Shown: positions 1 to 64,000 of the stretch, piece after piece
Position numbering within the stretch: position 1 is the first letter of the stretch
Layout of the letters: every line of letters starts with the position of its first letter
DNA from: a virus
Virus genome (UHGV): UHGV-2031204
Strand: one strand, 5' to 3'
DNA length: 64,000 bases
The notes under the pieces: generated by a model
The model's input: only the letters and a program-made list of their open reading frames with translations
Databases searched by the model: none
What the model was told of the DNA's origin: nothing
Position numbers and translations under genes: made by a program

Positions 1-2
1 CT

Positions 3-371
3 GGCTTTGTCTCCTACGCCTATGTACAACAGTTTCACGCGCTCGTTGCGGTGCAGTCTCATGACACGTATATGTCGCAGTCTTACCAAGAGATGAAACA
101 AGATCGAGATAAACTAAAAGAAGATAATGGGAAGTTATACGACAGACTCTTCGTTTGCCTCGGCCAGAAACCGCCATATGAAAGCACGTTTAATTCATCG
201 AAAGTGAGCGGTACAACGAAGGATCTGTCCTCGACAAAACCAGAAACTCCTGTTAATCCAGCTTCAACACCAGAACAACGTAAAGAGGCTTCGGCGAGAC
301 CTGTTGGTAATTTAAACGCGAACAGTTTTCGACAGGAGATCATAAAGACGCTATCGTCTTCTAAGGAGTGA
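3..371 (+). CDS. hypothetical protein, 5' end outside window
   Basis: Open frame runs off the left edge; stop TGA 369-371. Confidence 0.4.
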   Translation, partial: GFVSYAYVQQFHALVAVQSHDTYMSQSYQEMKQDRDKLKEDNGKLYDRLFVCLGQKPPYESTFNSSKVSGTTKDLSSTKPETPVNPASTPEQRKEASARPVGNLNANSFRQEIIKTLSSSKE

Positions 372-374
372 TTG

Positions 375-830
375 ATGAAAATGCTATTATTCATCATGGT
401 AGTGTTCGTGGGGTTGGTGAGTAATAGCTACGGTGACGAAGTTAAACGTCCAGCTTATAGACCACTGGAACTTCCTCCTGAACCGCCAATAATGGTGAAT
501 TGGAAAATTGACAAAAATGCAATGCGTGAGTATGTTGCAGATGTCAACACCTATGCTTATTACGTTTATGTCTACACTCGAAATTTAAACCAGCAAGCCG
601 TTAAACGTGGCTGGAGTCCACCGATGTTGGCTCCGCTTTGTGAACGCTATGAGTTACCGAAATTACACGTTGTGCCTGAGCGCATGTCTCTTGATGAGGG
701 TTCTTTAACAGCCCAAGAGATTAGCCGTGATTTATCGCGTAAACTCAATAATTTGTTATGGAATTACCGTTCCGACCGTCAGGCACTGCTCGATTCGTAT
801 AACCAATACTTGACATCGTGTTTGTACTGA
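375..830 (+). CDS. putative secreted/periplasmic protein
   Basis: N-terminal signal-like segment MKMLLFIMVVFVGLVSNSYG; AAGGAG 6 nt upstream of ATG 375; strong terminator follows. Confidence 0.5.
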   Translation: MKMLLFIMVVFVGLVSNSYGDEVKRPAYRPLELPPEPPIMVNWKIDKNAMREYVADVNTYAYYVYVYTRNLNQQAVKRGWSPPMLAPLCERYELPKLHVVPERMSLDEGSLTAQEISRDLSRKLNNLLWNYRSDRQALLDSYNQYLTSCLY

Positions 831-834
831 CACT

Positions 835-876
835 CCCTCCTGTACCCTTCGAGGTACAGGAGGGCCTTTCTTTTTA
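835..876 (+). terminator. rho-independent terminator
   Basis: 12-bp stem CCCTCCTGTACC/GGTACAGGAGGG, loop CTTCGA, then T-run. Confidence 0.7.
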
Positions 877-919
877 ACGTTTACGACTATTTTAATGTAG
901 ACTAACAGGAGAATTCAAC

Positions 920-1654
920 ATGACCTACCCAAAAATTATCACCCCGTACACACCGACGTTGGTTATTGGTGCCGATGCAGAAACCAAATCGTTACGCCCC
1001 GATGCTTATCTGTTGAGTGCAGGTTTAGTGGCTTTTGACGTTCCTACATTGAAAATGGTTGGTTCCTCATACATCCGTATCGACCCTAACGATCCTAAAG
1101 CAAAAGCTATTTTCCACGAAGACCCACAAACCGTTGGTTGGTGGGAAGGTAAAGGCGAGCCTGAATACGCACCATCTCGTGAAGCGTATGAAGAAGCCTG
1201 GGGTGGAACAACAGCATTGCCTGATGCTCTGTGGGCGATGCAAAAATGGCTCGGGGAGATTACCGCAAAACATGAGTTTGTTATTACCATGCGTGGTCCT
1301 GACTTCGATGCGCCGATTTTCATGAACGCTTTCGCACAGTGCGATATTCCGCCCGGGAAGTTCCGTAAATTTAGTGCGTTGGATAGCGATCGTACCGCAG
1401 AGCGTTTAGCCTTTGCGTTTGGTTTCGAACCTGACTTAACTGTAGAGCAAATTTACTGGACGCGCGGTAAGCCCGCGTTTGAGCACCACGCTATGTGGGA
1501 TGCAGCAAAAGAAGCCTACACTACGGCACGTATCTATCATCTCGCTTTGGTCACTCGCCAATACGGGTTTGAACGCGCCAAAGCCTGTCACGAAGAACTG
1601 AAAACTGGCGAGTATGTTGCGCCGCAGATTCGTGATCAATTAACCAGGGATTAA
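920..1654 (+). CDS. DnaQ-like 3'-5' exonuclease (DEDDh)
   Basis: Exo I GADAETKSL, Exo II GPDFDAPIF, Exo III HHAMWDAAKEAY. Confidence 0.6.
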   Translation: MTYPKIITPYTPTLVIGADAETKSLRPDAYLLSAGLVAFDVPTLKMVGSSYIRIDPNDPKAKAIFHEDPQTVGWWEGKGEPEYAPSREAYEEAWGGTTALPDALWAMQKWLGEITAKHEFVITMRGPDFDAPIFMNAFAQCDIPPGKFRKFSALDSDRTAERLAFAFGFEPDLTVEQIYWTRGKPAFEHHAMWDAAKEAYTTARIYHLALVTRQYGFERAKACHEELKTGEYVAPQIRDQLTRD

Positions 1655-1656
1655 GA

Positions 1657-3177
1657 ATGAAGAACGTTGATGTTGCAGTAATTTACACGGATGGTAGCCA
1701 TTTGACCTCCCCGCTCGGTACAGGAGCGGGGATTCATGGATACTTATTTAATCGTGAAACGATTGAGGATGGTCGGGTTTACCGCCATCCTTCTATTCCT
1801 GAGGGGATTACGACGTCAGGATACCGCCAGATAAACAAGGATGAAAAACTTCCACCTTTACCAGAAACCGTGGAATTTATCGACGGTGTTGTTCCTGTAC
1901 CAAAAATGTCACACTCTGATGTTGCAGAACTCGTGGCTTTCCTGACCGTCTTCGAACACGCCCCCTTCGTTGCTAAAAACTATGTTATCTATATCGACGC
2001 ATCTTACGTTGTCAACACGTATAACGATTGGATTGATGGTTGGGCAGCACGCGGCTGGCGTCGTGCGGACGGTACACCCATTGCGAATTTGGAATTAATC
2101 CAACGGATGTGGGAGGTTAAACAGCGGTTAAAGAAAGAAGGGAAAGGTGTTCGTGTCCTTAAAATTAAAGGTCACTCTGGACGTTATGGAAACGAGCGTG
2201 CTGACGAGTTAGCACGGAAAGGTTCAAGTATTTCGGCTCGAGGTGAGGGGCTAGACTATACACCGTATTGGTCAAAAGACGAGATGCCTGAGGAAGATCA
2301 GCAACCAGAAGTTGTTGGTGAAGGTCTCAATTTGTCCGCTTTTCCCGATATCTGTGTTACGAAGTTCTGTTACCCGATGGTGAACGAACCCCACCCCACC
2401 GTTACGGTTAACGGTAATAAACTTTATTACATGTTCGGTGGGAACCATGCAAAACAGAAGGACGATATTGTCTTCGTTGGTAAGTACATTCCAGACGCAC
2501 AATTCTGCGTAATGTTTACCAAAGAACCATGGGATAACGTATACGAGTTGGTAAATACCCACTCTGCGAAAGCGTGGGAAGGGGTGCCCCGTTTACGTCA
2601 ATTTGATCCCATCGCCGTTGTTTTTAACTTATTCGTAAAGCGTAAAAAGTTCGCAGAAGCCGCAGCTAATGGCATTCCTATCGATCGGATGCATTTTAGC
2701 GAAGACAAAAACCTGTGGATGTTTGAAGATCTTTCGATTACACGAATTCTTCGTCCTGCACTATTGTCTTATCGATGCATTACGATTCGTGATGAGCTTG
2801 CGGGTTGGTTACGCGATGCCATGGAGGGGAAAAACTCAGTAGTGATGAACGACATTACTGACATGCTTTACGATGAGAAAGGTAAGCCGAAGAAAGATTT
2901 TTATCGTAACGTAGATAAAGGTTTTGACGTAACCATCCAGATCCCTGGTAGCAAAAACAAGGTTAAAACTATCCTTACTCGAGGTATCGACATACCGACG
3001 CGTACGGAAATCAACCGTATGAAAGAACCAGAAGGGCGATTCTACGTGGCGGTACGGCGTCCAGAACGGCAGTATATCGAATATGCGTTGGTTTATATCG
3101 GGGAAAAATATCATGGGTTGTGGTGCGGCTATTATTCAAACAAACGAATACTGACGGATAAGGAGCTTGAATGCTGA
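1657..3177 (+). CDS. RNase H domain fused to ~300-aa C-terminal domain of unknown function
   Basis: Aligns by eye to E. coli RNase HI: YTDGS, AELVAFL, YIDAS, WIDGWAARGWRRADG, KGHSGRYGNERADELARKG. Confidence 0.75.
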   Translation: MKNVDVAVIYTDGSHLTSPLGTGAGIHGYLFNRETIEDGRVYRHPSIPEGITTSGYRQINKDEKLPPLPETVEFIDGVVPVPKMSHSDVAELVAFLTVFEHAPFVAKNYVIYIDASYVVNTYNDWIDGWAARGWRRADGTPIANLELIQRMWEVKQRLKKEGKGVRVLKIKGHSGRYGNERADELARKGSSISARGEGLDYTPYWSKDEMPEEDQQPEVVGEGLNLSAFPDICVTKFCYPMVNEPHPTVTVNGNKLYYMFGGNHAKQKDDIVFVGKYIPDAQFCVMFTKEPWDNVYELVNTHSAKAWEGVPRLRQFDPIAVVFNLFVKRKKFAEAAANGIPIDRMHFSEDKNLWMFEDLSITRILRPALLSYRCITIRDELAGWLRDAMEGKNSVVMNDITDMLYDEKGKPKKDFYRNVDKGFDVTIQIPGSKNKVKTILTRGIDIPTRTEINRMKEPEGRFYVAVRRPERQYIEYALVYIGEKYHGLWCGYYSNKRILTDKELEC

Positions 3178-3839
3178 TCGTTTATAGTGAGGTCTTGTCA
3201 AAAGCCCCTCGGTTTTTACAAACTCACTTTATGTATAACGCACGACACTATTGGGGCTTTAAAGCCCCTTACTCCGAAGATTGGGAAGTTGTGGAAAAGT
3301 TAGCATTTGTGTTTTCTCTTTCGTTGTTGTGGGAGATCATTGCACTATACAACGCAGGTTGTGATATCCCGGAGAACGGCTTTTTCCAACAACACCTATT
3401 CCAAAAATTCACAGCATCGGTAGAAAATCATGAAGTACGCAAGGAGTGTCTCGGCTACGCAGAGCATTCTGAAGAGTTGAAAAAGATTTCCAAATTAGTT
3501 ATCACGCGGGCATGGGCTGAATTCGAAACTTACCCCGAAAAAATAATTTGGTTTAATCGTGAACAGTTTATTAAAGAGGCAGCCAGTCAACATCCCGTTC
3601 GATTAATCGTGTTAAAGCCATCCGATCTTGCCTTACGCCACATCTATTCCTCTCCAGAGGAAATCGTTTTTTCCTCTGGAACAACAGATTACGGTATTTT
3701 TAAACAAGGCGATTCTTGGATTCTTCCACACGATTTAGACGGGTATTTGCTCAGCAGCGATCAAATACATTCGGGTTATGACTCACAGGTGAAGGAGTTT
3801 ACACTCGATCCTTTTTTCGCTAAAAATATTCTTAGATAG
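3171..3839 (+). CDS. hypothetical protein (start may be ATG 3231)
   Basis: Long ORF in the co-directional block. Confidence 0.45.
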   Translation: MLIVYSEVLSKAPRFLQTHFMYNARHYWGFKAPYSEDWEVVEKLAFVFSLSLLWEIIALYNAGCDIPENGFFQQHLFQKFTASVENHEVRKECLGYAEHSEELKKISKLVITRAWAEFETYPEKIIWFNREQFIKEAASQHPVRLIVLKPSDLALRHIYSSPEEIVFSSGTTDYGIFKQGDSWILPHDLDGYLLSSDQIHSGYDSQVKEFTLDPFFAKNILR

Positions 3840-3875
3840 ATATTATCCAGGTGTAACACCATTGGAGTTATTAAA

Positions 3876-4619
3876 ATGCTAAAAGTTTATGTCCCTCAAT
3901 TACAACGTATCAATCCCTCGTTGTTCGAGGGAATCTTTTATAAAATTTGGCCACAATACTTCAATGAACATTTGAAGGACCAGAAGTGGTCAACCGTACA
4001 AGGAGAATTCTTTTATACCGCACAGACGGCCTGCACAATCGTCTTTACTCGTCTCATCTCCGAAGTTATCGAGGCTGTCAATACCAACCGAAACTTTGAC
4101 CTTCGCGGCGTAGTCGAAATAGATCTCTCAGGGATCTTCGATAACTACGATTGTGATGACGCCGTATTCGAGCATTTCTCTTCTGAAGATGTCTGGGAAG
4201 CCGTTTATCAATGGCTAGAATACTACATGAATTTTCTATTCTCTCCAGAGATGTTAGAAAGTTTCAATAAAGCACTCTACCCCATTTATAACGACTTACT
4301 CAACGTTAAACAAACAAAGAACCTCGTTGGTTTCTGGTTTTCGATTTACGACGCCGAATGTACGTTGTGGGAAAAAGAAATGATTGCTTACGGGATAGAA
4401 CGGGGAGACTATGTTGAGCTTCATTGTGGTTTCTGGCCATTCAGTGACTACGAGAACGCACGGCTTGGTATCTCACGATTGTGGTCGTTTTACCTCTGTG
4501 AAGCTACGGGCGTTATTTACCTTGAAGACAGCGGAGCACAAATCCCTAATGGTGCTGTTGTAACTTACTGCCAGATTCGAGAAGATCGGGGTCGGGCAAT
4601 TTATCAGGAATATGCATAA
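3876..4619 (+). CDS. hypothetical protein
   Basis: Long ORF; stop overlaps next start (TAATG). Confidence 0.5.
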   Translation: MLKVYVPQLQRINPSLFEGIFYKIWPQYFNEHLKDQKWSTVQGEFFYTAQTACTIVFTRLISEVIEAVNTNRNFDLRGVVEIDLSGIFDNYDCDDAVFEHFSSEDVWEAVYQWLEYYMNFLFSPEMLESFNKALYPIYNDLLNVKQTKNLVGFWFSIYDAECTLWEKEMIAYGIERGDYVELHCGFWPFSDYENARLGISRLWSFYLCEATGVIYLEDSGAQIPNGAVVTYCQIREDRGRAIYQEYA

Positions 4620-5161
4620 TGAAAATACTTATCGATTTCTCACTCAGCGAGTCACGGGGTAAATTAAACAAACTGTTAAGTGAGATGCGTAGCCGCGTTG
4701 CGTTTGAACTGCACGACGCGATAGCAGTACATGAGAATAAGATTTCTGAAGAACACAGTGGGGCCGAAATTACTATCCTGGATTCAGAAGCGATGGTGAA
4801 TAATCTCATTGAACAGTTAGAACGAAAAATCCATTCAGCCATGACATACCCACATTTAGTGCGGGTAACTGATCCTGATACGGATATTCACCTGATTCTT
4901 GAGAAAGCCTTTCTACATGCCGCGCATTACTTACAGAATAATGCTCCAGATACCCTCGACGAAGTGTACGTCGCCATATTGCAGCGACAATCTTCAACGA
5001 CGGATATAATAGACACAACGTGTTGGAGCGATATTCTTACCAACGAAACAATGTCCCGTATCCGGGATATTTTCCTTGAGACACTCGGGTTAGTTGAGAA
5101 AATCTGCCATGCTGAGCTCATCTACCTGTCATCAAAATACGGTCAACCTAAAGGAGTATAA
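4619..5161 (+). CDS. hypothetical protein
   Basis: Long ORF, translationally coupled to the upstream gene. Confidence 0.5.
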   Translation: MKILIDFSLSESRGKLNKLLSEMRSRVAFELHDAIAVHENKISEEHSGAEITILDSEAMVNNLIEQLERKIHSAMTYPHLVRVTDPDTDIHLILEKAFLHAAHYLQNNAPDTLDEVYVAILQRQSSTTDIIDTTCWSDILTNETMSRIRDIFLETLGLVEKICHAELIYLSSKYGQPKGV

Positions 5162-5163
5162 TC

Positions 5164-5688
5164 GTGGATATTTTAATTCAGCTTCGTAAGAAAACAACCA
5201 TTGCCACACCGATAGCGTTAGAGGAGAAAATCTCCGGCGCAGTTGCACGCAAGCTCTGTGGTGCTCACGGCTTTAGCGACCATCAGGAGCGGGTCGTTAC
5301 TGTCGCCACATTACACAACTTACGACACACAGTTCATTACTGTTTAGTTGACAACGTCACCATCACTCTTGATGATAACGTAAATGTCGACCAACTGCGA
5401 CGCGAAATTGTCCACAAGATCGAGGCTTACAATAGACGTTTCGATCGGGCATGTACGCGTTTAACTGATGACGAGGTACTACGAAAACGTTTGAAGCTTG
5501 AAATTGAGTATGCAGCGCAACGTTACGGGATTGGCGGTACCGAACCGTGTCTGACTGAACAAGAAATCACGTTAGCAATCGAGGTTTATACCACTCTCTG
5601 CTGCGTCATCCTAAAAGAGACCAACCACGAAATTACAAAAGCGTTGTTAAACACCGCAGACAAACTCTCCCCAATTTTAGGACAGTAA
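5164..5688 (+). CDS. hypothetical protein (GTG start)
   Basis: AGGAG upstream of GTG 5164. Confidence 0.45.
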   Translation: MDILIQLRKKTTIATPIALEEKISGAVARKLCGAHGFSDHQERVVTVATLHNLRHTVHYCLVDNVTITLDDNVNVDQLRREIVHKIEAYNRRFDRACTRLTDDEVLRKRLKLEIEYAAQRYGIGGTEPCLTEQEITLAIEVYTTLCCVILKETNHEITKALLNTADKLSPILGQ

Positions 5689-5689
5689 A

Positions 5690-6178
5690 ATGAACTTAAA
5701 TCATAACTTCGATATTCGTGACACCGATTTCGTACATGAATTTCTCAATAACGGAACGCGTGTAAGAAAAGAAATTGAAGAAAAGTTGACTCCGTTAGTT
5801 GTAGACACTCCCTGGATGGCGGACTACGCCGCGTCCTACTTTTCTTCTCAGAGCTTATTTGGATACATATTTATCATACTTGACTTCTTCGATCCATCAA
5901 GCAAGCGCATAACAGAAACAGGCGTGCGGCAACGCCTACGCCATGGTCGCAACGAGTTCTTAAAGAAAGTTTCTGATGCGTACCACATGGGACGATTCCC
6001 TACCCCGCTAGTCCCTTATACAGAACCGGAATGGGAAAAATTTTATACCCGGATTTGGGTTGAAGACTCTCTCTTGAACGAAATCGTAGAAATCATCAAG
6101 CGTAACGAAAACCAACTTGCTCTGCAACTATGGGAGTGGCTAAAAGCTAACTATCCCGATTACGTCAAAATAGATTAA
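5690..6178 (+). CDS. hypothetical protein
   Basis: Long ORF followed by terminator. Confidence 0.5.
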   Translation: MNLNHNFDIRDTDFVHEFLNNGTRVRKEIEEKLTPLVVDTPWMADYAASYFSSQSLFGYIFIILDFFDPSSKRITETGVRQRLRHGRNEFLKKVSDAYHMGRFPTPLVPYTEPEWEKFYTRIWVEDSLLNEIVEIIKRNENQLALQLWEWLKANYPDYVKID

Positions 6179-6183
6179 TAGAC

Positions 6184-6215
6184 ACCCTAGCTTCGGCTAG
6201 GGTTACTTTATTTTT
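6184..6215 (+). terminator. rho-independent terminator
   Basis: ACCCTAGC/GCTAGGGT stem, TTCG loop, T-run. Confidence 0.65.
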
Positions 6216-6237
6216 AACCATTTTAGGAGAATAAACC

Positions 6238-7164
6238 ATGTATTTGTACAAAAGTAAAAAAGTAAAAGGTATTAAAGACTGCCTTAGACAAATGGGGTCT
6301 CAGCATCTTGAAAATGTCATGGAAGAAAACCGAATAAAGGAAAATCCTGTCTCGAAATGGATAAAAAAGAATCGTAAGCATTTAACTAATGCCTTTATAC
6401 CCTACGACGCTGAGTTAGGTCTTAAAGATCCCCGTTCCCTTCACGCTCAAACATTGGCAATTGGATGGCTATACGGTGGTGCTTCCTTAATATCCGATCG
6501 AGCACTTAGAGAACTTGTTTTCGAGACTGAGATGCCCAGTAAATTCCCTGAAGAATGGTTAGACTTTATACCAACTTGGACTGTAGCAATCGATGTAGGT
6601 AAAGAAGATGAGACTTTCTTTCTCGGTTATCGAAAAAATGGGAATAGAAGGTTTATTATAATTGCTACAAATACTGATTACGGGTTAACAGAAGGTGTTA
6701 CCACGATCGCCACCTGCTCGTTAGAGATATGTAGTGTTGGAAACGGGCTTGTTGAAATCGATTATACAACTGGCGTACGGACCGAACAAGAGAAGACGTT
6801 ATGGCTATCATTGGCCAAAACCGCCATATCGTTGATATTTCTCTGTACGCTAATCCCGCCCAATCTCAGAGGGTCTTTCAATGACATTAAGTTCAAAGAA
6901 ATCAAAAAGAATGGTAGCATAAGTCACGAAATCAAACCTCGTGAACGTGACGTTAAAATAGACATCACGCCAGGACAAGTGAAATATCTAAAGGGATTTA
7001 ACACCGACTTGAAAACCATGGAAGGTATCAAACACGCCAAGGCTGCACATATCCGTCGCGCACACTGGCGCAGATATTGGGTCGGTCCAAGAGATGGGGA
7101 AAGGAAGAGAAAACTTTACTGGATTCCGCCTACATTTGTCCGTGGCTACGTACCCCACAATTAA
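6238..7164 (+). CDS. hypothetical protein, paralogue A (C-terminal HIRRAHWRRYW motif)
   Basis: TAGGAG RBS; C-terminus AHIRRAHWRRYWVGP...W.PP; similar to the next gene. Confidence 0.55.
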   Translation: MYLYKSKKVKGIKDCLRQMGSQHLENVMEENRIKENPVSKWIKKNRKHLTNAFIPYDAELGLKDPRSLHAQTLAIGWLYGGASLISDRALRELVFETEMPSKFPEEWLDFIPTWTVAIDVGKEDETFFLGYRKNGNRRFIIIATNTDYGLTEGVTTIATCSLEICSVGNGLVEIDYTTGVRTEQEKTLWLSLAKTAISLIFLCTLIPPNLRGSFNDIKFKEIKKNGSISHEIKPRERDVKIDITPGQVKYLKGFNTDLKTMEGIKHAKAAHIRRAHWRRYWVGPRDGERKRKLYWIPPTFVRGYVPHN

Positions 7165-7189
7165 GCTAAAAGTGTTTAGGAGTATTAAA

Positions 7190-8089
7190 ATGACAACGAA
7201 TAATAGACTTTACGGGAAAGCGCTAAGACGCATGAGCGAACAAATAGAAAAGGCGTACCAAACAATTCACGGATTAGATCAGTGCCGTTTTATTCGGTTC
7301 ATTAACGAGCATAAACGTCAAATACCCGTAACGTTTATGCCAGTTAAAGATCCGACCTATCGTGAGTATGGCGTTACCGAACAGATTCCCAGACTGATTA
7401 AGCAGTCCCTGGGACTAGGATGGCAATACGCTGCTGTTGAAATCATCTCGGATGAAGAACTGATGGCACTCTTAGCAAAAACTGAGAGACTAAAAAATAT
7501 CCCGTACTTCTGGATAGAAACCATCCCTTCATTTACTTTCTCGGTTACCGTAAATCTCGACGAATGCCCAATCACGTTATTTATCGGAAGACGTCTTTAC
7601 GAAGGTGAAGAAGTTCTCTTTGTGATGTCATGCGAAGAACATGACGAGACGGTATACATGGAGTTTGAGATTTACACGATCGATAAAAGTAATGATGATT
7701 TCGTGGAGTTAAAGCCGCTCCTTACTTCGGTTAAGGAGAATCAACGACTACTCGACGCGGTCTACATCGGGCTATATCTTTCGTCACGAATTAAACGAAC
7801 TGAGCGCGAGAAGAAAGAATTTCGCGGAAGGTCCATTCGTTATGTTCCTGATACAGAGATTCGCCCACGTAGTGAAGCGGTCGTTTTAGACGTAAGTCCG
7901 GTACAATGGGAAGATATAGAACAACAACGCAAGGAAGGACACGAGGTTTGTTTGGCGATTTATTGCTCAGCACATATCCGTCGTGCTCATTGGAAGCGTG
8001 TATGGTGTGGTAAAATGTCAGAAATGCGTTGGCGCGAATGGCGATGGATAGCGCCGAGTTACATCTCTGGATTTTATCGTGGAAAATAA
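7190..8089 (+). CDS. hypothetical protein, paralogue B (C-terminal HIRRAHWKRVW motif)
   Basis: TAGGAG RBS before ATG 7190 (track ORF 7094 starts inside the upstream gene); C-terminus AHIRRAHWKRVWCG. Confidence 0.55.
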   Translation: MTTNNRLYGKALRRMSEQIEKAYQTIHGLDQCRFIRFINEHKRQIPVTFMPVKDPTYREYGVTEQIPRLIKQSLGLGWQYAAVEIISDEELMALLAKTERLKNIPYFWIETIPSFTFSVTVNLDECPITLFIGRRLYEGEEVLFVMSCEEHDETVYMEFEIYTIDKSNDDFVELKPLLTSVKENQRLLDAVYIGLYLSSRIKRTEREKKEFRGRSIRYVPDTEIRPRSEAVVLDVSPVQWEDIEQQRKEGHEVCLAIYCSAHIRRAHWKRVWCGKMSEMRWREWRWIAPSYISGFYRGK

Positions 8090-8097
8090 ATAGTTTA

Positions 8098-8121
8098 CCC
8101 CTAGACCGTGTGGTCTAGGGG
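8098..8121. terminator. stem-loop between convergent genes, likely bidirectional terminator
   Basis: CCCCTAGACC/GGTCTAGGGG stem, GTGT loop, T-rich downstream on plus. Confidence 0.6.
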
Positions 8122-8134
8122 TAACTTTACTTTT

Positions 8135-8890
8135 TTATTTTTTGTTTGCCTTAAGCGCTTTTAAGCGTTCGGCAGTAACGTTCAGGCATTCGATTAACTC
8201 GTTGACCTGTTTCATGAACAAACCGAACAGCTCCACCCAATCAGAAGCAAAATCCAACATCATCGTCAGTTCTTTTGCTACATTCGGATGAATGTTTTGT
8301 TCGGACAAGATTTCTGACGTAGTACGAATAGACTCGATTGACTTGTCGATGTTCGTCCGTAGACGTTTTGTGATTTCAACGTTCAGTGCCTTAGCACGAT
8401 TGAACGCAACATCAATTTCAGACGCACTGTGATACGTCTTCTCAATTGGACGCTGGTCAATAACGTTGTTGGTGTACGATTTCGCTAATAAGTTAACCAG
8501 GTCTTTCGGGTTAACATTACGTAACGGTAAATTAACATTTTTGTAACGGAAACCAATCGGTAATGACAGTACCCCCACATCATGTGTAAGGGCCGAAAGT
8601 TGTTTATCGACCGGCAGCAGAATACCCGTATAGATGTTTTGCAGTGAACTCCATACAGATTCTAAGCGGTTCAAGTGATCCATCACGTAGGTATTAAACC
8701 CAGGTGGAACGATAACCAACATTCCCGCAAAGTGTAGGAATTTTTCTTGTTGCATCCACTTGGAAACGTCCGACATCTCGTCATAAGTGGTTAATGCAAT
8801 CTCTTGTTGAGGGCCACTGAACCCTTTCGGTAAGATTGCAGACGCTTTAGCGGCGAAGCTAGATAACGCTGCAAGTGGATTTACATTCAT
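8135..8890 (-). CDS. hypothetical protein (single minus-strand gene inside plus block)
   Basis: 251-aa ORF flanked by terminator and a divergent intergenic region. Confidence 0.5.
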   Translation of the reverse strand: MNVNPLAALSSFAAKASAILPKGFSGPQQEIALTTYDEMSDVSKWMQQEKFLHFAGMLVIVPPGFNTYVMDHLNRLESVWSSLQNIYTGILLPVDKQLSALTHDVGVLSLPIGFRYKNVNLPLRNVNPKDLVNLLAKSYTNNVIDQRPIEKTYHSASEIDVAFNRAKALNVEITKRLRTNIDKSIESIRTTSEILSEQNIHPNVAKELTMMLDFASDWVELFGLFMKQVNELIECLNVTAERLKALKANKK

Positions 8891-8988
8891 TCTAAAACCT
8901 CGGATTATAAGTCAGGGTTACATAGTAAAGTCTTTTTACAGTTCACCCAAACCTTATGACCGAGACAATTCCATAAAGGTAAAGCTCG

Positions 8989-9288
8989 ATGAAAATCAAA
9001 TTACTGACTCGAAACACCACACCGCGTTTAGAACCGGAAATTTATCTGACCCCAGTTAAAAAAGGTCAGAACGGTAAACCTATTCAAGTTGGAAAAGTCT
9101 TGAGCGTAACGTCGTGCCCGAGCGGTAAACGTGTTATGGAACTGGAAATTGACGAGCGTAACAAACGCCGTTTCGAGTCTATTGAAAACCCTTATCCTGA
9201 AAATGCGGAAGAAGTTACTGAGTGGGTAGAGACCTACTTTGAATTCTGGCACAACCGCCGTCTCCTTCTTCCGACCAAGAATCGTTAA
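8989..9288 (+). CDS. hypothetical protein
   Basis: 99-aa ORF at head of a plus-strand operon. Confidence 0.45.
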   Translation: MKIKLLTRNTTPRLEPEIYLTPVKKGQNGKPIQVGKVLSVTSCPSGKRVMELEIDERNKRRFESIENPYPENAEEVTEWVETYFEFWHNRRLLLPTKNR

Positions 9289-9303
9289 TTATCGGAGCGC
9301 TAA

Positions 9304-10800
9304 ATGGCAGGCCCAACTAAGCAAGTTATCGGTGAAGTAATTCGTCCACGTTTTAACGTTTACACCATCATGGATCATGCCTTAGGTAACTACGAAAAAG
9401 GTGAAGATGGTTTGTACTACCTTAACGGTGGTTTTGCCCACATCATGGGTTTCGCAGGTCGCGGTAACACTTTTAAATCCACCTTGTTAGATTTCTGTAT
9501 TTTCCAAATCCTGCAACGTTATAAAGCAGAGTGGGGTTCTAAGTACGATACAGAAGTGTCAGCCGCCCTCGATCGTTTAGAAACTGGGTACATCTCTGCC
9601 ATGAACGCCAACGGTATCGACGACGGAACGTCCGTACTGGAGCTTATCCACGAAGGTCGTTATAACCTGGTCGGTTCTGACGTAATGCCTGGGGAACAGT
9701 ATTACAGCGATTATATTCGTGATGAAGTTGAAAAACGCTTCAAGCAGTATATGTCTGGTAAAACCCGCGTAACGCCGTTCCCCGATCCGGTTCGTCGTAA
9801 GTTAAAAGAAATCCTGGACCCCTGGCTTTATTCTATCGACTCCCTGTCAGAGTGGCATTCCAGTTCGCTGGAAGACAAACACGCAAAAACTGATATTGGG
9901 GATTCTGATCAGAACATCCTGAATGCCCACGATGCCCTGCAAAAGTCGAACATGATGAGCCGCTGGCCGTCTGCGTTTGCACGCGGTGGTTTTTACATGG
10001 GCTTCGTGGCACAGATGGCCGATGACTCTGGGAAAGCGATGGCAGGTGGCCGTCAGGCACAAAAAGCAAATGCGAAAATTCTTGACGATGCCAACGACGA
10101 TTTAAAATTCGCAGGTATTCCTCGCCGTCAGCTTAGCTTTTTAACAAACTCTTTTATCGTCGCGACGAAATCAGGGGAACTGAAGAAAGACCAGAGCTAT
10201 AACGCGCAGACCGGTGTTAACGAAGAACTTTATCCGACGTCACGCTCTAAGGCGATGAATGCTTCGGTAAACGACTTGAAGATTATCACCTTTACTCAGT
10301 ATCGTGCGAAGGGCGGTCACACTGGTGTGAAATTCCAGATGATCTTCTCTCAGGAAATGGGTCTGTTATATCACCTGAGCCTGTGGCACTATTTAAGCGA
10401 CACACTGAAGAAGTCAGACTTTGGTTTCACGTCAAGCGGTAGCGGCGGCTCCATCAAAGAACTGGACATTCTACCTGGTGTGAAATTCCAACGCACGACA
10501 ATCCGTGATATGATTTCTGATAACGCGCGCTTACGTCGCGCTTTAGAAATCACGGCGGCAATCGCGTATATGCAAAACAACTACCATCGTCTTGAAATGA
10601 AGTATCATCTCAGCATGGGTGAGATTTACAAAATGATTGACGAGAAGTGGGACTGGAATGAAATTCTGGACAACACGGTAGAATACTGGATGTTTAAAGA
10701 CCAGGAAACCAAAGGTGGTAAACGTACATTGACTGCACGTACTATTCTGGGTATGGCTGTCGATGGGCTAGAACCGAAGTTCCTGACGAAAAAGAAATAA
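9304..10800 (+). CDS. candidate UvsX/RecA-like recombinase
   Basis: HIMGFAGRGNTFKSTLL...QRY resembles T4 UvsX P-loop region QIAGPSKSFKSNF...RQY; inference from memory. Confidence 0.35.
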   Translation: MAGPTKQVIGEVIRPRFNVYTIMDHALGNYEKGEDGLYYLNGGFAHIMGFAGRGNTFKSTLLDFCIFQILQRYKAEWGSKYDTEVSAALDRLETGYISAMNANGIDDGTSVLELIHEGRYNLVGSDVMPGEQYYSDYIRDEVEKRFKQYMSGKTRVTPFPDPVRRKLKEILDPWLYSIDSLSEWHSSSLEDKHAKTDIGDSDQNILNAHDALQKSNMMSRWPSAFARGGFYMGFVAQMADDSGKAMAGGRQAQKANAKILDDANDDLKFAGIPRRQLSFLTNSFIVATKSGELKKDQSYNAQTGVNEELYPTSRSKAMNASVNDLKIITFTQYRAKGGHTGVKFQMIFSQEMGLLYHLSLWHYLSDTLKKSDFGFTSSGSGGSIKELDILPGVKFQRTTIRDMISDNARLRRALEITAAIAYMQNNYHRLEMKYHLSMGEIYKMIDEKWDWNEILDNTVEYWMFKDQETKGGKRTLTARTILGMAVDGLEPKFLTKKK

Positions 10801-10806
10801 ATAGGC

Positions 10807-10830
10807 TCGGGTAGGGTAATCCCTACCCGA
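10807..10830 (+). promoter_or_regulatory. intergenic stem-loop without U-tract, directly before RBS
   Basis: TCGGGTAGGG/CCCTACCCGA 10-bp stem, TAAT loop, then CCTAAGGAG and ATG 10845. Confidence 0.4.
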
Positions 10831-10844
10831 CCTAAGGAGTCATC

Positions 10845-11144
10845 ATGCGTTATCAAACGGAGATTGTGGAACGCTTAAGTGAAGGATTGGCAAGTGTTAA
10901 TTTAGAAACAGCGGCCGAATTTCGTGAAGCCTTCACTCTTCCGTTTCCCGATCTGGAATCCTTTTGTTTAAAGGTCGCTGAGTATTACTCGAATCTATTA
11001 GTACGTTACGGGTATGCGCCAGTACGTTCCGAACTTCCTGAAAACACGGAAGCTATCAGCTACTGGATTGACCTGCTTGAAGCAGAAACGTTATCCAATT
11101 TACGTAAGGCGGTAGACAATGAAACTCGAACCAGCACGGCGTAA
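10845..11144 (+). CDS. hypothetical protein
   Basis: ORF with AAGGAG RBS. Confidence 0.45.
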   Translation: MRYQTEIVERLSEGLASVNLETAAEFREAFTLPFPDLESFCLKVAEYYSNLLVRYGYAPVRSELPENTEAISYWIDLLEAETLSNLRKAVDNETRTSTA

Positions 11145-11787
11145 AAAGGCGGAAGCCTACGCCTTACAAATCTTAAAGTTGGTAGACCCTTCTGGCATTA
11201 ATGCCGAAGCCGCGAAGAAAGCCTTCGCACGAATGACCGACGAACAGTTTAACCGACTTCGTGACGGTTTACCTATTTACAACCCGGTGGGAAGTAAAGT
11301 CGAAATTGACCACCTGCGCAATATCGAGGTGTGCAAAATCCTCGGGGTAAACCTGGAGCAACGACTGTGGCTAACAGAACCAAAAACGGGCGTTTATCAT
11401 CGTACCCGTTACCCTCACTTAGTCTTACGCTTGCCTGTCCGTCGTCAGACACAGATGCAAGAAAAGAAAATGGCGGTTGCGAAAAACGACAAAGTCCGCG
11501 ATAAACTCTCCGGCCAAGTCGTCGGCCCTTCCAAAGCATCCGGGGTATCCTTCCCAGAAGCATACATCATGTATTCCGATGGTCACGACTGGACGCTGAA
11601 AGAGTTCCTGTGGGCGCGTGGTGGTAACGACGCACTACAACGTGCTTTCTATCAGTCGTTACGCCAAACCGGTAAAGGTCGTATTGATTTGCCTGGAGCG
11701 GAGCGAACGAGTTCTAAAGCAACGCGTACGTGGTCAGCGTACCTAAAAGCGATGCATATCGGTAACAACATAGGCCATCCGTCATGA
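11119..11787 (+). CDS. hypothetical protein
   Basis: 222-aa ORF, overlaps neighbours. Confidence 0.45.
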   Translation: MKLEPARRKKAEAYALQILKLVDPSGINAEAAKKAFARMTDEQFNRLRDGLPIYNPVGSKVEIDHLRNIEVCKILGVNLEQRLWLTEPKTGVYHRTRYPHLVLRLPVRRQTQMQEKKMAVAKNDKVRDKLSGQVVGPSKASGVSFPEAYIMYSDGHDWTLKEFLWARGGNDALQRAFYQSLRQTGKGRIDLPGAERTSSKATRTWSAYLKAMHIGNNIGHPS

Positions 11788-12506
11788 GATTATCTCGACG
11801 TTTCTTAATCGATATTGATACGTTATTTGATACGCGTTTAGGTTGGGTAAAAGCCATTAAGCCTGAAAGCTTAGCCTTGCTAGACTACGATGTTTATCGC
11901 CGTCGCTACACAGAAGCTTGGGCTGGCGTACTCGGATTTGAAAAATGGGATGAAGAGTGGCGGAAGCGGGATAAGCGCGCGTTGATTAATGCGCAGCCTA
12001 CTGAATTATTGGCAACAATGAAAAACGAATTCGAGTGTATGCTGCTTGAAATCGAAATGCATTCGCCAATTGAAAAACCCACACTGACCATCAATACGTG
12101 GCCTTATACGGATTTAACGGGCGAAGAACTTCAAGCCTTTTTGAATCTGTTTCGGATGTACTACAATAACGTACAAGTTGAATTAGTGTCTTGGTCGTTA
12201 GAAGATCTCACACCGGGGAGATTGTCATTGGCGTGGGATTGCTGGATAATGTACGATTGGTTCGAGTGGATTAAGCTTAACGCCACACACTTGAAAAAAC
12301 CGATTCCGAGCTTTACCATCACACACCCTGCCATGCTCACACCAGAATTGACCGGGAAGTTGGTTGAACAAATCAAACAAGACGGGGTTAACCCGTTTAA
12401 GGAACATATCCGGTTTATGGCGGAGTGGGTCGGTGTCGACCCACGAGATGCCGCTTTATTTAGTCTTGCTCGCCCTGCTCAGGACGTGCAAACGCCGCCG
12501 TCATAA
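11784..12506 (+). CDS. hypothetical protein
   Basis: 240-aa ORF, ATGA overlap with upstream gene. Confidence 0.5.
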   Translation: MRLSRRFLIDIDTLFDTRLGWVKAIKPESLALLDYDVYRRRYTEAWAGVLGFEKWDEEWRKRDKRALINAQPTELLATMKNEFECMLLEIEMHSPIEKPTLTINTWPYTDLTGEELQAFLNLFRMYYNNVQVELVSWSLEDLTPGRLSLAWDCWIMYDWFEWIKLNATHLKKPIPSFTITHPAMLTPELTGKLVEQIKQDGVNPFKEHIRFMAEWVGVDPRDAALFSLARPAQDVQTPPS

Positions 12507-12924
12507 TGGACCTAACATCGATTTGTTCACCTACTGGTGCCAGCTCCCCTTCTGTTACCTCAACATTGGGAATAGCAGGAACGGGGGGCTGGTAGCCCTG
12601 GGTTTCGTCGATTTCCTCATCATGACGCCGTATTTTGATATTGCCACGTTGCATGAGGATGCTATTAAGTGCATTCGCCAAATCTTGGTTAGCTTCGCTG
12701 TTTTTCTGTGCAGCGGCGACGCGACGTTTGGAAATGATTTGTTTATCAACGTCGTTAAGCAAAGACCCTAACCGGTCTACCGTTTTCAAGTCTTTGTGTG
12801 CTTGTGGATCGTCTAAGATGAGATTCACAATCCGTACACGGGCTTGTTGCGTTTGGCGGAGAAGCGATTCTTCGTCGTCCACATCTCCATCAAACGCCTG
12901 ATATTTCACTTCTTCGTCAGCCAT
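12460..12924 (-). CDS. hypothetical acidic protein
   Basis: 154-aa ORF, N-terminus rich in D/E; 3' end overlaps the convergent gene. Confidence 0.45.
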   Translation of the reverse strand: MADEEVKYQAFDGDVDDEESLLRQTQQARVRIVNLILDDPQAHKDLKTVDRLGSLLNDVDKQIISKRRVAAAQKNSEANQDLANALNSILMQRGNIKIRRHDEEIDETQGYQPPVPAIPNVEVTEGELAPVGEQIDVRSIMTAAFARPEQGEQD

Positions 12925-12995
12925 TCTTACTACCTCAATTTCAAAAAGAAGTCAGACAGATATTATCTACGTGAGACATTCTTTAGGAGTGAATT

Positions 12996-13544
12996 ATGTT
13001 AACAGGAATAATAACTCGTTTTAAACAACGGTTAGAGAATAATCGTTTAAAAGCCCTCAGAGAGTCTCTGAAGCAGGAGTTCCATAAGAACACCCACAAC
13101 CCCTATGTCAGAGTCTTTACCGGCTTACAATTGCTTACGTTGCCTTTAAACATAAACGAAGAACCTTTTCGTCCCAGCCTTCGCGGTTTCCTCGAATTGC
13201 GTATTAATAACATTGATCTCGTTTATCAACGTTTGGCATTTCTCATTAATGAATACCAACGAGCAATTAACAGGAGTTCAATCGAATGGCTGCCATTACC
13301 TGACGCTTTAAATAAACGAAACGACTTGGCGGAATACCGATGGCTAGACACTTATTTTGGGACGTCCAGTCCTGAGGTTGCCGCTTATAAGCTGGGTAAA
13401 TTACTCGCGCTAATTCAACCCTATGAATCGGCGTTCCTTAAACCGGAGTCCGACGAAGACAAAGCGCTGGTAAATCAAACTGCGCATTTATTCCGGGAGT
13501 TGGAAACGTTGATTGAACACTACCTTTTAGAACGTCCTATTTAA
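12996..13544 (+). CDS. hypothetical protein
   Basis: TTAGGAG RBS before ATG 12996. Confidence 0.5.
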   Translation: MLTGIITRFKQRLENNRLKALRESLKQEFHKNTHNPYVRVFTGLQLLTLPLNINEEPFRPSLRGFLELRINNIDLVYQRLAFLINEYQRAINRSSIEWLPLPDALNKRNDLAEYRWLDTYFGTSSPEVAAYKLGKLLALIQPYESAFLKPESDEDKALVNQTAHLFRELETLIEHYLLERPI

Positions 13545-13577
13545 TAAACCAGTAACCCCTTGTAACAAGGTGATGTG

Positions 13578-14420
13578 ATGGATAGCAAAAAAGTAAGTGT
13601 GGTCGTGGACGCTGAAGACGAACGTGCAGGCGGACCACTTCAAACGCTTTATTGGAATTATAAAGAATTGATCGGATGGAAGCCTTCGGATTACAAACTC
13701 GCCGTCGCCAAACATATTCTGTCTCCAGAATTTAAAACACGTTCAAAAGCAACGATGGACGATCGAATACAACGTATCTCCACGAAGCTGAGTTCAGGTA
13801 ACATCCCCGCACTACCTGTCGATCTTACCTGGCGAGGTTTTACAGAAGGGTTGGTGATTACCGGAGTGGAAACACTGCGGATTTGTGTGACCACTTACCG
13901 AGGACACTTCAAAACAAAAACCGTATCTGAAATTACCACACGCGTGCGTGAAGATCTCGCTCGGGATTTGTTCGAAGATAACGACGAACGACCTAAAGAG
14001 TCTGCAACTGCGCAATTGAACCGTTATTTCCAGAACTGTGGTGAGACCGCAAAGATGATGGTGCATCCGTTATCTCGGCTAACTTGGACTATCTTCGCAA
14101 ACATGAAAATGAATGCGGATTGGTGGTATCGTCTTTCCACAAACTTCGTTAACGATCCTGCTAACTGTGAGCAGACACCGTCGAAACGAAATGATTTGCG
14201 GCACAACATGCAGCACAATCTAAGGTTAAAAAAGAAGTTTTCCTGGAAATGGTTTATGAGGGTACTCAAGGCAATTGATGTTCGTAGTTTCGAAATCCTT
14301 CTGACCTTAAGGCGTCAGAAAGACAATAAAATCTACGAAGTTCAGGTCACGGTAAACCTTGACGAATACCAAATTGGAGACCAGAATGAAAATCGACCAA
14401 ATAACCAGTCAGATAAATAA
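13578..14420 (+). CDS. hypothetical protein
   Basis: Long ORF. Confidence 0.5.
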   Translation: MDSKKVSVVVDAEDERAGGPLQTLYWNYKELIGWKPSDYKLAVAKHILSPEFKTRSKATMDDRIQRISTKLSSGNIPALPVDLTWRGFTEGLVITGVETLRICVTTYRGHFKTKTVSEITTRVREDLARDLFEDNDERPKESATAQLNRYFQNCGETAKMMVHPLSRLTWTIFANMKMNADWWYRLSTNFVNDPANCEQTPSKRNDLRHNMQHNLRLKKKFSWKWFMRVLKAIDVRSFEILLTLRRQKDNKIYEVQVTVNLDEYQIGDQNENRPNNQSDK

Positions 14421-15660
14421 AGGTCAGTCAGCAATCGATAATTCCGTTAATACGGCAAAGAACGCCGCAAACCGCGTACAATCGACGGTGGAGAATGCGG
14501 AGCGTGGCATTAAAAACACGGTCGATAGCGTCAACCGATTATCAGAACGTGCTGGTGAAACATTCAACAAACTGATTAGCGGCGGCAACGAACTGACCAG
14601 CAAAATTGGTAACCTTTTTGGCGGTAGCGATACCGCCAGTGTTGGAGGTAGTAAGACTGCTGGGAGTTCGGCCTCCGGTGTATCTCCGGGACAAAAGGTT
14701 CCCGGTTTTGCATCTAATACCAAAGAAACGCTTCCTGTCCTCGACCCGCAAAAGCGTGACGTTTCTGAACCCTTTAAGAAAAAGGACGAAGATGGTCTAA
14801 AGGCGTTAGACTACCTAAGTCCAGGCGGAATGGGGAAGCTGTTAGGTAAAGGGTGGGACAGCATCGGCAGCTTAACCGACTCTGTTTTATCAGGTATCGG
14901 CACTGACTTTAACTCGGTGAAAAAACGTCTCGAAGGGACGATGAACATTGCTGGGCAACTGGCTAAACTCCCCTCGGAAGTTAGCCAAGAAGTCAACGGG
15001 TTTATGTCTGAAGTCAACAGTATGCGTTATCAGATCACCTCGATCGTTGATGACGTACAACATACTTTCGACAGCTACAAAGACTTAGACGACTTCTTAG
15101 CCATCGATAACCTGATTAACAGCTTTAAAGGCAGCGACAGTTTCTCCACGTTAGACATTAATACCTCTTCAGCGCTGATTTATGGCCTATCTACCAAACT
15201 GAACAGTTATGGTTTACCGGCTAAAATTGAGCCGATGCTTCAAGCGATTACCGACACACAAGCAAAAGAGGTACTGTACGGCGAGTTGATGATTCAGGCG
15301 GCAGCGACAGGTAATCTGGATTCAACAGAATACTATCTGGATAAACTGCAACCGGGACAAGGGACCCAGATCGCAGCCACCGTTATCCAAAATCTCATGG
15401 CTAACCTACGGGTTGAACCTGGTGTCAGTTTCAAAACGTATGGTACTCGTCTATTAACGCTATTTAAAGGATTAGATGCAAAGTGGGACAAAGCGAAGAA
15501 TATCACGCCGGAAATGACTGAACTTAAACTTTACACCTATGCAGGCGTAAATGCGATTCAGGCGCTACTGACCACCGAGAAACGTAATTACGTGATTGCT
15601 GCAGGCAGTGTAAGTTACCAGTCTACCGATAAAATCGTGGAAGACTATTTTGCAATTTAA
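14385..15660 (+). CDS. hypothetical protein, low complexity and coiled-coil-like
   Basis: GGAG RBS before ATG 14385 (track ORF starts earlier at 14359). Confidence 0.45.
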
Positions 15661-15670
15661 GAGGCCGGTT

Positions 15671-16492
15671 ATGTCCGAACCACAATTACTGCGTTCCGTA
15701 TTAAAGAAGATCAAAAGTCAGGGCGAAGACAATCACGCTCTGGCATTAACGCTGGGTTATCAACCTGGGCGAAATAATCCTAATGGATACGTTAACGCGT
15801 CAAACATCGTGCTTACTCCTGATGAGCGCTTTGTTTATGTCCTATACCTTCGTCGTTTAGGCTACGTTTGTGCGTTACCCGAAAAACTCCCTTTTACCGA
15901 TGGTATCAACCATCTTAACCTTTACTCTAACGGTCGTACTACCGTAGGGAAAATGATCAGTAACTTCTACGCACAACCTAACGGTGCGAAATTCGACACA
16001 ATTCACGGTCAGTTTTTAACGCTAGAAGGCTACTATCATTATTTAAGGATCGTAGACTATCTGTTCTACAAAGGCTACGGAATAAACGCTTTGGGTCGTT
16101 TGGAAACTGAATATCCTGACATCCGTTTATTACGCACCCTGACTGGGGCTGAATGTATACAACGCGGTCGGCGATTAAAGGCGAGTATTTACGGGGGCAC
16201 GGATTATCGGCCTGGCGAGTTTAGCGATTACGCGAACGGTGCATTTCAAAACGCATTACTGCGTAAACTCCGACTCTTGAAGTTTGACGGAAGCTGCTTA
16301 GGTAATGTGTTATCGTACTGTCATTCGATGGGATTACCGTTCTTGCATTACTACGTTATGAACGGCCGGGTTATTACACCACCCCATTCGGAATGGCTTC
16401 CTAATCTGGTGGTTTCTATTGTAGAAAACATCGACTTTAACGACACAACGTTCGACATTACGAGCGTCAGTGAAAGTATGGGATTAATCTAA
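15671..16492 (+). CDS. hypothetical protein
   Basis: AGAGG RBS before ATG 15671. Confidence 0.45.
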   Translation: MSEPQLLRSVLKKIKSQGEDNHALALTLGYQPGRNNPNGYVNASNIVLTPDERFVYVLYLRRLGYVCALPEKLPFTDGINHLNLYSNGRTTVGKMISNFYAQPNGAKFDTIHGQFLTLEGYYHYLRIVDYLFYKGYGINALGRLETEYPDIRLLRTLTGAECIQRGRRLKASIYGGTDYRPGEFSDYANGAFQNALLRKLRLLKFDGSCLGNVLSYCHSMGLPFLHYYVMNGRVITPPHSEWLPNLVVSIVENIDFNDTTFDITSVSESMGLI

Positions 16493-17151
16493 TGGGATTA
16501 TTCGATACCCTTGCGCAATTGGAAAAAGCGCAGGAAGAAGAGGTTATTCGCGTTGTGGGCGAATCCATTAAACGCGAAGTGGAAAAGGAATATTGCGTCT
16601 GGGTTAAACCTACGGAAGCGGGATGGGATTGGCTCCACGCACAGTCCGCTAAGATGTTCATGGACATTCTCATGCCGATAGAAGGCGGGCGTCGTCGTAT
16701 CCGTATTAAAGAAGACGGTACAGCACAGCTAACGCTTAAGCGTAAATTCCTGGATGGAAAAGTTGAAGAGAATTCGGATATCGGTATTAGTTCTGCACTC
16801 TCTTTTTACAAGGACGGTTATTTGGCACACCTGGTGAAACGTATTCACTTAGAACCGGGTGAATTAGCCGATAAAGGTGCTAAGCATTGGGATATTGATA
16901 TTTTCAGTATCACCACCGGACACCCCGCAATTGAAGTTTCGGGTGACTTTAACGATCTCCTCACTGAAATGCGTAGCAGTACCAGCGTCGGTGACTGGGT
17001 GAAAGTTGAACTGGAAGTCGAACGTTACGAGATTGCGGATGTTCTGTCTGTGATTCCGTTTGAGTTTGACGGCCATATTCCGGCTACGCCAAAAGATCCT
17101 GAAGACCAAGAATATCTTCGTGATTACTGGGATTCAGTTACCCGTATGTAA
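16492..17151 (+). CDS. hypothetical protein
   Basis: Start overlaps upstream stop (TAATG); terminator follows. Confidence 0.5.
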   Translation: MGLFDTLAQLEKAQEEEVIRVVGESIKREVEKEYCVWVKPTEAGWDWLHAQSAKMFMDILMPIEGGRRRIRIKEDGTAQLTLKRKFLDGKVEENSDIGISSALSFYKDGYLAHLVKRIHLEPGELADKGAKHWDIDIFSITTGHPAIEVSGDFNDLLTEMRSSTSVGDWVKVELEVERYEIADVLSVIPFEFDGHIPATPKDPEDQEYLRDYWDSVTRM

Positions 17152-17157
17152 CACCTA

Positions 17158-17195
17158 CCCTACTCCTGACTAGGAGTAGGGTATTTTCATTTTTT
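17158..17195 (+). terminator. rho-independent terminator
   Basis: CCCTACTCCT/AGGAGTAGGG stem, GACT loop, long T-run. Confidence 0.7.
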
Positions 17196-17214
17196 ACCCT
17201 AAAGGAGAATTACC

Positions 17215-17583
17215 ATGCAAGCTCAGTTTTTTAGTACACCCAAAGGTTTCGGTTTTAAATTCCCTGAATTTGTTTTACCAAAACAAGTTATTGAGGTACC
17301 CTTCCCCCGTTATGTGCAATTAGGACTGCGCACTGTACTTGCCAACTTTTCGGGAAAGACTGTGGAATTTCGTGTGTGGGAAGGTTCGGGAAGTCCTGGC
17401 GGTGTTATGTTTGTTGATTACAATTGGATTAAAAGAACAGGTTTTCCGCTTGTACGAACAGTTGAGGCTGCTCGTGGATTACCCTTCCACGCTCTACTGG
17501 AAGATATAACGTTACCTGTAACTGGCGATTATTCTTCTCCTGCGGATGACGAATACCAAATTCATCTTGTTTTGTTGAAATGA
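17215..17583 (+). CDS. hypothetical protein
   Basis: AAAGGAG RBS. Confidence 0.5.
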   Translation: MQAQFFSTPKGFGFKFPEFVLPKQVIEVPFPRYVQLGLRTVLANFSGKTVEFRVWEGSGSPGGVMFVDYNWIKRTGFPLVRTVEAARGLPFHALLEDITLPVTGDYSSPADDEYQIHLVLLK

Positions 17584-17643
17584 TTTTTACAGTTGGGAAC
17601 AGACTTATGTCTCCCAAGACTGCGTTTAAGTGGAGAAACAATT

Positions 17644-18108
17644 ATGCGTGGATATATTCTCGATCTTGCAATTTCTGTAGAAGAACTTGTGGAAAAACTC
17701 GGCGGTACCGGTCATGGGCTTCATGGGAAGACCAAAAGCATAGCTCATCTTCTCGAACCAAAATACGAACGGAAACTCCACATGATTGCTTCCGTTCGCA
17801 ACAAAGCCGCTCACAGGAGAGTTCTTCCCGATCGCATAGACGTCTATGAACAAGCTGTGGAAGAAACGAGGCTCTATTTAGAAGAACTGATTGGGGAAGA
17901 AGAACGGAAACGTCGTTGTGAAGAGGAAATAAATCCCAGCTGTCTGGAACGCGAAGCGATGTGGAGAGAACGGGCAGAAGAGGCCAAACGACGTAACGAA
18001 AAGAAAAGATGGGACGATATGAGTGTAATAGAAAAGATAGGTTGGGGTGCCGGGATTGCAATCGTGGGAGCTGCGGTTGCGTACCTTAAAATAAAGTCTC
18101 GTGACTAA
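17644..18108 (+). CDS. membrane-anchored protein with HEPN-like RNxxxH motif
   Basis: IASVRNKAAHRR (R-N-x-x-x-H); C-terminal hydrophobic helix GWGAGIAIVGAAVAYL; start chosen at ATG 17644. Confidence 0.35.
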   Translation: MRGYILDLAISVEELVEKLGGTGHGLHGKTKSIAHLLEPKYERKLHMIASVRNKAAHRRVLPDRIDVYEQAVEETRLYLEELIGEEERKRRCEEEINPSCLEREAMWRERAEEAKRRNEKKRWDDMSVIEKIGWGAGIAIVGAAVAYLKIKSRD

Positions 18109-18122
18109 ATCGGGTATCGGAA

Positions 18123-18668
18123 ATGAAACAAATACAGTTAACTGATCACGTTAATGCGTTTAAACACTTTCTGGATAACGCGGGTATAAAACCTGGCGAA
18201 CAGACAGACGCATGGACTGCACGTGTTTATGGAAGTATTGGCAAAGTCTGTGAATCCACAACAACACACGATGGGTTGTTTGTTGCTAAAGCAGTAGGTA
18301 TTGCCTTGTGGGATCTTGCTGCCTTGGTTTACGTGATGAATAACGGGGATTTACGCCCCCTTGAAAAATCGTTACACAGACTACTAGCCATTAAGAAATG
18401 GAAAAACGAACATCCTGAAACAATCGCGGTGACGTTGATGCCAGAAGCGGTACTTGCCATCAAAGCGGTACGCAGTTGTACCGCACGCGCACAAATGGAG
18501 CGTCGACTACACCTCACGACGCTCTTTTATCAGTTGGCTAGAATTGTAAAGATGAACGGCCTAATCTTCGACCGGGTTCTACAAAACGGACGTATAAGTT
18601 GGACAGAAGAACTAAGCAGTTCTCCGTTCTATACAAAACTAAAGCTTAAAGACATTTTGAAGGATTAA
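18123..18668 (+). CDS. hypothetical protein
   Basis: 181-aa ORF. Confidence 0.5.
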   Translation: MKQIQLTDHVNAFKHFLDNAGIKPGEQTDAWTARVYGSIGKVCESTTTHDGLFVAKAVGIALWDLAALVYVMNNGDLRPLEKSLHRLLAIKKWKNEHPETIAVTLMPEAVLAIKAVRSCTARAQMERRLHLTTLFYQLARIVKMNGLIFDRVLQNGRISWTEELSSSPFYTKLKLKDILKD

Positions 18669-18669
18669 C

Positions 18670-18978
18670 ATGGAAAACTATTCGGGTTGGGCAATTTCGC
18701 AGTGCATTGGTTATTCTTTACGTTCTTTAGTGCGTACACTTTATAACAAAAACTCAGGCGAAGCTATTACACCACAGTTACTGGGCAAATTGGAAGTCGA
18801 AGTTAACCACAAATTAAAGCAGTTACTCGACAGCCACGTAAGAACAATGCGTTGGGAGTTCTTGCTACGTGGTAAGAAGCCAACAATTACCGTTGTAGCA
18901 GAAGGCAGTGAAATCGTACTGCAATCCAACGCAGACCTATTTGAAATTTTAACTGAACTCGAAAGGGACAAAATCTGA
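18670..18978 (+). CDS. hypothetical protein
   Basis: 102-aa ORF. Confidence 0.45.
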   Translation: MENYSGWAISQCIGYSLRSLVRTLYNKNSGEAITPQLLGKLEVEVNHKLKQLLDSHVRTMRWEFLLRGKKPTITVVAEGSEIVLQSNADLFEILTELERDKI

Positions 18979-19298
18979 TGGTTACGAACGACAATATCAA
19001 GAAAAAGATTGACGAAATTATAAGCGTCAGTTTAGATAGAATCGAATTAATTCCCGAAACTAAGGAGATCAAATATTACGTTCCTGCGGACGAACTATTT
19101 CCAGGTCTTCTTAGAATCTCACCAAAAAAGGTTGAAGAGGCTAAACGGCAATTCGAAGTTCGTGGCCTTAAGGTTGACATTGTTAACAAAAAACATTTCC
19201 ATGTAACGTATAGCCAGGAAAACATTATATTTAGTCCTGAACAAGCGCAACGTAATTTAGATATTTTAACGAAACGAATGGGGAATAATAACAAATGA
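18978..19298 (+). CDS. hypothetical protein
   Basis: 106-aa ORF coupled to neighbours. Confidence 0.45.
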
Positions 19299-20329
19299 AA
19301 CAGTATTTAGCGTTAATGCAAGACATTCTGGATAACGGTGTTGTCAAGAAAGACCGCACAGGTGTAGGGACACTATCTGTATTTGGTCGTCAACTACGTT
19401 TTGATCTGAAAGAAGGTTTCCCATTAGTTACTACGAAGAAGGTTCACCTGAAAAGTATCATTCATGAACTGTTGTGGTTCTTAAACGGTGACACTAACGT
19501 GAAGTACCTGCAAGAGAACGGGGTAAAAATCTGGAACGAATGGAGTGATGAAGAGGGGAACTTAGGGCCAGTTTATGGTAAACAATGGCGCGAATGGCGC
19601 GACTGTAAAGTTGTGGAGTGTCATGACGTAAGACGTACACAACAACTAATGCAACGGGGTTACAAGTATATTGGGAATATGAAGGAAGATGGTACGACGT
19701 ATTTGGTTTATGAAAAACCACATGACCAGATCAGCAAAGTTATCCAACAACTTCGTGAAGACCCTGACTCCCGCCGTATTATCGTTAGCGCCTGGAATGT
19801 AGGTGACCTGGACGATATGGCACTTAATCCATGCCACAACTATTTCCAATTCTACACAACAGAAATGACGTTGCTTGAACGACTGGATTGGTACGAAGCA
19901 AATGAACCGGAAAAATTTGCGAACGCGCCACTTATTAATCACGAAGATATTGATGATGAAGAACGACTTCATGAAACTTTAGATCGTGAAGGTATCCCTC
20001 GTCGTAAGCTTTCATGTTTTTACATGATGCGCAGCAACGATGTCGCATTAGGAAAACCGTTCAACATCGCGTCATACGCTCTGTTAACTCATATAGTTGC
20101 CCAACAAGTGAATATGGTTCCCGATGAGTTAGTTTATAGTGGGGTCGATGTGCATTTATATCTGAACCACATCGATCAAATAAAACTCCAGTTGACTCGT
20201 GAGCCGTACCCGTTACCTAAATTGGTTATTAAACGTAAACCCGAATCTATCTTCGACTACAAATACGAGGACTTTGAAGTAGTCGGTTACCAATCACACC
20301 CACACATCGCCATGCCTGTCGCGGTGTAA
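19295..20329 (+). CDS. thyA: thymidylate synthase homologue (ThyA family) with two insertions
   Basis: Near-identity to E. coli ThyA blocks: [80 protein letters not shown]. Confidence 0.85.
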
Positions 20330-20358
20330 ACTACCACTTAACTAAAAGGAATGATGAA

Positions 20359-20805
20359 ATGTCTAAAACTCATGTTAACTATAACATCGTAGTAGAAGAA
20401 TTATCAAAAGGTTTAACTGATCTGGATTCTAAAGATAATCCGTTTACCGATCGTTATGGAGCCAAAGCTTTATCTGAGTTCCGTACTATCCGCTACGGTA
20501 CAGGCAGACAGACAGGACTTACAGACTTTGCTGTCGAGTTAGCTAAGAACCATAAAGGGAAGGTATTATTCGTTAATCCAAAAGGGTTCTTAGAAGACGA
20601 TGTGCTGTTCCGTTTGGGTCTCGAAGACTTGCCGGAGAATATCACGCAAATCATCGGTTACCAAATGGGTACAGAAAAAGAAAAATACAGCCTTGTTATT
20701 GTAGATAACGCTGGGGTTTTCTTTAGCATTTTCCGTTACATGAAGTTCTTTCGCTTACTGGCAAACTCAGTAACTAAAGACGTTGTAATCCATTTAATGG
20801 GTTAA
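20359..20805 (+). CDS. hypothetical protein
   Basis: AAAGGAATG context. Confidence 0.5.
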   Translation: MSKTHVNYNIVVEELSKGLTDLDSKDNPFTDRYGAKALSEFRTIRYGTGRQTGLTDFAVELAKNHKGKVLFVNPKGFLEDDVLFRLGLEDLPENITQIIGYQMGTEKEKYSLVIVDNAGVFFSIFRYMKFFRLLANSVTKDVVIHLMG

Positions 20806-20975
20806 TTAATGATGTGGGAATTCTTTATGACGAATGATGTCATTAAAGTTACTATAAAGTATATCAATCTGAATAAGAGAATCCGTTGCAAAGTAAATCG
20901 TAAAGCTATCGCTAGTCGCTGGCGTAAAGGACCACACAAGGGTCGTAAACGCTTTCTGGCTTTTGGGGATGTCTG

Positions 20976-21338
20976 ATGAAAAAACCACGATTTCACAGCC
21001 TGAGATTCTTTACAGGTGCTCTATATTTTGTTGGCTACAACCGTGTACGTAAGGGTCCTGGTAAATCGAAGATGCGCATCGTGCGATATAAAGAAACGCC
21101 ACCAGGTCTAGCACCGATGGCGAAACTTCTGTCGCCGTTCGCTAACCTTAAAATCAAAACTGTTAACCCCTTTGTAAGAAATTTGGGAACTAAAATGTCT
21201 GAAGAAGTTAAAGTAGAAACCGTTAAAGAAACTGATGAATTTGCAATCCCTGGGTTAGACCCGGAAGCTACCGTAGAGAAGGGTGCTGACCCAACTACGG
21301 AAGACGATAACTGCTCAGGCGGGGCTTGCAAAATTTAA
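20976..21338 (+). CDS. hypothetical protein
   Basis: 120-aa ORF followed by terminator. Confidence 0.45.
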   Translation: MKKPRFHSLRFFTGALYFVGYNRVRKGPGKSKMRIVRYKETPPGLAPMAKLLSPFANLKIKTVNPFVRNLGTKMSEEVKVETVKETDEFAIPGLDPEATVEKGADPTTEDDNCSGGACKI

Positions 21339-21347
21339 CAGTTCCTG

Positions 21348-21385
21348 GGGTGCTTATGTAGCACCCCTAATCCTTATTCTTTTTG
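21348..21385 (+). terminator. rho-independent terminator
   Basis: GGGGTGCT/AGCACCCC stem, T-rich tail. Confidence 0.65.
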
Positions 21386-21407
21386 TTTAATCTAATGGAG
21401 TTTTAAA

Positions 21408-22238
21408 ATGGGCGAACGTTTTGACATCAACACTATTTACAACATCGTAGTTAATCCTGGTCAGCACCTGGAAGAAGTTAACGCACAACTGCGCGCTCTG
21501 AATGAGAATGCAGTACAGTTCGATGCTATTTACACAATTGGTGTAAACCCTGGCACCAACCGTATTCGTGTAGAAGGTAAACGTCACACCGGTAATCAAG
21601 AACTGGACATCGAAACAATTGTAGCGCCTATTAAGCTTACCGATGCTGTTTACAACGGCACGGTAATGCATACAGAATCTGTTCCGGTCTACTCTATTGA
21701 AAACTGTGTAGAACGTGTTAAAGGTTGGTCTAAAGAACGTGGTATTCTCGACAACGGTAAACTGGAAACTCAAATCACAAAGTTCTATGAAGAATTTGGT
21801 GAGATTGCAACAGGTATCAGCAAAAACAAACCTGAACTGATCATGGACGGCATCGGCGATGCGTTGGTGGTTCTGGTAAACATCCTGGAACTGGATAAGG
21901 ACAGAGTGACTGGCGGAATGACAACCGCTGAAGTCATCGAACGCGGTTTACAATTGCAGGTAGATGATGTCGCTGACGTTGAAGAACGTTTAAACGATAC
22001 CAAATATCCACACCAGTTGTATTTAGAGGCTACCGAAATCTTCGCTACTGCGTTCTTACGTACTGAACTGGGTACTGTTACGTTAGGTTGGGCTTTACAT
22101 CGTCTTGCGCGACTCGCTCTCTATTATCGTCTTAACATTCGTCATTGTTTCTCTTTGGCCTGGCACGAAATCAAAGACCGTAAAGGTTATCTGAACGCCG
22201 ACGGTATCTTTGTAAAAGAAGCAGACCTGGCGAAATAA
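21408..22238 (+). CDS. MazG-like nucleotide pyrophosphohydrolase domain protein
   Basis: KFYEEFGEIATG...DGIGDALVVLVNILEL, an EExxE/D-rich helical pattern typical of MazG-type NTP-PPases. Confidence 0.5.
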   Translation: MGERFDINTIYNIVVNPGQHLEEVNAQLRALNENAVQFDAIYTIGVNPGTNRIRVEGKRHTGNQELDIETIVAPIKLTDAVYNGTVMHTESVPVYSIENCVERVKGWSKERGILDNGKLETQITKFYEEFGEIATGISKNKPELIMDGIGDALVVLVNILELDKDRVTGGMTTAEVIERGLQLQVDDVADVEERLNDTKYPHQLYLEATEIFATAFLRTELGTVTLGWALHRLARLALYYRLNIRHCFSLAWHEIKDRKGYLNADGIFVKEADLAK

Positions 22239-22246
22239 ATAAAAGT

Positions 22247-22292
22247 ACCTACCTCCTTTCGGAGGTAGGTTAACTTTCTTATTTTTTTTCTT
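22247..22292. terminator. bidirectional terminator
   Basis: ACCTACCTCC/GGAGGTAGGT 10-bp stem, TTTC loop, T-runs on both strands. Confidence 0.75.
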
Positions 22293-22295
22293 TTT

Positions 22296-22859
22296 TTAAG
22301 CGCCTGGAACAATCCCAGAAGAGATATACGTCAAACCGTCAAGTTCAGTGACTTTAATCAACTTCGAAATATCCTTACCGTCGGACGGCAGCTCTGTTAA
22401 GTACACCTCCAGCCGTCCTGTCCACGCCAAAGATGTCCCATTCATGGTAATGATGGTTTTATCTTTGCTGTCTGGTGCAGCTGTTGGGTTCTCAACTTCG
22501 TCGTCAGTAATCTGTAAATTGTACTTATTGCGGAAAAGCTGTAGTACCTCAGATACCGTAGCCGCATTAACACCCGCAACAGAAACTACAAAGTCACCTA
22601 AGAGGTGCTCTAAATCCAAACGACGATAAATAACGTCAATTTTACCAAACGTTTTCTGTTCAATAATTCCCTGGACGCTAAGTTGGGTATTTAATCGCGT
22701 AAATTGAGTTTCTGGTGTTTCTACCGCAGGAATATGTGACGGTGTACCAAAATTCAACTTATCGATTGTAATACCTTTCTCTACCAAACCAGGATTCTTT
22801 TTTACTAATAACTCATAAACCAGTTGTTTTCCTGATTTACCTAATAGCGTATTAGCCAT
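22296..22859 (-). CDS. hypothetical protein, probable virion module
   Basis: Last gene of the minus-strand block ending at the bidirectional terminator. Confidence 0.5.
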   Translation of the reverse strand: MANTLLGKSGKQLVYELLVKKNPGLVEKGITIDKLNFGTPSHIPAVETPETQFTRLNTQLSVQGIIEQKTFGKIDVIYRRLDLEHLLGDFVVSVAGVNAATVSEVLQLFRNKYNLQITDDEVENPTAAPDSKDKTIITMNGTSLAWTGRLEVYLTELPSDGKDISKLIKVTELDGLTYISSGIVPGA

Positions 22860-22875
22860 TATTTCCTCTCAAACA

Positions 22876-25047
22876 TTAACGTGCTTGCGGCAAGAAGATG
22901 TTCGCGATCTGGCGTGCTGGGATAACATCCAGTGCAGAGTTAATAAAACTACCCTGTGACCACGCGGATGCCCAGTTTTGTGCCCAGATGCTCGCATTAA
23001 TCTTGGCACGCGCAATGCCGTTAGTACGCTCGTACAACGTAGCACCACCTAAACACGCCATAAATTCACTAAATTTATTATCGTCATCCCACACACCTGT
23101 GTCGGTAACAATGGGCATGTACATAACGCGAGTCAAATCACGAATAGTAACAGAGATATCGCAAGACAGCGGAACGGAATCACCTGGCCGCCAACCTAAA
23201 CCACCCACACCGAATTGCAATGACATTGACGTCACCATCGCATTACGGAAAGAAAAGCGTCCTTGTGAGTAACACTCTAAATAGAACGGGTGAGTAAAAG
23301 ATTGTTTACCTGTAGCCAGCGGACAAACCGCAGCGATCCAGAATGACAGTGGAACGAGCAAGTCTTGGAAGATATCCAAATCGTTGCCAGACCAACAGCG
23401 TAACGGTATCGTTAACGTAATGTCATCACCCGACGCATCCGAACTGTCCCACACTTCTGGAAAGTCAATTACCGAAGAATTGTACAACGACATGATCCCT
23501 GTCAAATGTAAGGTGTCGGCAACGCCACGCATCGCGGACTTAATCCCGGAAACTAAAGCATCTACAGCGCTGAAACCCGTTTGACCACCGGATAAGTTGA
23601 CTTCTAACGAACGTGCTTTCGCGGTTAACGAGTTAACGGTACCAGAAATCTCTGGCTCTTTAGTAGAGTTAGAGAACGAACGAGAAACCGTGTCTTTAGC
23701 ATCGATACGCCACGATACCCATTGTGAACCATTACGGATTTCAGAAAGCGCATTTTCCTTAATACCGTCGATATAGTTTTTACCCATTTCGACGAAATCT
23801 TTAAAGAAACTACCTACATTTTCTTTAGAACCCGCATCTGCCCATTCTTGTATCTTAGCTATATCAGGGACATCCTCACCACCGATTTCGCTTTCAGCTT
23901 TTTCCGCAGCAGCCATGTTTGCTGCCATTGATTCTCGAAGTTTCTTTGTGTTCGCATCAATTTCATCTGCGGTACCGCCAGCGGTTAGTGTGCCAGTGAT
24001 CCCTTCAACCAACTTAGACTCTTGATCGTTAATATTTTCAAAAGGCGCTTTATAAGCGTTGTCTTTTTGAGCAACCGTTTCTAAGTCATGCAACGAAACT
24101 TCGAAACTACCCGCATCATTAATAACGCGTTTGGAGTACATCCCTTCGTTATAAAACGCACGTAGTTTTCTTGCAAATGCTTCTTCATCTCCACCGCTTT
24201 CAACACGCATTTGCTCTATGGCTTTGGTCTGATAATCCGCTAACGTTTGATAGCGGTTTATCATTCGATAAACGTCAAACTCCCCGTTATCTTTCCAGAT
24301 AGTAGGCAACGAAGCATACCAGTCTTGTTTATCATTGCTGTATGAATTTGTGCCATCGTCGGTATTTTCTTGTAGTTTGAAATTACCGAGCACGCCTGTG
24401 GGAACCAAACGACGATAAATAAGTTGCGTATTCAAGATGTTCTGTACAGCACGCAAATACAAATGCATCGTTGGCTTGACGTAATAGTAACGCGATGTTT
24501 GTTTGTTCAACACCGCTTTTAGAATTCGTGGTGTAATAAGAATAACCGCAAAGGCAACGGTACCTACAGTGGCCCATATTGCTGCTGCACCTAAATACGA
24601 AACCATCGTTCTCATCATACCTGGATAGTCACCAGTACGAGCCAAGTACGCTAGGTTGGAGTCGTACATGTTCGCAAAGAATGCGGCCATACCCAGATAT
24701 TTCGGTTTACCGAACCGACAGTGAACATAAAACGAATTCTGATTAATACTTTCGTAGAAATAAGTACCGAGTTTATACGAACCTGTTTCTCGGTTATTAG
24801 AGAATGTTTTGGTTTCGGCTCTCGGGTTGTCGGGTTGTGCAAATGCGCCAGTCGATGGCGGATCTGCAAACCATGTAAATTGGGGTGGTGTGTTAATCGC
24901 TTTACTGCCACCTAACGTGGTGTCCTCGAACGATAACATACCGTTGGAGTAGCGTCGCAAGGCCAGGAAACGTTCATCTCGGCCATCCAACACGCCGTTA
25001 AAGAGGCTTTTGACCCAGCTTGAGTCGTTAGCTGTTCTAGCGTCCAC
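22876..25047 (-). CDS. hypothetical membrane-associated protein, probable virion module (GTG start)
   Basis: 723-aa ORF with hydrophobic segment SYLGAAAIWATVGTVAFAVILI; GAGG RBS. Confidence 0.55.
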   Translation of the reverse strand: MDARTANDSSWVKSLFNGVLDGRDERFLALRRYSNGMLSFEDTTLGGSKAINTPPQFTWFADPPSTGAFAQPDNPRAETKTFSNNRETGSYKLGTYFYESINQNSFYVHCRFGKPKYLGMAAFFANMYDSNLAYLARTGDYPGMMRTMVSYLGAAAIWATVGTVAFAVILITPRILKAVLNKQTSRYYYVKPTMHLYLRAVQNILNTQLIYRRLVPTGVLGNFKLQENTDDGTNSYSNDKQDWYASLPTIWKDNGEFDVYRMINRYQTLADYQTKAIEQMRVESGGDEEAFARKLRAFYNEGMYSKRVINDAGSFEVSLHDLETVAQKDNAYKAPFENINDQESKLVEGITGTLTAGGTADEIDANTKKLRESMAANMAAAEKAESEIGGEDVPDIAKIQEWADAGSKENVGSFFKDFVEMGKNYIDGIKENALSEIRNGSQWVSWRIDAKDTVSRSFSNSTKEPEISGTVNSLTAKARSLEVNLSGGQTGFSAVDALVSGIKSAMRGVADTLHLTGIMSLYNSSVIDFPEVWDSSDASGDDITLTIPLRCWSGNDLDIFQDLLVPLSFWIAAVCPLATGKQSFTHPFYLECYSQGRFSFRNAMVTSMSLQFGVGGLGWRPGDSVPLSCDISVTIRDLTRVMYMPIVTDTGVWDDDNKFSEFMACLGGATLYERTNGIARAKINASIWAQNWASAWSQGSFINSALDVIPARQIANIFLPQAR

Positions 25048-25057
25048 TTTATACCTC

Positions 25058-25087
25058 TAAAAAAGTAGGGGGTAGGTAACTACCCCC
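25058..25087 (-). terminator. intergenic terminator or attenuator on minus strand
   Basis: GGGGGTAG/CTACCCCC stem followed on the minus strand by TTTTTT, then RBS and GTG 25047. Confidence 0.5.
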
Positions 25088-25095
25088 GATTACTG

Positions 25096-28000
25096 TTACG
25101 CCCGTTTACGACCAACGTCGAGTTGGCGGGCAGGTTGTTCAACCGCGATGTTACGTGATGCTGATCCCGGAGCAGAAGCTGCCGAGGTCGCTGGGGATGG
25201 CTGCATAGCCTGTGGTCTCTGACGAAGAATTGTTACAATCTCTCTCAGATAGCCCGCAGACTCTTTTGCAACCGCCAGCTGCTGTACGCTGATCGGATCA
25301 CCACTGTTCACTGTTGGTGTAGTCTGTGCATCAGACGTTACCGTTGGTGCAGGACGTGCGGATTTCTCCATTTGCTGTCTAGCACCTTCTTTTACTTTGG
25401 CAACTTCCTCTTCGCCCAGACCGTCAGCACGCGCATTTTGACCCACCGTTTCAACAACGACAGACGCATCACTTGGCGTGACGTCACCGCCAGGGCTCGG
25501 CACAGCCGGACCACCACCCGTTGCAGCTTTAATATCTTCAGCGCCCATCGCACCTTTGTCTGCTAAAGCGGAGTCACGATTCGCCTCGTTCGCGGCTGGC
25601 AGGTTATCTGCCGGACCAGCAATAGACGGATCGTTAGCTGCGCCAGCAGCAATTGCAGGAGACGATGGAACTGGTGATAACCCTTTCGTCATGTTTTTCG
25701 CAGACGCAGGATTTGCTGCAATCTCGTTGGTTCCAACCGCACCCATACGGCGGTTCAGTTCCTCGACAACCTCACCGATCGTACGCATCCTAACGCGTTT
25801 CTTCCCGTTCATGATATAGAAAACACCTTCATTACCGTTAAGAACGGCAGGTGTGATGTACTTCACTTTGTCGGGCGACCCGTTAGGATTGGTTTTCCAG
25901 GCTTTAAGGAACTCAGCACCACCACCTGGACCTAAGAAGTGGTACAGGTACGCTACTGCCGGAGGTGGGGCAATTCCACCCAGATCCTTTTGTGCGGTCT
26001 TGATGTTGTCTCTAATGAAGTTAACACCTAAGATTGCGTTAGCCCACGGGTCGAACTGGTCGGTTTGTGGAATACCGTATCTTCGGGCGTACTGCTTCAT
26101 AACCCCATTCCAAGTGCCATTGGTAAATTGGAACAGGCCAGCGGCAGACATCTTATTACTTCTCGGTCTACCAGAGGATGCGCCAGGATAGTTGCCATAC
26201 TGTAAGCCAGATTCTGCTTGTGCCATTGCAATCGCAACAGATGGTGGAACACCCACCATGTTTGCCGCGTCAATAATCAATGACTTGATGGCTTCAGTAT
26301 TTGACTGCATCGGTTTACCGAGCATTTCCCTTGGGTATTTAGTCACTAAGGATTTGTAATCGCCGTCTTGTAACTCACCGAGGGTGATACCAGATTGTCC
26401 AGTGGAATACTTCGCATAGTTCCCTATACCCATATCGCCAACAACTTGTGATAAGTCACCTGGCGTTCCGTAGGACTGACCACCTTTCGGTAAGTATCCG
26501 TCGTTTGAAGCTTCGCCGTAGCTGTTAATTCCCTTATAACGCTCTTTGCTATCTTCATTCGTCTGATGGACACTGGAGTTTGTCGCTGGTGATTTCCATG
26601 TCATACGCTTAGGCGTGCTCGGTGTTTCTTTGAGCATGTTCCTTACAGCCAGATCGGGTTCTTTAGACAACTCTTTCAACGTTGCTAATTCTTCCCTCAC
26701 TGAACCTGCATCGGTATTCGCATCGCCTCCTAACGGGTTAAATGCGATTTCCCACACAGACTGACGGATACCCCCTTTCATGTTGTAAGCACCACGCATC
26801 ATCAGTGCCAGCTCATAGAGGAAACCCCCTGTGAGTTTCAAATCCAACGGATCGGCATGAGGTACGTAGCGTTTTACACCATAAACGTAGGTCATGAATA
26901 CAGGTAAGAAACGATTATAGAACCAGTTCTTGTAACGCTCCTCTTTTGGACCGCCAATTGCATCAGGCGCAATCGCAGAAATTGCTTTCTTCCAATCGCC
27001 CTTATAAATGCAATTTTTGATATCCGTGTCTTTCAACACTTCTTTCTCAAGCAATCTAAAGAGGGTACGTGTTGTCTCATTGACAGATTTCACACCGTAA
27101 GATTTCCAACGGACGGATTCCATCGCGTCCAAATCTTTCTTCTCAGGTAATGCTCTCCAGTCAACTTGAATTTGAACCTGTTCAGTACCGTCTTCCCAAC
27201 CCTCAGCTTTAGCAACAGTTTCGTTACGCTCGGTATCGTTCTTCGCGAGTACCTGCGAAGATTCTGCCACAGAAGCAACCTTATGCCCTTCAGGCACAGC
27301 ACCGGCTCCAGTTGTTTCCTTACGCTTATCATCACGACGCATGTTGATCGAACGGAAAACGCGATCTTGCGCCTCAACAACTTCTTCGCCTGACAAAAAT
27401 TCTGCCGGTGTGAAGGTCACGAAATCCCACGCTTTAGAGAACCAACCTTGGTTAACTTTACGGGGATCTGTCAGCGATTTAAAAGCAGGTGCATCTTTTG
27501 TCATCTTCATTTTGTTAAAGATGGTCAGCATGTCTGCTTTTGATACCTTCGACGGATTACCAACATCAGCTAACGCGATATCGTTATCCATTGAACGTAG
27601 CGCTGTAATCCAACGTAAATAGATCGGCACAAAACGTTGTAGCATAAACGCGGTAAACGCCAGCATTTCGCCTTTGTCTTCTACGTTAGTACCAAACCCT
27701 TCGGCCAGTTTCTTCACGTCGTCACCGGACAAACCACGCAACTGTGCTTGACCATTCTCTGTATAAGAGATGTACGGTTTCAAGTTGTCTTCTAAATAAC
27801 GCGCTTTTGCGCCGTCGTCGGAAGACCATTCATCATGATCTCTAAATCCGTACTGCGCCAATCGCATGTTATCCAGATACTGGGCATTTTCACGGGTTGC
27901 AGTTTTATACGCAAACCAAGACAGCGCAGCGCCTGCAGCGACCAAGCCAATAATCGGCCAGCCAACCGCAGTTACCACTGCAGAAGCCGCTGTTGCAACA

Positions 28001-31000
28001 GCACTCACCGCAGGGACAGCCAAACGGGTCACAGCAAACTTACCAACGTTCCACAACGCTTTGCCTGCAAACCCAACCGGCTTAAAGATTCCCCATTTTG
28101 CGACTTTACCTAAGATTGAACCCACTGTGCCTAAAATACTCACAATTGGTCCTACCAACGGCAGTCCTTTAAGGAAATCCATTACCCCACGTTTACCGCC
28201 TTTCTTCTCAGCCTCTTTCTTAGCCTTTTCCTCTTCCTTAGAACGACGACGGCGTCGGAAGAACTGGAAGTAATCGCGTTTTTCATCACTGGCAGGCGGT
28301 TTATTGCGTTGGCCGAACTTACTGAACATGGTTCTTAACAAACCATCCGAAGCACCTGCTTTTTCTGCAGAATCACGCATGGTATTAAACCACGACATTT
28401 CCTGAAGATTAACCATTCGGTTCAGGCGTTCCAATAAAGCTGACCCAACGCTACGGGCTTTCTGCTTCCCTTTATTAATCACACGTCCAGCGCTATCCGT
28501 TACGGTGTCTAAGTCTTCTTTTGCCGCATCGACAATACGTGTTTTAGACACCTTACCTCTTGCGTAGATGTGCTGACGATAAAACTCAGCAACGTCGTCA
28601 TCGCGTCCTGCTAAACGACTCTCCATTCGATAACGTGTTCCAATATCGTAACGCGGATCACGGAAGGTATCGACCATATCGCTTGCACGGCCACGGAAAC
28701 GGTCAAACCAACCTCGTGCTGCACCTCCCCAACGAGAAAGATGACCACCTACCGCACTGCGGTAACGGGATATCCTGTCACGCATCCGACCACGCCAATC
28801 CCGGAACCCTTGAAAATGTTCACGGAACCCTTCGCGTATGTCCTTAGCACGCTGGAATAATCCTTTAACTGAACTGGCCCCCGTATTCCGCTCCATCTGT
28901 TCTGTCCAGGTGTCATCTTCAGCTTCACCTGGCAATCTCCGGTTAAGGAGTTTGTAGATACGGATTAAGATGTGGTTAGTTTTACGGCCGTTCGACCATG
29001 AAAACACACTAAACCCACCGCCAGAACCCCCTTCCTTACGGTTCTGCCACCAACGTGTCAACGGGTTATCAGAAGCCAACTCTTTGAGTTTCTCAAACCC
29101 GCGTTTTGCATTGTTCCACAGACGAGCTGGCATTCCCGTTACACGGGAAATCATGCTCTGTAAACGGGTTTTCTCTGCGCCCTCTGGAACCTCATTTAGC
29201 CACTCACGTGCTTTCTCGAACAGGGAAGCCGCTTTAGGTGAAATGAAACCCAGAAGTTTCTTCGGTAAGGTCACAGCTTTATTTACTGCCGTTCCTGCTT
29301 TCCCAGAAATATACTGGAATAGCGCTTGAACTTTACCGCCTTTGTAGAAGCGTAGTTTACCTGCGGCAGCCAAATCAGCAGCCGCTAAGATTAAATTACC
29401 CGCTTCGTCGACAATATCACGTCCCAGTTTAATATCGTCGAGAGTTTTAAGTTGAACCAGCTTCTCAGTTTTCGGGTCAGCCTGGTAATATTCCCCAGCT
29501 TCTAAACGGCTTCCTTGTAATACGACGTTGCCGCGTTCATCGTAAATATCACGAACGCCTAAAACGCCTTTACCGAAAGCTACGGCAGAATTCCAACCCG
29601 TCGATAAAGTACCTGTTACTAACCCTTTCAGTCGGCTAAATACACCAGGACCTTCAGAGGAACCGCCTGAGAATTTCCCACGAATAAAACCACCTAATGC
29701 TTGTAGGCGATCTTTCCCGCGCAGGAACAGATTCTTACCAAACCGCCCTACGCCTGAACCGGTATCCCAAAGCACCCCGGCCCAGCGACGTAACAAACCT
29801 GTCTCACCCAGTACAATACGTTTGCGTTTACGACGACGTTTACGACCCGAGTCACTCGAGCTTTCAGATTCGTCACCGCCATCGCGACTACCGCCTAAAC
29901 TGGCTAGGAGAATGCCTTCCTCATCCATGTTCTTAACGTGTTTGAGGATGTCTTGCACTGTACTAGATTCTGGCTGTTTGCGTACGGCATCAATCAAACG
30001 GTCGAATTGCTGCTCCAGCCCAGCGTTCGTATCTGGACGACTGCTTAAAAGTTCAACAAAGTTAGTGGATTTCTCTCCATAAAGTACCGCAGCGAGTTGA
30101 CGTGCGCTTAAACCACGACCGCGACCACCTTTTCCACCACCACGTACGTTGGACAGTTCTTTGTCTTCAAAGCTCGGCTCTGCACCTGCACCCATTCGAC
30201 GCAAGTAATCGCCCAACGCAGAACCGTTTTGCAACTTACGCTGAATCTCTTGCTCACGGGTTAACGAACGTCCAGAACGGGTCTTACCCATCGACAGGTC
30301 GTTAAATAGCGTATAGGGATCGTTAATGTCCTTATCGACTTCGAAGATATCGTTCTTCGCATCGTATTTAAAAATGCCGGAATCACGAAGTGCGTTCTCG
30401 CCGTAAATCACAGACGCAGCATCAACCGTGTCCTGACGTGCACGAATCGTTGACTGGATAGCGGCGATTTTGTTTGAAATCGCGTTGCTCAGTTCATGGT
30501 GCCCACCAACCAGTTCCGCAGAACGGGCTTCTAAAACACCCTGAATCGCTTCCACAGCGTTTGCGTTCATGTAGCGATACATGTGCATCGGGTCTTTCAA
30601 TAAAGACCCTACATCGAACGCTTTCCCTTCTGAGGCACGAGATTCGATGTAGTCCGCTAATGCTTGACGTGTTTTCCGATCGAGCGTTTTATCTTTATCG
30701 ATAAAGTCAACAGTATCGTTGATGTAAGTCTGTAAACGTTTACGCTGGTCGTCATTAGCAACGGCCTTACGTACACGGTTGCCAATAACTTTACGATCCA
30801 CCATACCGCGCGTGGTCAGGTCATAAACCTGATCGTGGTGTTCACCATATCCACGACGAATAGATTTGTTAATCTCGGACAGTAACGTCGGAATAACTTC
30901 GGTGATGCTAAGGTAAGCTTTACGATCGAATTTCGCTGCGGCAGAAAGAGATTCCGCAGAACGATCGTCTAATGCTAACGTTTCGCGACGTAGCGGGTTA

Positions 31001-32262
31001 ACTAGCCCCAAATCGTGCATTAGTCGAAACAGATCAGCTAACGGGCCGCTTGTTTCTCCTGCTATTGCCGAGTTAGAAATAGACGACAAATTACCAAAAC
31101 CATACTTCGCCAACTGTAGGCGTTTCATGACTTCTGGATTTTTCTCTAACTCGCCACGAGTCCAGTTTTGAAGACGTTCGATCTGTGGCTGTAAGAGACG
31201 TTTTGCTAACCAACCACCTGCAAAACTTGCCGCTTTATTACGCGAGTTTGTGTTACGACGGTCAGGAGACAACGATGAGCTGTCCGACATGCCAAAGTCA
31301 TCTTCCTGAGCCATCCCTAGAACTTGTTCTAGAATCCCACGGCCATCGCTAAAGACGTTCGAGATTTTCTTCTTCGCATTTTCGCGAATCTGGTCAATGA
31401 AATTATCCGCGTAGTGTAAGGGGTTCATCCACTCCGCAGCTTTACGTTTTACATTAGCCCAACGAATTTCAGAAAACTCTTCCTTCGCGTAGTCTGGCAG
31501 CGCTGTGTTCTTAACGATGGCTTCTAATGCTGGTGTATTGCGTGCAAACTCGTCTTGTTTGAGTTTCGCAATATCTTGCAAAGCAAACAGCGTTCGATAC
31601 TGCAGCTCTAACTGCTTACGCTGAACATTTAACAACACGCCACGACTTAAGCTAGTCGTTAAGTTGACGTCTTTTGCAATACCGATTACTGTCTGGAACA
31701 GTGCGTCGGACTTCATGTCCTTAATCGTGTCACGCAAGCGGTCTTCAACCATCCCTTCTTGCGTTTCGCGTTGCTGGTCCGCTGTTTGCGGTGCGCCTGA
31801 GAACACGCTGTCCAGCTCACGATCCATCATCGCTTGTTTAGGATCGTAATTCCCATAGTCGATTTGATCGTTACGTGCCCACTTGTCGATTTTCCGTGTT
31901 ACGGATTCCGGTAAATACCGTTTCAGTGTTGGACCTAACTGTCTCGCTTGCATCTTAACGACGCGAGACGTCTTTTCAATCTCGTCTTTCGTATGGGCCA
32001 GAATGTCTTGACCTGCAGCTTTAACGTTTTGATAGCCTTCGTAGGCTTCTGCCGCAGGTTTAGGCATCCCTTTTAAAATAACCTGATCACGTTTGTTTTC
32101 GGGCCAGATAGTCGACAACGCCGACTTACGGGCAGCACGAAATGTGTCCATGACCGGGTTACGCGATTGGTCTTGTTGACGAGGGGGCTCATCAAAATCG
32201 TCCCAGTCGTCCATGTTATCAAGATCGATTTCATCGAAATCATCTTTACCTTTTTTAGCCAT
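25096..32262 (-). CDS. giant virion-type protein with lytic transglycosylase (SLT) domain
   Basis: 2388 aa; acidic N-terminus; central hydrophobic region; SLT motifs AESGLQYGN, GLFQFTNGTWNG, AYLYHFLGPGGG in C-terminal third. Confidence 0.7.
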   Translation of the reverse strand: MAKKGKDDFDEIDLDNMDDWDDFDEPPRQQDQSRNPVMDTFRAARKSALSTIWPENKRDQVILKGMPKPAAEAYEGYQNVKAAGQDILAHTKDEIEKTSRVVKMQARQLGPTLKRYLPESVTRKIDKWARNDQIDYGNYDPKQAMMDRELDSVFSGAPQTADQQRETQEGMVEDRLRDTIKDMKSDALFQTVIGIAKDVNLTTSLSRGVLLNVQRKQLELQYRTLFALQDIAKLKQDEFARNTPALEAIVKNTALPDYAKEEFSEIRWANVKRKAAEWMNPLHYADNFIDQIRENAKKKISNVFSDGRGILEQVLGMAQEDDFGMSDSSSLSPDRRNTNSRNKAASFAGGWLAKRLLQPQIERLQNWTRGELEKNPEVMKRLQLAKYGFGNLSSISNSAIAGETSGPLADLFRLMHDLGLVNPLRRETLALDDRSAESLSAAAKFDRKAYLSITEVIPTLLSEINKSIRRGYGEHHDQVYDLTTRGMVDRKVIGNRVRKAVANDDQRKRLQTYINDTVDFIDKDKTLDRKTRQALADYIESRASEGKAFDVGSLLKDPMHMYRYMNANAVEAIQGVLEARSAELVGGHHELSNAISNKIAAIQSTIRARQDTVDAASVIYGENALRDSGIFKYDAKNDIFEVDKDINDPYTLFNDLSMGKTRSGRSLTREQEIQRKLQNGSALGDYLRRMGAGAEPSFEDKELSNVRGGGKGGRGRGLSARQLAAVLYGEKSTNFVELLSSRPDTNAGLEQQFDRLIDAVRKQPESSTVQDILKHVKNMDEEGILLASLGGSRDGGDESESSSDSGRKRRRKRKRIVLGETGLLRRWAGVLWDTGSGVGRFGKNLFLRGKDRLQALGGFIRGKFSGGSSEGPGVFSRLKGLVTGTLSTGWNSAVAFGKGVLGVRDIYDERGNVVLQGSRLEAGEYYQADPKTEKLVQLKTLDDIKLGRDIVDEAGNLILAAADLAAAGKLRFYKGGKVQALFQYISGKAGTAVNKAVTLPKKLLGFISPKAASLFEKAREWLNEVPEGAEKTRLQSMISRVTGMPARLWNNAKRGFEKLKELASDNPLTRWWQNRKEGGSGGGFSVFSWSNGRKTNHILIRIYKLLNRRLPGEAEDDTWTEQMERNTGASSVKGLFQRAKDIREGFREHFQGFRDWRGRMRDRISRYRSAVGGHLSRWGGAARGWFDRFRGRASDMVDTFRDPRYDIGTRYRMESRLAGRDDDVAEFYRQHIYARGKVSKTRIVDAAKEDLDTVTDSAGRVINKGKQKARSVGSALLERLNRMVNLQEMSWFNTMRDSAEKAGASDGLLRTMFSKFGQRNKPPASDEKRDYFQFFRRRRRSKEEEKAKKEAEKKGGKRGVMDFLKGLPLVGPIVSILGTVGSILGKVAKWGIFKPVGFAGKALWNVGKFAVTRLAVPAVSAVATAASAVVTAVGWPIIGLVAAGAALSWFAYKTATRENAQYLDNMRLAQYGFRDHDEWSSDDGAKARYLEDNLKPYISYTENGQAQLRGLSGDDVKKLAEGFGTNVEDKGEMLAFTAFMLQRFVPIYLRWITALRSMDNDIALADVGNPSKVSKADMLTIFNKMKMTKDAPAFKSLTDPRKVNQGWFSKAWDFVTFTPAEFLSGEEVVEAQDRVFRSINMRRDDKRKETTGAGAVPEGHKVASVAESSQVLAKNDTERNETVAKAEGWEDGTEQVQIQVDWRALPEKKDLDAMESVRWKSYGVKSVNETTRTLFRLLEKEVLKDTDIKNCIYKGDWKKAISAIAPDAIGGPKEERYKNWFYNRFLPVFMTYVYGVKRYVPHADPLDLKLTGGFLYELALMMRGAYNMKGGIRQSVWEIAFNPLGGDANTDAGSVREELATLKELSKEPDLAVRNMLKETPSTPKRMTWKSPATNSSVHQTNEDSKERYKGINSYGEASNDGYLPKGGQSYGTPGDLSQVVGDMGIGNYAKYSTGQSGITLGELQDGDYKSLVTKYPREMLGKPMQSNTEAIKSLIIDAANMVGVPPSVAIAMAQAESGLQYGNYPGASSGRPRSNKMSAAGLFQFTNGTWNGVMKQYARRYGIPQTDQFDPWANAILGVNFIRDNIKTAQKDLGGIAPPPAVAYLYHFLGPGGGAEFLKAWKTNPNGSPDKVKYITPAVLNGNEGVFYIMNGKKRVRMRTIGEVVEELNRRMGAVGTNEIAANPASAKNMTKGLSPVPSSPAIAAGAANDPSIAGPADNLPAANEANRDSALADKGAMGAEDIKAATGGGPAVPSPGGDVTPSDASVVVETVGQNARADGLGEEEVAKVKEGARQQMEKSARPAPTVTSDAQTTPTVNSGDPISVQQLAVAKESAGYLREIVTILRQRPQAMQPSPATSAASAPGSASRNIAVEQPARQLDVGRKRA

Positions 32263-32291
32263 AACGTTTAATCCGTATCAGGAGATTTAGC

Positions 32292-33911
32292 GTGAATAAA
32301 CTTAATTGGGTTGACTTTTATCTGCTCAATGTAAACAAGTCTCTTGTGTCGCGATTACGACCCGTCACGACCACGGATACTTTCCAGGGGTTAACAAAAA
32401 ACTTTCACCCCGAAGGTCTTTACTCTACAGAGATTTTTGGACTCACGGGTAGTGAAGCGCGAGACTCTACATTCTCTTATATCGATATTAAGCTCGATAT
32501 CATTTCGCCGACAGTGTGTTTGGCGTTATTCCAACTCAAACAACTCTACGAAGAAATTTGTTCTGGAAAACGCTACGCAACGTGGAGCGAAAAAGAAAAA
32601 GATTTCGAACCGGCCTTGCCGGGAGACCCAGGCGCAGATACCGGTTTTAACTTCTTCCTCAGTCACTATAACGATTTAAAACCTAAGCGTAACGAGTCTC
32701 TACAACGTGACGAAACCGTGGATTTCTTTTTGAAATTCCGTCCCGTTAGTCTTAGTCGATACGTTCTCGTGTTACCCGCGGGTTTACGCGATTTAGTAAT
32801 TCGACAAGATGGTAGAGAGCAAGAAGAAGAAATCGGCGGGATGTATCGTCGGTTGGTATCTCTCGCCAGAGCGATCCCTGACCGGGCAACCCGTGTCGAG
32901 TTAACTAACCCCGTACGCTGGAAACTTCAACAAACCTTCAATGATATCTGGATGTATTTCTTTAACATCCAGGACGGTAAAGGGGGTTTCCAACGTCGTA
33001 AAGTGACGTCTCGTAAGTTAATGAACGGGACACGTAACGTACTGTCCTCGTTCTCGACGGGGTCTAAATGCATGGGTCGTGAAGACGCTATTCGTCCCAC
33101 CGACACCAAAATTGGTTTATACCAGGGTTTAAAAGCATTACTCCCCGTTGCGCAGTACCAGATACGAGAACGTTACCTCGGTAACATCCGTGCCGGTGAT
33201 GGCAACCTTTACGGCGTAAACACCAAAACCCTTAAACGTGAATTCTTGGAAGTAGGTGGTCGTGTATACGACACCTTTACCACCGACGATGGGATTGAAT
33301 CCTTAATCAACCGAATGGAAGCTCGCGAGCTTCGCCATCAACCGATTATGTTGGACGACACCCACTACGTTGCGTTGGTTTACCAAGACACCAAACATTT
33401 TAAGGTGTTCTACGATATTGAAGAACTTCCTAAAACGTTTGACCGAAAATTCGTCCACGGTATGACGCTCGTCGAATTGCTTTATTTGTCGGGCTACGAA
33501 CTTTGGAACGATTATTTCGGTTTCGTTACACGTTATCCCGTTACAGGCCGAGGCTCGACGTATTCATCGACCATAAGATTGGAGACCACCACGTCATCTT
33601 TATACTTAAAAGAACTGGAAGATGACTGGGAAACTGAAAAACCCCGAGGGGCTATCAGCTACCCTGACCGGTCGGTTCCTACCTTCGTTGAGTCTATGGC
33701 ACCACACCCTTCACGCCTAGGTGGGTTAGGGGGTGACTACGACGGCGATACCGGGTCGTTTAACGCGCCTATGTCCCAGGAAGCGCTCGAGGAAAACCGG
33801 AACTGGATACACTCGAAAAACTACTGGTTCGATTCTGATGGGAACTTTAAAATCAATCCTATCAACAACGTGATTAAACGTGCAACGCAAGCGTTATTAA
33901 AGAACCCATAA
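32292..33911 (+). CDS. multisubunit RNA polymerase beta-prime homologue, N-terminal module (GTG start)
   Basis: Matches E. coli beta-prime blocks: FHPEGLYSTEIFG, YVLVLPAGLRDL (VLPVLPPDLRPL), MYRR, GKGGFQRRKVTSRKLMNGTRNVL ([23 protein letters not shown]), GDYDGDTGS (NADFDGD). Confidence 0.75.
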   Translation: MNKLNWVDFYLLNVNKSLVSRLRPVTTTDTFQGLTKNFHPEGLYSTEIFGLTGSEARDSTFSYIDIKLDIISPTVCLALFQLKQLYEEICSGKRYATWSEKEKDFEPALPGDPGADTGFNFFLSHYNDLKPKRNESLQRDETVDFFLKFRPVSLSRYVLVLPAGLRDLVIRQDGREQEEEIGGMYRRLVSLARAIPDRATRVELTNPVRWKLQQTFNDIWMYFFNIQDGKGGFQRRKVTSRKLMNGTRNVLSSFSTGSKCMGREDAIRPTDTKIGLYQGLKALLPVAQYQIRERYLGNIRAGDGNLYGVNTKTLKREFLEVGGRVYDTFTTDDGIESLINRMEARELRHQPIMLDDTHYVALVYQDTKHFKVFYDIEELPKTFDRKFVHGMTLVELLYLSGYELWNDYFGFVTRYPVTGRGSTYSSTIRLETTTSSLYLKELEDDWETEKPRGAISYPDRSVPTFVESMAPHPSRLGGLGGDYDGDTGSFNAPMSQEALEENRNWIHSKNYWFDSDGNFKINPINNVIKRATQALLKNP

Positions 33912-33920
33912 GGCTAAGCA

Positions 33921-36900
33921 ATGCTGCTCATTAAACAGTTTAACCAACGCTTCTCGGTGCGTAAAACCGATGAGTTTGGTAATCCGAGGATTATCCCGCT
34001 CGAGAAGCTACAGATACCGCGAGGTTCTGTACTCCATGTCATTGATCTCGACCAGGTGGTGTTAGCGCCGCCTGCAACACTCGAGATTATTCAACCGTTA
34101 GAAAAACCTGCACAGGTTCGTCACCACTTTAAATTACCGGAAGACGGTATTAGCGGACATCCGCGCAACAAACCTGTTCAGGGGCAAGAACGTGCTATCT
34201 TTGCCTACCACCGTGCAAACCGCCCGATGCGTCGTCTTACCTCAGACGAACTGGTTCGCAAAGACTTAAAAGTTCTCCTGATCGAGAACTACACGCCGAT
34301 GCTATCGCACTACTACTATCCTGATACCCAGTTAGCCTGGTACGATAGATTGCGTAACATCCAACTGCTGATGATTAACCAGTTCAAATACAACACGCAA
34401 GAATACATGCGTCAGAACTATTTCGTTATTGAACTGGGTTCGGCATTACCTTCGTTCCAGAAGTTTCAAACAACTTATAACGACCGTGTTAAGAGCAAGA
34501 TTGAGAAGTTCCAGGACTTCAACTTGCTGTGGTTATTAGAACTGTTTGCTTGGGCTTATGGAAAACAATCCGATTCCTTATTCGCGGGAATGGATTTAAC
34601 TCAGCTGTCACGAATGAACTTTATCTTCACCCACAACACGGGCTTTACGTCCATGAACATGGGTGTTGTAGAGAAAATGCGTAAGTCCTCCGGCGGTCGT
34701 TTAAGTGACGACCAAATGGCCAGGATGTTCTACCGTACGCTGGTGCGTGTAATGACACAAGCACCGTCTAACGCGTACGAAGCGGAATTCCTAACGCCTG
34801 AAGGTGACGAACGTGTTTTCCTTAAAGACGTCGAAGAAGAAACCGTTGATGTTGTCGATGATGACGACGTTGTTAATGACGCTGTGGTCGAATCCGATAA
34901 CACCTTCGATGAAAAAGAAGACGTCGTTATTGAAGAACCGAAGGAAGACGTCAAACCGACGACAATTGTTGTCGAGAAAGTCATTCCGCACGACGAGATT
35001 ATTAAACAGGAAGCACAACGCTTAGCTGAAGCGGGCCGCTTAAGTTCTAAAGCTTATCAGTTCCTGTCAGAATCGTCTAAACGTTTCGTTCAGCTGCCTA
35101 ACCCGTATAACCCGAAAGAAACCTACGGGGAAGCGCTTACTGTTCACGAGAAAGACGTCGTCGTTAAAGCCGAGCCGAAAAAGGTTCAGCGACTTGTTAC
35201 CGACGAAGGGTGGGCCGAGAACGTCACCGACCAGATGGTGAAACAATACAACCAGACCATGATGACCAAAGACGTGCTGGCGGCGGTCGCCAGTTCACAA
35301 CGTTTGGGTCTGGCGATTCACAATCACACGGTGGAAAAAGAAGTTTCTGTTACAGGGACTATCGAGCACCACACTTTACGTGTTCAACCAGTCGGTGGTG
35401 AGCCGACAACCGTTCGCTTCTCTATCCCAGGCTTGACCGAGGACGGTACTTGGGTAGCTAATGGTGTCGAATACACCATGCGCCGACAACGTGTGGACTT
35501 ACCGATTCGTAAGGTTGCACCGGATACTGTCGCACTGACTACCGCATACGGTAAAAACTTTGTCCGTCGTAGTGATAAGGTCGCAAACGACTACGGTCGT
35601 TGGTTAACCAACGCGATTATCACACGCGCTGTTGACCCGACAAACACCGAAGTCACCGATGCACGTTTAGCAAATGTGTTCGATCCTACGCAACATCTGC
35701 CTCGTCAGTATACGGAGATTGCACGTCGTATTGCCAGCTTTAATGCGAATGGCTATATGTGGAACTTCGACTACAAAGAAGCCGTTAACTTCTTTAATGA
35801 CGAGCAACTCAGAGACGCCGATGCTGCCAAACTTTTGCCAGTGGCGAAACGTCCGCGTAGTGAAACAATCCTGGCAATGGATGACAAATCCATGCTTTAC
35901 GGTGTGAACGGAAACAAAGTTGAGCCGGTGGGAACTATCGCAGAGGTACTGGGCTTTAATAACCAGAAAGTGCCTCGCGAAATGACCGAGCTGTCTTTGA
36001 TGGGTAAATCTTTGTCGCTTGGTTTTATCTTCTCGTTCTACCTTGGACTCCAGGGAATGTTGAAACATTTCGGTATCCAGTACGAGTTGGTTCCCGCAGG
36101 GCAGCGTGTTGATAAGAATGCCTACGACAGTATTATTCGGCTACAAGACTGTAAACTTTTAGTTACATGCGATAACGATCAGCAGAAGATGATTCTGCAT
36201 GGTTTGGATCGCTATCTCAAACACCTGGTTGCTTATACCGAATCAGAAGCAGACCGCGAAGACATTTACCTGAACTTATTACGTGATGCAGATGGCCTAA
36301 CACCACGGTACATCAACGAGCTGAAACAGATGCGGTCCGCGTTTGTTGACGACATGCACGCACGTATCCTCAGGAAAATGGGTGAACCGGAAACCTTTAT
36401 TGGCTTGTTGGAACGTTCTAACGAACTGTTACAAACTGACCACTCTTTACCAGAGATTAACGGCGATGAAATGATGTTCTTAGGCAATCAGAGGATTGCC
36501 TACCACATCTATACTGCGATGGTCAGAGCGATGCGTAACTACAATAACGCACCGGGCAGTAACCGTAAGTTCGAACTGACGCAAGACATGGTTTGGGGTG
36601 CAATTAACTCCGACCCGTCGGTACTTTTGGCACCAGGCGCTAACCCTATCCAGTCAATTAAAGAAAAAGACGTTATTACGATGGGGGGTACAGGTGGCCG
36701 TAATCGTAAAACGATGGTCTACCACACGCGTGAATTCCAACCCAGTGATATCGGGATAGTCTCGGGTAACACCGTAGATAACGGTGACGTAGGTATTACA
36801 GCTTTCGTCACCAATAACCCACGTTTTGACACCGTTGACGGTACTACATTTAAACGTGAAGAGAAACCCCCGAAACCAAGCGATACCCTTTCGTTTATTG

Positions 36901-38087
36901 ACGGGTTAGTACCAGATACGTTAATGGACGACGCAAAGCGTCAAAACTTCGTTGGGATTCAGTTAGGTTCTGCCACCAGTTGTAATGGGGCAACCACAAC
37001 CCCGTATCGTACTGAACAGGAGAAATTCGTCGCACACCGTACGTCGGTGAAACATGCACGCGTTATTGATAAAGCAGGTAAGATTACTGGTCTGTCGAAA
37101 GACCACATTGAAATTACGTACGAAGATGGAAGTAAAGAAGCCTTTCCTCTAGGGCGCTGGTTCGGCCCCCACGAAGGTACCTTCTATCCGCACACCTTGG
37201 TAACACGCTGGAAAGCCGGTGACAAGCTCCCGGCCGGAGCAGTGATTACGTACAACGAGCAACACTTTGAACCTGATATTTACGATCCTACTCAGGTTTC
37301 CTGGAAAAACGGGGTGCTGGCTACCGTTGCTTTATTAGAAGCTGAAGAAGTTATCGAAGACTCCAATGCAATTTCTGAACGGTTCGCGAAGAAAATGGTA
37401 GGGCAGGTAACAAAGCTGAAAGAAGTAACGATTAACAGCAACCAAATGCTTTTGGAAATCGTGAATGAGGGCGACCACGTAGACGTCGATACAATCCTAT
37501 GCACGTTTACTGACGACTTGACAGGCGATATGAGTGCCTTTAGTCAGGAAGCAGCCGCAACGTTGCAAAGTTTAAGTTCGTACGCACCTCGTGCAGGGGT
37601 ACGTGGTATCGTGGATAAAATCGAAGTGGTGTATCACGGTGAAACCGAAGACATGACACCAAGCCTTGCTGAACTGGTGCGTAAATACGACAGAATTCGT
37701 CGTAAAGCCGCACTAGCAGTCGGACGAGGTGATCCGGTTTCAGGCAGTGTAAACGGCGACTACCGTGTCGAAGGTGTACCATTAGCCTTTAACTCACTTT
37801 GTGTTCGATTCTTTATTACACACGACGTTGAGATGGCCGCTGCGGATAAGATGGTTATTGCTAACCAGCTAAAAACCACCGTACAAGAAGTCATGTACGG
37901 CGACAACAAAACAGAGGATGGTGATGACCTGGACGTGTTGTTCGGTCGTGATTCTGTCGATGCGCGTATCGTAGGTTCAATCCAACGTATCGGTACCGCG
38001 AATGCTGTAGGTGAACAAGCCGGGATTCTCATCGGGCGTATACTCGATGGGGAAGCTGTGCCTGATTTACCCGCGACACTTAAATAA
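33921..38087 (+). CDS. multisubunit RNA polymerase beta homologue with long N-terminal extension
   Basis: GGTGGRNRK...[25 protein letters not shown] parallels beta GPGGLTRER...[47 protein letters not shown] parallels SLIPFLEHDDANRALMGA; AGDK block. Confidence 0.7.
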   Translation: [1388 protein letters not shown]

Positions 38088-38094
38088 TCTCGAG

Positions 38095-38113
38095 GGGTGG
38101 GTCGCTCCCACCC
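38095..38113 (+). promoter_or_regulatory. intergenic stem-loop without U-tract before RBS
   Basis: GGGTGGG/CCCACCC stem then GGAGAAGAGA and ATG 38135. Confidence 0.35.
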
Positions 38114-38134
38114 TGATAAACTCCGGAGAAGAGA

Positions 38135-38428
38135 ATGTCTATTCTAGATAAAATCAAACAGCGGCACGGTATTCCGACTGGGAAAAATATTACCCAGCAA
38201 AACGTGGAGGGATACAGTCCCATTCAACGTACCAACTACGTGTCTTTAGGTAATACCGTTGAATTAGCAACGGAGATTGTACATGGACTGATTCGCGGTA
38301 ACTCAGGAATGTCTGACCGTATCGGTGATCAGAAACTGCTGAAACGTGATATCGCAGATCTGGTGGGCGCGCGTTTGTACGCGATGCTTCGGGCGAACAT
38401 CAGCACGAATAAAGAGGTTAAACAATGA
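38135..38428 (+). CDS. hypothetical protein
   Basis: 97-aa ORF, ATGA overlap with next gene. Confidence 0.45.
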   Translation: MSILDKIKQRHGIPTGKNITQQNVEGYSPIQRTNYVSLGNTVELATEIVHGLIRGNSGMSDRIGDQKLLKRDIADLVGARLYAMLRANISTNKEVKQ

Positions 38429-39885
38429 TCAGTTTATACTCGCTGAATGCGGTTACTAACGCCATGAAACTGTGCAAGCAGCATAATGTTCAGCTTGGCA
38501 CAGACGTTGACTCTCCGGTTGATTTACTCAACCGTGCGGTCGACCCTACGCGCGTTTTCGATACCACAATCACCGACGAACAGTTCTTCCAGGAACTGCC
38601 TGCGATTACGCAGCTTAAACGTCCTGTAGACGGTACGGCGGAAGCTTCGATTATTCGTGACGGCGCTGTTGAAGTTGAAGCACTGCGTGTTGACGATCAC
38701 GAAACCACGCTATTCGAACTGAAGAACATGGCCATTCAGCGTTGTAACGGGATGCTGGACTTTGCCCGTAACGTTGTTCAACCATTTGTGCAGCTGGTTA
38801 TCCAAAATAACACGATTGAAGATGTCAAACCGTTGGTCGAAGACTGGAACCTGATTCCGGTAGGTATCGATCCGTGTGTGGATTCCCCAGTTGTCCAGGC
38901 GCTGATTCAAGAAATCGCCAACCCGATGGGTAACGGTACGACTTACGACCCAATCAAGTTCGATGTACCGACCGACATCGAGATTCCGGAAACAGGTGTA
39001 AAAGCGTACGATGAGATGGTGCGTAAATTACTGAACGACCTGAACCTCAGCATGTACGATGCAGCAAAACTGCTGCTGGCAGGTAACTACACCGTACCTG
39101 TTGCAGATAAAGCACCGGAGATGGTAAAAGAACGTGTTCTGGTGCTGCTGTTGTCTTCGTTCTTCATTGAACGTCCGTGGCCTGACTCAGGTGTTGACGC
39201 CCTGAAATGGAAAGCGGAAATGGGTCGTGCCTATTACACGTCTATCGGTTGGGTATACGGCTTTGAAAAAGCGGTGGCTAACCGTGTCGCCACAGGTAAC
39301 ATCGTTTACTCTTACGATACCAACGAGAAAAACGTCTATATCTGTCAGGAAACGATGGATGACTACCTGGAAAAAGGTGGTATCGTTGAAGCCCTGTTGG
39401 GTGCCATTTACCTGATGGACGAAGGCGACTATAACGTTTCCGCACGCGTGGCGTCTCTGCTGGAAAACCAGAAAGCCTACGTTGAAGCTTACAATCGTCG
39501 TGCGATTATCGTTCAGAAACGAAATGAACTCGATTGGGTAAGTCGTAACCGTCAGGCGTTGAAAACAGCGTTCTCGATTGCAATCGACCAACTCGACCAG
39601 GGCTACCTGACTGTTGGCGAACTGACGCGTACTCGCGAAGAAGTCAAGCAGGTTGTTATGGGTATTTGTGATGATTTCTTTGTCAACGCAGACGAAGACA
39701 TTACGTTGTTTATCATCCGGACTGCATGTAACTCCGTATTCTGCGCCTACGAAATTGATCCGCTGATGCGTACGATTCATACAGCAATGATTGAGAACAC
39801 CGACCCGGCAGAAGCCGCAACCAGTTGGATGATTGACTATGTACTGAACTGGATCGCAGGTTCAGTATTTGTCGATAAACTTTAA
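38425..39885 (+). CDS. hypothetical protein
   Basis: 486-aa ORF. Confidence 0.55.
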   Translation: MISLYSLNAVTNAMKLCKQHNVQLGTDVDSPVDLLNRAVDPTRVFDTTITDEQFFQELPAITQLKRPVDGTAEASIIRDGAVEVEALRVDDHETTLFELKNMAIQRCNGMLDFARNVVQPFVQLVIQNNTIEDVKPLVEDWNLIPVGIDPCVDSPVVQALIQEIANPMGNGTTYDPIKFDVPTDIEIPETGVKAYDEMVRKLLNDLNLSMYDAAKLLLAGNYTVPVADKAPEMVKERVLVLLLSSFFIERPWPDSGVDALKWKAEMGRAYYTSIGWVYGFEKAVANRVATGNIVYSYDTNEKNVYICQETMDDYLEKGGIVEALLGAIYLMDEGDYNVSARVASLLENQKAYVEAYNRRAIIVQKRNELDWVSRNRQALKTAFSIAIDQLDQGYLTVGELTRTREEVKQVVMGICDDFFVNADEDITLFIIRTACNSVFCAYEIDPLMRTIHTAMIENTDPAEAATSWMIDYVLNWIAGSVFVDKL

Positions 39886-39897
39886 CGCGCTTAGGAG

Positions 39898-40632
39898 GTG
39901 ATCGTGAGTGCGATTGAAACAGCCCGTCGTGACCCTACTAAGGTTCATGCGGACTTGGTAAATAACGGCACGGTCACCACTACCAAAGGGGGATGTTACA
40001 TTTACATCCCCGTTGGGTTTGTGGCGAAAGAGTTGGCGGTTATTTCTTCTACGGTAACAATTGTAGGTATCTTTGCGATTTCTACCGACCGTAAAACATA
40101 TGGGGTGTCCAGCGTTACAACGCTTATGGAAATTACCCCAACGGCGTTTGAAGAGATCGACGTCTTTGGTGTTCCTTACTACGAATTTCGTTTTGATCCC
40201 GGTACAGTGGTTTTCCCCAACCGCAATTTACAGGTGTTGTCTCACCCTATTTACAACATTGCGTCGTATATTTACGACTTTGGTAATCGTCCTTTCTGGT
40301 TTACTGCGGCGGATGATGCTGAACTCTTGGCACCTGATAAAGTCAAGAAATGGAACGGTTTTACTGTATTTGCCGATCAGATTACCGCTGACGTTTACGC
40401 AGCACACACGCAGCGTAAAGTAGGTGATCCGAGAACGTTCTTCCGTTATACGCTGAAGAAAGATAGCGATCTTAACAACCCTGTGCAGTTTATTCCGTTG
40501 CGCAGTGGTTCACTTAACAAAACGTCGAGACTGGCGAAACTTGCGGACGTAGAACTTAAACGTGGTATTCGTTCTGCGTTACAGGTTGACCCGGTGCGTG
40601 CCGAACCGCTCGAAGATTTGTTTATGAGGTAA
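39898..40632 (+). CDS. hypothetical protein (GTG start)
   Basis: TAGGAGG RBS before GTG 39898. Confidence 0.5.
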   Translation: MIVSAIETARRDPTKVHADLVNNGTVTTTKGGCYIYIPVGFVAKELAVISSTVTIVGIFAISTDRKTYGVSSVTTLMEITPTAFEEIDVFGVPYYEFRFDPGTVVFPNRNLQVLSHPIYNIASYIYDFGNRPFWFTAADDAELLAPDKVKKWNGFTVFADQITADVYAAHTQRKVGDPRTFFRYTLKKDSDLNNPVQFIPLRSGSLNKTSRLAKLADVELKRGIRSALQVDPVRAEPLEDLFMR

Positions 40633-40663
40633 TCCTACCTTTTACTTTTACTCGGGGAAAACA

Positions 40664-41467
40664 ATGGATAATTTAACACTGCGTTACAACTGTGTAGCGT
40701 TAGCCGGTGTTAACGCTCCAGCCACACTGGAGAAAGACGCGGATGGTTATTACCGCGTACTATTGGGCGCTTTGAATATCTTTAACTCGGAAGGGATTTT
40801 TTACGCCTATAACGAGTCCAAACACGTATTCGAACGCTCGAACATTTTTATGCGTAAAGTGAAAGCAGGGAATCTGTTCGGGGAAGAAGATCACCCAGCA
40901 CCAGAACCCGGTATGACCGAAGCGCAATGGATTGATCGCAACGAATGGATTGAGACGAAAAACGTCTGTATGCACATTCGCGAAGTTGAAGTGATTCCAA
41001 CCGACCAAACCTGTAACGGCTTGCCGGTCATGGAAATCTGGGGCTGGGTTAAGCCGAACCGTGAACGTGGTCCGTACTTAGCAGAAGCGCTCGAAAACCC
41101 ACACCAGAATGTGTGTTTCTCTCTGCGCGCAATCGTACGTGAAGGCTATGTGGGCGGTGTGAAAACACGTCGCTTAGATCGCCTGGTGACGTTCGACTGG
41201 GTTATCGAAGACGGGTTGCAGATTTGTAACAAATACTCTGCAATTCAACGCGGTAGTAAAGTGGCGCAAGAATCCACTCGTGTACTGCTGGACCGTCGTG
41301 TTTCTCTCCAGGCGCTGGAGGACATTCTGCGAAATCCTAACACTACGTCTGCCATCGCGACAGAATCTCGTCGTGGTGAAGTTCGTGCGTTAGCGCAGGA
41401 GTACCTGGCCATCGCTAATAAGAAAACTAACCTACGTGTTATGGGTTTAGGTAACGGGAAGTGGTAA
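40664..41467 (+). CDS. hypothetical protein
   Basis: 267-aa ORF. Confidence 0.5.
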   Translation: MDNLTLRYNCVALAGVNAPATLEKDADGYYRVLLGALNIFNSEGIFYAYNESKHVFERSNIFMRKVKAGNLFGEEDHPAPEPGMTEAQWIDRNEWIETKNVCMHIREVEVIPTDQTCNGLPVMEIWGWVKPNRERGPYLAEALENPHQNVCFSLRAIVREGYVGGVKTRRLDRLVTFDWVIEDGLQICNKYSAIQRGSKVAQESTRVLLDRRVSLQALEDILRNPNTTSAIATESRRGEVRALAQEYLAIANKKTNLRVMGLGNGKW

Positions 41468-42106
41468 ATGGCTGATACTGTTGAACCTTCGTTGGTGAAG
41501 TGGTTAGAGCAACAACTGCCACGCACCGCAAAGAAAGTTTCTTTGAAAAAGTTAGATAGCGCCCCGTTACATATCAGCGATCGAAAGATTTCGGTTTTCA
41601 CGCCTCGGATTCCTTATAGCGTTTACAGAGACGAAGACAAAACGGTACCCCGTATTTGTTGTTCTGTCGATTTAGAACGTTGCCTGCGTGGTGTCCGTCG
41701 TTACTTTACACCTGCGGAAACCGCAAACGTTGTGCCACGTTTTTATCTGTATGGGTTCGACGAACGTGATGTCGTGCAACCCTCGATAGAACTGTCTGCT
41801 GAACCCTACCGCGCTAATGAAGTGTGGATTGTTCCTCACCGCTTATCAAACTGGGAAATTAAACCTAGTATGATTGGTGAACTGCGTTTAGTTCGACTGG
41901 CAAATAACGGATACACTCACACGTTAGCAGTAGCGCTTAACCAAGACGTTCGTTTGAATGCTAACCAGTTATTAAAGAGTGGTTCATTCTACGAACTTAC
42001 TGTAACGTGTAGTGAACGGGAACCTCAGATTACGATTTCTGATGCAAAGGAAATCTCTCGGGGTATTTTTGACGCTGCGTTAAACGAATACACTGTAACT
42101 CCATAA
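41468..42106 (+). CDS. hypothetical protein
   Basis: Start overlaps upstream stop (TAAATG). Confidence 0.5.
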   Translation: MADTVEPSLVKWLEQQLPRTAKKVSLKKLDSAPLHISDRKISVFTPRIPYSVYRDEDKTVPRICCSVDLERCLRGVRRYFTPAETANVVPRFYLYGFDERDVVQPSIELSAEPYRANEVWIVPHRLSNWEIKPSMIGELRLVRLANNGYTHTLAVALNQDVRLNANQLLKSGSFYELTVTCSEREPQITISDAKEISRGIFDAALNEYTVTP

Positions 42107-42155
42107 TCGCCCAGTTCATGGTCTGCAACCCGAATTTGTCGATTGTGAGGGAAGC

Positions 42156-42455
42156 ATGAAAGTGGTTAACATTGCCATACCTCCGACTTTGCAAACTTTA
42201 ACGCCTGAGGAATTGAAAGCACTAACAATCTATGCCGTTCAAGAACGTGCTGGAAAGGAAGTGCTTTCTTCGATACTCGCTGAACGTTTTGACACCAAAC
42301 GTAAAGTCAACAACATTGTCGCAGGTATTTCACAACAAGATATCGCGAAATTTTATTGCGATGTACGTCAAGCAGGTACCGAAATCGATTTTACACGTAC
42401 TTACCTCTTGTTAACTGAACCGTTTCGGTTCATTCTTTCGATTAAGCAGTCCTAA
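42156..42455 (+). CDS. hypothetical protein
   Basis: 99-aa ORF. Confidence 0.4.
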   Translation: MKVVNIAIPPTLQTLTPEELKALTIYAVQERAGKEVLSSILAERFDTKRKVNNIVAGISQQDIAKFYCDVRQAGTEIDFTRTYLLLTEPFRFILSIKQS

Positions 42456-42522
42456 TTTTTTATTTTTACGATTTCTACCGTTATTGTGTCGGAGGAACCT
42501 CTACAAAAAAGGATAATCAAAA

Positions 42523-43074
42523 ATGTTCAATTTAGATAGTGACGGCGTGTTCGCGAGTTGGCGTAAATACGTTCTGACTCACCACTTCCAAGGAATGTCC
42601 ATACAAGAATTTCATGGAATGCCGGAATTGCACCGCCGTGCACTGGTCCGGGAAATGTATTTAAAGGACCCGGATCTTTTTTATAAACTGGACCCTATAC
42701 CCGAGGCTGCAAAAATCCTCGAAACGGTAGAAAGTCTGGGGGAATGTTGGGCGATATTAACGTCGGGTTCGGAAGACCATTTCGATCACGACCGTGTTGT
42801 TGAGTGTAAAAAATTATTCTTCGAGAAACACTTTGGTGTGCCTGGTCACAAAGTTATCGTGACTACAAACTCTGCGGAAAAAGCGACTTACGCTGATAAA
42901 GGGAGATTGTTAGTGGATGACTATGGCCGGAATTGCCGTGAGTGGGTGTTAAAGAACGGGACCGCGATTTATACGCGAACGGATGAACCTGACGTCGATG
43001 TGGTTTGTCGACAACTCAGAACATTCGCAGAAAATCCCTTCGAATACTCAGGTCAAATTTTGTGCGTGCAGTAA
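42523..43074 (+). CDS. HAD-family 5'(3')-deoxyribonucleotidase-like protein
   Basis: N-terminal MFNLDSDGVFA (DxDGV HAD motif I). Confidence 0.5.
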   Translation: MFNLDSDGVFASWRKYVLTHHFQGMSIQEFHGMPELHRRALVREMYLKDPDLFYKLDPIPEAAKILETVESLGECWAILTSGSEDHFDHDRVVECKKLFFEKHFGVPGHKVIVTTNSAEKATYADKGRLLVDDYGRNCREWVLKNGTAIYTRTDEPDVDVVCRQLRTFAENPFEYSGQILCVQ

Positions 43075-43083
43075 AACCTTTTC

Positions 43084-43125
43084 GGCTAGTCTATTCGATG
43101 AATAGACTAGCCCACTTATATTTTA
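43084..43125 (+). terminator. rho-independent terminator
   Basis: 12-bp stem GGCTAGTCTATT/AATAGACTAGCC, T-rich tail. Confidence 0.65.
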
Positions 43126-43218
43126 ACCCTATTGAAAATTATCTTAGATATATTTTACTTAGGTGAGCGTTGTAGAATTACACGCTATTCGACTGTTTAA
43201 CCTAAAGGAGTATTAAAA

Positions 43219-43608
43219 ATGAAAAACGAATTATTTAAAGACCCGTTTGTTGTATTAATGATTTCTACTCGTGCTATCACGCGTCAAGATGACCTGGAAC
43301 GATTAATTACAGATGAAACTTATCTGTGCGAGCAACGTGACAAACTACTGAACAAAGAATGTCCTTATGAAGATATCGGTCCTCTAGTGACTATCGTCCG
43401 TAACCCAGAGTGGCGTAGAAACAACGAATTGTCTGATATCTTGAGTGTTTCGCTTGCAAAACTGGCAATGTTGTTCTCTCTCGATAAAGACCTTAAACAA
43501 TGTCTTACTACGCCAGACCGCATCAAAATGTTTGAAGGCATTCGGGAATCAGTTAAACAGATTAATGCTATCAAAAGCAATTGGATGCTCTCTAGCGTAG
43601 GTAGCTAA
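43219..43608 (+). CDS. hypothetical protein
   Basis: AAAGGAG RBS. Confidence 0.5.
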   Translation: MKNELFKDPFVVLMISTRAITRQDDLERLITDETYLCEQRDKLLNKECPYEDIGPLVTIVRNPEWRRNNELSDILSVSLAKLAMLFSLDKDLKQCLTTPDRIKMFEGIRESVKQINAIKSNWMLSSVGS

Positions 43609-43609
43609 G

Positions 43610-43999
43610 ATGAAATGGTCAAAAGAACTTATCAATGCCTGTCGTGATCCCTTTACATTATGGATTCTGTGTAGCTTACGTCGCGATGACAGATTCTATA
43701 CTTTCGTAACAGACCCTCAAGCGCTCGAACTCCACGTAAAACGCGTTGAGGCGCATTTAGAGACGTTAAAAGAGGAAAGCAATACCATCGTACCTAAAGA
43801 TGCGTTTCTGTGCCGTATGGCGTCTCCTAAGTGGCGTGAAGCGCATCGGCTAAAAGCACCTACTCTCCCGGATATGGTGCAAGAGCTTGCAAGGGTAGTA
43901 AGCGCTGACCATATCCTCTATCGAAACATCATCCAAGAACCTGACGATTGGAAAAACCATCGTATTCTGTTGGCACGCTGTCAGTTCACATTCTCTTAA
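43610..43999 (+). CDS. hypothetical protein
   Basis: 129-aa ORF. Confidence 0.45.
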   Translation: MKWSKELINACRDPFTLWILCSLRRDDRFYTFVTDPQALELHVKRVEAHLETLKEESNTIVPKDAFLCRMASPKWREAHRLKAPTLPDMVQELARVVSADHILYRNIIQEPDDWKNHRILLARCQFTFS

Positions 44000-44020
44000 T
44001 CGACTTGTAAGGTATTATCA

Positions 44021-44692
44021 ATGGAAGCTACTGAAATTAATAAATTCTGGGAACGTGTACTTAGCCACTTCCGCGATTTCTATCGCTATACCGATAGCGC
44101 GCACCGACTAGACCACATTCTTTCTGTGAAGTCGAACGCTGTTCGTATCGCTTACCTGTTGAATGAAACGCAGCACTTAAAGAATGTTCTGGTTGCCGTG
44201 GCAGCGCACGATATTTTCTCCACACCTGCTGACCGTGCTTCACACCACATCAAGGCATTCAATTACGTGCTTGATTCTGCACCTATACTCAAGCGTCGTT
44301 TTAAACTTAGTTCCGACGATGTGACCGAGGTAGCGTATGCAGTATTAGAACATCGGAGTTCCCACAAAGGTGGTTATAATTCCATTGTTTCTGAAATTGT
44401 CGCTGCCGCCGATCGCGGCATCCCTACCGTCGAGGAAGTTAAAAATTACATGCACCGCTCTTACTTATACGCACGTGACCATGGAAAATCTGTTACTGAT
44501 TCAAAATTCCATGCAATCAGTCACGTGCAAAATAAGTTCGGTCGTAATGGTAAATCTCGTGTTCCTGATTGGTATAACGCATTGTTTGCGAAAGAAATCT
44601 TGGAACGCCAAGAGTACGTTGAAATGCTCGACTTAGCGTATTTCACCGACGAAATCATCACTGGCTTAGAAAGCCGTCTTCAACAACAGTAA
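44021..44692 (+). CDS. putative HD-domain phosphohydrolase
   Basis: H...HD...D pattern: LDHILSV, VAVAAHDIFS, later AAADRG. Confidence 0.4.
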   Translation: MEATEINKFWERVLSHFRDFYRYTDSAHRLDHILSVKSNAVRIAYLLNETQHLKNVLVAVAAHDIFSTPADRASHHIKAFNYVLDSAPILKRRFKLSSDDVTEVAYAVLEHRSSHKGGYNSIVSEIVAAADRGIPTVEEVKNYMHRSYLYARDHGKSVTDSKFHAISHVQNKFGRNGKSRVPDWYNALFAKEILERQEYVEMLDLAYFTDEIITGLESRLQQQ

Positions 44693-44711
44693 ACCTTAAG
44701 GAATAAATCAA

Positions 44712-45194
44712 ATGGCACAAGTAATGTCTACTAAAGAACTGGCTGCAATGATCGATGCGCTGGAAACTCCGGCAATGACTATGGACGAAAGCGCGGTACT
44801 TAACGCAGACCCGTTAATCAAAATCTACGAAGAATCACTTCCGGTCATCAAAGTGAACGACACCGATTATCGTCTGACGCTACAGGATGCGGATGCGGTT
44901 CGCCAACACGATGCAAACTTCCTGGAAGTCTACGGTAAGGTTGCATCAGAACTTATCGTTGAGAAAGCGAAAGCAGACGACGAATTGGTCGCACTGGACC
45001 TTACCACGAATATTGGTAACGCGTCGTTCTCTACGGTGTTCTCACGTCCAACTGGGGAAACAGTAGGGGCGTCTGAATGGGCAGCTTCTATCGGCTTTGG
45101 TTACGGTGTACCTAAGTCAAAAGAGCTGGAAGGGAAAATGCGCAAAGTGTTTGCCGATGCGATGATGGCGGGCGATGACGAAGACGACGAATAA
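44712..45194 (+). CDS. hypothetical acidic protein
   Basis: 160-aa ORF followed by two terminators. Confidence 0.5.
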   Translation: MAQVMSTKELAAMIDALETPAMTMDESAVLNADPLIKIYEESLPVIKVNDTDYRLTLQDADAVRQHDANFLEVYGKVASELIVEKAKADDELVALDLTTNIGNASFSTVFSRPTGETVGASEWAASIGFGYGVPKSKELEGKMRKVFADAMMAGDDEDDE

Positions 45195-45213
45195 GATCGG
45201 TATTATTTCAGGA

Positions 45214-45238
45214 GCCCGACTATATCGGGCTTTTGTTC
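45214..45238 (+). terminator. rho-independent terminator
   Basis: GCCCGA/TCGGGC stem then TTTT. Confidence 0.55.
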
Positions 45239-45353
45239 CTGAAGAGAAAATCAATCCTACGAAATGGCAACAACCTCTTTCTCGGAAGCCAGGGCCACCT
45301 AGACCGATTGATGGTCTGGTTTACCTGAGCCACCGACGGAGAAAATAAAATCT

Positions 45354-45385
45354 AGGGCGGTCTTATGACCGCCCTATTTTTTTTG
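45354..45385 (+). terminator. rho-independent terminator
   Basis: AGGGCGGTC/GACCGCCCT stem, TTAT loop, 8-T run. Confidence 0.7.
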
Positions 45386-45403
45386 ATTTCAGGAGATAAA
45401 ACA

Positions 45404-45961
45404 ATGCAAAACTTATTCGATGGTTATCCCATGGCTCAAGAAAAGCCGAATACAGAACGGCCCGTACCGCTTCCTAACGTCATGAACCGTACAGAAGTCA
45501 TTAGTCATCTTAACCAGATCGGTGAAATCTTTACGTTGTCTATGCAAGCCACTTTAGGTGATGCGTTTCCACACATCGCGGGCTGGCCTGCTGAAACGAT
45601 CCCACACACTATCAACGGCTACCAGCGTTTCTTAACCGAAATACGTAGCAGTTCTGTCGGTAATGTCGTCGCCGGTTACGTTATCCGTTTCAAACAACTC
45701 TTACGGATTGAGTTCGGTGAAGATGTATTAGAAGCGTTAGAATCTGAATTGGTTAGCTTGCACAACAACGAAATTATACGTAACGAAAAAGGAAATGGCG
45801 ACACAGAACTAACACTGTGGCGTGTTGCTTATCCCAGCGACACCACCAACACACCACCCACCACGTTCGATTTACTCTCTACGTTCCTGCTGCTAATGCA
45901 GATGAAAAACTTAATTATTCGTTCTTCTGCCCGTAAACAACTGGCGCAAGAAGAAAAATAA
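45404..45961 (+). CDS. hypothetical protein
   Basis: AGGAG RBS before ATG 45404; track start 45365 lies inside the terminator hairpin. Confidence 0.5.
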   Translation: MQNLFDGYPMAQEKPNTERPVPLPNVMNRTEVISHLNQIGEIFTLSMQATLGDAFPHIAGWPAETIPHTINGYQRFLTEIRSSSVGNVVAGYVIRFKQLLRIEFGEDVLEALESELVSLHNNEIIRNEKGNGDTELTLWRVAYPSDTTNTPPTTFDLLSTFLLLMQMKNLIIRSSARKQLAQEEK

Positions 45962-45965
45962 AAGC

Positions 45966-46008
45966 TACCTACCTCCATGACGGAGGTAGGTAAACTTATT
46001 TTTTTTTG
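45966..46008. terminator. bidirectional terminator
   Basis: TACCTACCTCC/GGAGGTAGGTA 11-bp stem with T-runs on both strands. Confidence 0.75.
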
Positions 46009-46009
46009 C

Positions 46010-46885
46010 TTAACGAAGCTGATTTGCCATCTGCTCGTCGGACACAGAACGATAACCGCCAGCCGTAGCATCGACGTCTGGGTTGATGCCGTTGGTCTGT
46101 TGAGACGGAGTAAGCCACAGTTTGCGTTCGTAAGGACGCAGGCCGTAAAGCTTCATGCGCTCCAGTTCTTTCTGAGCTGCCTGCATCGGACCCCAACCTG
46201 TCCATTGCTGGGAGGTGAAGGTGATAGACAGTTCGTTGGTCTGAGGACCGGTGTTCGGGTCACGTTCACCGATATCCTGACCGTTAGACTCAGGAGCCAT
46301 GTTCGTCAGCCACCAAGCGTTCTGCGGTTTACGCTGATACGCATCCGGTTCGAAATACAGCACGGTCATGCTGTACATATCCGGCAGGTGGTCAGGAACG
46401 TTCGGGTTGATTGCCGCCAGACCAGGGTGGCCTGTGTGCGGGTCACAAACACCGTATACCAGCCACGCCCAGAGCATGTTCTGATACACTTTACCCAGTT
46501 TATCCGGGGTCGTGTGCGTAACCGAAGACAGTGCTTCGGTTACCAGACCAGCTTCGTACTGAACGCGGTTGTTACGTCCCTGCTGAGTCTGTACGTACTC
46601 AGCACTCAGGGATTTGTCCAGGCCGGTAATCGTGGTGTGAACCTCGATGAACGATTTGATTGCCTGACGCCACAGTTGTGGGTTCGGCATGTAATCAACC
46701 CAACGAGGGAACTCCATCACACGTGCGATTACGTTACGACGCAGACGGTGGGCGTTGGTAACGAACTTACCAACCTGACCGACCGGACCGTTTTGACCAG
46801 ACGAGAAGGGGTTAACCATATCGTACTGGCCGCCGTCGACGTGGAGGCCCTGGTCAGGTAAAATCATGCGTTCTTTGATAGACAT
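46010..46885 (-). CDS. candidate tail tube protein
   Basis: 291-aa gene immediately after the 685-aa gene; assignment by gene order and size only. Confidence 0.35.
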   Translation of the reverse strand: MSIKERMILPDQGLHVDGGQYDMVNPFSSGQNGPVGQVGKFVTNAHRLRRNVIARVMEFPRWVDYMPNPQLWRQAIKSFIEVHTTITGLDKSLSAEYVQTQQGRNNRVQYEAGLVTEALSSVTHTTPDKLGKVYQNMLWAWLVYGVCDPHTGHPGLAAINPNVPDHLPDMYSMTVLYFEPDAYQRKPQNAWWLTNMAPESNGQDIGERDPNTGPQTNELSITFTSQQWTGWGPMQAAQKELERMKLYGLRPYERKLWLTPSQQTNGINPDVDATAGGYRSVSDEQMANQLR

Positions 46886-46888
46886 CTA

Positions 46889-48946
46889 TTAGACCTCCGT
46901 ACTGTTGCGACGATAAACTTTGATCGTCGTGTTGAACTGCGACAACAGTACACCGCCTTCAGCTTTAATGTCCAGCGTGATAGAGTAGCCATTGGCTTTA
47001 TCGTCCGCTGTCATATACGCACTCGGGGTAATGTCGGCAATATTATCCAGGCGACCTTCCAAACGCTCGGTGATTTTGTTTTCAATCATTTTCGCGCGTT
47101 CGTCGTCCGTCATACGGCTTTCACCGGACATATCTGCCCAAACCTGATCACTGACACGATAAACGTAAGTCAGGATAAAGTTAAACAGTGCATTGTTCAG
47201 CACTGAACGTTCTTCGCTATAGATGGACTGGATAGCTGGGATGAACAAACGATAGTAGTCGCGGGAACGTGCGGTAACCAGAGACACATCCCAGTCGGAT
47301 GCGTAAATCTCGTTACCTTTCCACGGCATACTCAAATCGTACAGATCTTCGATGATCGTCTCTTCACCACGGCTGAAACGATACGCCGGTTTTGCACGTC
47401 CTTCACCGGAACCGAGATACTTCGAGAAGAAGTTCGCAATGCTATAACACATCGGAACCGGTTTCTTGTAGCTCGAGTTACGGATGAATGCAGACTGGCC
47501 AGTAATCATCCCACGGCACGCCGGGGTACCGTAATAGGACGACTCAGGCACGGACGTAATCATTTCGATCAGCGCTGTCTTCACGTTCTCTTCGGTTTGT
47601 AAGTCATTACGACCTTCGTTATAAACGTGAGTACAGAGTGTCAAGAACGTGTTACGAGAACGGCCAATGAAATTGGTCAGCACTTTCTTGGTATCCATGC
47701 TAAAACCGGAGTCCCAGAAGCAGCCTAACGAATATTTCAGTTCGTTATCGTAACGGACTTTACCGCCGTCCGGGAACAGGCTCATCTCACGACGCACGAG
47801 TTTGTCGTAAGCATCGTTACCCATCGTCCCGTCACTACCGCCCTGCAGATAGTGAATATTAGAAGCAGAAAAGACAACTTTACCCACTTCATCAGATGGG
47901 CTAACTTGCAGACCATCGTACATTTGACCGGTTAAATCCAGACCGCCGAAGATATCGACCATATACGGATCGGTAATCGCTGGTTTCGCATTCTGAATTT
48001 TAGACTGTGCCAGTTTCAGAACAGTTTCCAGGTTTTCACGGTAAATGTAGAACTCTTCGAAAGGACCGTAGTCCGGCAGACCGCCGATGTCTGGCATCGT
48101 CTGACGATAGGCATCTGGAACAACGACTTCGAAGTCCAGTTGAGTAGCCATCGGCTGATAGTATGCATCGGGCTTGAAGCTAACATTGATGCTGCTAAGA
48201 CCTTTAATGGTCTTCCAAATTACCGGCGATGTAACCCCTGCTAAGGTTTCAAACCATTGCAGTGCGTACATACGTCCACCTACGTTGGTCTGATAAGCAG
48301 ACGCGATAGATGGGCTGGATTTTTCGTTCAGCGGAACCAGTTTAAAACCGAAACCGTTGACATCAGCACCCGCATACGGGCCTTTAATGTCGAAGATCGG
48401 ATAAAGCTTTGATTTCGCGCTGGTGGTTTCGTCGGTCATTGTCCCTTCAGTAACCACACCTTTTTTCAGGGTGCTTACATCTTCGACAACTTGCAGACGG
48501 AAAACCACTTTCAAGCCATCAACGTCTTCTTTCTTCTTCGGCTTACCGTTAGTTTCATACTGGATAATGCCGTTCACACGCTCGTATGAAGGAACTTTGG
48601 TTTCGAGGACGTCAGCCACCAGACGGACAGCTGCGACTTTCGCATCGTCCGGCACCAGACGCTGATACATACACTCGTTACCATTGGCATTAAACATCGC
48701 CTGGAAGGGTGTGTTGAACGTCGCGTAATCGCCACGCAGGTCGAACAAATCACGACCAAGCAGAGACAATGCATTATCCCCGGATAACGGGAACGCCTCG
48801 TCGTCTACCCCGCGTGATGCAAAGGTGAAGATCAGCGGCTTATGAATCGGATCACCCGTGGGGGTCCGGACAAGCTCAGGGACAGAGTTATCCTGCCACC
48901 CTTGCTTGTTATTCAATGGCGCGCCGTTTCGTGGAATAAAACTCAT
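46889..48946 (-). CDS. candidate tail sheath protein (major capsid not excluded)
   Basis: 685-aa gene followed by a smaller tube-like gene; no motif confirmation. Confidence 0.4.
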   Translation of the reverse strand: MSFIPRNGAPLNNKQGWQDNSVPELVRTPTGDPIHKPLIFTFASRGVDDEAFPLSGDNALSLLGRDLFDLRGDYATFNTPFQAMFNANGNECMYQRLVPDDAKVAAVRLVADVLETKVPSYERVNGIIQYETNGKPKKKEDVDGLKVVFRLQVVEDVSTLKKGVVTEGTMTDETTSAKSKLYPIFDIKGPYAGADVNGFGFKLVPLNEKSSPSIASAYQTNVGGRMYALQWFETLAGVTSPVIWKTIKGLSSINVSFKPDAYYQPMATQLDFEVVVPDAYRQTMPDIGGLPDYGPFEEFYIYRENLETVLKLAQSKIQNAKPAITDPYMVDIFGGLDLTGQMYDGLQVSPSDEVGKVVFSASNIHYLQGGSDGTMGNDAYDKLVRREMSLFPDGGKVRYDNELKYSLGCFWDSGFSMDTKKVLTNFIGRSRNTFLTLCTHVYNEGRNDLQTEENVKTALIEMITSVPESSYYGTPACRGMITGQSAFIRNSSYKKPVPMCYSIANFFSKYLGSGEGRAKPAYRFSRGEETIIEDLYDLSMPWKGNEIYASDWDVSLVTARSRDYYRLFIPAIQSIYSEERSVLNNALFNFILTYVYRVSDQVWADMSGESRMTDDERAKMIENKITERLEGRLDNIADITPSAYMTADDKANGYSITLDIKAEGGVLLSQFNTTIKVYRRNSTEV

Positions 48947-49008
48947 GGAACGTCTCCATATTCAGTCTTTAAGACCTTGAAAAAGGGTCATACTAAGGTA
49001 TCATACTC

Positions 49009-49917
49009 ATGGCACTCAAAAACGCTTACAACGGTACTCCGTTTAATACCATAGACCTTACCCGCTTACATGCGGATTTGGAACTGGCGCGTAAAGTCAA
49101 TCAGACTGTTGCACAGTCTGACGAAGTACATTACGTTATCGAAACCGCCGATGTAAAACCGTTCCCGTTACCGATCGTCATCGGTGATGACGTGTACGTT
49201 GACGCACGAACTTTCACTACGCTCGATAAAAACGGCGTACTGAAAATCCGTAACCCCATTGAGCACCAATTACGTCTCGACGAAGCACGTTGGGAATTAG
49301 TGTGGAAACGGAACAATGATAAGCTCGGTACATTAATGTCACGTATGTCTTATCACCATGAGATCTTCAGCAGGTGGATTAGCGATGCAATTGAACACAC
49401 CTACGCACTTGCTCCATATCAAAGTGGTCAAGTCAAGGCACTCGCTGCCCTGTTCTCCGTAGGACAGTTCTACAACAACTTCGAAGATGAAGTTAAAATG
49501 TTAAGAATGCAGCAGCAGTTAGAACGTGAACTTCGCCTCGGACCACAGATTTTTGAAACTGTTACCGGAAACACAGAGTTCCTGTTCCCACGCAATATCG
49601 GTGAATTTGTCGAGATGGTAAAAGCTGCAGACATTACCGCACGCTTAAAAGATCTCAGCGTAGTAAGTTTGCAAGGTATGCTGGCAACGAGCTTGGGTAG
49701 CTTTATTAGCTACGATCGTCAACTTGTTACCAGCGCCATCGAATATCCGCCGTCTCTCTTTGTTATTACCCGCACTTGCTTAGAGAACGTGATATTTAAC
49801 CGCTCCCGTTTAGGTGGACTAATTAAGAAATGTGACGTGGCAAAACGTAAAGACGCTTTTATCATGGCATACGACACATTACTTAACCAAAACACCAAAC
49901 CGATAAACAACCAGTAA
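49009..49917 (+). CDS. hypothetical protein, probable virion or packaging module
   Basis: 302-aa ORF divergent from the sheath-like gene. Confidence 0.5.
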   Translation: MALKNAYNGTPFNTIDLTRLHADLELARKVNQTVAQSDEVHYVIETADVKPFPLPIVIGDDVYVDARTFTTLDKNGVLKIRNPIEHQLRLDEARWELVWKRNNDKLGTLMSRMSYHHEIFSRWISDAIEHTYALAPYQSGQVKALAALFSVGQFYNNFEDEVKMLRMQQQLERELRLGPQIFETVTGNTEFLFPRNIGEFVEMVKAADITARLKDLSVVSLQGMLATSLGSFISYDRQLVTSAIEYPPSLFVITRTCLENVIFNRSRLGGLIKKCDVAKRKDAFIMAYDTLLNQNTKPINNQ

Positions 49918-49927
49918 GAGGTCCACT

Positions 49928-52444
49928 ATGGAGAACTGGCTGGTCGCCCACGCCATCCAAAAAGCGTGGCAGCGTCCATATCTTGACGGGGTGCTCAACA
50001 TCGCACCCTTCCGTCTTTCACCCAAGACCGGGGCGATCGGCTTTTTCAAACACGGTCGGATTCCGGTCGCTTTACCGAAAGAGAATTCGTGGTGGCACGC
50101 CTATGCGGTGGACAAACTTCACGTAAACTGGGGGAATCTTGCTATCCCCCTAAACCGTTGGAAGAAACTGTCCACTTGCGTAAACGGCTTTAGCACCTGG
50201 ATTCAGGTCTACAACGAAAACGGAACGACGATTCCTTCCGAATACGTTTATTTCTACCGTAACAGTGCGGGAATGGTTTACATGGCTATTCCGCAATCCG
50301 ATCGGTATGCCTGGTTGGACAACGATCCTTGTTACCTGCGAATTTATCCTGGTTACAACGGGGGTGAAAACGCGCCGTACATCAACCCGACGACCGTCGA
50401 GTTTTATTCACCGCCGAATCGTGAACAGGTCCAAAGGGTCATCGATCGGTTTAATTACCTGAAACAACAAAACAAAGGGTACGTTGAGTTCTGGTTAAAC
50501 GGTGAACTTATCGACTCCCCGAAACCTGCGGATATTAAAACGTGGGATGATATCGACATCCGCGTCGACGGTCGTGTTCGTCGTGTTGTAGAGTTTCGCT
50601 GTGGCGACTTACAAACGTTTATGTCCAAACTGGATAGCAAACGAAAATACTTACTCCATATCCCGAAAAAAGATGGCATCTGGATTTTTAACAACGATGC
50701 GGAGATCCAGCTTTATTGGAAAGGTCGGGGACGTTATTACCATCGTCACCGCCACCAGGCGTTACGCCAGCTAACATGGAACGACTTATCAATCCCGACT
50801 GAACGCATTGCAAAATATCGCAACGTTTTTACCGGTTCAATCACCGACCTAGACGATCTGGTCATCAGGCTGATTATTCGCGATGACTATCTGGATATTG
50901 CGCCGTTGTTTAACTCATCGCACATACACGATTTATACCGATTATCAGATGACCTGATTATCGACGCGATGATCGGTGCGAATGCGAACGTAACAGAGTG
51001 GCAGGCTGCTAATCTGGAACAAGCTGCTTTTAACCGACTGGCAGCGGCTAAGCTTGAGAATATTACGCGCGATTTGTGTACTGATGCCTACGGTTACAAC
51101 GCTGTAAGTCGTTATGCTGCAGATACCCCTCAGCGTCTTACGTTAACGGAAGGAGGGTACCGCGCCACCTTACCTGCGTTATTGGCAACCAACTCGACTG
51201 TGTACGAGTACGACGGCGATGGTTTGCTGTTAGAGGCGCATCAAAACCGTGGTTACGACGTATACCAAGCACGCAACCCCAACACCAGAATTATCGAGGC
51301 GATTGAAGGCGACAAAGCCGAGACAGTAACTATCGTTGATAACGCCGACGATTTCGAGATTCAGGAAGGTCAAAACGTTAACTTGTGGCTGCGTAAGGTT
51401 ATTGATGATATTCCACGAGACGAATATCTGAAGGCAGTGGAAGGGACGGATTACACCCGTGAAGGTAATAGCATTACCTGGACTGTGGACCGTACTCGTC
51501 GTCACCCTACGGTGATTTACGACGATCGCCATCTGTATTTCGAAATCGATGTGGCAGTCAGAGAAGGGGAGATTCGTATTCCTATTCTGGCCCGAAACCA
51601 AGAAGGTAAACAACGCACACTCTGGATTCCGATGGAAACCGTCGAAGTGTGGTTAAACGGGCACCCTCTGGTACACGGTATCGATTATCATGTCATTTGG
51701 CCAGAAATCGTTGTAGTCTGTAAAGCGTGGATGAGTGATTCCGATGAAAACCGCATCGCAGTGCGTTGTCGTGGGGTCACTGGTGAACTTCGTATTCCGA
51801 AACACGGTTTCGTCTCGAGTGGCCTGTTATCAAATAACAACCAATTTGATTGTCGCGACGACAAAGTTATTCGTGTCGTTGCTGGCGGTTCCTTGCTATT
51901 GCGCGACGAGGTAGTGTTCCGCGAGGACAACACGGTAGGTGTCAAAATTGTTGATGATGGTTATCCCTACTCTGTCGACGACCCTACAATACCGTTGCGT
52001 ACACTGGTAACGGGGAACACGTATGCGCTCAGGGACGTAGCTCGTGACCTGGATAGCCGTGTAGAAAATTACATGACTAACTGGTTCCCGACACCGCCTC
52101 CACAGAACCCGGTGCCTTTACCGCACTTGTATCACCTTTATTCACCTACGTTGAATAAAATCCTGTGGGACTACTTACAGGGTGTTCTCACCCTCGTGGA
52201 AGACGATCCAGATTATCGTATTTCAACAACACAGTTGGATGAGATTATGGAGCGGTATAAAGACCTGCTTCCGTTCGACCCCGCGTACATCGGTTACGAT
52301 AAAGCGTTTGTCAAGCTCCATCCGCATGTGAAATACCAAACCGTGGAAGTTAACGAACTCGGGTTCGCGTTTTTGGATCGCGTTAACGAGCGGTATCTGA
52401 ATGGTGAAGTTCAGCTGAACCAGTATCTGAAAATCAAGGGTTAA
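49928..52444 (+). CDS. hypothetical large structural protein
   Basis: 838-aa ORF upstream of the terminase. Confidence 0.55.
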   Translation: MENWLVAHAIQKAWQRPYLDGVLNIAPFRLSPKTGAIGFFKHGRIPVALPKENSWWHAYAVDKLHVNWGNLAIPLNRWKKLSTCVNGFSTWIQVYNENGTTIPSEYVYFYRNSAGMVYMAIPQSDRYAWLDNDPCYLRIYPGYNGGENAPYINPTTVEFYSPPNREQVQRVIDRFNYLKQQNKGYVEFWLNGELIDSPKPADIKTWDDIDIRVDGRVRRVVEFRCGDLQTFMSKLDSKRKYLLHIPKKDGIWIFNNDAEIQLYWKGRGRYYHRHRHQALRQLTWNDLSIPTERIAKYRNVFTGSITDLDDLVIRLIIRDDYLDIAPLFNSSHIHDLYRLSDDLIIDAMIGANANVTEWQAANLEQAAFNRLAAAKLENITRDLCTDAYGYNAVSRYAADTPQRLTLTEGGYRATLPALLATNSTVYEYDGDGLLLEAHQNRGYDVYQARNPNTRIIEAIEGDKAETVTIVDNADDFEIQEGQNVNLWLRKVIDDIPRDEYLKAVEGTDYTREGNSITWTVDRTRRHPTVIYDDRHLYFEIDVAVREGEIRIPILARNQEGKQRTLWIPMETVEVWLNGHPLVHGIDYHVIWPEIVVVCKAWMSDSDENRIAVRCRGVTGELRIPKHGFVSSGLLSNNNQFDCRDDKVIRVVAGGSLLLRDEVVFREDNTVGVKIVDDGYPYSVDDPTIPLRTLVTGNTYALRDVARDLDSRVENYMTNWFPTPPPQNPVPLPHLYHLYSPTLNKILWDYLQGVLTLVEDDPDYRISTTQLDEIMERYKDLLPFDPAYIGYDKAFVKLHPHVKYQTVEVNELGFAFLDRVNERYLNGEVQLNQYLKIKG

Positions 52445-52446
52445 TC

Positions 52447-54087
52447 ATGGCCTTAACAACCGACATTATTAATAAGGATCGCGGGTTCCGTGTATGGCGT
52501 CCTGAAGAACTCTATGCGCCGGAACGCCCAACCGGATACGTACCGAACCCGAAAGATCTGATCGTTAACGATATCACCTCCGGTTTCGATATCGTCATAA
52601 GCGTTAACTACGCCAAACCATCGTGGGAAACCGAACCGTGGGGCGGTGTAGGGGTGGCTAATCAAGACGGTCGTCTGAACGGGCACTACCCACTGCGTAG
52701 CGATAAATATCGCGTCTACGTGGATTCTACGAAGCTCCCGGCAACGATGGTGTTAGATAACGCCCTCACCTTTGAAGGACCGGATGTGGACGGGGTGCGC
52801 ATTTTCCGAGGCAGTAAAGTTGACGACAGTGCGGAAATACTCTCCGGCTACTACAAAGACGGTAAATTGAAATACACTTACTTACCGGTCCAGACGATTT
52901 CTGTCGAAGGTGCAGAGCGTGTCGTTAAACAAACGTTACCTGGCGCTTGCTTAGCTGAGGTCGAGAACGGTGAAGAATGTATGTTCGCTGTTTACTCCGA
53001 CGTCGGTAACGTGGTACAAATCGGTCACGCGCACATTATCAAAACGAACCTGGTAATGCCGCAAGAAACACCAGCTCGTACTGTGTTGGGTATTAAGTTA
53101 GTGTCGCCGTTCTTGGTAGACAACGACGGCACCACACTGACGCTGCCGATCAACATGCCAATCGAATCTATACCGCTTTGGTGTGATGTTGTTTACAGCG
53201 ATGGCACAAAACGTCTACCTATCGACCAAGCTCGTGTGAAATTCAACGGATTACGTAACGCAGGTTCACACGACACGTTCTACATCGCTTCTAACTCAGG
53301 CAACACGCTGCCATGCGTACTGAGCTATAAGTTATCCAGAGGTGAAACTTACGGGGGTACCGATGTCGTAGGTGACACCATTGTGAAAAACTATACGGCG
53401 GTAACAGAGCAGGTCGACGGTGCCTACAGCATGAAACTTTTCGTTGTGCCGAGATGGCTGGATGCCACACGCGGTTATCGTCTGGACTTCTTGCTGTATA
53501 ACCTGACACGCGGTAAAGTTTACGATGCAACCGCGCACGTTAACTACACCACGGGCACGACCTTCGATCCGTTACTGATGGGTGTTAAACAACGCCTTAA
53601 CGTTCAGGTCGATATCAGTAAAGTAGACAGTAAATTCCGTGCGTTTATTCAGTCTCAGTCATTCGCTATTACGCTTGTGAACCCAGGTAACGAACTGAAC
53701 TCGAACTTCATTCTGGAATACCTCCCAGACGGTATGAAGTATGGGGAAAACGTGTGGGCGGAATTTAAATACTCCAACGTCAATTATTCTGAAATCGACG
53801 TCAGTAACAAAGTGGCCTCTAAGGCAGAATGGTTGAAGCTGTTGTACGAACCGATTTATCCGTTGTACGACCGCCGTAATGAATCAGAGCCACCTGAACC
53901 AACACACTTCGAAATCCACGTCGGGGGTAAAGTTTACACCTATAGCGTAGATGAGTGGTTGGATAAAAAGGTTATCGACTACCGCGTACCGCTGGACGCT
54001 CCGCTAGTGATTCGTTGGATACGTCGCACACCAACAGATACGTTAAACTTAGCCGCGTCGCCAATGTTGGCGCACCACATCGAATAA
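52447..54087 (+). CDS. hypothetical structural protein
   Basis: 546-aa ORF upstream of the terminase. Confidence 0.55.
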   Translation: MALTTDIINKDRGFRVWRPEELYAPERPTGYVPNPKDLIVNDITSGFDIVISVNYAKPSWETEPWGGVGVANQDGRLNGHYPLRSDKYRVYVDSTKLPATMVLDNALTFEGPDVDGVRIFRGSKVDDSAEILSGYYKDGKLKYTYLPVQTISVEGAERVVKQTLPGACLAEVENGEECMFAVYSDVGNVVQIGHAHIIKTNLVMPQETPARTVLGIKLVSPFLVDNDGTTLTLPINMPIESIPLWCDVVYSDGTKRLPIDQARVKFNGLRNAGSHDTFYIASNSGNTLPCVLSYKLSRGETYGGTDVVGDTIVKNYTAVTEQVDGAYSMKLFVVPRWLDATRGYRLDFLLYNLTRGKVYDATAHVNYTTGTTFDPLLMGVKQRLNVQVDISKVDSKFRAFIQSQSFAITLVNPGNELNSNFILEYLPDGMKYGENVWAEFKYSNVNYSEIDVSNKVASKAEWLKLLYEPIYPLYDRRNESEPPEPTHFEIHVGGKVYTYSVDEWLDKKVIDYRVPLDAPLVIRWIRRTPTDTLNLAASPMLAHHIE

Positions 54088-54097
54088 ATATAACAAG

Positions 54098-54121
54098 CCT
54101 CCTACCCGAAAGGGTAGGAGG
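54098..54121 (+). promoter_or_regulatory. intergenic stem-loop without U-tract, overlapping RBS of terminase gene
   Basis: CCTCCTACCC/GGGTAGGAGG stem, GAAA loop, then GAGGAG and ATG 54134. Confidence 0.4.
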
Positions 54122-54133
54122 TGAGGAGTCTGT

Positions 54134-56242
54134 ATGATACTACGTGAATCGGACTGGCGTTATTATCCAGGCGCTATTGTTGACGATAAAACCACAAACA
54201 AATCGTTTATCAAGTTTGCAAATATCCTAAAAAAGCTGGGTGTAAAGCACTATTATATTCATCTCGCCTTACATAACCCTTTACTGCAAGGGGTCGATCC
54301 TTTTGACGAAAACCTAACGGACGAACAGAAAGCGTACATCGCCATCGAGTGTGCTGAAAACCCTTGGTACTGGTTTCGAGAGTGCGTCAGGGTACCTGCG
54401 GACGGTATGAAATACGGGTCGCCGTTCCGTATCGACCGTGGTAACTTTTCGATGTATTGGATTTTCTTCAACAACATCGACGCCGCCGTCGAATTCCTCC
54501 GTCAGCACGGTAAAACCGTCGGGATGAGCGGATTACTGCTGTGGTTAATTCGGTTTCTGGAAAACTCTCGTACGATTCTTATCACAAAAGGACCGGCACT
54601 GCGTGAAGAAACCATTAACAAACTTAAGCAACTACGTAACGGTCTACCGTCGTACTTGTGGCCAGCACATCCAGACGATCCAGATAACCGCGAAACTTTT
54701 GCGTGTTTAGCCCAGGGTAACAAACTGATTACGGGCATCGGCCAAAACGACCCAGAATCAGCTAACGGTATCGGTCGTGGACTCACCGCTGGTCGTCTGT
54801 TCTCGGACGAAGGACCCTTTACCAAAAACGTACACCACATTCTACCGGCAGCGCTGGCATCCGGTACAGCTGCACGTCGTATTAACGAAGCGGAAGGTGT
54901 TCCTTACGGCAACGTATTCGCAACAACCCCGGGTGACTTAGCGACGGAAGAAGGCAAGTACATGTACGAGCTGATGACGTCAGGGATTATGTGGGATGAG
55001 CGCTATATCGACATTCCAACCCGTAAACAGCTCATTGACATCATCCGTTCTAACTCCACGGCAGAAGTCCCACGTATCATGTTCTACGTGAAGTACAACC
55101 ACCGCCAGCTCGGTACCAGCGATGAGCAATTAGCGGCAATGATTGCGAACGCCAAAGGTACTCCTGACCAGATCCGTCGTGACTTCGGGGGTGAATGGAC
55201 GACCGGTGGCTTGAACAAGCCGTTCTCAGCGGAAGATGCAGATCGTATGAATGCTTCCCGTATGCGTGCTGTGTTTAAAGATATTTCACCACAAAACTAC
55301 GTTACCGACTGGTACTACACCGAAGAGGAGATGATGACGAAGCTCAAAGACCGACACGTCATCGGGTTGGATACCTCTGAGGCTGTGGGTCGAGACGCGA
55401 TCGCCATGTCTATTGTTAACTCTGTGACCGCAGAGTACGCAGGTAAATTAACCGTTAACGAATCTAACGTTATCTCTTTCGCGATTCATTTAGCGGATTT
55501 TATGGTGCGATATCCTAACACGGTACTAATCCTGGAACGGCGGTCTACTGGCTCGTCTGTGGCTGATGCGATTATCCTGCAGTTACAGTCTCGTGTCACG
55601 GACTTACATCGTCGTTTATTTGTGAGAATCACTCAGGACTACTCACGTACGGACGATCTCTACAAAGAGTATCACCGTGGGCCTATTGGTAACGCTGAGA
55701 AGTTCTGGAATAAATTCCGTAAATATATCGGTTTCTCAACCGACCAGGAAAAACGTCGTAAACTGTACGGTGAGGTATTCACCACGGCGTTGCGCTTATC
55801 CGCGGATAAACTCCGTTGCGGAGAACTCATCGACCAGATACTTAACCTCGTGGAGAAAAATGGTCGTATTGACCACAAAGCTTCAGGTCATGACGACCTC
55901 GTGATTTCTTGGTTACTTGCGATGTGGTTATTGCTGCTTGGGAATAACCTGGGGCATTATGAAATCAACAACAGTCGATTGATGATGCGCAATCGTAATT
56001 TAGTCGAAAATCGTGAAGGGGTGGATGAGGAATTACAACTCGAGGAGGAGGCGCGACAGCAGGAACTGATGGGGGAAATTGAGCGTCTTGTGCGAACCAC
56101 AAACGGGTTATTAGACCCGGTTCAAGCAATGGCTGCTCGTAACCGTCTCCAGTCCCTCATTGCTCAACTTAACACTGATACACAAAACGTGGCGTCAATG
56201 GAAAGCTTGAGAGAGCTTATCCAACGCCAGAGGATGAAGTGA
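54134..56242 (+). CDS. terminase large subunit
   Basis: P-loop RQHGKTVG; nuclease-type motifs GLDTSEAVGRDAIA and HKASGHDDLVISWLLAMW. Confidence 0.7.
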   Translation: MILRESDWRYYPGAIVDDKTTNKSFIKFANILKKLGVKHYYIHLALHNPLLQGVDPFDENLTDEQKAYIAIECAENPWYWFRECVRVPADGMKYGSPFRIDRGNFSMYWIFFNNIDAAVEFLRQHGKTVGMSGLLLWLIRFLENSRTILITKGPALREETINKLKQLRNGLPSYLWPAHPDDPDNRETFACLAQGNKLITGIGQNDPESANGIGRGLTAGRLFSDEGPFTKNVHHILPAALASGTAARRINEAEGVPYGNVFATTPGDLATEEGKYMYELMTSGIMWDERYIDIPTRKQLIDIIRSNSTAEVPRIMFYVKYNHRQLGTSDEQLAAMIANAKGTPDQIRRDFGGEWTTGGLNKPFSAEDADRMNASRMRAVFKDISPQNYVTDWYYTEEEMMTKLKDRHVIGLDTSEAVGRDAIAMSIVNSVTAEYAGKLTVNESNVISFAIHLADFMVRYPNTVLILERRSTGSSVADAIILQLQSRVTDLHRRLFVRITQDYSRTDDLYKEYHRGPIGNAEKFWNKFRKYIGFSTDQEKRRKLYGEVFTTALRLSADKLRCGELIDQILNLVEKNGRIDHKASGHDDLVISWLLAMWLLLLGNNLGHYEINNSRLMMRNRNLVENREGVDEELQLEEEARQQELMGEIERLVRTTNGLLDPVQAMAARNRLQSLIAQLNTDTQNVASMESLRELIQRQRMK

Positions 56243-56478
56243 TGGCTCCAATTTACTATTTACTTGTGTTCTTTTCGTGGATAGCGACGTATAAAATGAT
56301 CCGCGAGAGTTACCAAGCGATAAAACAATACGGACGTTCGCAAGGTTTCCCACTACGAAAAACACGGTATGTACAGGCATTTGCAGTATTTGGCCTGATG
56401 GTAGCAGGTTCGTCAGCTACCTATGCGCTAAATATGGTCTACTCTATACACCTCGTGGTAATGTCAGGGCCCCATTGA
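56239..56478 (+). CDS. small membrane protein (two predicted helices)
   Basis: ATG overlaps the terminase stop; hydrophobic segments YYLLVFFSWIA and FAVFGLMVAGSSATYALNMV. Confidence 0.4.
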   Translation: MMAPIYYLLVFFSWIATYKMIRESYQAIKQYGRSQGFPLRKTRYVQAFAVFGLMVAGSSATYALNMVYSIHLVVMSGPH

Positions 56479-56496
56479 ACCCAGCTAAAATAAACT

Positions 56497-56538
56497 AGCC
56501 AGTAACCCTAACGGGTTACTGGCTAACTCTTTTTTATT
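56497..56538. terminator. bidirectional terminator
   Basis: 12-bp stem AGCCAGTAACCC/GGGTTACTGGCT, TAAC loop, T-runs on both strands. Confidence 0.7.
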
Positions 56539-57910
56539 TCTGTAACGACCGGATTAAGAAATATAACAGCAACGCATTACGCAAAGCTGCTAACGCGGAT
56601 TCGTGACGGATGTGTGTTTCCTTCGCCGCCAGTTTCTCAATTCTCGACCGCAAGGATAACACGTACGGGTTCGGTGATTTCGATGCCTGATACAACGCAC
56701 GCATACGCTGCAACACCGTCACCGCATCGTTGAAGTTGATACGGTTGGTAACAATCTCATCAAAAGCGTGTGAGAGTGTATCCTCCATAATGCTATTGAT
56801 TTCATCACGCTTCTTACCGATTGGTAAACTGGCGATATAGGTCAGTAACGTTTTCAGCGCAGCAGGAGATGCTTTGGGCACCATTTCTAGCACCACACGA
56901 GCCAACTCTTCCTTGTACAGATTGTTAATGTCGTAAGACGCATCAAACAGATTCTGTTTTGCAATCTCTAGTGCACCGACTTTATCACGAATCACAGACT
57001 GCCCATCTAACTCGATGCGTGCAGACTGACTAACCACGCGAGTATTCTCACGACGTACACGATCGAGCACCGCGTAGTAGTCTTTCACGGTTTGTTTCGT
57101 ACGTGTATTTAAATCGGTGATATAACGCAGTACCAAGTCGGGAGTATCGAAACGTTTTACGGCGTCGTAGTTCGGGTATTCGGGCGAGCAGAAATACGTT
57201 GCACGTTCTGCCATGTGCAGCCCCCAGTTACCCAAACGACGAATATCGAATTTCATTGAGAGCATCGAATACGCCGCTTCTGCTGCGGGAAGATCAACCG
57301 GTTTCGGAAAGAAGTGATAGTAAATACTCGAGTAGAATTTAAACTGGAGTATCGTCACCAGATCGATGGCTGCAGCGAGGATTTCTTTGTCGCCAAACTT
57401 TGGAATCATCAGGTGCAGCAAATACACGATGGTCAGGTTATACGTATCACCCGCGACCTGCCAATCGGTATTAATCGACTGAGACTCTTTAATCAGTTCC
57501 GACAGATAATCTTCGTCAACGTTAATAACTTCATCGAACAGACGATTACGGTCTGAATCGAAAAAACGGATGCTGTGAACACCGAGGAGGTTCGACCCTA
57601 ACCACTCCACGTTACCTTCACGAGAGAGTATTCCGCTTACGTAGTGGCGCAACTTAGACGCCAATTTGCGATCAATCACGAGTTTATTAAACACGCCGTC
57701 AAACGCTTTACGTAAACGGTCGTCGCGACGGGCTTCGTGTGCAACAGAGAATCCCATCGGGACGTAGCCACCAAAACCGTAGTCGTAGTACAAACCCGAT
57801 GAGGTTTCCGCGCCATCGAAGAACGGATCACGGCCGAACGATTCCTGAGCGACGCGAGTTCCAGCTTTCTGGTAGCAGCCGGATGTAAAATCATAAACCA
57901 GTTCAGCCAT
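56534..57910 (-). CDS. hypothetical protein
   Basis: 458-aa minus-strand ORF. Confidence 0.55.
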   Translation of the reverse strand: MAELVYDFTSGCYQKAGTRVAQESFGRDPFFDGAETSSGLYYDYGFGGYVPMGFSVAHEARRDDRLRKAFDGVFNKLVIDRKLASKLRHYVSGILSREGNVEWLGSNLLGVHSIRFFDSDRNRLFDEVINVDEDYLSELIKESQSINTDWQVAGDTYNLTIVYLLHLMIPKFGDKEILAAAIDLVTILQFKFYSSIYYHFFPKPVDLPAAEAAYSMLSMKFDIRRLGNWGLHMAERATYFCSPEYPNYDAVKRFDTPDLVLRYITDLNTRTKQTVKDYYAVLDRVRRENTRVVSQSARIELDGQSVIRDKVGALEIAKQNLFDASYDINNLYKEELARVVLEMVPKASPAALKTLLTYIASLPIGKKRDEINSIMEDTLSHAFDEIVTNRINFNDAVTVLQRMRALYQASKSPNPYVLSLRSRIEKLAAKETHIRHESALAALRNALLLYFLIRSLQK

Positions 57911-57983
57911 TAGTGAACCTCGAAATAATTACGGATAGATATTATCCTAGTGAGAGTCTTATTCTACCTAAAGGAGTTTTAAA

Positions 57984-59108
57984 ATGAGAAATTACTTACG
58001 TAAACCCGTTTGGCACAGAATGCTGCGCGAAGGTACCATCGACCGAAATCAAAACGTCAAAATGTGGGTTCTTCCACACGGCGTAATTTGTGATTTAGTT
58101 CGTGTCGGTGGTATGGACATTTTGCGCAACGGTACCTACGATGCGGTCAACTCGTTTCTTGCACGCGAATTGGCAGAGGCAGGTTTACATGGCGAAATTC
58201 TGTTTTACACCACACGCGTTATTCCACAAACCCTGTCGAAATGGTTAACGTACTGGTTGTCTGGTGATCCTGACGCATCGGACCCAGAACTCAACTCAGT
58301 AACAATTACAACGTTGGGACAATACCCAACGAAACCGCTACCATTTCAGGTAAACGTAGTAGAGCCGTTAATTGTAAAAGCAGGTGACGTCTTCGACACG
58401 ATTAAAGCTAAATCCAGAAACCAAGCGGTTTCACAGTTCCTCGTAGAAACTGAAAATGAGGTGTTTCGCCTGGAACCCGTCCGTAAAACGGATGCCACGT
58501 TACTGGCAGTCACCGACTACGGTGTGGTGTGCCGTTCTACAGAAGGTCACACTTTCCTGTGTACAATTTTGTCTCGTCGTATACAAGCCCAGTTAGCGCA
58601 CTACAAACTGAGTTTGAACGACATCATCGGTACTACGTTACGCATCGAATACACGATGTACACCGATGGCAACAGGTTGTGTAACTACAAGTCACCTATC
58701 GCGTATCGAGCACTGGCGTTAGACAGTCTCGGTGATTGGGTTTCAACGACATACGATGGGCCTTCACCGTTTAAAACAATCCCGACACAACGGCCTGCGT
58801 TGCTGACGGTTACACGCTGCAATCGTGCTGAAATCTACGAGGAAAATGGGGTGATTTATGGCTTAGAACGTGAGACAGGATTAACGCTGTTTCGTTTCCG
58901 CCGAGGCCCAGAATACGGGCGTTACGCTGCCGTTTTCGAACGGGAAGGGGAACAAGAAACCTGGCTATTCGATTCCGATTTCTCGGTTGACGTTATCGAC
59001 CCTGAAGGGTTTATTGCTTCGGTCGGAAATCAGGTGTTCTACGCCACCGGTTACAGTTTGGTCGATGTGAAACTGTACTATCCGTCAAAAGAACTGACGA
59101 CTCTGTAA
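57984..59108 (+). CDS. hypothetical protein
   Basis: AAAGGAG RBS; strong terminator follows. Confidence 0.55.
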   Translation: MRNYLRKPVWHRMLREGTIDRNQNVKMWVLPHGVICDLVRVGGMDILRNGTYDAVNSFLARELAEAGLHGEILFYTTRVIPQTLSKWLTYWLSGDPDASDPELNSVTITTLGQYPTKPLPFQVNVVEPLIVKAGDVFDTIKAKSRNQAVSQFLVETENEVFRLEPVRKTDATLLAVTDYGVVCRSTEGHTFLCTILSRRIQAQLAHYKLSLNDIIGTTLRIEYTMYTDGNRLCNYKSPIAYRALALDSLGDWVSTTYDGPSPFKTIPTQRPALLTVTRCNRAEIYEENGVIYGLERETGLTLFRFRRGPEYGRYAAVFEREGEQETWLFDSDFSVDVIDPEGFIASVGNQVFYATGYSLVDVKLYYPSKELTTL

Positions 59109-59118
59109 AAAATATTCT

Positions 59119-59156
59119 GGGGAGACTTCGGTCTCCCCCGTTTTTATTTTTTTTTG
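59119..59156 (+). terminator. rho-independent terminator
   Basis: GGGGAGAC/GTCTCCCC stem, TTCG loop, long T-run. Confidence 0.8.
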
Positions 59157-59609
59157 CCCAAAATCAAAAAACGCGATGAGAGCGATTCTAACGCATTTTT
59201 CTTCCAGGTGGTACGTTCGTACCCCTTACCCACGTTTATCTCTCCAGAGAGCTTCCTACGAAGAATTTGAGGGTGTTTTGGTTGTGGGTTTTGAATTTAT
59301 TTTCACTCAACGCCATGAAACCGCGATTTTGTCGTTCGTGCTGTCACGCCAACCCCTATCCCTGGGTGGGACGAAAACCCACCCCATCGTAAAACGCTCT
59401 AAAACGCTTTTTGACGCAAAAATCTTCTCAAGGGGTACACTTGGGTACCCGAACCCCGTTTAATTCGTTACAGCTCGATTGAGAGCGTCTGAGGGGCATT
59501 CCCCTCGACCAGTTCCACCCCACCCTCGGGTCGGCGAACCGGCCGCCGCGACGATCAAAAAAACATTCACGCTTCGCGTACTAGCGGATCAGCTGGATTG
59601 ATCAACTTA

Positions 59610-59940
59610 CTGAATCTTCACACACTGAAGATTCAGGTTGAGTAGTTCTCTAGCTTTGGTTTTTTGATCTTTTAAAATTTTTAATACTCTTCGAGAGACT
59701 TAGTGTCTCTCGAATCGATCTTAAATTTTTAACTCTTTCAAAAATCTGATCTCAAGATCTCTTCCTTATACGCGTGTGCGCACGCACACGTATAGTATAA
59801 TATATTTATTTATAAATATATTATTCCTTTAGGATCAAAATAATAATACCTTTAGGTATTATTTAATTATATATTTTAATATATATTATATATAAATATA
59901 TATAAAACGCGCGCGATCCTTATTATGAGATCTGATCTCG
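59610..59940. repeat. repeat-rich AT-rich intergenic core (candidate origin/regulatory hub)
   Basis: IR 59610-59636 (11-bp arms); direct repeats GATCTTTTAAAATTTTTAATACTCTT 59666-59691 and GATCTTAAATTTTTAACTCTTT 59717-59737 flanking IR 59690-59714; quasi-palindrome 59767-59794; ~90% AT 59795-59907 with IR 59842-59863; CGCGCGCG 59908-59915. Confidence 0.5.
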
Positions 59941-60120
59941 CTATGACCCCCCTGAGGGGGTAGGGATCGGTGAGCGGTATTTTCCAGAAAAAACCGAAAA
60001 TCGTACCCGGGGTAATTCGCCAGGGTAAAATCCCCACCTGGGGGATCGGGTAGGGGTCTACCCCGAACACCTGACCGAGGGGTGTAAAACCCATTCCCCT
60101 TTTTCGAACGTTAAAACCCT

Positions 60121-60760
60121 ATGGTATGTTCGGAGGATTTGCGTGGGATGATTTACAAATCCAACCACGAAGATTTTTCGGAGTTCAGGAGTTTACTGCT
60201 CACAGCTCAAACACGATTTCTGTCTGCGAAGATTCAGCAGAGCTCGAAGCCCCCTGACCGGATGTTGGTTTGGGGGTTGTTTTTTCGAGTGCATGGAATT
60301 TATTTCGCCGTGTACTGGGAAAAACAAAACGTTCAGCCTAACACTGGAGTTTGTTTTACTATGGGGTTTGAAAATCGATTTGCCAATCGAACTTACCCCG
60401 AGGGATTTTTGGAATCCCCAGAGTTCAGGTGCTCGGTACCGTTTCCCCGACTTACGAGTGTTGGGGAGCCCGCGCTATCAGTGACGCGTGGACCACATGA
60501 GAAAATCCGAGGGAACCGTGGCAGCCTCTGGGAGCGACGTTGGCGAAAGGTCCGTAGAACTTACCTGCGGGCAGCCGACGGTGGGATACGCTCCCAGAGG
60601 TGCGGCCAGAATGCGAATTACGACGTTGCGTCGAATGACCCTGCTCCAGGTAGCGCTGGCAGTGTGATGTCCTCTAGCTTGACGGCTCGCAAAGACGAGA
60701 GGGGTGCGTACTCCCGTTGAGAAACGCCGGTACGCAGCTGAATTATTTTTTTTTACAGCG
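60121..60760 (+). ncRNA. candidate structured noncoding RNA (unclassified)
   Basis: GC-rich, no RBS; perfect 12-bp long-range helix 60525-60536/60589-60600; several local hairpins; terminator-like hairpin 60705-60736 plus T-run 60745-60754; the overlapping 199-codon ORF uses CGA/AGG/GGG codons, whereas sampled neighbouring genes read mostly CGT/CGC for Arg. Confidence 0.3.
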
Positions 60761-60802
60761 TTTCCTGTTGGTGTGACACAAACCACGGCAGGAGATTTTA
60801 AT

Positions 60803-61165
60803 ATGGATTCCAAAAACACCACTAACGTGGAATTGGATGTTCAGTACAGGCTCGATGAGTTGGCAGCTCTGTTAAAAGCCCCGGAGGACTGGGGATGCAC
60901 GGAGCCAGCGTTACTTGATTTGATCAAGAGCGTGCGGATTTACCAACCCGTCGAGATTTACATCACGGTAGTTGTGGAAGTTCACGATGGTTATTGCGTG
61001 GAACACATCCCTAGCCCTATTGCGCATTATCCGAGCTATCGAGAGTGTCTCCTGGTAGCCGTTCGTGAAGGCTTGGCTCGTGCGATTCGTGAACATGTTA
61101 CGCGATGCACGAACCCGATGGCAGCTGTTGATCAGGTGGACAGCAATGAGTTAGGAATTCTGTGA
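60803..61165 (+). CDS. hypothetical protein, coupled to HslV-like gene
   Basis: GGCAGGAG RBS before ATG 60803; stop overlaps downstream start. Confidence 0.5.
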   Translation: MDSKNTTNVELDVQYRLDELAALLKAPEDWGCTEPALLDLIKSVRIYQPVEIYITVVVEVHDGYCVEHIPSPIAHYPSYRECLLVAVREGLARAIREHVTRCTNPMAAVDQVDSNELGIL

Positions 61166-61665
61166 TGACCACGATTGTTTTTGACGGAAAGACGTTAGCT
61201 TGCGACGGTCAAGTCACCGTGGAAGAGCGTAGTGCTGCCACGCAATACCGTAAGATCCACACGCCGCCCGAGGGTACGACGTGGAATCTTTTGGGTGAAG
61301 ACGTAAAAGCGTTTGGTTTGGCAGGCGATGTCGCCGCATTGCAATCTGTGCGTCAAGAACTCACGCTTGAACGTTTCGGTGGTATCGAACGGGGTGGGGT
61401 TCGTTTTGAAACGACGTATCCCGAACAGATTGATTTTATCGTACTTGCTGTTTTGACAGACGGGCGCGTTATCGACGCCTCGAAATGCAAAGACAACAAA
61501 TACGCCAGTTACGTGTTTGTAGAGCCACCGTATGCGATAGGCTCAGGTGCACACTATGCCCTGGGTGCGTTAGGCGCAGGCGTTGACGCCCCCACTGCGG
61601 TGGAAGTGGCGAAACGTTACGACCTGTACAGCGGTGGACAAACGCAATCACTTAAGCTGTTTTGA
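61165..61665 (+). CDS. HslV/proteasome-beta-like N-terminal-nucleophile peptidase
   Basis: [16 protein letters not shown] parallels HslV [30 protein letters not shown] parallels [23 protein letters not shown] parallels IAIGSGGPYAQAA. Confidence 0.6.
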   Translation: [166 protein letters not shown]

Positions 61666-61672
61666 TGTATTA

Positions 61673-61748
61673 GGGGGTGTAGCACAATTGGTAGTGCAGC
61701 GGTCTCCAAAACCGAAGGTTGGGAGTTCGAAACTTCCCGCCCCCGCCA
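61673..61748 (+). tRNA. tRNA-Trp (anticodon CCA)
   Basis: Manual cloverleaf: D-stem GCAC/GTGC with G18 G19, anticodon loop CTCCAAA (U33, CCA, A37), T-arm GGGAG-TTCGAAA-CTTCC, acceptor GGGGTG with 1:72 mismatch; 3' end uncertain by a few nt. Confidence 0.75.
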
Positions 61749-61812
61749 GATTTTAGCCACTAAGTTCATTCTCAACACAGAAAACGATATGTGTTATCTG
61801 TGGGAGAAAATT

Positions 61813-62049
61813 ATGAACTTGTATCTAGTAGAAAGAACCGACAGCGTTGGTTGGGATGAATGTTCCGCAATGATTGTTGCAGCCCCTACGGAAGAAGCTG
61901 CATGTGCAATTCTTCCTTGCGAGTCTGGCTGGACTGGTGAGTTGTTATTGGATGGAGATGTGGAAGAGGTTACCCTCAAAGCCACACTCCTCGGTACGAC
62001 ACACTACCCAGAGGGGGAGGTTCTTTACACTGATTACCTATACGGCTAA
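61813..62049 (+). CDS. hypothetical small protein
   Basis: 78-codon ORF starting at ATG 61813 (track ORF begins upstream at 61789). Confidence 0.35.
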   Translation: MNLYLVERTDSVGWDECSAMIVAAPTEEAACAILPCESGWTGELLLDGDVEEVTLKATLLGTTHYPEGEVLYTDYLYG

Positions 62050-62724
62050 AACAGTGGGCTTCGGCCCACTAACCTAATTAGAACAATCGAACAAGAGTCA
62101 CAAACTCGTCAGCCTTCAACTGAGGGTCGGTTGTTCTGATAACTTCTGCTCTTGCTCACGGGTAGAAAGCTCCTTAAAAACGTGTAAACACCTACCGATT
62201 AAGTTCGGACTTACGTTAGGGTCGTGAGACCCTGGTGGTTAGACCACCTAAACGGTTGTACGGTGGGAGGATAAAACCTCCCACCTGCACCCACCAAGAA
62301 TTTAATTATTGGGTATTTCCCCTAAGTGTAACGTGAATACCCTGTAATGTGAATTGAGAGTTACGTGTTAACTCGACGGTACTGGTCGATGATCACCTGT
62401 AAACCTTCATCGTCCCATGTCATGCTGTGTTTGACCAGTACCGAACTTTGTCGCTATGCCTGGTGACGTGGCTACACACCGAGGCTGGGGCTCGACACCC
62501 GTTAGCGACACCCTTTTTGCGTTATTGTCAGTATTCTGAAGCTGTGTTCAGTGACAGTAGCGTTTTTTATTCGCGTTGGCGTTTGTACCATTGCTGCCCT
62601 TGCTGTCATTGCTGCCACTGCCTGCTGCGCCTCAACAGACGTTCAACGCGTCCCATTAACCCACACGTCGGGGTATAGCGACGTACAACAGAACGAGTAG
62701 TAGTAACAGAACGAGGTAACAGAA
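62050..62724 (+). other. structured noncoding leader / intergenic region
   Basis: Hairpins 62053-62070, 62219-62232, 62234-62248, 62262-62285; 11-bp long-range IR 62377-62387/62433-62443; CATTGCTGCC direct repeats near 62589-62620. Confidence 0.4.
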
Positions 62725-63372
62725 ATGCTTACAGTAAAACGCATTATTAACGGTGACCGTGTCATCACTGTGCACGAACGTGTACGTTTAGGTGACAAAA
62801 TGTCCCGTGTTTACAAAGAAGCACTTAAAGTCGCCAATGGCGAAGATAATGAATTGTGTTTTGATAACGCGATTGATTTGCCGAGAAAACCGAAATCGGT
62901 GGGTTATACAGCTTTAACTGATATGTCCGTAGAGGAACAGAAAAGCACCTTAGCCAACCTGCATCCGTTTTTGCACAATGTGTCAGATTGGACCGTTGTC
63001 ATTGGTGGTCGACCTATTCCAGAGGATGTACCACGTGTGGTGATCGTTAACCCGCGTATGCCGTCCTTCGAAGAAAAGAATTCGCCAGTCGACGAAATTT
63101 ATATCCCTGGCAATAATTTCTATTGCCGGTTTTGTGGCTTTACACAGCGTGAAATGACGTATGTGATGCCACCTCAAGAAATCCAATTAGTCCGCGAGTT
63201 GATTAACGAAGATGGTGATACCTTCTATCAGAATCAGCTCCGTAGCGGTAAGCACTCAGTTGACGAGGCTATCGGCGTTTTACTCGTCGATGATGCTTAC
63301 GAATTTTTCTATCCAGGGGATGTGGTTTACATCATGAACAATGAAGGTAAAACCATTGATACCCTGCGATAA
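62725..63372 (+). CDS. hypothetical protein
   Basis: 215-aa ORF; terminator downstream. Confidence 0.5.
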   Translation: MLTVKRIINGDRVITVHERVRLGDKMSRVYKEALKVANGEDNELCFDNAIDLPRKPKSVGYTALTDMSVEEQKSTLANLHPFLHNVSDWTVVIGGRPIPEDVPRVVIVNPRMPSFEEKNSPVDEIYIPGNNFYCRFCGFTQREMTYVMPPQEIQLVRELINEDGDTFYQNQLRSGKHSVDEAIGVLLVDDAYEFFYPGDVVYIMNNEGKTIDTLR

Positions 63373-63477
63373 CCAGTTTAGCTCCGCCGAAAGCTAAAAG
63401 CCCACCCTTCGAGAACGCCCATTCTCATGCCCTGAAGGGTTTTAATCCTGTAGTTTCATTGCCGATGACAGGGAACG

Positions 63478-63515
63478 TACCTACCTCCGAAAGGGGGTAG
63501 GTATATTCTTTTTTA
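63478..63515 (+). terminator. rho-independent terminator
   Basis: TACCTACCTCC/GGGGGTAGGTA stem (one G-U), GAAA loop, T-run. Confidence 0.7.
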
Positions 63516-63597
63516 TCGCAAATTTTTAGAGATAGATGTTACCTGTATGAACGTTGGTACTAAGCGTTTTAATTCGACTTTTTAGGAGCAGGTAAAA

Positions 63598-64000
63598 TGA
63601 AAATAGATGCCATTGAAGGTTTGATGTGTTTGGGGTATACGTTTGATGAAGCGGCTGTTATTCGACCGTTTTTGTCACGCCGTTTCTCAGTGTGGCAAGC
63701 ACTACCCAAAGATGGACCGACTGGTAAGTTAGTAGAACGATTTGTTGAGCGGGTGCTGAATCGTAATCGGAATGAATTTAGTTTACGGTGGGCGGATGGG
63801 AAAGAACGCAAACACTTAAACCCAAGCCCGTGGTGTATGTTGGTGTTTCGTTGTGATGGCGAAGAATTTACGTTCCCAGCTATTGAATTTGTAAGGCGGT
63901 ACGGGTTAGCAATTTACACAGAGTTAGGAACAAACGGCGCAGGTCGAGTATTAGTTTACGACCGGGGCGAGTTACGGATTAAAACGAAACAGTTGGCGGA
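63598..64000 (+). CDS. hypothetical protein, 3' end outside window
   Basis: TTAGGAG RBS before ATG 63598; frame open to the window edge (manual translation MKIDAIEGLMCLGYTFDE...). Confidence 0.45.

Follow-up and report, generated by a model that had tools for sequence, protein, structure and literature searches.

A tandem pair of AcrVA2/FinQ-like proteins, candidate target-specific gene silencers, in an accessory cassette of an SPN3US-like jumbo phage

The window, meaning the whole 64,000-nucleotide stretch of UHGV virus genome UHGV-2031204 that was analysed, encodes two adjacent proteins, ORF A and ORF B, which are paralogues of each other, belong by sequence and, for the modelled ORF A, by predicted fold to the known AcrVA2/FinQ family, and retain the residues that have been functionally tested in AcrVA2. 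Judged by their sequences, they are members of that family and not a new system. With a probability of approximately 0.6, the pair represents AcrVA2-type silencers in an accessory, terminator-bounded cassette of an SPN3US-like jumbo phage, and its likely function would be the target-specific, translation-coupled down-regulation of the mRNAs of two different targets other than Cas12a.

Locus layout and paralogy of the pair

ORF A (6238-7164, + strand) encodes 308 amino acids and is of the A-type, its nearest relative being the single-copy AcrVA2/FinQ-like gene of related phages, while ORF B (7190-8089, + strand) encodes 299 amino acids and is the B-type, more diverged paralogue. Direct reading of the sequence places a Shine-Dalgarno AGGAG at 6225-6229 (+), 8 nt 5' of the ORF A start codon, and another at 7178-7182 (+), 7 nt 5' of that of ORF B. 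The earlier note had described two adjacent reading frames of approximately 300 residues; they are present, with ORF A as it was given and the start of ORF B corrected to 7190. This ATG is the most likely start because of the AGGAG at 7178-7182 and because B-type orthologues are 294-299 aa long; their gene calls begin approximately 10 nt past the A-type stop. A start at 7094, giving a 331-aa form, was rejected, as it overlaps ORF A by 71 nt and has no backing from orthologues.

The pair lies, as previously proposed, in a discrete unit between a terminator and a bidirectional terminator. The left edge is a terminator-like hairpin found by the terminator scan at 6184-6203 on the + strand (ACCCTAGC-TTCG-GCTAGGGT, then a T-rich tail), which ends the preceding operon. 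The right edge is a bidirectional terminator-like hairpin at 8095-8124 (TTACCCCTAGACC-GTGT-GGTCTAGGGGTAA, with T-runs on each strand), also used by a convergent 251-aa gene (8135-8890, - strand; phrog_4682, an entry without a function label). Hairpins of the CCTAG...CTAGG form occur twice in the window, including the one at 6184-6203, against 0.13 expected. A sigma-70 promoter scan gave nothing above background, and no such signal is expected since the phage has its own RNA polymerase. The T-rich TTTATTTTWA 3' of the upstream hairpin was considered as a recurring promoter-like motif and discarded (three matches against 1.0 expected).

ORF A and ORF B are real, diverged paralogues, a relationship that sequence comparison confirms. 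BLASTP aligns them with E=6e-21 at 25% identity across approximately 300 aa, and their Smith-Waterman score of 202 compares with a mean of 33.7 for shuffled sequences (sd 4.8), giving z=35; when the C-terminal tail is left out, z is still 17 against shuffles. Identity over four regions is 20%, 34%, 16%, and 38%, in agreement with the idea of a conserved C-terminal module joined to variable N-terminal and central parts. The common blocks reported earlier (LAIGWLYGG/LGLGWQYAA and FLGYRKNG/FIGRRLYEG) were recovered in the translations, as were the near-identical tails (AHIRRAHWRRYWVGP...WIPP in one and AHIRRAHWKRVWCG...WIAP in the other), so that both proteins end in AHIRRAHW(R/K)RxWxG...WI.P. 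The HIRRAHW core was located by regular expression at 7048-7068 (+; H271-W277) in ORF A and at 7973-7993 (+; H262-W268) in ORF B. A search for H.R[RK].HW in the six-frame translation returned these two matches only, and the window has no third paralogue.

Membership of the AcrVA2/FinQ family

The His/Arg/Trp-rich C-terminal motif, which the earlier note had not recognised, is the H-x-R-R-x-H-W hallmark by which the AcrVA2/FinQ family (Pfam PF26125, "AcrVA2-like") is recognised, and the pair therefore belongs to a known kind. AcrVA2 is an anti-CRISPR from a Moraxella bovoculi prophage with structures 7CI1 and 7CI2 in the PDB (Marino et al., bioRxiv 10.1101/2022.11.29.518452). In a phmmer search of the PDB, the sole match of ORF A was 7CI1 (E=1.7e-4, via the tail), to which the ORF A core aligns as AcrVA2 H286-I-R288-R-G-H291-W, while ORF B, searched in its 331-aa form, gave only noise and did not reach AcrVA2; the membership of ORF B therefore follows from profiles, from its paralogy with ORF A, and from precomputed Pfam matches. 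A family profile of 50 sequences (A2), built without AcrVA2, matched 7CI1 along its full length (12-305 against 11-318; E=3.4e-40), and a profile of the jumbo-phage clade (A3) matched AcrVA2 with E=8.7e-6. A circular match through P0117, a 322-aa sequence suspected of being AcrVA2, was dismissed, as P0117 is not AcrVA2 and the clade-only profile still matches. A profile combining non-jumbo relatives with FinQ aligned by hhalign to ORF A with a probability of 99.5% (E=4e-23) and to ORF B with 98.2% (E=2.7e-14, 221 columns).

Database labels are consistent with this placement. Both proteins match phrog_6160 (E=1e-37 for ORF A and E=5.5e-20 for ORF B), an entry with no functional label, and PF26125 "AcrVA2-like" is the precomputed assignment of three A-type orthologues (P0001-P0003) and two B-type orthologues (P0004 and P0005). 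That label comes from precomputed tables only, as scanning ORF A, ORF B, and P0001-P0003 against a local Pfam copy gave nothing useful; NCBIfam had no match for either protein or for two distant relatives. Homologue searches by word index found only three close relatives of ORF A and two of ORF B, and the wider family needed an exhaustive HMMER search, in which the profile reached 623 cluster representatives at E<=1e-3. At the sensitivity of tblastn, a search against plasmids found no plasmid homologues and only one mis-filed jumbo phage genome. The view of a tandem pair drawn from a large, diversifying family is thus borne out (BLASTP E=6e-21, z=35, and 623 representatives).

The AlphaFold model of ORF A (pLDDT 82, pTM 0.78) was obtained with an alignment of family members as input and depends on it, since an alignment of seven sequences gave a poor model (pLDDT 46). 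In this model, ORF A is predicted to adopt the three-domain fold of AcrVA2. The structural alignment puts identity between the two at approximately 13%, and their sequences are unrelated in the N-terminal and central parts. They share a length of approximately 300-320 aa, a tail of the form H-I-R-R-x-H-W-x-x-Y/V-W-x-G...W-x-P, and carriage by mobile elements, here a jumbo phage of the phiKZ type. AcrVA2 is a prophage gene, whereas the tandem pair belongs to a nucleus-forming jumbo phage that is virulent or persistent, and has no acrVA1 or aca gene among the neighbours identified.

FinQ of IncI plasmids (e.g., R621a) is the second characterized relative. It aligns with the jumbo-clade profile by hhalign at 98% (E=1.5e-13, 197 columns), has the equivalent tail RPHIRRGHWHTYWTG...IWLPP, and represents use of the family beyond Cas12a with lowered target mRNA as the read-out. 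It differs in being a single-copy plasmid gene that acts on F-plasmid transfer genes and in its N-terminal part; the jumbo-phage clade forms a branch of its own.

The residues of AcrVA2 whose mutation weakens or abolishes the down-regulation of Cas12a mRNA, namely, W79, D89, H286, R288, and H291 (10.1101/2022.11.29.518452), correspond to W77, D87, H271, R273, and H276 in ORF A and to W78, D88, H262, R264, and H267 in ORF B, in a register taken from the alignments and with the W-x9-D spacing kept in both. In ORF A numbering, H271, R273, H276, W281, G283, and W295 are invariant in orthologues and in 50 distant relatives, and A-type orthologues are 93% identical in the tail against 57-70% elsewhere. 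The suspicion that the alignment might fall to shuffle level or that the motif might be lost in orthologues is thus answered by z=35 and by an invariant motif.

The notion that the resemblance arose by chance, or that the proteins are structural components of the virion sharing a motif without a common function, has a negligible probability. Genes for virion proteins lie a few kb away, and nothing else was found that speaks for it. Chance is refuted by z=35 against shuffles, by the size of the family (623 cluster representatives), and by its invariant motif, and the genes are absent from the close relatives SPN3US and Stratton, which is unexpected for a structural gene. Nothing points to a virion role or to a processed form of either protein.

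An accessory slot in SPN3US-like phages

The window derives from a phiKZ-type jumbo phage of the SPN3US or "Seoul-like" group, as seen from its genes for an RNA polymerase beta subunit, tail sheath, terminase, and a UvsX-like protein, and it shares synteny with Asesino and with SPN3US-like phages. The slot holds no copy in SPN3US and Stratton, one copy in EC001 (conspecific with SPN3US) and Asesino, and two copies in the window, L003-L008, and L016. One two-copy relative was deposited as an Enterobacter ludwigii "plasmid". Between genomes, the pair is 62-68% identical (ORF A up to 90%), while flanking core genes are 92-96% identical. The hairpin at 6184-6203 is kept at the equivalent position in the two-copy relatives L003-L008, and the zero-copy phages SPN3US and Stratton have a single hairpin at the junction corresponding to 8095-8124. 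Zero, one, or two copies in one hairpin-bounded slot mark a fast-evolving accessory cassette; the locus is mosaic and has the boundaries of a transcription unit.

Single-copy homologues in Seoulvirus and Erskinevirus (EC001 MGA_211, Asesino gp235, ChrisDB, and SaP7) occupy the same slot, flanked on one side by a variable block of small genes and on the other by the convergent 251-aa gene, which lies upstream of the UvsX-like gene, and match ORF A and ORF B in length and tail. They differ in being present once and not twice and in their identity of 25-31%, and all are annotated as hypothetical. As far as PHROG matches show, the surroundings are not of the acr type, the neighbours being small hypothetical genes, the phrog_4682 gene, and the UvsX-like recombinase gene. 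For the 162-aa protein encoded upstream, PHROG gave no match at E<=1e-5.

Proposed silencing function and its targets

AcrVA2 is known to silence a bacterial defence gene whose mRNA is destroyed during translation, with a specificity that tracks the amino-acid and not the nucleotide sequence of the target (10.1101/2022.11.29.518452). Its H286, R288, and H291 alanine mutants keep Cas12a binding and lose mRNA down-regulation (10.1101/2022.11.29.518452; this preprint is the main source for the mechanism). In AcrVA2 the tail is therefore the effector module, with target recognition located elsewhere, and the earlier suggestion of a partner-binding tail is not supported, since the tail mutants still bind Cas12a. 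By extension, recognition of a given target polypeptide by ORF A or ORF B would most likely fall to the variable domains (N-terminal and central) and probably occur during its translation, after which the invariant H-x-R-R-x-H-W...W-x-G...W-I-P-P module would trigger loss of the target mRNA. The outcome would be to stop one particular protein, of the host or of a rival mobile element, from being made, the finished protein not being inhibited. For the pair itself, we infer the mRNA-down-regulating activity, the recognition of nascent chains, and the nature of the targets; two copies with no more than approximately 25% identity outside the tail imply two different targets.

A common fold might instead serve a different activity, in which the basic His/Arg/Trp tail binds or cuts nucleic acid, for example as a nuclease or an RNA-binding regulator acting on transcripts of the phage or the host, with no recognition of a nascent peptide. 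This is improbable, even though the mRNA-destroying step of AcrVA2 is not established in the literature, the strongly basic tail has invariant H-x-R...H residues that resemble catalytic ones, and all that is described for FinQ is a decrease in tra mRNA. AcrVA2 is without resemblance to known enzymes, and its specificity is set by the amino acids and not the nucleotides of its target (10.1101/2022.11.29.518452). Such a nucleic-acid role is close to what the earlier note suggested.

As for what translation-coupled silencers of this type might act on, Seoul-like phages are known from Enterobacteriaceae and Erwiniaceae hosts and, in isolates, often persist over generations (preprint 10.1101/2024.12.31.630880). 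Cas12a is probably not among the targets, given hosts believed to be without it, and the targets would presumably differ from that of AcrVA2. To our knowledge, Enterobacteriaceae and Erwiniaceae are without Cas12a, and type V-A systems are not typical there. That the two proteins are true Cas12a anti-CRISPRs, which bind the N-terminal LSKT peptide of Cas12a and remove cas12a mRNA, is accordingly a very improbable reading of the pair. It draws on the family, fold, and catalytic-type residues common to both and on the statement that huge-phage proteins clustering with AcrVA2 "may function as Acrs" (PMC7162821). It is opposed by the approximately 13% identity to AcrVA2 outside the tail, where putative specificity regions are not conserved, and by the phage nucleus, which already shields DNA from DNA-targeting nucleases (PMC7162821; PMC9365700). 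AcrVA2 homologues, moreover, occur on plasmids and megaphages, typically where Cas12a is absent, and FinQ has another target, lowering the mRNA of F-plasmid transfer genes (Marino et al., 10.1101/2022.11.29.518452). The same authors proposed that approximately 1,800 AcrVA2 homologues act likewise on other targets (10.1101/2022.11.29.518452).

The pair could also be FinQ-like weapons against rival elements, with the same chemistry turned on plasmids or prophages that share the cell, or on superinfecting phages, and not on host defence genes; this is unlikely, though it is the best placed of the alternatives. FinQ is homologous (hhalign 98%) and lowers F-plasmid transfer-gene mRNA, an inhibitor of protein synthesis is most effective in long-term coexistence, and the persistence of Seoul-like phages, together with the relative deposited as a "plasmid", makes long coexistence with other elements plausible. 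A lytic or persistent jumbo phage, however, has a less obvious need to block conjugation. The FinQ-like and the preferred explanations differ in target class only.

A more specific version of the preferred silencer reading is put forward tentatively. The two AcrVA2-like proteins may be cytoplasmic, nascent-chain-directed silencers, each acting against a different host defence gene of a non-CRISPR (or RNA-targeting) kind or against a gene of a rival element, and the slot with zero, one, or two copies may be a site at which specificities are swapped.

The family, its motif, and its occurrence in megaphages are already known, and the finding is otherwise ordinary. AcrVA2 is so far the sole reported protein of a bacterial virus that silences a gene via the amino-acid sequence of the product in translation, and besides Cas12a, the sole described effect on a target is the poorly defined one of FinQ on F-plasmid tra mRNA. 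The strongly diverged natural pair places two presumably distinct specificities within one tractable phage group, and hosts such as Salmonella, E. coli, Erwinia, and Enterobacter, together with natural zero- and one-copy comparators, offer a convenient entry to new targets. If the reading is true, discovery of these targets would reveal AcrVA2-type, polypeptide-addressed mRNA destruction as a general, re-targetable counter-defence and not a Cas12a oddity. The assignment also corrects the annotation of genes that are "hypothetical" in every deposited relative. A fold match in BFVD, from Erwinia phage RisingSun, carries the label "putative mycothiosynthase".

The tandem pair and its place in the AcrVA2/FinQ family

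Two same-strand ORFs are located within 6238-8089 of the window. ORF A (6238-7164) encodes 308 aa and has AGGAG on its 5' side at 6225-6229, while ORF B (7190-8089) encodes 299 aa. ORF B was delimited on the basis of the AGGAG at 7178-7182 preceding the ATG at 7190, together with its orthologues, which are 294-299 aa long and start approximately 10 nt past the A-type stop. A start at 7094 from a mechanical ORF list was rejected, as it overlaps ORF A by 71 nt and disagrees with these orthologue lengths. The adjacent paralogue pair claimed in the earlier note was borne out: the proteins align over nearly their full length with 25% identity (BLASTP, E=6e-21), and their Smith-Waterman score of 202 is far above the 33.7 ± 4.8 of 1000 shuffles (z=35). 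Aligning the proteins without their C-terminal tails still gives z=17, so the paralogy rests on more than the motif. Six-frame translation of the window contains exactly two instances of the pattern H.R[RK].HW, and no third copy was found by tblastn within the window. The pair is bounded by a terminator-like hairpin 5' of ORF A (6184-6203) and a bidirectional one 3' of ORF B (8095-8124), in agreement with the placement proposed earlier.

ORF A and ORF B each have a match to PHROG 6160, a group lacking a functional assignment, and local Pfam and NCBIfam scans of the proteins gave no useful match. When ORF A was searched against all PDB sequences (phmmer), the sole match was AcrVA2, an anti-CRISPR protein of a Moraxella bovoculi prophage (7CI1, E=1.7e-4), with an alignment passing through AHIRRAHWRRYWVGP...YWIPPTFV in ORF A and PHIRRGHWHGYWQGT...RWQPAVFV in AcrVA2. 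PF26125, "AcrVA2-like", is a precomputed Pfam match on close homologues of both ORFs in the contig tables. When a profile of the two ORFs and their orthologues was used for exhaustive searching with HMMER, it retrieved 623 cluster representatives at E<=1e-3, mostly of 300-380 aa, many of them aligned from approximately position 75 to the C-terminus. H271, R273, H276, W281, G283 and W295 are invariant in a 50-sequence family alignment, the profile of which, built without AcrVA2 itself, matches AcrVA2 over its full length (E=3.4e-40); a profile of the jumbo-phage clade only gives E=8.7e-6. In hhalign, the jumbo-phage-clade profile matches FinQ, the fertility inhibitor, of plasmid R621a (probability 98%, E=1.5e-13), and a profile of the non-jumbo relatives with FinQ matches ORF A (99.5%, E=4e-23) and ORF B (98.2%, E=2.7e-14). 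The ORF A fold was seen again among predicted viral structures of Erwinia phages Yoloswag and RisingSun, Dickeya phage JA13 and siphoviruses. On every feature testable here, ORF A and ORF B belong to the AcrVA2/FinQ family.

In BFVD, A0A223LH45 of Erwinia phage vB_EamM_RisingSun resembles the ORF A model in structure (Foldseek, E=5e-13). It is labelled "Putative mycothiosynthase", probably in error for an AcrVA2-like protein. The homologues deposited for Asesino, EC001, ChrisDB and SaP7 are all labelled "hypothetical protein". Another carrier of the family is the viral contig IMGVR_UViG_3300045988_161253 (105,643 bp), which encodes the AcrVA2-type C-terminal motif at 4001-4114, approximately 1.7 kb from the contig end, with 58% identity over residues 267-303.

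Conserved residues and a proposed mode of action

What has been described of the mechanism of the AcrVA2 family comes from a preprint, conference reports and a 2026 review. AcrVA2 lowers Cas12a mRNA and protein by more than 10-fold, whatever the promoter or codon usage, by recognizing conserved N-terminal residues of the Cas12a polypeptide; H286A, R288A and H291A abolish the down-regulation and keep Cas12a binding, while W79A and D89A weaken activity (10.1101/2022.11.29.518452; PMC13131331). Its homologue FinQ reduces F-plasmid tra mRNA, and other homologues occur on plasmids and megaphages, mostly with no Cas12a present (10.1101/2022.11.29.518452; PMC13131331). In the alignment, W79, D89, H286, R288 and H291 of AcrVA2 correspond to W77, D87, H271, R273 and H276 of ORF A and to W78, D88, H262, R264 and H267 of ORF B. 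As all five mutated residues are kept in both ORFs, the tail motif, which the earlier note did not recognize, is the effector signature of the AcrVA2/FinQ family.

The variable regions of each ORF would recognize that ORF's own target polypeptide, and its tail would then trigger loss of the target's mRNA. Between ORF A and ORF B, identity is 20% in the N-terminus, 34% in the W/D/P-P block, 16% in the central domain and 38% in the tail; between ORF A and its 67%-identical orthologues, the respective values are 69-70%, 62-66%, 57-58% and 93%. The central domain is thus the least and the tail the most conserved region, a pattern that, at the level of sequence, fits recognition by variable regions and a tail effector. 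Cas12a is an unlikely target of either ORF, because the hosts, to our knowledge, are without Cas12a and the recognition regions are not conserved. Since an inhibitor of biogenesis does not remove pre-existing protein (Marino et al., 10.1101/2022.11.29.518452), it would serve best where coexistence is long-lasting, which would be in keeping with the reported persistence of Seoul-like phages.

The source phage and its relatives

The window was placed among the SPN3US/Asesino jumbo phages (Seoulvirus, Erskinevirus) by megablast and tblastn, with approximately 73% nucleotide identity to this group in the UvsX-like region. Its PHROG matches include the beta subunit of the phage multisubunit RNA polymerase, tail sheath, large terminase, RNase H and a UvsX-like recombinase. 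A promoter scan limited to sigma-70 sites gave no signal above background, as would be expected of a phage with an RNA polymerase of its own. SPN3US carries a diverged chimallin gene (PMC9365700). All 299 "Seoul-like" phages surveyed encode chimallin, have Enterobacteriaceae and Erwiniaceae as hosts and frequently persist in bacterial isolates (10.1101/2024.12.31.630880). On the minus strand of the window, a 2388-aa ORF (25096-32262) adjoins a 723-aa virion-protein-like ORF (22876-25047) matching phrog_3181, which has no functional label, and more weakly phrog_20401, "virion structural protein".

The window gene order and both paralogues are also present in NZ_CP134650.1, the 222,441-bp "plasmid unnamed1" of Enterobacter ludwigii. 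This record, deposited as a non-mobilizable plasmid, is syntenic with the window at RNase H, the AcrVA2-like pair and the UvsX-like gene. Most likely, it is the genome of a Seoul-like jumbo phage that persists in the manner described in 10.1101/2024.12.31.630880 (preprint), and it suggests Enterobacter as one host genus of the window's clade. The IMG/VR contig L016 (220,786 bp), from the same metagenome as the motif-bearing 105,643-bp contig, is 94-100% identical to the window at most genes compared here. The exceptions are a 247-aa gene (3876-4619, 82%) and a 162-aa gene directly 5' of the pair (5690-6178, 43%); the latter, with no PHROG match at E<=1e-5, looks like an allele replacement.

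Copy number and divergence at a hairpin-bounded slot

The slot holding the pair is flanked by a block of small, variable genes on one side and, on the other, by a convergent gene of 251 aa located before the UvsX-like gene. It contains no copy in SPN3US and Stratton, one in Asesino and in EC001 (same species as SPN3US), and two in the window, L016 and further relatives (L003-L008, of which L008 is the E. ludwigii record). One copy was also assigned to ChrisDB, SaP7, JN03 and pEa_SNUABM_4/8 by a single tblastn match per record, irrespective of slot position. The AcrVA2 family, its motif, crystal structure and megaphage occurrence have already been published, as has the proposal of other targets, and a Pfam family exists. 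New here are the assignment of the Seoul-like/Erskinevirus "hypothetical protein" (PHROG 6160) to the AcrVA2/FinQ family, the strongly diverged tandem pair, and the 0/1/2-copy polymorphism with hairpin boundaries; the pair and its polymorphism offer a useful entry point for experiments.

In SPN3US and Stratton, which have no copy, the slot junction carries a single bidirectional hairpin, and Asesino has near-identical copies of this hairpin, with the stem TACCCACTCC/GGAGTGGGTA, on each side of its single gene (L001, 4810-4835 and 5810-5835). In the window's clade, the pair is flanked by two hairpins sharing a CCCTAG/CTAGGG stem, the only two such hairpins in the 64-kb window (0.13 expected). 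These hairpins lie at 6184-6203 and 8095-8124 in the window and are also present in L003-L008; the upstream hairpin of EC001 is of unrelated sequence. The downstream hairpin varies among the two-copy relatives by inversion of its loop (ACC-TTGT-GGT vs ACC-ACAA-GGT). The slot looks like a terminator-bounded cassette open to gain and loss, and the shared stems, the single hairpin of zero-copy phages and the inverted loop suggest that this perhaps takes place by recombination between the repeated terminators.

In a neighbour-joining tree, the A-type and single-copy genes group together (69% bootstrap), with the B-type genes as their sister inside one jumbo-phage clade (66%). On this moderate support, the single-copy gene probably has its orthologue in ORF A, and ORF B is probably an old duplicate that diverges faster. 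Compared with its two-copy relatives, the window shows 91-96% identity in core neighbour genes and 62-63% in ORF B. For ORF A, identity to the window is 90% in L004 and L006 and 68% in the E. ludwigii record, at equal distance of the neighbouring genes in all three, which indicates mosaicism.

Follow-up and report, generated by a model that had tools for sequence, protein, structure and literature searches.

HEPN ribonucleases have a central place among the effectors of CRISPR, toxin-antitoxin, and abortive-infection systems. To our knowledge, the tethering of a canonical HEPN domain at the bacterial membrane has so far been a matter of prediction only. Their defining Rx4-6H motif lies where helix 3 ends and the loop towards helix 4 starts; its arginine is followed by a polar residue (N, D or H), and HEPN families often conserve a further acidic residue ahead of it (PMC3710099). 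Pairing of two domains to build a composite site is the general HEPN mechanism (PMC3710099; RAZR study). Among the closest described systems are the studied members of DUF4145 (PF13643, clan CL0291), namely RAZR (PD-T7-4), Ishtar1/2, and BxaP, which are single-gene conflict effectors. RAZR cleaves single-stranded RNA and needs its R and H residues, Ishtar clears plasmids, and BxaP defends against T4. At the membrane, Anantharaman et al. 2013 (PMC3710099) predicted that some inner-membrane proteins carry cytoplasmic HEPN domains that process RNA; one of their membrane groups overlaps DUF4145, and another combines an N-terminal HEPN domain, transmembrane (TM) helices, and a Zn-ribbon. A passage of PMC12948488 also names a 'HEPN-TM' system among the anti-phage defences of phage-inducible chromosomal islands (PICI).

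The gene analyzed here lies in virus genome UHGV-2031204, of which a stretch of 64,000 nucleotides (the window) was studied. Its product would combine a reduced HEPN domain with a membrane anchor, and the features on which this description rests are as follows.

17632-17635 (+), GGAG Shine-Dalgarno sequence (ribosome-binding site), read from the sequence, 8 nt before the ATG
17644-18108 (+), coding sequence of the predicted tail-anchored HEPN protein; an ORF of 154 aa plus stop
17644-17898 (+), predicted minimal HEPN domain, aa 1-85, with helices at residues 2-18, 25-32, 39-58, and 65-84
17680-17682 (+), codon of E13, an acidic residue that precedes the motif and is invariant in alignments A1, A3, and A4
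17797-17814 (+), R52-N53-K-A-A-H57, the Rx4H motif, located where the third helix ends
17899-18036 (+), charged helical linker or stalk, aa 86-131, rich in E, K, and R, of variable length among homologues
18037-18093 (+), C-terminal hydrophobic anchor, aa 132-150, G/A-rich, predicted from hydropathy as a single TM helix
18094-18105 (+), tail of four residues, KSRD, after the anchor, read from the sequence

The stretch 17644-18108 on the + strand is a real gene, with ATG at 17644 and TAA at 18106-18108. Relative to three homologous loci, dN/dS is 0.23-0.34 over codons 1-84; hence the N-terminal domain is under purifying selection, and this supports coding. Homologues amount to 57 proteins, all from Salmonella, Shigella or E. 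coli assemblies and many of them on contigs of ~221-226 kb, and the position of the gene is syntenic across all loci examined. They fall in three length classes (136, 154, and 175-191 aa), which differ almost solely in the linker. The clade alignment has the same Met-Arg start in all homologues, so that a longer version of the protein from a TTG at 17593, which has no conservation support, is unlikely; the GGAG at 17632-17635 also favors the ATG. An antisense ORF of 139 aa (17642-18061) equally lacks conservation support. The family HMM found no second copy of the gene within the window.

A first-pass annotation of this DNA, made without database searches, had singled out an HEPN-type RNxxxH signature in the protein. 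The signature is present, as R52-N53-K-A-A-H57 within IASVRNKAAHRR (aa 48-59). On its own it is no evidence, because the stop-free segments in the six frames of the window (40,819 aa in all) contain RNxxxH nine times and the looser Rx4-6H 253 times. The significance of the motif thus rests on conservation, fold, and profile matches. Conservation is strict within the phage clade, where R52, N53, and H57 are invariant in 23 out of 23 aligned homologues, as are E13 and the loop G20-G-T-G23-x-G25-L-H27; the first ~85 residues are the well-conserved part of this alignment. The same positions stand out at larger distances. Among 72 remote relatives the invariant columns are E13, G23, R52, N53, and H57, and a domain-only alignment of 59 shows no variation at E13, G23, N53, and H57, with R52 kept in at least 90%. 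E13 is often part of an E-x3/4-[KR] pattern. Conservation of the R and H residues among homologues, on which the first-pass annotation had staked its reading, is thus the rule in both alignments of remote relatives.

Structure models were made with AlphaFold2 for the full-length protein and for aa 1-85 alone. The former has a mean pLDDT of 75, made up of an N-terminal domain at ~90, a linker at 55-68 (modelled as helices 65-94 and 98-125), and an anchor at 33-41, and the latter reaches pLDDT 95.2 with pTM 0.85. The domain consists of three long helices and one short one, and for this reason it is best described as a reduced HEPN. The four-helix arrangement, whose lack would have told against the original proposal, is therefore there in the model. 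The placement of the motif agrees with the published definition, since R52-N53-K-A-A-H57 ends helix 39-58 and an asparagine follows the arginine. In Foldseek comparisons with the PDB the best matches are HepT toxins (probability 0.94 and 0.92, E 0.17-0.3), and over the PDB and the viral BFVD models the top matches are consistent with HEPN, none of them at E<=0.001. Because helical bundles give many moderate matches, this evidence is supportive and not conclusive alone. Taken at the level of the model, the fold of the 17644-18108 product is of HEPN type.

The profile matches were obtained with a profile built from the N-terminal domains of the phage clade only. Run on 1.84 billion cluster representatives, it retrieved 334 at E<=1e-3 and nine at E<=1e-10. 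When the domains of 59 relatives were compared with Pfam, the most frequent match was DUF4145 (25 of 59, counted at E<0.1), followed by RiboL-PSP-HEPN (10), HepT-like (6), and the rarer HEPN models Swt1 (4), Apea (4), and Cthe2314 (3). The best DUF4145 match among full-length relatives has E 5.5e-7, and one relative (P0059) reaches 23.1 bits, the value of the curated gathering threshold of that family. For the window protein the scores are 13.2 bits (E 0.094) at full length and 14.8 bits (E 0.031) when the domain is taken alone; at 13-15 bits against 23.1, this sole Pfam match is below the threshold for formal DUF4145 membership. The protein has no match in PADLOC, PHROGs, or NCBIfam. Its relatives show scattered weak matches to PADLOC models, mostly HEPN-containing ones (Cas13-ApeA, CARF_HEPN, PD-T7-4, Csm6), and nothing relevant in NCBIfam; among PDB sequences, profiles found nothing significant. 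In conclusion, the family is captured by no model in Pfam, NCBIfam, PADLOC or PHROGs. From the recurrent weak HEPN matches of the relatives and the conserved motif it follows that the family is a divergent branch of the HEPN superfamily, nearest to DUF4145 and outside every curated model searched.

One could still suppose that this is an ordinary membrane protein, helical or coiled-coil and unrelated to HEPN, in which the motif arose by chance. The nine chance occurrences in the window, the sub-threshold direct Pfam match, and the resemblance of helical bundles to many folds are what one would expect under such an origin. The results as a whole disfavor it, and we consider it very improbable. 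Homology to HEPN is, by the same evidence, highly probable, and a putative ribonuclease activity of the protein, suggested by the residues that it keeps, is reasonably likely.

The C-terminal part of the protein is less conserved in sequence than in layout. The hydrophobic anchor IGWGAGIAIVGAAVAYLKI (aa 132-150), already noticed in the first-pass annotation as the end of a helical protein, is the sole segment with a 19-residue Kyte-Doolittle mean >=1.6 (value 1.66), and within the clade G137, I138, A139, I140, and A144 are invariant. Among 145 remote relatives, 104 carry a TM segment on the C-terminal side of the HEPN domain, two have one solely N-terminal of the domain, and 39 have none; 53 of the 104 are proteins of at most 200 aa in which the segment forms the extreme C-terminus. 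The membrane-anchor architecture thus appears, on sequence grounds, to be a family-wide feature. The closest relatives outside the clade, P0066 (from a Pseudomonas prophage) and P0061, have the entire layout in common with the phage protein, including a Trp ~10 residues ahead of the anchor. Other arrangements include tandem HEPN copies (8 of 145 relatives, plus P0058), a protein made up of HEPN, zinc ribbons, and a TM segment (P0092), and a protein in which HEPN is followed by a hydrophobic segment and a peptidoglycan-binding domain (P0114; PG_binding_1, E 4e-17). The last of these is informative on topology, because its PG_binding_1 domain places the C-terminus outside the membrane and the HEPN domain in the cytoplasm. 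By extension from this N-in arrangement, the phage protein is probably tail-anchored with a cytoplasmic HEPN domain. The anchor is short (17-19 residues), moderately hydrophobic, and modelled at low confidence, and the positively charged C-terminal tail KIKSRD fits a C-out topology poorly. We regard membrane anchoring as likely.

An anchor joined to a HEPN bundle brings to mind a different kind of effector, one that would be non-catalytic and Csx28-like. The bundle would oligomerize at the membrane and form a pore or cause depolarization, R and H having a structural role, or, in a variant of this idea, the protein would time lysis or regulate a holin. Csx28 offers a precedent, as it has a TM helix and a HEPN-like bundle, forms an octameric pore, and uses its motif residues structurally; the G/A-rich anchor described here also contains small-xxx-small patterns typical of helix-helix packing. 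However, the motif of Csx28 is divergent, whereas the full canonical set of E and R-N-x3-H is kept in this family, N and H being invariant over hundreds of remote relatives, as one would expect of a catalytic site. One short anchor, followed by just four residues, would moreover be a poor pore former, the family conserves the presence of the TM segment and not its sequence, and more than a quarter of the relatives (the 39 mentioned above) do without one. A pore-forming or depolarizing function is accordingly improbable in our view.

Genes coding for toxins of the HepT type have a nucleotidyltransferase (MNT) next to them, and the first-pass annotation had seen no such partner. Pfam agrees: none of the ten flanking ORFs scanned (14359-22235) has a nucleotidyltransferase domain, and these flanks contain no recognizable antitoxin or partner domain. 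The relatives lie in varied surroundings. The one in the Pseudomonas prophage (P0066) is placed between tail/lysis and portal/terminase genes and is transcribed in the opposite direction, P0063 adjoins TraI-like and TraG-like conjugation genes, P0074 sits on a 54-kb contig, and P0058, whose tandem HEPN-HEPN sequence is truncated where the contig stops, is on a 3.6-kb contig with Rop, which is typical of ColE1-type plasmids. No neighbor protein is common to the jumbo-phage locus and these four remote loci. Because of this lack of a shared neighbor, and of a flanking nucleotidyltransferase, the HEPN-TM protein appears to be a single-gene module.

The carrier of the gene can be placed by its other genes. 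Among those that flank it are a thymidylate synthase, a MazG-like protein, and several PHROG families of unknown function, and the adjoining 219-aa protein shares 55-59% identity with proteins encoded by Salmonella phage SPN3US and by the Erwinia phages Asesino and phiEaH2. Megablast of the locus DNA against 50,697 phage records gave no match. At 93% nucleotide identity, the locus is found on circular 'plasmids' of E. coli 98232 (221,873 bp) and Enterobacter ludwigii (222,441 bp). Seoul-like jumbo phages, which are persistent and encode chimallin, have been reported in bacterial isolate assemblies (bioRxiv 10.1101/2024.12.31.630880), and the host phage, to judge from relatedness, matches this group. 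In SPN3US and Asesino the same slot is occupied by an unrelated gene (gp227/gp249, 49% identical to each other) with no similarity to the HEPN-TM protein, and tblastn finds no copy of the latter among the 50,697 deposited phage records. Hence, the HEPN-TM gene is a lineage-specific acquisition. Its immediate surroundings, which also differ between close relatives, include two further features.

17156-17193 (+), terminator-like hairpin with a 12-bp stem and a T-run, found by pattern scan as a consensus match only
17300-18690 (+), hypervariable cassette, delimited by the drop in nucleotide identity to a related locus (L002)

The HEPN gene is the second gene downstream of the hairpin. The cassette contains the 3' part of a 122-aa ORF (17215-17583), the HEPN-TM gene, and a 181-aa ORF (18123-18668). 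Compared with L002, nucleotide identity is 22-73% from ~17300 to ~18690 and 89-97% in the flanks, and at the protein level the three genes are 59% (122-aa ORF), 47% (HEPN-TM), and 40% (181-aa ORF) identical, compared with 95-98% for the flanking genes; the two loci are relatives from the same phage clade. In a closer relative (L004) the linker region alone diverges (17896-18111, 47-68% nucleotide identity, flanks 86-99%). Such local hypervariability with indel-rich linkers is typical of conflict genes. As an alternative, the divergence of the cassette may stem from a single recombination tract.

The shared divergence bears on whether the HEPN-TM protein acts alone. The 122-aa and 181-aa neighbors, which co-diverge with it, were considered as dedicated partners and this was not adopted, since the 181-aa ORF corresponds to SPN3US gp228, which is present there without the HEPN gene; for the same reason the common divergence of the cassette may reflect one recombination tract. 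The point also affects a related explanation, in which the protein is a catalytically silent adaptor or sensor that binds RNA or nucleotides and recruits or regulates another factor at the membrane. Non-catalytic HEPNs are common, e.g., as C-terminal domains of nucleotidyltransferases, MtlR, and Swt1 (PMC3710099), and the joint divergence of three cassette genes between sub-lineages also speaks for this reading. Against this, non-catalytic HEPNs typically lose Rx4-6H (PMC3710099), a motif that is strictly kept here, no neighbor is conserved over the wider family, and the 181-aa neighbor has its homologue gp228 in a phage that lacks the HEPN gene. We therefore think it quite improbable that the protein is a silent adaptor.

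A ribonuclease need not serve conflict, and the protein could be an instrument of host takeover. A tethered HEPN domain would then constitutively degrade membrane-proximal host RNA with no competitor involved; candidate targets are mRNAs whose products are being inserted into the membrane, and RNAs at the degradosome bound there, and transcripts made in the phage nucleus and exported from it would largely be spared. The structural evidence is the same as for a conflict ribonuclease. The gene is also near the thymidylate synthase and MazG-like genes, which serve takeover and DNA synthesis, and the lack of an antitoxin-like partner is acceptable in a lytic-type phage. Yet constitutive destruction of host RNA would be suicidal for the prophage, the conjugative element, and the small plasmid that carry the relatives, and the phage lineage is long persistent in growing isolates. 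Neither SPN3US, nor Asesino, nor any of the 50,697 phage records contains the gene, which hence stands outside the conserved infection program; its hypervariability better suits an arms race than housekeeping takeover. A takeover function is thus unlikely.

The explanation that we favor, with a probability of roughly 0.6, is that the protein is a putative stand-alone, tail-anchored HEPN ribonuclease serving conflict between mobile elements. Its minimal HEPN domain of 85 residues, closest to the DUF4145 branch, would lie on the cytoplasmic side and be connected by a charged helical stalk of variable length to one C-terminal TM helix in the inner membrane. Two such domains would pair, so that two R-N-x3-H motifs, together with E13, form a metal-independent RNase site. 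The tandem HEPN-HEPN relatives fit an obligate dimer of this kind, as far as their sequences go. The G/A-rich membrane helices and the stalk could drive or gate the pairing, and RNA cleavage would be confined to membrane-proximal RNA. Used as a single-gene conflict module of mobile elements, the enzyme would cut host or competitor RNA (tRNA, rRNA, mRNA), and rival phages and plasmids would be excluded or aborted; a secondary option is that it throttles host translation. The dimerization, the RNase activity, the topology of the phage protein, the trigger, the substrate, and the role are inferred.

A role in competition was chosen because the studied DUF4145-type HEPNs are single-gene defense or anti-plasmid effectors, because a prophage, a plasmid, and a conjugative element carry relatives of the protein, and because the carrier phage persists in growing hosts. 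Superinfection exclusion or host-RNA targeting, the roles put forward in the first-pass annotation, are plausible. Competition or defense as such is a tentative assignment from context, to which we give slightly less than an even chance. An unregulated RNase would cut the cytoplasmic mRNAs of the phage too, and the position of the window protein below the DUF4145 cutoff, with no PADLOC, PHROGs or NCBIfam match, also weighs against a conflict ribonuclease of this branch.

A wider proposal can be made, and it is a long shot. The tethered HEPN could be a lifestyle gene of 'persistent virulent' jumbo phages, and its family a widespread membrane-triggered exclusion system. The protein could slow translation next to the membrane, or else stay silent until another element breaks through the envelope, and a nucleus-forming, non-temperate phage might in this way coexist with a growing host and monopolize it. 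More generally, tail-anchored mini-HEPNs would provide phages, plasmids, and conjugative elements with immunity or exclusion from one gene. We know of no characterized single-gene, tail-anchored mini-HEPN immune system with a membrane-sensed trigger.

The identification of the protein is solid, and its function is conjectural. With 154 aa and clear point mutants, it offers a compact and easily testable case. The family to which it belongs is unannotated and comprises at least 334 cluster representatives, on phages, prophages, plasmids, and conjugative elements. For the jumbo phages found in clinical Salmonella, Shigella, and E. coli, the protein is a candidate route to exclude competitors or manage the host. 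Should it be merely a routine accessory RNase, the analysis would still annotate a protein labelled 'hypothetical' in databases.

How the protein compares with known systems can now be stated more closely. As in RAZR, Ishtar, and BxaP, the HEPN domain is small and helical and has an R-N-x3-H-type motif. The window protein lacks the zinc finger of RAZR, the beta-rich C-domain of Ishtar, and the HEAT-like domain of BxaP, and has instead a stalk and a C-terminal anchor. The order of domains also differs, as RAZR has an N-terminal Cys4 zinc finger and a C-terminal DUF4145, whereas HEPN is N-terminal here, and the R146 and H154 of RAZR are further apart than R52 and H57. The PD-T7-4 model matches only one of 72 relatives, and weakly (E 0.002). 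The window protein is also encoded by a jumbo phage and not by a bacterial defense island. A comparative review of jumbo-phage conflict genes makes no mention of HEPN (PMC7824862).

Among soluble HEPN toxins, HepT (HEPN-MNT, DUF86; SO_3166, PDB 5yep, 7ae2, 8xdj) is ~130 aa long and shares 10-19% sequence identity with the window protein. HepT systems have an adjacent MNT antitoxin, whereas none is found beside the window gene, and the HepT-like matches in Pfam, restricted to 6 of the 59 relatives, are weak. In HepS, the HEPN nuclease of the Gifsy-1 prophage (PDB 9oij/9oik), the family profile aligns RNKxxH to RNKYAH with a non-significant E of 0.52; HepS is a soluble protein of 212-218 aa and, unlike the protein described here, has no membrane anchor.

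Membrane-associated systems provide a closer parallel in architecture. Csx28, the accessory protein of type VI-B CRISPR, resembles the window protein in having a TM helix and a HEPN-like four-helix bundle, and it acts in phage defense at the inner membrane. Its TM helix is N-terminal, its motif is divergent and structural, and its octameric pore is activated by Cas13b, whereas the window protein has a C-terminal anchor, a canonical motif, and no CRISPR context; the PADLOC search, which includes CRISPR-associated models, gave no match for it. The PICI 'HEPN-TM' system (Fillol-Salom et al. 2022, as cited in PMC12948488) is similar in its HEPN and TM elements, its location on a mobile element, and its anti-phage function. 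Such a system reportedly consists of two genes, one for a HEPN protein and one for a separate membrane protein. The window protein would differ from it as a single polypeptide.

The membrane groups predicted by Anantharaman et al. can be set beside the new family in the same manner. Their DUF4145-like group has a predicted N-terminal TM helix with a WP signature, unlike the C-terminal anchor found here, and their other predicted groups have two TM helices with a Zn-ribbon, or belong to Abi2/Swt1 (PMC3710099). The relative composed of HEPN, zinc ribbons, and a TM segment (P0092) resembles the make-up of the predicted membrane HEPNs. PMC3710099 describes neither an N-terminal HEPN with a charged stalk and a single C-terminal anchor nor an occurrence in phages. 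Set against all these systems, what appears to be new, judging from sequence, is a tail-anchored minimal HEPN that is uncurated in the four libraries searched and is encoded by a persistent jumbo phage.

Protein comparison between sub-lineages places the HEPN gene, which encodes a predicted HEPN domain followed by a charged linker and a C-terminal hydrophobic anchor, in a three-gene hypervariable cassette whose products are 40-59% identical between sub-lineages, whereas the proteins of the flanking genes are 95-98% identical. The features of the region, in window coordinates, are as follows.

17156-17193: strong terminator-like hairpin (12-bp stem, T-run), directly 3' of a 219-aa gene
~17300-18690: hypervariable cassette (122-aa ORF, HEPN gene, 181-aa ORF)
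18123-18668: 181-aa ORF
18670-18978: adjacent 102-aa ORF
25096-32262 (-): 2388-aa ORF, downstream of the HEPN locus
33921-38087 (+): 1388-aa ORF, also downstream

The hairpin suggests that a new transcription unit begins with the 122-aa ORF and the HEPN gene. The 181-aa and 102-aa ORFs jointly match phrog_10269 (299 positions), and their counterpart in the Salmonella phage SPN3US is a single gene, gp228 (289 aa). This split is kept in the related loci L002, L004, and L014, and L002 shows a 4-nt overlap between the 181-aa ORF and the stop of the HEPN gene. A further match to phrog_10269, in its N-terminal part, is the MazG-like protein at 21408-22238.

Thymidylate synthase (19295-20329) has 344 aa for a Pfam model of 266 positions, and thus carries an insertion of ~80 residues. 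Nucleotide identity with the relatives falls to 53% near 19590-19733, a dip suggesting that a second variable patch lies inside thyA.

The nearest relative of the HEPN protein outside the jumbo-phage clade is P0058, a tandem HEPN-HEPN protein with two near-identical copies, whose gene (3091-3592 of contig L016) is interrupted by the contig end. This 3.6-kb contig also encodes Rop and is therefore probably a ColE1-type plasmid.

No nucleotide match to the phage was found among 50,697 deposited phage genomes. The region 16400-19400 is 93% identical to NZ_CP173450.1 and NZ_CP134650.1, circular "plasmids" of ~222 kb from the completely sequenced E. coli 98232 and Enterobacter ludwigii genomes. Many assemblies of Salmonella, Shigella, and E. 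coli also contain the phage, as contigs of ~221-226 kb. The pattern fits the "persistent virulent" Seoul-like jumbo phages (bioRxiv 10.1101/2024.12.31.630880).

Follow-up and report, generated by a model that had tools for sequence, protein, structure and literature searches.

Identity of the giant gene

In the 64,000-nt stretch of DNA that was analysed here (the window), a gene for a very large protein with a lytic domain and the gene for an RNA polymerase subunit are transcribed away from each other, and their start codons are separated by only 29 bp. This arrangement raises the questions of what the large protein does for the virus and from where the two genes are transcribed. The window belongs to an SPN3US-like (phiKZ-related, Chimalliviridae) jumbo phage, and its giant protein is ordinary for the phiKZ-like jumbo phages, in which a tape-measure/cell-wall-cutting protein is carried beside a virion RNA polymerase gene. 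Taken together, the locus is probably best read as an SPN3US-like giant tail lysin gene at a compressed divergent junction, which is transcribed by phage polymerase and is followed by a hairpin that dampens read-through.

The giant gene (25096..32262, minus strand) has an ATG start and encodes a protein of 2388 aa with a Pfam SLT match, in agreement with the first-pass annotation, which had described it as divergent from the polymerase gene. A match to PHROG 3201 (2066 bits) spans the full length of this protein, and in tblastn comparisons it is 61% identical to its counterparts in SPN3US and phiEaH2 across 100% of the length and 24% identical, in two segments, to phiKZ gp181. Judged from these sequence comparisons, it is the orthologue of both SPN3US gp239 and phiKZ gp181. 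A total of 115 homologues were identified, the best 85 of which are 2199-2572 aa long, and the length of the family members is 2399 +/- 92 aa down to ~23% identity. The muralytic module is replaced in some of them by PF00182, PF02557, PF05257 or PF01832.

SPN3US gp239 is a 259 kDa protein annotated as 'tail tape measure protein', and SPN3US shares with the window the 29-bp length of the spacer, the GTG start of beta-prime and a hairpin at the same position. It is nevertheless a separate genus-level lineage, with no megablast match and a nucleotide identity of ~68-71%, and the core of its spacer differs from that in the window (CCAATTC vs CCGTATC). The phiKZ gp181, a virion-associated peptidoglycan hydrolase of 2237 aa, is of a similar size class, likewise has its transglycosylase domain near the C-terminus, and has the same neighbours, viz. 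a divergent N-terminal piece of beta-prime on the upstream side and, beyond a GC hairpin, gp182 on the downstream side. However, its sequence is strongly diverged, the 75-bp spacer in phiKZ contains a TATG that precedes the giant start by 31 nt, and the N-terminus of gp181, read by eye from the DNA at the annotated start only, does not show the acidic tract described below.

Gene arrangement and the divergent spacer

The gene with a GTG codon at 32292, earlier proposed to encode beta-prime, indeed specifies the N-terminal piece of this virion RNA polymerase subunit (32292..33911, plus strand; 539 aa; PHROG 2986). The protein exhibits 32% identity to phiKZ gp180 and contains the catalytic motif GGDYDGD within aa 478-486, of which DYDGD (aa 482-486) corresponds to 33735-33749; the GTG start is conserved, and the N-terminal beta-prime piece of SPN3US is gp240 (PMC5105663). 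It is followed by the N-terminal piece of the beta subunit (33921..38087, plus strand; 1388 aa), a homologue of SPN3US gp241 by PHROG 3148 and synteny (PMC5105663). Beta-prime thus heads a long rightward polymerase/head unit. The giant gene heads a leftward tail unit of three genes, the second of which (22876..25047, minus strand; 723 aa; PHROG 3181) is homologous to phiKZ gp182 (25% identity, E 1e-37) and to SPN3US gp238, an essential tail-associated protein (PMC5105663), whereas the third (22296-22859, minus strand) encodes a DUF7941 protein of 187 aa. The unit is closed by a bidirectional terminator hairpin at 22247..22270.

The divergent spacer (32263..32291; AACGTTTAATCCGTATCAGGAGATTTAGC) is exactly 29 nt long. 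It contains two ribosome-binding sites placed back to back, of which CAGGAG (32279-32284) serves beta-prime and GGAT (complement of 32271-32274) serves the giant gene. A revision of the start codons, which had been mentioned at first pass as a possible source of a longer intergenic space, offers no way out. Since the two N-termini show protein-level conservation with synonymous variation across 11 lineages and neither gene has an in-frame start further upstream, the start codons cannot be moved. The head-to-head pairing of the two genes was observed in every phiKZ-like phage examined, and the gap between them is 29 bp in SPN3US, phiEaH2, Huxley, L008 and L009, 28 bp in L013, 32 bp in L011, L012 and L014 and 23 bp in CR5. 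The gap is thus 23-32 bp in the SPN3US-like clade, whereas in six phiKZ-like phages that are more distant it measures 43-152 bp.

Transcription of the divergent pair

The first-pass annotation had argued that there is no room here for two conventional promoters. Its conclusion holds in that no recognisable promoter was found in the spacer, but its sigma-70 premise does not apply, because phiKZ, the relative that has been studied, does not depend on the host polymerase for its development and transcribes with virion and non-virion RNA polymerases of its own (PMC7598289, PMC4666361). No sigma-70-like site was detected in the spacer or elsewhere near 32.2 kb, and such sites are depleted in the window as a whole (7 found vs 14.3 expected). 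The late promoters of the phiKZ type (TATG, with the start at G) are matched here by clade-conserved TATG blocks upstream of three genes, viz. the sheath gene (CCTTAGTATGACC, 13 lineages) and those at the 8890/8989 junction. The consensus of the blocks in this clade appears longer than that of phiKZ (CTTAsTATG). Unlike these blocks, the giant/beta-prime junction is without a TATG promoter. The only TATG in the spacer overlaps a start codon and is not conserved, whereas the 60-124-bp gaps of phiKZ, Noxifer and FLC1-1B contain a TATG, which in phiKZ and Noxifer lies ~28-31 nt upstream of the giant start.

As the spacer consists of two Shine-Dalgarno sequences and no usable TATG, the start sites of both genes would be located within the coding sequence of the opposite gene or be of a non-consensus kind, and transcription would be carried out by the phage's own non-virion polymerase and not by the host sigma-70 enzyme. 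Weak promoters would be sufficient, because the giant protein and beta-prime are expected to be low-copy virion parts. Synonymous-site conservation is only mildly raised at the two 5' ends (0.59 and 0.56 vs 0.46 and 0.445), and deep lineage pairs showed no excess identity at the junction.

Two conserved elements within the coding sequences are of interest as promoter candidates. The first, a plus-strand TATG at 31992..31995, is located 297 nt upstream of the beta-prime start within giant codons His90-Thr91 and is present at the aligned position in 11/11 lineages. His90 is CAT in all seven deep lineages and is one of just 13 of 218 codons that are identical throughout. As a candidate beta-prime promoter this TATG is weak, the conservation of the protein residues explaining most of its persistence. 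The second is a 23-nt block within beta-prime (33567..33589; on the antisense, minus strand GTGGTCTCCAATCTTATGGTCGA) that is invariant even at synonymous sites and that may represent a TATG-type antisense promoter. The G of its TATG, at 33572, precedes the giant ATG by 1310 nt, and no other conserved TATG is present on the minus strand in the 1.6 kb that lie upstream of the giant gene. A 17-nt core of this block is identical in seven lineages that are only 65-75% identical overall, and no other invariant run in the 6.4-kb alignment is as long, those next in length being 11 and 8 nt. The block fixes five consecutive degenerate codons (TCG ACC ATA AGA TTG), in comparison to just 8 of 171 four- or six-fold codons fixed gene-wide; two of the five are rare (ATA, 5.7% of Ile; AGA, 5.3% of Arg), and in 20 contigs the core is present as a single copy per genome.

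A possible, though tentative, explanation of this block does not involve transcription. It could be a site on the DNA that serves packaging, replication or a nuclease, with which its single copy per genome is consistent, or it could make translation pause in a programmed manner at the tandem AUA-AGA, since these two adjacent codons are among the rarest in the phage and lie 51 codons ahead of the catalytic DYDGD, where a pause could aid folding or assembly. However, a pause requires just two rare codons and not 17-23 fixed bases, the block shows no second arm or repeat of the kind typical for protein-binding sites, and nothing in our analysis ties it to packaging.

It is rather doubtful that two non-consensus promoters are placed back-to-back at or inside the 29-bp spacer, with leaders of ~12-20 nt. 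These would be mutually exclusive, given that the footprint of the phiKZ polymerase on DNA extends from ~-30 past the start site into downstream sequence. The late promoters of phiKZ depend on downstream DNA and on sequence-specific contacts that are confined to -3 to +1 (PMC4666361, PMC12809450), and about a fifth of the mapped start sites (32/149) are without the motif (PMC10914365). The low copy number expected of both products, with ~10 virion polymerases per virion (PMC10612078), is also in line with such promoters, as is the spacer core TTCCAATTCAGGAG, which is conserved in most lineages. Yet the conserved spacer bases are fully accounted for by the two Shine-Dalgarno sequences, no TATG is present among them, and the leaders would be barely long enough to hold a ribosome-binding site.

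We regard it as unlikely that the promoters are relocated into the opposing genes, such that the giant gene is transcribed from the antisense TATG block (start near 33572, minus strand) and beta-prime from the TATG at 31992-31995. The invariance of the block core, its fixed degenerate codons and rare codons, its single copy and the absence of any other conserved minus-strand TATG in the 1.6 kb upstream of the giant gene speak for this reading. The extent of the block (~-17 to +6 around the TATG) and its CTTATG core resemble the blocks of the sheath gene and the 8890/8989 junction, and a terminator scan revealed no minus-strand terminator between 33572 and 32262. However, the likeness to the other blocks consists mainly of the TATG and a few flanking bases, CTTATGRYCGA matches in the window are no more frequent than expected (3 vs 3.5), the block could work at the DNA or translation level instead, the beta-prime candidate is weak, and an antisense leader of 1.3 kb would be unusual. 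If the promoters were so placed, the giant-gene leader of ~1.3 kb would be antisense to beta-prime codons 1-427, and the two mRNAs, overlapping head-to-head for ~1.6 kb, would show mutual interference that could act as a middle-to-late switch.

The hairpin downstream of the giant gene

The hairpin and U-tract noticed at first pass (25058..25087, minus strand), between the giant gene and the gp182/gp238 homologue, are real. The stem-loop (25068-25087) has an 8-bp stem with six G-C pairs and a 4-nt loop, and is followed on the minus strand by TACTTTTTTA. Its folding z-score, taken alone, is weak (-1.6), but it is found at the same syntenic position in 23 of the 23 relatives examined, and five of seven stem pairs carry compensatory changes on both sides across 15 lineages. 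A terminator is also marked at the syntenic position by the annotators of Moabite. The window contains 30 perfect GC-rich hairpins, a tenfold excess over shuffled sequences (3); 18 of the 30 fall in the intergenic 6%, and they punctuate operons as in phiKZ and 201phi2-1 (PMC10914365, PMC11512511). In comparison with the phiKZ GC-hairpin terminators, the loops at the 25068-25087 site are mostly GAAA or GCAA.

This hairpin is most likely one of the phage's standard GC-hairpin terminators, a predicted intrinsic terminator or attenuator that would lower, without abolishing, transcription into the 723-aa tail gene. The attenuated read-through proposed earlier is thus plausible in view of the covariation and of a prematurely terminated small RNA, derived from a 5'UTR, that has been mapped upstream of the gp182 homologue in phiKZ and in 201phi2-1, where this gene is gp277 (PMC11512511). 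As the 723-aa ORF is the gp182 homologue, the intergenic site of this RNA, known from those two phages, is syntenic with the hairpin that is read here from sequence alone. The proposal is weakened by the T-tract, which is poor in several relatives, so that the hairpin could instead be an RNA-stabilising or processing element. By analogy with the small RNA, transcription of the 723-aa gene may also begin at a separate site within the 3'-terminal part of the giant gene; a search of the final 250 nt of the latter revealed no conserved TATG.

Domain anatomy and proposed function of the giant protein

All of the features earlier noted along the giant protein were recovered. The acidic N-terminal tract (32182..32244, minus strand; aa 7-27, DDFDEIDLDNMDDWDDFDEPP), with 11-16 D/E within the first 40 aa, is present in all 22 sampled family members, down to ~23% identity, whereas the wording MAKK...DDFD..EPP..RNP is limited to the closer ones. 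Because it is retained across the family, the tract is a feature of the protein and not a by-product of an embedded promoter. Two basic tracts, RKRRRKRKR (29818..29844, minus strand; aa 807-815) and RRRRR (28243-28257, minus strand; aa 1336-1340), precede a hydrophobic, putatively membrane-insertable block (27910..28188, minus strand; aa 1359-1451; Kyte-Doolittle windows >1.5). A comparable block is present at ~53-62% of the length in most of the 22 sampled homologues, and at this threshold none was detected in four of them (P0058, P0088, P0100, P0104).

The lytic transglycosylase domain (25801..26322, minus strand; aa 1981-2154; Pfam core 25984-26280) had been placed in the C-terminal third; it is C-terminal, but at 83-90% of the length 'fifth' is more exact. 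The Pfam SLT match covers aa 1995-2093 (E 2.5e-8; 33.9 bits, cut-off 21.3). In a phmmer comparison with phiKZ gp144 (E 7e-11), AQAES is aligned to ASIES containing Glu115 of gp144, and the AF2 model matched 3BKH in Foldseek (E 2.7e-6). By these comparisons it is a family-1 transglycosylase with Glu2017 (26212-26214, minus strand) as the predicted catalytic residue and a GLFQF motif at 26125-26139 (minus strand). The AF2 models, of low to medium confidence (mean pLDDT 56.6 and 67.9), are largely helical, and the protein of ~2400 aa is read as mostly alpha-helical and ruler-like. No similar PDB chain was found for the parts outside the SLT domain.

Orthology supports the assignment of the giant protein as a tail component. 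SPN3US gp239, which mass spectrometry identified as a tail protein and which its authors named tape measure, is found in whole virions and is absent from tailless particles (PMC5105663, PMC10052503), and its orthologue here is therefore read as a tail protein. For phiKZ gp181, a review citing Briers et al. 2008 reports a measured muralytic activity and a placement in the baseplate needle and not the tube (PMC5380687). Of the earlier proposal of a virion wall-penetrating or ejection protein, the virion and muralytic parts are thus favoured by orthology (gp239, gp181), with the tail and not the head as the probable site. It is highly improbable that the giant protein is a tail fibre (the name in most GenBank records, such as 'putative tail fiber protein' for its homologues) or a head-packaged 'ejection protein' (the first-pass wording), as no fibre-like or receptor-binding domains were found, the helical model, membrane-like block and muralytic domain point elsewhere, and the loss of gp239 from tailless particles excludes the head (PMC5105663, PMC10052503).

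We suggest that the tail would incorporate a few copies of the protein, either within the tube lumen or at the baseplate tip, which would be expelled upon sheath contraction. The transglycosylase would then cut through the peptidoglycan locally, and the hydrophobic block may help to span the membrane for entry of the DNA and the co-packaged virion RNA polymerase. From the structural point of view a tape-measure role is, like the tail location, putative for all members of the family, and no tail-chaperone gene pair adjoins the giant gene. Tape measure proteins with lytic or membrane modules, such as T5 Pb2 and the TP901-1-type TMPs, are also long and helical, with a hydrophobic segment and a muralytic module. 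These proteins are expelled at infection. They differ in having no detectable sequence homology to the giant protein and in the neighbouring chaperone gene pair that is missing here. T5 Pb2 also appears in a table of the above review (PMC5380687). The giant protein is, in addition, about twice as long as would be needed for a helical ruler of a roughly 200-nm tail.

Relatives of the Locus and Identity of the Divergent Genes

A megablast comparison of the window with the phage collection gave no match; at the protein level, its giant open reading frame (ORF) matches 235 phage records. The encoded protein shows 61% identity, over 100% of its length, to the proteins from Salmonella phage SPN3US, Erwinia phage phiEaH2 and Proteus phage 7; identity drops to 47% and 38% for the proteins of other jumbo phages of Erwinia and Cronobacter, and to 24% for gp181 of phiKZ. 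Both the family and its synteny are already known, and this locus is a new, diverged addition to them. The nearest public DNA is IMG/VR contig 3300045988_113438 (IMGVR_UViG_3300045988_113438), which is 96.6% identical to the window around the junction of the giant gene with the polymerase gene (29792-36407) but only 74.5% identical at 24395-26382, a stretch that combines the giant gene's 3' end with the 5' half of the downstream gp182-like gene. This difference indicates that the tail module is mosaic.

Both ORFs described in the first-pass annotation were confirmed, viz. the giant gene at 25096-32262 (minus strand, ATG start, 2388 aa) and the divergent gene at 32292-33911 (plus strand, GTG start, 539 aa), and the assignment of the latter to the polymerase subunit beta-prime was correct. 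The 539-aa protein contains the beta-prime motif GGDYDGD at aa 478-486 (DYDGD at aa 482-486), it is 32% identical to phiKZ gp180, and its counterpart in SPN3US is gp240, which makes up the N-terminal part of beta-prime in the virion RNA polymerase (PMC5105663, PMC10612078). The next ORF (1388 aa), a homologue of gp241, encodes the N-terminal piece of the beta subunit. Sequence searches of the PDB with these two polymerase pieces yielded no significant match. In the phiKZ genome (L005, 6321-7793), the annotated gp180 ends in LGAD, which aligns with the GGD of GGDYDGD in the window; the ORF between gp180 and gp178 in that phage is gp179, and the beta-prime piece in the window is uninterrupted. 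The phiKZ gp179 is among the predicted intron-associated endonucleases (PMC10914365, PMC11512511).

The Giant Protein as a Probable Tail-Associated Lysin

The giant protein matches the family PHROG 3201 (E = 0, 2066 bits), and a search of 5.8 billion proteins recovered 115 homologues, with identity down to about 23% and, for the top 85 of the 115, lengths of 2199-2572 aa (mean 2399, sd 92). All of the features previously listed for this protein are present. They comprise an acidic tract (aa 7-27), which is found in 22 of 22 sampled members of the family; two basic tracts (RKRRRKRKR at aa 807-815 and RRRRR at aa 1336-1340); a hydrophobic block (aa 1359-1451), present at about 53-62% of the length in 18 of the 22 members; and a Pfam SLT domain (PF01464, aa 1995-2093), which scored 33.9 bits against a curated cut-off of 21.3. 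Within this predicted lytic transglycosylase domain, AQAES (Glu2017) aligns with ASIES (Glu115) of phiKZ gp144, an enzyme of solved structure, and GLFQF aligns with GWFQF of the same protein; Glu115 was reportedly identified as the catalytic residue of gp144 by Fokine and colleagues in 2008. The AF2 model of aa 1300-2388 matches the structure 3BKH (Foldseek E 2.7e-6), and it is followed in the list by other lytic transglycosylases (Slt, MltF, MltE) and the phi6 lysin, none of which is significant by itself (E 0.03-0.13). Each half of the protein was modelled as mostly helical, with several 40-residue helices, at low to medium confidence (mean pLDDT 56.6 and 67.9). The wall-cutting module varies among the homologous proteins (P0042-P0045, P0087, P0092, P0098, P0110), where PF00182 (chitinase-like), PF02557 (VanY), PF05257 (CHAP) or PF01832 (glucosaminidase) domains replace or accompany SLT, with the total length still near 2400 aa.

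The earlier view of this protein as a wall-penetrating component of the virion is supported by its orthology to SPN3US gp239 and phiKZ gp181. By mass spectrometry, gp239 was detected in whole SPN3US virions and was missing from tailless mutant particles, and it was named the tail tape measure protein by its authors (PMC5105663, PMC10052503). The phiKZ gp181 is described, in a passage of PMC5380687 that cites Briers 2008, as a virion-associated lysin whose activity has been measured and which is located at the baseplate puncturing device. Judged from the sequences, the conserved length and swappable wall-cutting module of this family fit a ruler-like tail protein that bears a lysin; they do not fit the designation "tail fiber" carried by most database records. 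Classical tape measure genes are defined by an adjacent pair of frameshifted tail-assembly chaperone genes. As no such pair adjoins the giant gene, which is flanked upstream by the divergent beta-prime gene and downstream by genes for the gp182-like and DUF7941 virion proteins, we have placed its product in the gp181/gp239 family and describe it only as "tape-measure-like". With this protein, a family of virion lysins that is already known and in part characterised gains a diverged member, which is of use in enzybiotic mining and helps to delimit the core conserved among the family.

The Junction with the Polymerase Gene

The start codons of the giant and beta-prime genes are separated by exactly 29 nt (32263-32291), AACGTTTAATCCGTATCAGGAGATTTAGC. 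The head-to-head order of these genes, with beta-prime on one side and the giant gene followed by the gp182-like gene on the other, was observed in every relative opened. The distance between the two starts varies among them (Goslar, 152 bp; Ralstonia phage FLC1-1B, 124 bp; phiKZ, 75 bp; Noxifer, 60 bp; Moabite, 44 bp; Eowyn, 43 bp), and all members of the SPN3US-like clade have a gap of 23-32 bp, which is 29 bp in four separate genera. This is also the shortest divergent junction in the window, the others being 62-98 bp long. In the spacer, CAGGAG precedes the beta-prime GTG by 7 nt, and GGAT, on the opposite strand, precedes the giant ATG by 8 nt; the core conserved among the relatives, TTCCAATTCAGGAG, amounts to these two ribosome-binding sites alone. 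Relative to the literature searched, two observations are new. The first is that this tail-lysin/virion-polymerase junction is conserved in all phiKZ-like phages examined and, in one clade, has shrunk to the ribosome-binding sites themselves, in which no phage promoter is recognisable; the second is the nucleotide-level element described below.

The possibility that the gap might lengthen upon revision of the start codons, which was raised in the first-pass annotation, is ruled out. The first 17-27 residues of both the giant protein and beta-prime are kept as protein, with synonymous differences, in 11 lineages, and neither gene has an upstream in-frame start to which it could be moved. The GTG start of beta-prime (32292) is conserved in 10 of the 11 lineages, and that of the gp182-like gene (25047) in most lineages. 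Synonymous-site constraint at the two 5' ends was rejected, since over the first 15 codons of either gene such conservation is only mildly raised and stays within the range of other stretches. A 255-nt island spanning the junction (32120-32374) has a single mismatch, base by base, with the relative L008, and the profile of a second relative, L009, agrees, both genomes being 82% identical overall. Regulatory constraint was rejected as its explanation: in lineage pairs at 65-75% identity, the junction is not conserved above the rest, and hence the island is probably a recent recombination tract.

Promoter Sequences in the Clade

It had been proposed that the spacer leaves no room for two conventional promoters, and that the promoters must either overlap coding sequence or lie elsewhere. 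The conclusion holds, in that no phage-type block is present in the spacer; the premise does not, since transcription in phiKZ is independent of the host polymerase and conventional promoters are the wrong kind to consider. The late promoters of phiKZ consist of TATG, with transcription starting at the G; the beta-like subunit recognises this motif, the DNA is covered by the polymerase from about -30 onward, and the genes for the virion polymerase belong to the middle class (PMC7598289, PMC4666361, PMC12809450, PMC10612078). Sigma-70 promoters at the junction were rejected: no -35/-10 pairs with 16-18 bp spacing were found near 32.2 kb, and sigma-70-like sites are depleted in the region (7 in 12.5 kb vs. 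14.3 expected).

The phage-type candidates fared no better at the junction. No conserved sense-strand TATG is present 20-60 nt upstream of the giant start, and no conserved block of the TATG type was found in the spacer itself or in the 300 nt that precede the giant gene. The only TATG in the spacer overlaps the giant ATG, and it is absent in phiEaH2, Huxley and four other relatives (L011-L014). A TATG is present in the gap in phiKZ, Noxifer and FLC1-1B, where the gaps are 60-124 bp, whereas the relatives with gaps of 44 bp or less have none; in phiKZ and Noxifer this TATG precedes the giant start by about 28-31 nt, and in FLC1-1B by a greater distance. The phiKZ middle-promoter motif was likewise rejected, as its match, a TTTACC-containing catctttacc at about 32239-32248, just within the giant gene at its 5' end, lacks conservation in the relatives. 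All lineages have, at the aligned position, a plus-strand TATG (31992-31995) that precedes beta-prime by 297 nt, and its retention is largely accounted for by conserved His-Thr-Lys residues of the giant protein.

Conserved blocks containing TATG were identified at other divergent junctions. Ahead of the tail sheath gene (46889-48946, minus strand), at a distance of 43 nt, the sequence CCTTAGTATGACC (48986-48997, minus strand) is shared without change by 13 lineages inside a 55-62-bp divergent spacer that otherwise varies, and on this pattern it is a probable late promoter, extending the phiKZ TATG consensus. There is no match to this sheath-type block near the giant gene/beta-prime junction. 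A second block near the sheath gene, TATGGAGAC, overlaps the ribosome-binding site. The junction at 8891-8988, between genes at 8135-8890 (minus strand) and 8989-9288 (plus strand), contains two outward TATG blocks conserved in the clade, GTAAAAAGACTTA(C/G)TATGTAGCC (GTAAAAAGACTTAsTATGTAGCC) and CCTTATGAC, the G of which is at 8921 (minus) and 8958 (plus), each about 31 nt from the gene start. On the basis of the conserved blocks at the sheath gene and the 8890/8989 junction, the clade appears to use promoters of the TATG type with a consensus longer than that of phiKZ. No window-wide promoter consensus could be built from the motifs of the other junctions, and none of TATGACC (6 matches vs. 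6.3 expected), CTTATGRYCGA (3 vs. 3.5) and CTTAGTATGACC (33 vs. 43.8, none near the junction) is enriched.

The start sites of the giant and beta-prime genes must then lie inside the opposing coding sequences or be of a non-consensus kind. The products of both genes are low-copy virion parts, so that weak promoters would be enough. If the two start sites are within a few tens of bp, we infer from the polymerase footprint (PMC12809450) that two polymerases would not be bound simultaneously.

A near-palindromic AT-rich sequence, AGATATTATC, occurs at 3838-3847, 12958-12967 and 57937-57946, and 4 nt after it is GTGAGA (12958, 57937) or GTGTAA (3838). Two of the copies are centred in divergent spacers of 71 and 73 bp. 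These sites resemble early promoters, of the kind used by the virion polymerase, and may act in both directions; their count alone is not significant (5 matches vs. 2.9 expected).

An Invariant Nucleotide Block within the Beta-Prime Gene

Upstream of the giant gene, a single conserved minus-strand TATG was found in 11 of 11 lineages, at 33567-33589 within the beta-prime gene. The 23-nt block that contains it, TCGACCATAAGATTGGAGACCAC, reads TCG ACC ATA AGA TTG GAG ACC AC on the sense strand, and its antisense strand, GTGGTCTCCAATCTTATGGTCGA, carries CTTATGG. Over its first 17 nt, the block does not differ among seven lineages whose overall identity is only 65-75%, and these positions form the longest invariant run in the 6.4 kb alignment, the next runs being 11 and 8 nt. 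Of 171 invariant four- or six-fold degenerate codons in beta-prime, eight use a single codon in all seven lineages, and five of these (S426, T427, R429, L430 and T432) are inside the block, where codons 426-430, including the three-fold ATA, constitute an unbroken fixed run. The block uses codons that are rare in this phage (ATA, 5.7% of Ile; AGA, 5.3% of Arg). In IMG/VR, 20 contigs carry the exact 17-mer, each of them once; the ones recognisable as contigs used elsewhere in the analysis belong to SPN3US-like jumbo phages (220-250 kb), and a location inside beta-prime was verified only for the 11 aligned lineages. Such a nucleotide-level element inside the polymerase gene, fixed at synonymous sites throughout the SPN3US-like clade, is the second observation that is new in relation to the literature searched.

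The most economical reading of this block is that it is an antisense late promoter, situated 1310 nt upstream of the giant ATG, although we regard this as unlikely. In its extent (about -17 to +6 relative to the TATG) and in its CTTATG core, the block is similar to those at the sheath gene and the 8890/8989 junction; between the block and the giant gene there is no terminator-like hairpin on the minus strand, and no conserved minus-strand ORF is present between 32263 and 33572. Alternatively, the block may be a single-copy DNA site or a programmed translational pause.

The reading as an antisense promoter can be extended to a scheme that we consider slightly less probable still, in which the late promoter of the giant gene in SPN3US-like jumbo phages would have moved from the shrunken 29-bp spacer to 33567-33589. 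Late transcription of the tail gene would then run for 1.3 kb antisense through the 5' part of beta-prime, and the onset of tail-protein synthesis would be coupled to a damping of beta-prime, acting by transcriptional interference or antisense RNA. If the block is an antisense late promoter, it would provide an example of promoter-in-gene regulation for a sigma-less jumbo-phage RNA polymerase, and also an easy test case for what defines promoters beyond TATG, which is an open question in the literature (PMC4666361, PMC12809450).

A Probable Terminator Downstream of the Giant Gene

The hairpin and U-tract reported by the first-pass annotation at 25058-25087 are present, and the attenuated read-through that it suggested is plausible by analogy with phiKZ and 201phi2-1. 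The hairpin itself (25068-25087), which begins 8 nt past the giant stop codon, has an 8-bp stem with 6 G-C pairs and a 4-nt loop, and it is followed on the minus strand by TACTTTTTTA; a GC-rich stem-loop and then a U-tract, downstream of a stop codon, is the arrangement of an intrinsic terminator. A perfect GC-rich hairpin is found at the syntenic site in 23 of 23 relatives examined, including phiKZ and Eowyn, 5-12 nt past the giant stop and 10-25 nt ahead of the start of the next gene. The loops in the relatives are mostly GAAA or GCAA, and the T-tract is strong in the window but weak in some relatives. Among 15 distinct lineages, five of seven stem pairs change on both sides (23 compensated cells vs. 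5.5 in shuffles); as the alignment is loop-anchored and built from the hairpins themselves, with 100% pairing by construction, the evidence consists of the diversity of the stems at one syntenic site. A search of Rfam identified only a tRNA and gave no match at the hairpin. A tRNA-Trp with the anticodon CCA is located at 61673-61748 on the plus strand.

The window contains 30 perfect GC-rich hairpins with a stem of at least 7 bp, compared with 3 in shuffles, and 18 of the 30 are located in the intergenic 6% of the sequence, which indicates that the hairpin at 25068-25087 is standard operon punctuation. The gene following it (22876-25047, minus strand) encodes a 723-aa homologue of phiKZ gp182, and long-read mapping in phiKZ and 201phi2-1 has revealed a conserved, prematurely terminated small RNA from the 5'UTR of the gp182 gene (PMC11512511). 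By analogy, this small RNA supports conditional termination at the hairpin site (PMC10914365, PMC11512511), and it suggests that a start site for the gp182-like gene may lie within the 3' end of the giant gene, where none was found by sequence. The three-gene unit that is led by the giant gene ends at a bidirectional terminator (22247-22270), and several of the GC-rich hairpins, this one and that at 8095-8124 among them, are bidirectional and lie between convergent genes.

Follow-up and report, generated by a model that had tools for sequence, protein, structure and literature searches.

Two adjacent open reading frames on the plus strand of the virus genome UHGV-2031204, at positions 32,292–38,087 of a stretch of 64,000 nucleotides (the whole of which is referred to here as the window), raise the question of which RNA polymerase (RNAP) they belong to, and of how much of that enzyme they encode. 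Very probably they encode β′N and βN, two subunits of the RNAP that is packaged in the virion (vRNAP), in a jumbo phage of the SPN3US/phiEaH2 type with kinship to phiKZ; virion location and activity are taken over from the orthologues:

32292..33911, plus strand: ORF1, probable gene for the β′N subunit of the vRNAP (539 aa, 62 kDa), orthologue of SPN3US gp240 and phiKZ gp180
33921..38087, plus strand: ORF2, probable gene for the βN subunit of the vRNAP (1388 aa, 156.5 kDa), orthologue of SPN3US gp241 and phiKZ gp178

ORF1 opens with a GTG codon, has an AGGAG upstream of its start, and is separated by 9 nt from the start of ORF2. In SPN3US, gp240 and gp241 were identified by genetics and mass spectrometry as β′N and βN of a five-piece vRNAP (Thomas et al., 2016, PMC5105663; Ali et al., 2017, PMC5694885). 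By tblastn, gp240 matches the window with 86% identity over all of its 537 aa and gp241 with 76%, and the companion genes gp244 (87%), gp218 (83%) and gp245 (the protease, 81%) are found in the same order, orientation and relative positions as in SPN3US. The two pairs are also alike in gene lengths, neighbors, orientation, the site at which β′ is split and the extension of βN. Among the PHROG families, ORF1 belongs to phrog_2986 (E 7e-234) and ORF2 to phrog_3148 (E 0), and given these scores and the more than 1000 homologues of ORF1 the pattern is not due to chance. A giant tail-fibre gene on the minus strand, β′N, βN, a small ORF, an ORF of ~490 aa, one of ~240 aa and the protease follow one another in the window, in phiEaH2 and in a Phikzvirus, and the gene order of the window is that of a head-gene block adjoining the prohead protease. 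The phiKZ vRNAP (gp180, gp178, gp149 and gp80; PMC10612078) is packaged in about 10 copies, injected and in charge of early transcription, and in a Phikzvirus the module and its gene order agree with the window; the phiKZ-type βN is far more distant than that of SPN3US, with about 35% identity from aa 330 onwards, and in phiKZ-type genomes the N-terminal 330 aa of βN were missed by tblastn. The first-pass annotation had regarded the pair as a marker of the phiKZ-like lineage rather than as a new system, and the orthology with SPN3US and the synteny with phiEaH2 and the Phikzvirus bear this out. A scan of 31.5–41.6 kb for σ70 promoters and terminators was uninformative, with fewer matches than in shuffled sequences.

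The kinship of both products to cellular RNAP is remote, since the Pfam RpoB/RpoC models stay below any threshold: a Pfam scan of the two ORFs and their neighbors gave no RNAP family match even at E <= 1, and neither ORF matched any Pfam family at that cut-off, let alone reached the gathering threshold of the curated RNA_pol_Rpb1/Rpb2 domain families. In single-sequence phmmer searches against the PDB, ORF1 had a match no better than E 0.4 and ORF2 returned only noise (laccases), so that for both ORFs the homology becomes visible only by family profiles or by structure. Of the comparison with RpoC/RpoB profiles that had been proposed earlier, the part relying on Pfam models thus failed, whereas family profiles succeeded, with the AR9 β′ N-terminal subunit (7s00_d, E 1.5e-12) as the best PDB match of ORF1 and Thermus β (E 4e-14) as a match of ORF2.

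The ORF1 profile also matches bacterial, plastid and cyanobacterial β′, and it places the catalytic loop of β′ close to the C-terminal end of the product:

33732..33749, plus strand: catalytic Mg2+-binding motif GDYDGD, ORF1 aa 481–486, equivalent of NADFDGD in the β′ double-psi β-barrel

Residues D482, D484, G485 and D486 do not vary among 30 homologues of 38–85% identity. ORF1 469–528 aligns to E. coli β′ 447–507, the NADFDGD region, and an hhalign comparison recovers E. coli β′ 218–356 with E 1e-5. From the former alignment it follows that ORF1 ends at about residue 518 of E. coli β′, and hence that the half with the bridge helix and the trigger loop is missing from it, as had been noted before. 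The earlier remark that the zinc finger is absent holds as well, the only cysteines of ORF1 being those at 76, 90 and 260, none of them zinc-finger cysteines. The distance from GDYDGD to the C-terminus had been put at about 35 aa; it is 53. Judged by these sequence alignments, ORF1 comprises the clamp, the lid and the catalytic DxDGD part of β′, cut shortly past the loop, in agreement with the first-pass annotation.

The same split β/β′ architecture is found in the non-virion polymerases (nvRNAPs) of phiKZ (PMC8287921, PMC7618050) and AR9 (PDB 7S00/7S01, PMC9209446); among relatives of ORF1 with a solved structure, the AR9 β′N chain ranks first. The β′N of these two nvRNAPs ends roughly 50–55 aa past D(F/Y)DGD, and that of AR9 about 55 aa past DYDGD, close to the 53 aa of ORF1. 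β′ is also naturally split in cyanobacteria and plastids (γ/RpoC1 and β′/RpoC2), where the first piece carries the catalytic loop as ORF1 does, and such chains appear in the ORF1 profile search with E 4e-9 to 1e-5. However, RpoC1/γ chains, 624–688 aa long, have the motif around residue 485 and run about 190 aa past it, a split site ~190 aa downstream of NADFDGD that ORF1 does not match, and a split of the RpoC1/γ type was therefore rejected.

ORF2 had been described as an N-terminally extended β homologue, and this part of the description stands, together with the fork blocks at aa 905–975 and the acidic insert at aa 309–320; the extension, put at roughly 1000 aa, is in fact much shorter. By hhalign, ORF2 905–1375 aligns to E. 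coli β 516–1132 (E 3e-7), and two segments are recognizable within it:

36633..36845, plus strand: equivalent of the β fork and rifampicin region, ORF2 aa 905–975 (GGTGGRN...GDVGI), aligned to E. coli β 516–575 and onwards
37806..37976, plus strand: segment of the β double-psi β-barrel with the active-site lysines, ORF2 aa 1296–1352, aligned to Thermus β 822–916 and the E. coli β GDKMAGRHGNKG region

In the fork region G922, G925, R937, G945, P967 and G974 are invariant, as are D1309, K1310 and K1318 in the barrel segment. Upstream of the fork, ORF2 504–529 aligns to Thermus β 117–142 in the profile comparison. A structure prediction had been suggested as a further check, and the AF2 model of ORF2 461–1388 indeed matches bacterial β chains in Foldseek (E 1e-19) over ~1050 aligned columns and whole chains, the structurally aligned residues being about 13% identical. 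In the predicted model, ORF2 461–920, which had been counted to the extension, forms the normal N-terminal lobes of β. ORF2 thus covers β from the N-terminal lobes via the fork to the β double-psi β-barrel and ends at about residue 1132 of the 1342 residues of E. coli β, and the part without a counterpart in β is reduced to about 390–435 aa.

This remaining part consists of three segments:

33921..34775, plus strand: vRNAP-specific N-terminal globular domain of βN, aa 1–285, pI 9.7, a predicted fold for which no relative was detected
34776..34988, plus strand: acidic linker of βN, aa 286–356, net charge -20, pI 4.05, predicted to be disordered (pLDDT 33–42 over most of the linker)
34989..35222, plus strand: helical connector of βN, aa 357–434, from the acidic linker to the start of the β fold, with AF2 helices at 358–406

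For the connector (aa 357–434) no homology to β was detected, and no structural neighbors of the N-terminal extension were found in the PDB. The 12-residue acidic insert (ORF2 aa 309–320, 34845–34880) lies within the linker, whose composition is kept in the family, although the sequence itself is not conserved: a comparable acidic window is present in 97% of 142 family representatives, as compared with 6–19% in control regions. In SPN3US gp241 the linker differs in sequence, and it is 13 aa shorter overall in the window. An exhaustive HMM search with ORF2 aa 1–480 returned 547 representatives, every listed match lying at or near the N-terminus; many of the representatives found with the N-terminal region are full-length proteins of about 1370–1500 aa, and this search of representatives turned up no case of the extension beyond the virion-type family. 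AYE287, an A-x-E motif of the prohead-protease type, coincides with the point where the domain passes into the linker. SPN3US has DYE at this boundary, and its gp241 was reported to be unprocessed, whereas the counterpart in 201phi2-1 is cut at TFE-275. These N-terminal ~430 aa of βN are the only part of the pair unexplained by published work.

β itself is also split, which goes beyond the first-pass annotation, and the remaining part of β′ is encoded elsewhere, as that annotation had predicted. Two further probable vRNAP genes lie in the window:

11119..11787, plus strand: probable βC subunit gene (222 aa, pI 10), orthologue of SPN3US gp218 (83%), phrog_3233 'RNA polymerase beta subunit' (E 6e-93)
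39904..40632, plus strand: candidate β′C subunit gene (242 aa), orthologue of SPN3US gp244 (87%), phrog_2926 (E 5e-91)

βC is expected to provide the ~200 C-terminal residues of β that ORF2 lacks. Its own profile, drawn from a shallow alignment (Neff 1.4), had no match in the PDB and reached only E 0.17 against E. coli β and E 0.052 against SPN3US nvRNAP gp34 in hhalign. The β′C candidate lies 1.8 kb downstream of ORF2; of the two GTG codons at 39898 and 39904, the latter is the probable start, as the Shine–Dalgarno sequence AGGAGG suits it. The likewise shallow β′C profile retrieved no RNAP from the PDB, the best match being a 'helicase loader' (E 0.0033, probably by chance), and hhalign gave E about 0.8 against E. 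coli β′ and SPN3US gp35. β′C owes its assigned role to the genetics and proteomics of SPN3US (PMC5105663, PMC5694885), and the published sequence evidence for it is itself weak (E 0.05; PMC5105663). The missing half of β′ is made up of two polypeptides (PMC5105663, PMC5694885), and the bridge helix and the trigger loop are predicted to reside in one of them, a gp42-like β′M. No β′M turned up in the 64-kb window, either when the remaining large ORFs were scanned against PHROG or when SPN3US gp42 served as a tblastn query, so that the search for the C-terminal module of β′ returned the β′C candidate but not β′M. Orthologues of four of the five vRNAP polypeptides (β′N, βN, βC and β′C) are hence present, βC and β′C being assigned by orthology only.

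As both polymerase sets of phiKZ-like phages are split homologues of β and β′, the pair could in principle encode the nvRNAP, which is made after infection and transcribes middle and late genes within the phage nucleus. The nvRNAPs of phiKZ and AR9 form a different paralogous set, expressed post-infection and with an extra specificity subunit (gp68 in phiKZ and gp226 in AR9). The best PDB match of the ORF1 profile is such a non-virion subunit, yet this is because no structures of the virion enzyme have been solved. SPN3US gp34 and gp35, the nvRNAP subunits, had no match in the 64-kb window, against 76–87% identity for the virion subunits; in SPN3US their genes are found at a distance of about 180 kb, and hence their absence from the window is uninformative on the genome. 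The head-gene block beside the prohead protease, and the ORF2 extension, which is common to SPN3US gp241 (PMC5105663) and heads every long relative found, also speak against a non-virion enzyme, which is considered very improbable. A placement among head genes, together with the extreme divergence from cellular RNAP (about 13% identity in structural alignments and no Pfam match), would in turn suit decayed or catalytically dead relics whose only remaining use is as head proteins with a structural role or a role in ejection. However, the Mg2+-binding aspartates, the active-site lysines of β and the glycines and arginine of the fork are invariant down to about 20–40% identity, the subunits are essential in SPN3US (PMC5105663, PMC5694885), and phiKZ-related infection is insensitive to rifampicin (PMC13282480), so that dead relics are given just as little credence as the nvRNAP.

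It could also be argued that the split past DxDGD is an artefact, in that a frameshift, a sequencing error or an unrecognized intron interrupts a longer β′ gene and ORF2 is its misread continuation. Interruptions do occur in this family, as the products of ORF2 relatives in many phages stop at two discrete sites, with an HNH endonuclease gene in one of the gaps. Yet the length of ORF1 homologues is narrow (534–547 aa for most of the 120 listed, with a range of 475–692), the end point of the β′N gene is identical in SPN3US, phiEaH2 and a Phikzvirus, AR9 β′N stops at nearly the same place, and ORF2 opens with a conserved N-terminal domain of its own and is β-like rather than β′-like. The probability of such an artefact is close to nil.

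For the vRNAP reading, the course of infection can be outlined from orthology and from the work on SPN3US, phiKZ and Goslar. β′N and βN would assemble in the cytoplasm with βC, β′C and a β′M encoded outside the window, and would enter the prohead only as part of the complete complex, with βN being indispensable for entry. In SPN3US, gp240, gp241, gp218, gp42 and gp244 are head proteins, and knockout of any one leads to the loss of all five (PMC5105663, PMC5694885); virions of Goslar also contain a five-subunit vRNAP (10.64898/2026.04.21.720040). About ten copies per head would be injected alongside the DNA, as is known for the DFDGD-bearing gp180 of phiKZ: each virion contains about 10 copies, which are injected and remain outside the phage nucleus (PMC10612078). 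The vRNAP would then transcribe the early genes in the early-infection vesicle without the host polymerase. Early transcription in the EPI vesicle has been reviewed, and infection by phiKZ and related phages is rifampicin-insensitive, i.e., independent of the host polymerase (PMC13282480). The label 'factor-independent', which the first-pass annotation had applied to split polymerases of phiKZ-like phages, is not established for the virion enzyme.

The N-terminal module of βN most likely has a role in incorporation into the head or in ejection, which is put forward here as a hypothesis. An extended proposal, which goes beyond a head-targeting tag and is regarded as rather unlikely, is that the acidic linker could act as a DNA mimic resembling sigma region 1.1 and hold the packaged enzyme off the DNA until ejection, that the basic domain could replace alpha or sigma functions (assembly or early-promoter recognition), and that this domain is perhaps removed at AYE287 on head maturation.

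The vRNAPs of giant phages are well documented, and the gene pair is of an already known kind and an ordinary finding. It marks the window as DNA of a jumbo phage that resembles SPN3US and phiEaH2 and is akin to phiKZ, and it settles the annotation for four of the five vRNAP genes, which as a discovery carries little weight. No structure of a virion RNAP was found in the PDB. Such an enzyme has to assemble without α, recognize early promoters without σ, enter the prohead and pass through the tail, and for some of these tasks the conserved N-terminal module of βN readily suggests itself as the candidate. The residual value of the locus is that of one more sequence for the problem of how vRNAPs are assembled, find their promoters and are packaged.

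Both genes of the pair are present as the first-pass annotation had delimited them:

32292-33911, + strand: ORF1, the β′N subunit gene, 539 aa, with a GTG start and AGGAG seven bases before it
33921-38087, + strand: ORF2, the βN subunit gene, 1388 aa, starting 9 nt past the ORF1 stop codon

PHROG assigns both products to families annotated as RNA polymerase β subunit (ORF1, E 7e-234; ORF2, E 0), and a Pfam scan of the two returned no match even at E ≤ 1. The region shares ~75% nucleotide identity with SPN3US/phiEaH2-like jumbo phages (megablast), and ~220-kb contigs in Salmonella enterica assemblies encode proteins 96 and 93% identical to ORF1 and ORF2, respectively. The nearest public contig found, L005 (IMGVR_UViG_3300045988_113438, 220,786 bp), encodes a βC protein 100% identical to that of the window; as 37 of 1066 DNA positions differ, the window derives from a close relative of L005 and not from L005 itself.

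Searched against the PDB, a profile of the ORF1 family (30 sequences) finds 7S00 chain d, which is the N-terminal β′ piece of the non-virion enzyme of phage AR9 (E 1.5e-12), as well as RpoC1/γ of plastids and cyanobacteria (E 4e-9 to 1e-5) and bacterial β′, with ORF1 469-528 corresponding to E. coli β′ 447-507, the NADFDGD stretch, while hhalign pairs ORF1 140-252 with E. coli β′ 218-356 (E 1e-5). By these alignments ORF1 extends to ~β′ residue 518 of 1407, so that the bridge-helix/trigger-loop half is missing, as had been proposed. A zinc ribbon is likewise absent, since the sole cysteines of ORF1, three in number (76, 90 and 260), form no CxxC pair. Judged by its sequence, ORF1 is thus a β′ without zinc ribbon, bridge helix and trigger loop. 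GDYDGD occupies aa 481-486 and is followed by 53 residues, where the first-pass annotation had put ~35.

The profile of the ORF2 family (22 sequences) matches Thermus β (E 4e-14) in three collinear pieces, namely ORF2 504-529 with β 117-142 (a weak piece), 982-1112 with 530-656, and 1296-1387 with 822-916. With hhalign, ORF2 905-1375 aligns to E. coli β 516-1132 (E 3e-7), taking in the fork, the DDANR motif and the GDK...NKG active-site lysines. The structure test that had been named for the pair also recovers the bacterial β fold for ORF2: an AlphaFold model of aa 461-1388 (mean pLDDT 78) matches complete bacterial β chains over ~1050 alignment columns (Foldseek E 1e-19, probability 1.0). Products of the ORF2 family (149 representatives, P0186-P0334) fall into three length classes, one of them full length, one ending exactly at ORF2 aa 526, after TMRRQRVD, and one ending near DDAKR (aa 1003-1007), at ~aa 975-1010. 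The two end points coincide with β motifs of high conservation. In Serratia phage Totoro (L018:1471-7665) an HNH endonuclease gene lies in the second gap of the βN gene, which suggests homing-endonuclease or intron insertions in the interrupted relatives. The window's ORF2 is intact.

Upstream of the β core, ORF2 carries an extension, put at ~1000 aa by the first-pass annotation. However, ORF2 461-920 corresponds to the ordinary N-terminal β lobes, hence only ~390-435 aa are without β counterpart, matching the roughly 400 residues reported for SPN3US gp241 (PMC5105663). A model of aa 1-500 (mean pLDDT 77) resolves four parts:

aa 1-285: globular domain, confident (pLDDT ~90)
aa 287-355: disordered stretch that holds the acidic run
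aa 358-406: helices
from ~aa 464: first β strands

The N-terminal domain has a basic pI of 9.7; the linker is acidic, with a pI of 4.05 and a net charge of -20. With aa 1-480 as query, an exhaustive HMM search retrieved 547 cluster representatives, and among the matches listed, all lie at or near the protein N-terminus. The acidic run noted earlier is present ([12 protein letters not shown], aa 309-320), but it is no insert: a 30-aa window with a net negative charge of at least 8 occurs near residue 316 in 97% of 142 family representatives, against 6-19% for control regions, so that acidity is a family trait, while the linker sequence itself varies. The N-terminal βN module, a conserved one, consists of a basic domain with an unrecognised fold and, behind it, the disordered acidic linker. 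Exactly at the junction of domain and linker lies AYE (aa 285-287, 34773-34781), an A-x-E motif such as the prohead protease of giant phages cleaves; SPN3US has DYE at this site and its protein is unprocessed, whereas the 201phi2-1 homologue is cleaved at TFE-275 (PMC5694885).

Searching the window with the proteins of the Salmonella jumbo phage SPN3US placed the pair among orthologues:

Matches of SPN3US proteins in the window
32292-33902: gp240, 86% identity
33921-38081: gp241, 76% identity
38135-38407: gp242, 64% identity
38425-39873: gp243, 56% identity
39904-40629: gp244, 87% identity
40664-41464: gp245 (prohead protease), 81% identity
11119-11781: gp218, 83% identity

Gene order and orientation are kept between the two phages, and the layout, in which a giant tail-fibre-like gene runs leftwards and β′N, βN, a small ORF, a ~490-aa ORF, a ~240-aa ORF and the protease run rightwards, recurs in phiEaH2, SPN3US and a Phikzvirus. 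The leftward gene (25096-32262, - strand) encodes a 2388-aa 'tail fibre' protein (phrog_3201), in which aa 1995-2093 form an SLT lytic transglycosylase domain. The start codons of this gene and of ORF1 lie only 29 bp apart on opposite strands, hence the promoters of both genes must sit within coding sequence; the divergent arrangement is also seen in SPN3US, phiEaH2 and a Phikzvirus.

ORF2 stops at ~E. coli β residue 1132 of 1342 (hhalign), and the rest of β′ is outside the pair, as had been expected. Two further pieces of the virion-packaged polymerase (vRNAP) have candidates:

11119-11787, + strand: βC, gp218 orthologue, 222 aa (phrog_3233, E 6e-93)
39898-40632, + strand: β′C candidate, gp244 orthologue, with two in-frame GTGs (39898 and 39904)

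The former has the right size for the remainder of β that ORF2 lacks. The latter most likely starts at GTG 39904, which the preceding AGGAGG Shine-Dalgarno fits. Shallow family profiles linked neither candidate to β or β′; against the PDB, the β′C profile found no RNA polymerase, and its top match, a 'helicase loader' (8v9t_V, E 0.0033), is probably due to chance. Published HMM support for the gp244 assignment is weak too (E 0.05); the assignment rests on genetics (PMC5105663). β′M was not found in the window by PHROG scans of large ORFs or by the gp42 search.

ORF1 and ORF2 could in principle belong to the non-virion polymerase (nvRNAP), yet the SPN3US nvRNAP proteins gp34 and gp35 have no match in the window, whereas virion subunits match at 76-87%, and the head-gene context also speaks against that set, which is excluded. 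A dead polymerase relic is contradicted by catalytic residues that are invariant in both families (D482, D484, G485 and D486 across the 30 ORF1 sequences; D1309, K1310 and K1318 across the 22 of ORF2). Likewise, an artefactual split of β′ is contradicted by the lengths of ORF1 homologues, most of which fall in 534-547 aa, and by identical gene boundaries in distant phages.

The five SPN3US subunits, gp240 (β′N), gp241 (βN), gp42 (β′M), gp218 (βC) and gp244 (β′C), belong to the head; when gp241, gp218 or gp244 carries an amber mutation, the particle loses every one of the five, and particles missing vRNAP are not infectious (PMC5105663, PMC5694885). This joint loss indicates that the enzyme is assembled before prohead entry. 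Goslar virions contain five vRNAP subunits too (10.64898/2026.04.21.720040). The DFDGD-bearing phiKZ subunit gp180 is present at ~10 copies per virion, injected and kept outside the phage nucleus (PMC10612078), and the injected enzyme transcribes early genes in the early-infection vesicle without host polymerase (PMC13282480). What the window itself displays is sequence, fold, invariant catalytic residues and orthology; by extension from the orthologues, its vRNAP would be packaged in the head, injected and then engaged in early transcription. Between 31500 and 41600 there are 4 σ70-type promoter matches, against 11.9 ± 3.7 after shuffling; this deficit is a weak signal, compatible with transcription without host polymerase.

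Elsewhere, the window encodes a tRNA-Trp with anticodon CCA (61673-61748, + strand; ARAGORN and Rfam) and two adjacent ORFs with a 71-nt overlap (6238-7164 and 7094-8089, + strand), which are tandem paralogues, as both match phrog_6160 (unknown function).

The interpretation of the first-pass annotation thus holds, apart from its figures for the tail and the extension: the pair, orthologous to experimentally studied proteins, is a textbook and already known marker of phiKZ-like jumbo phages.
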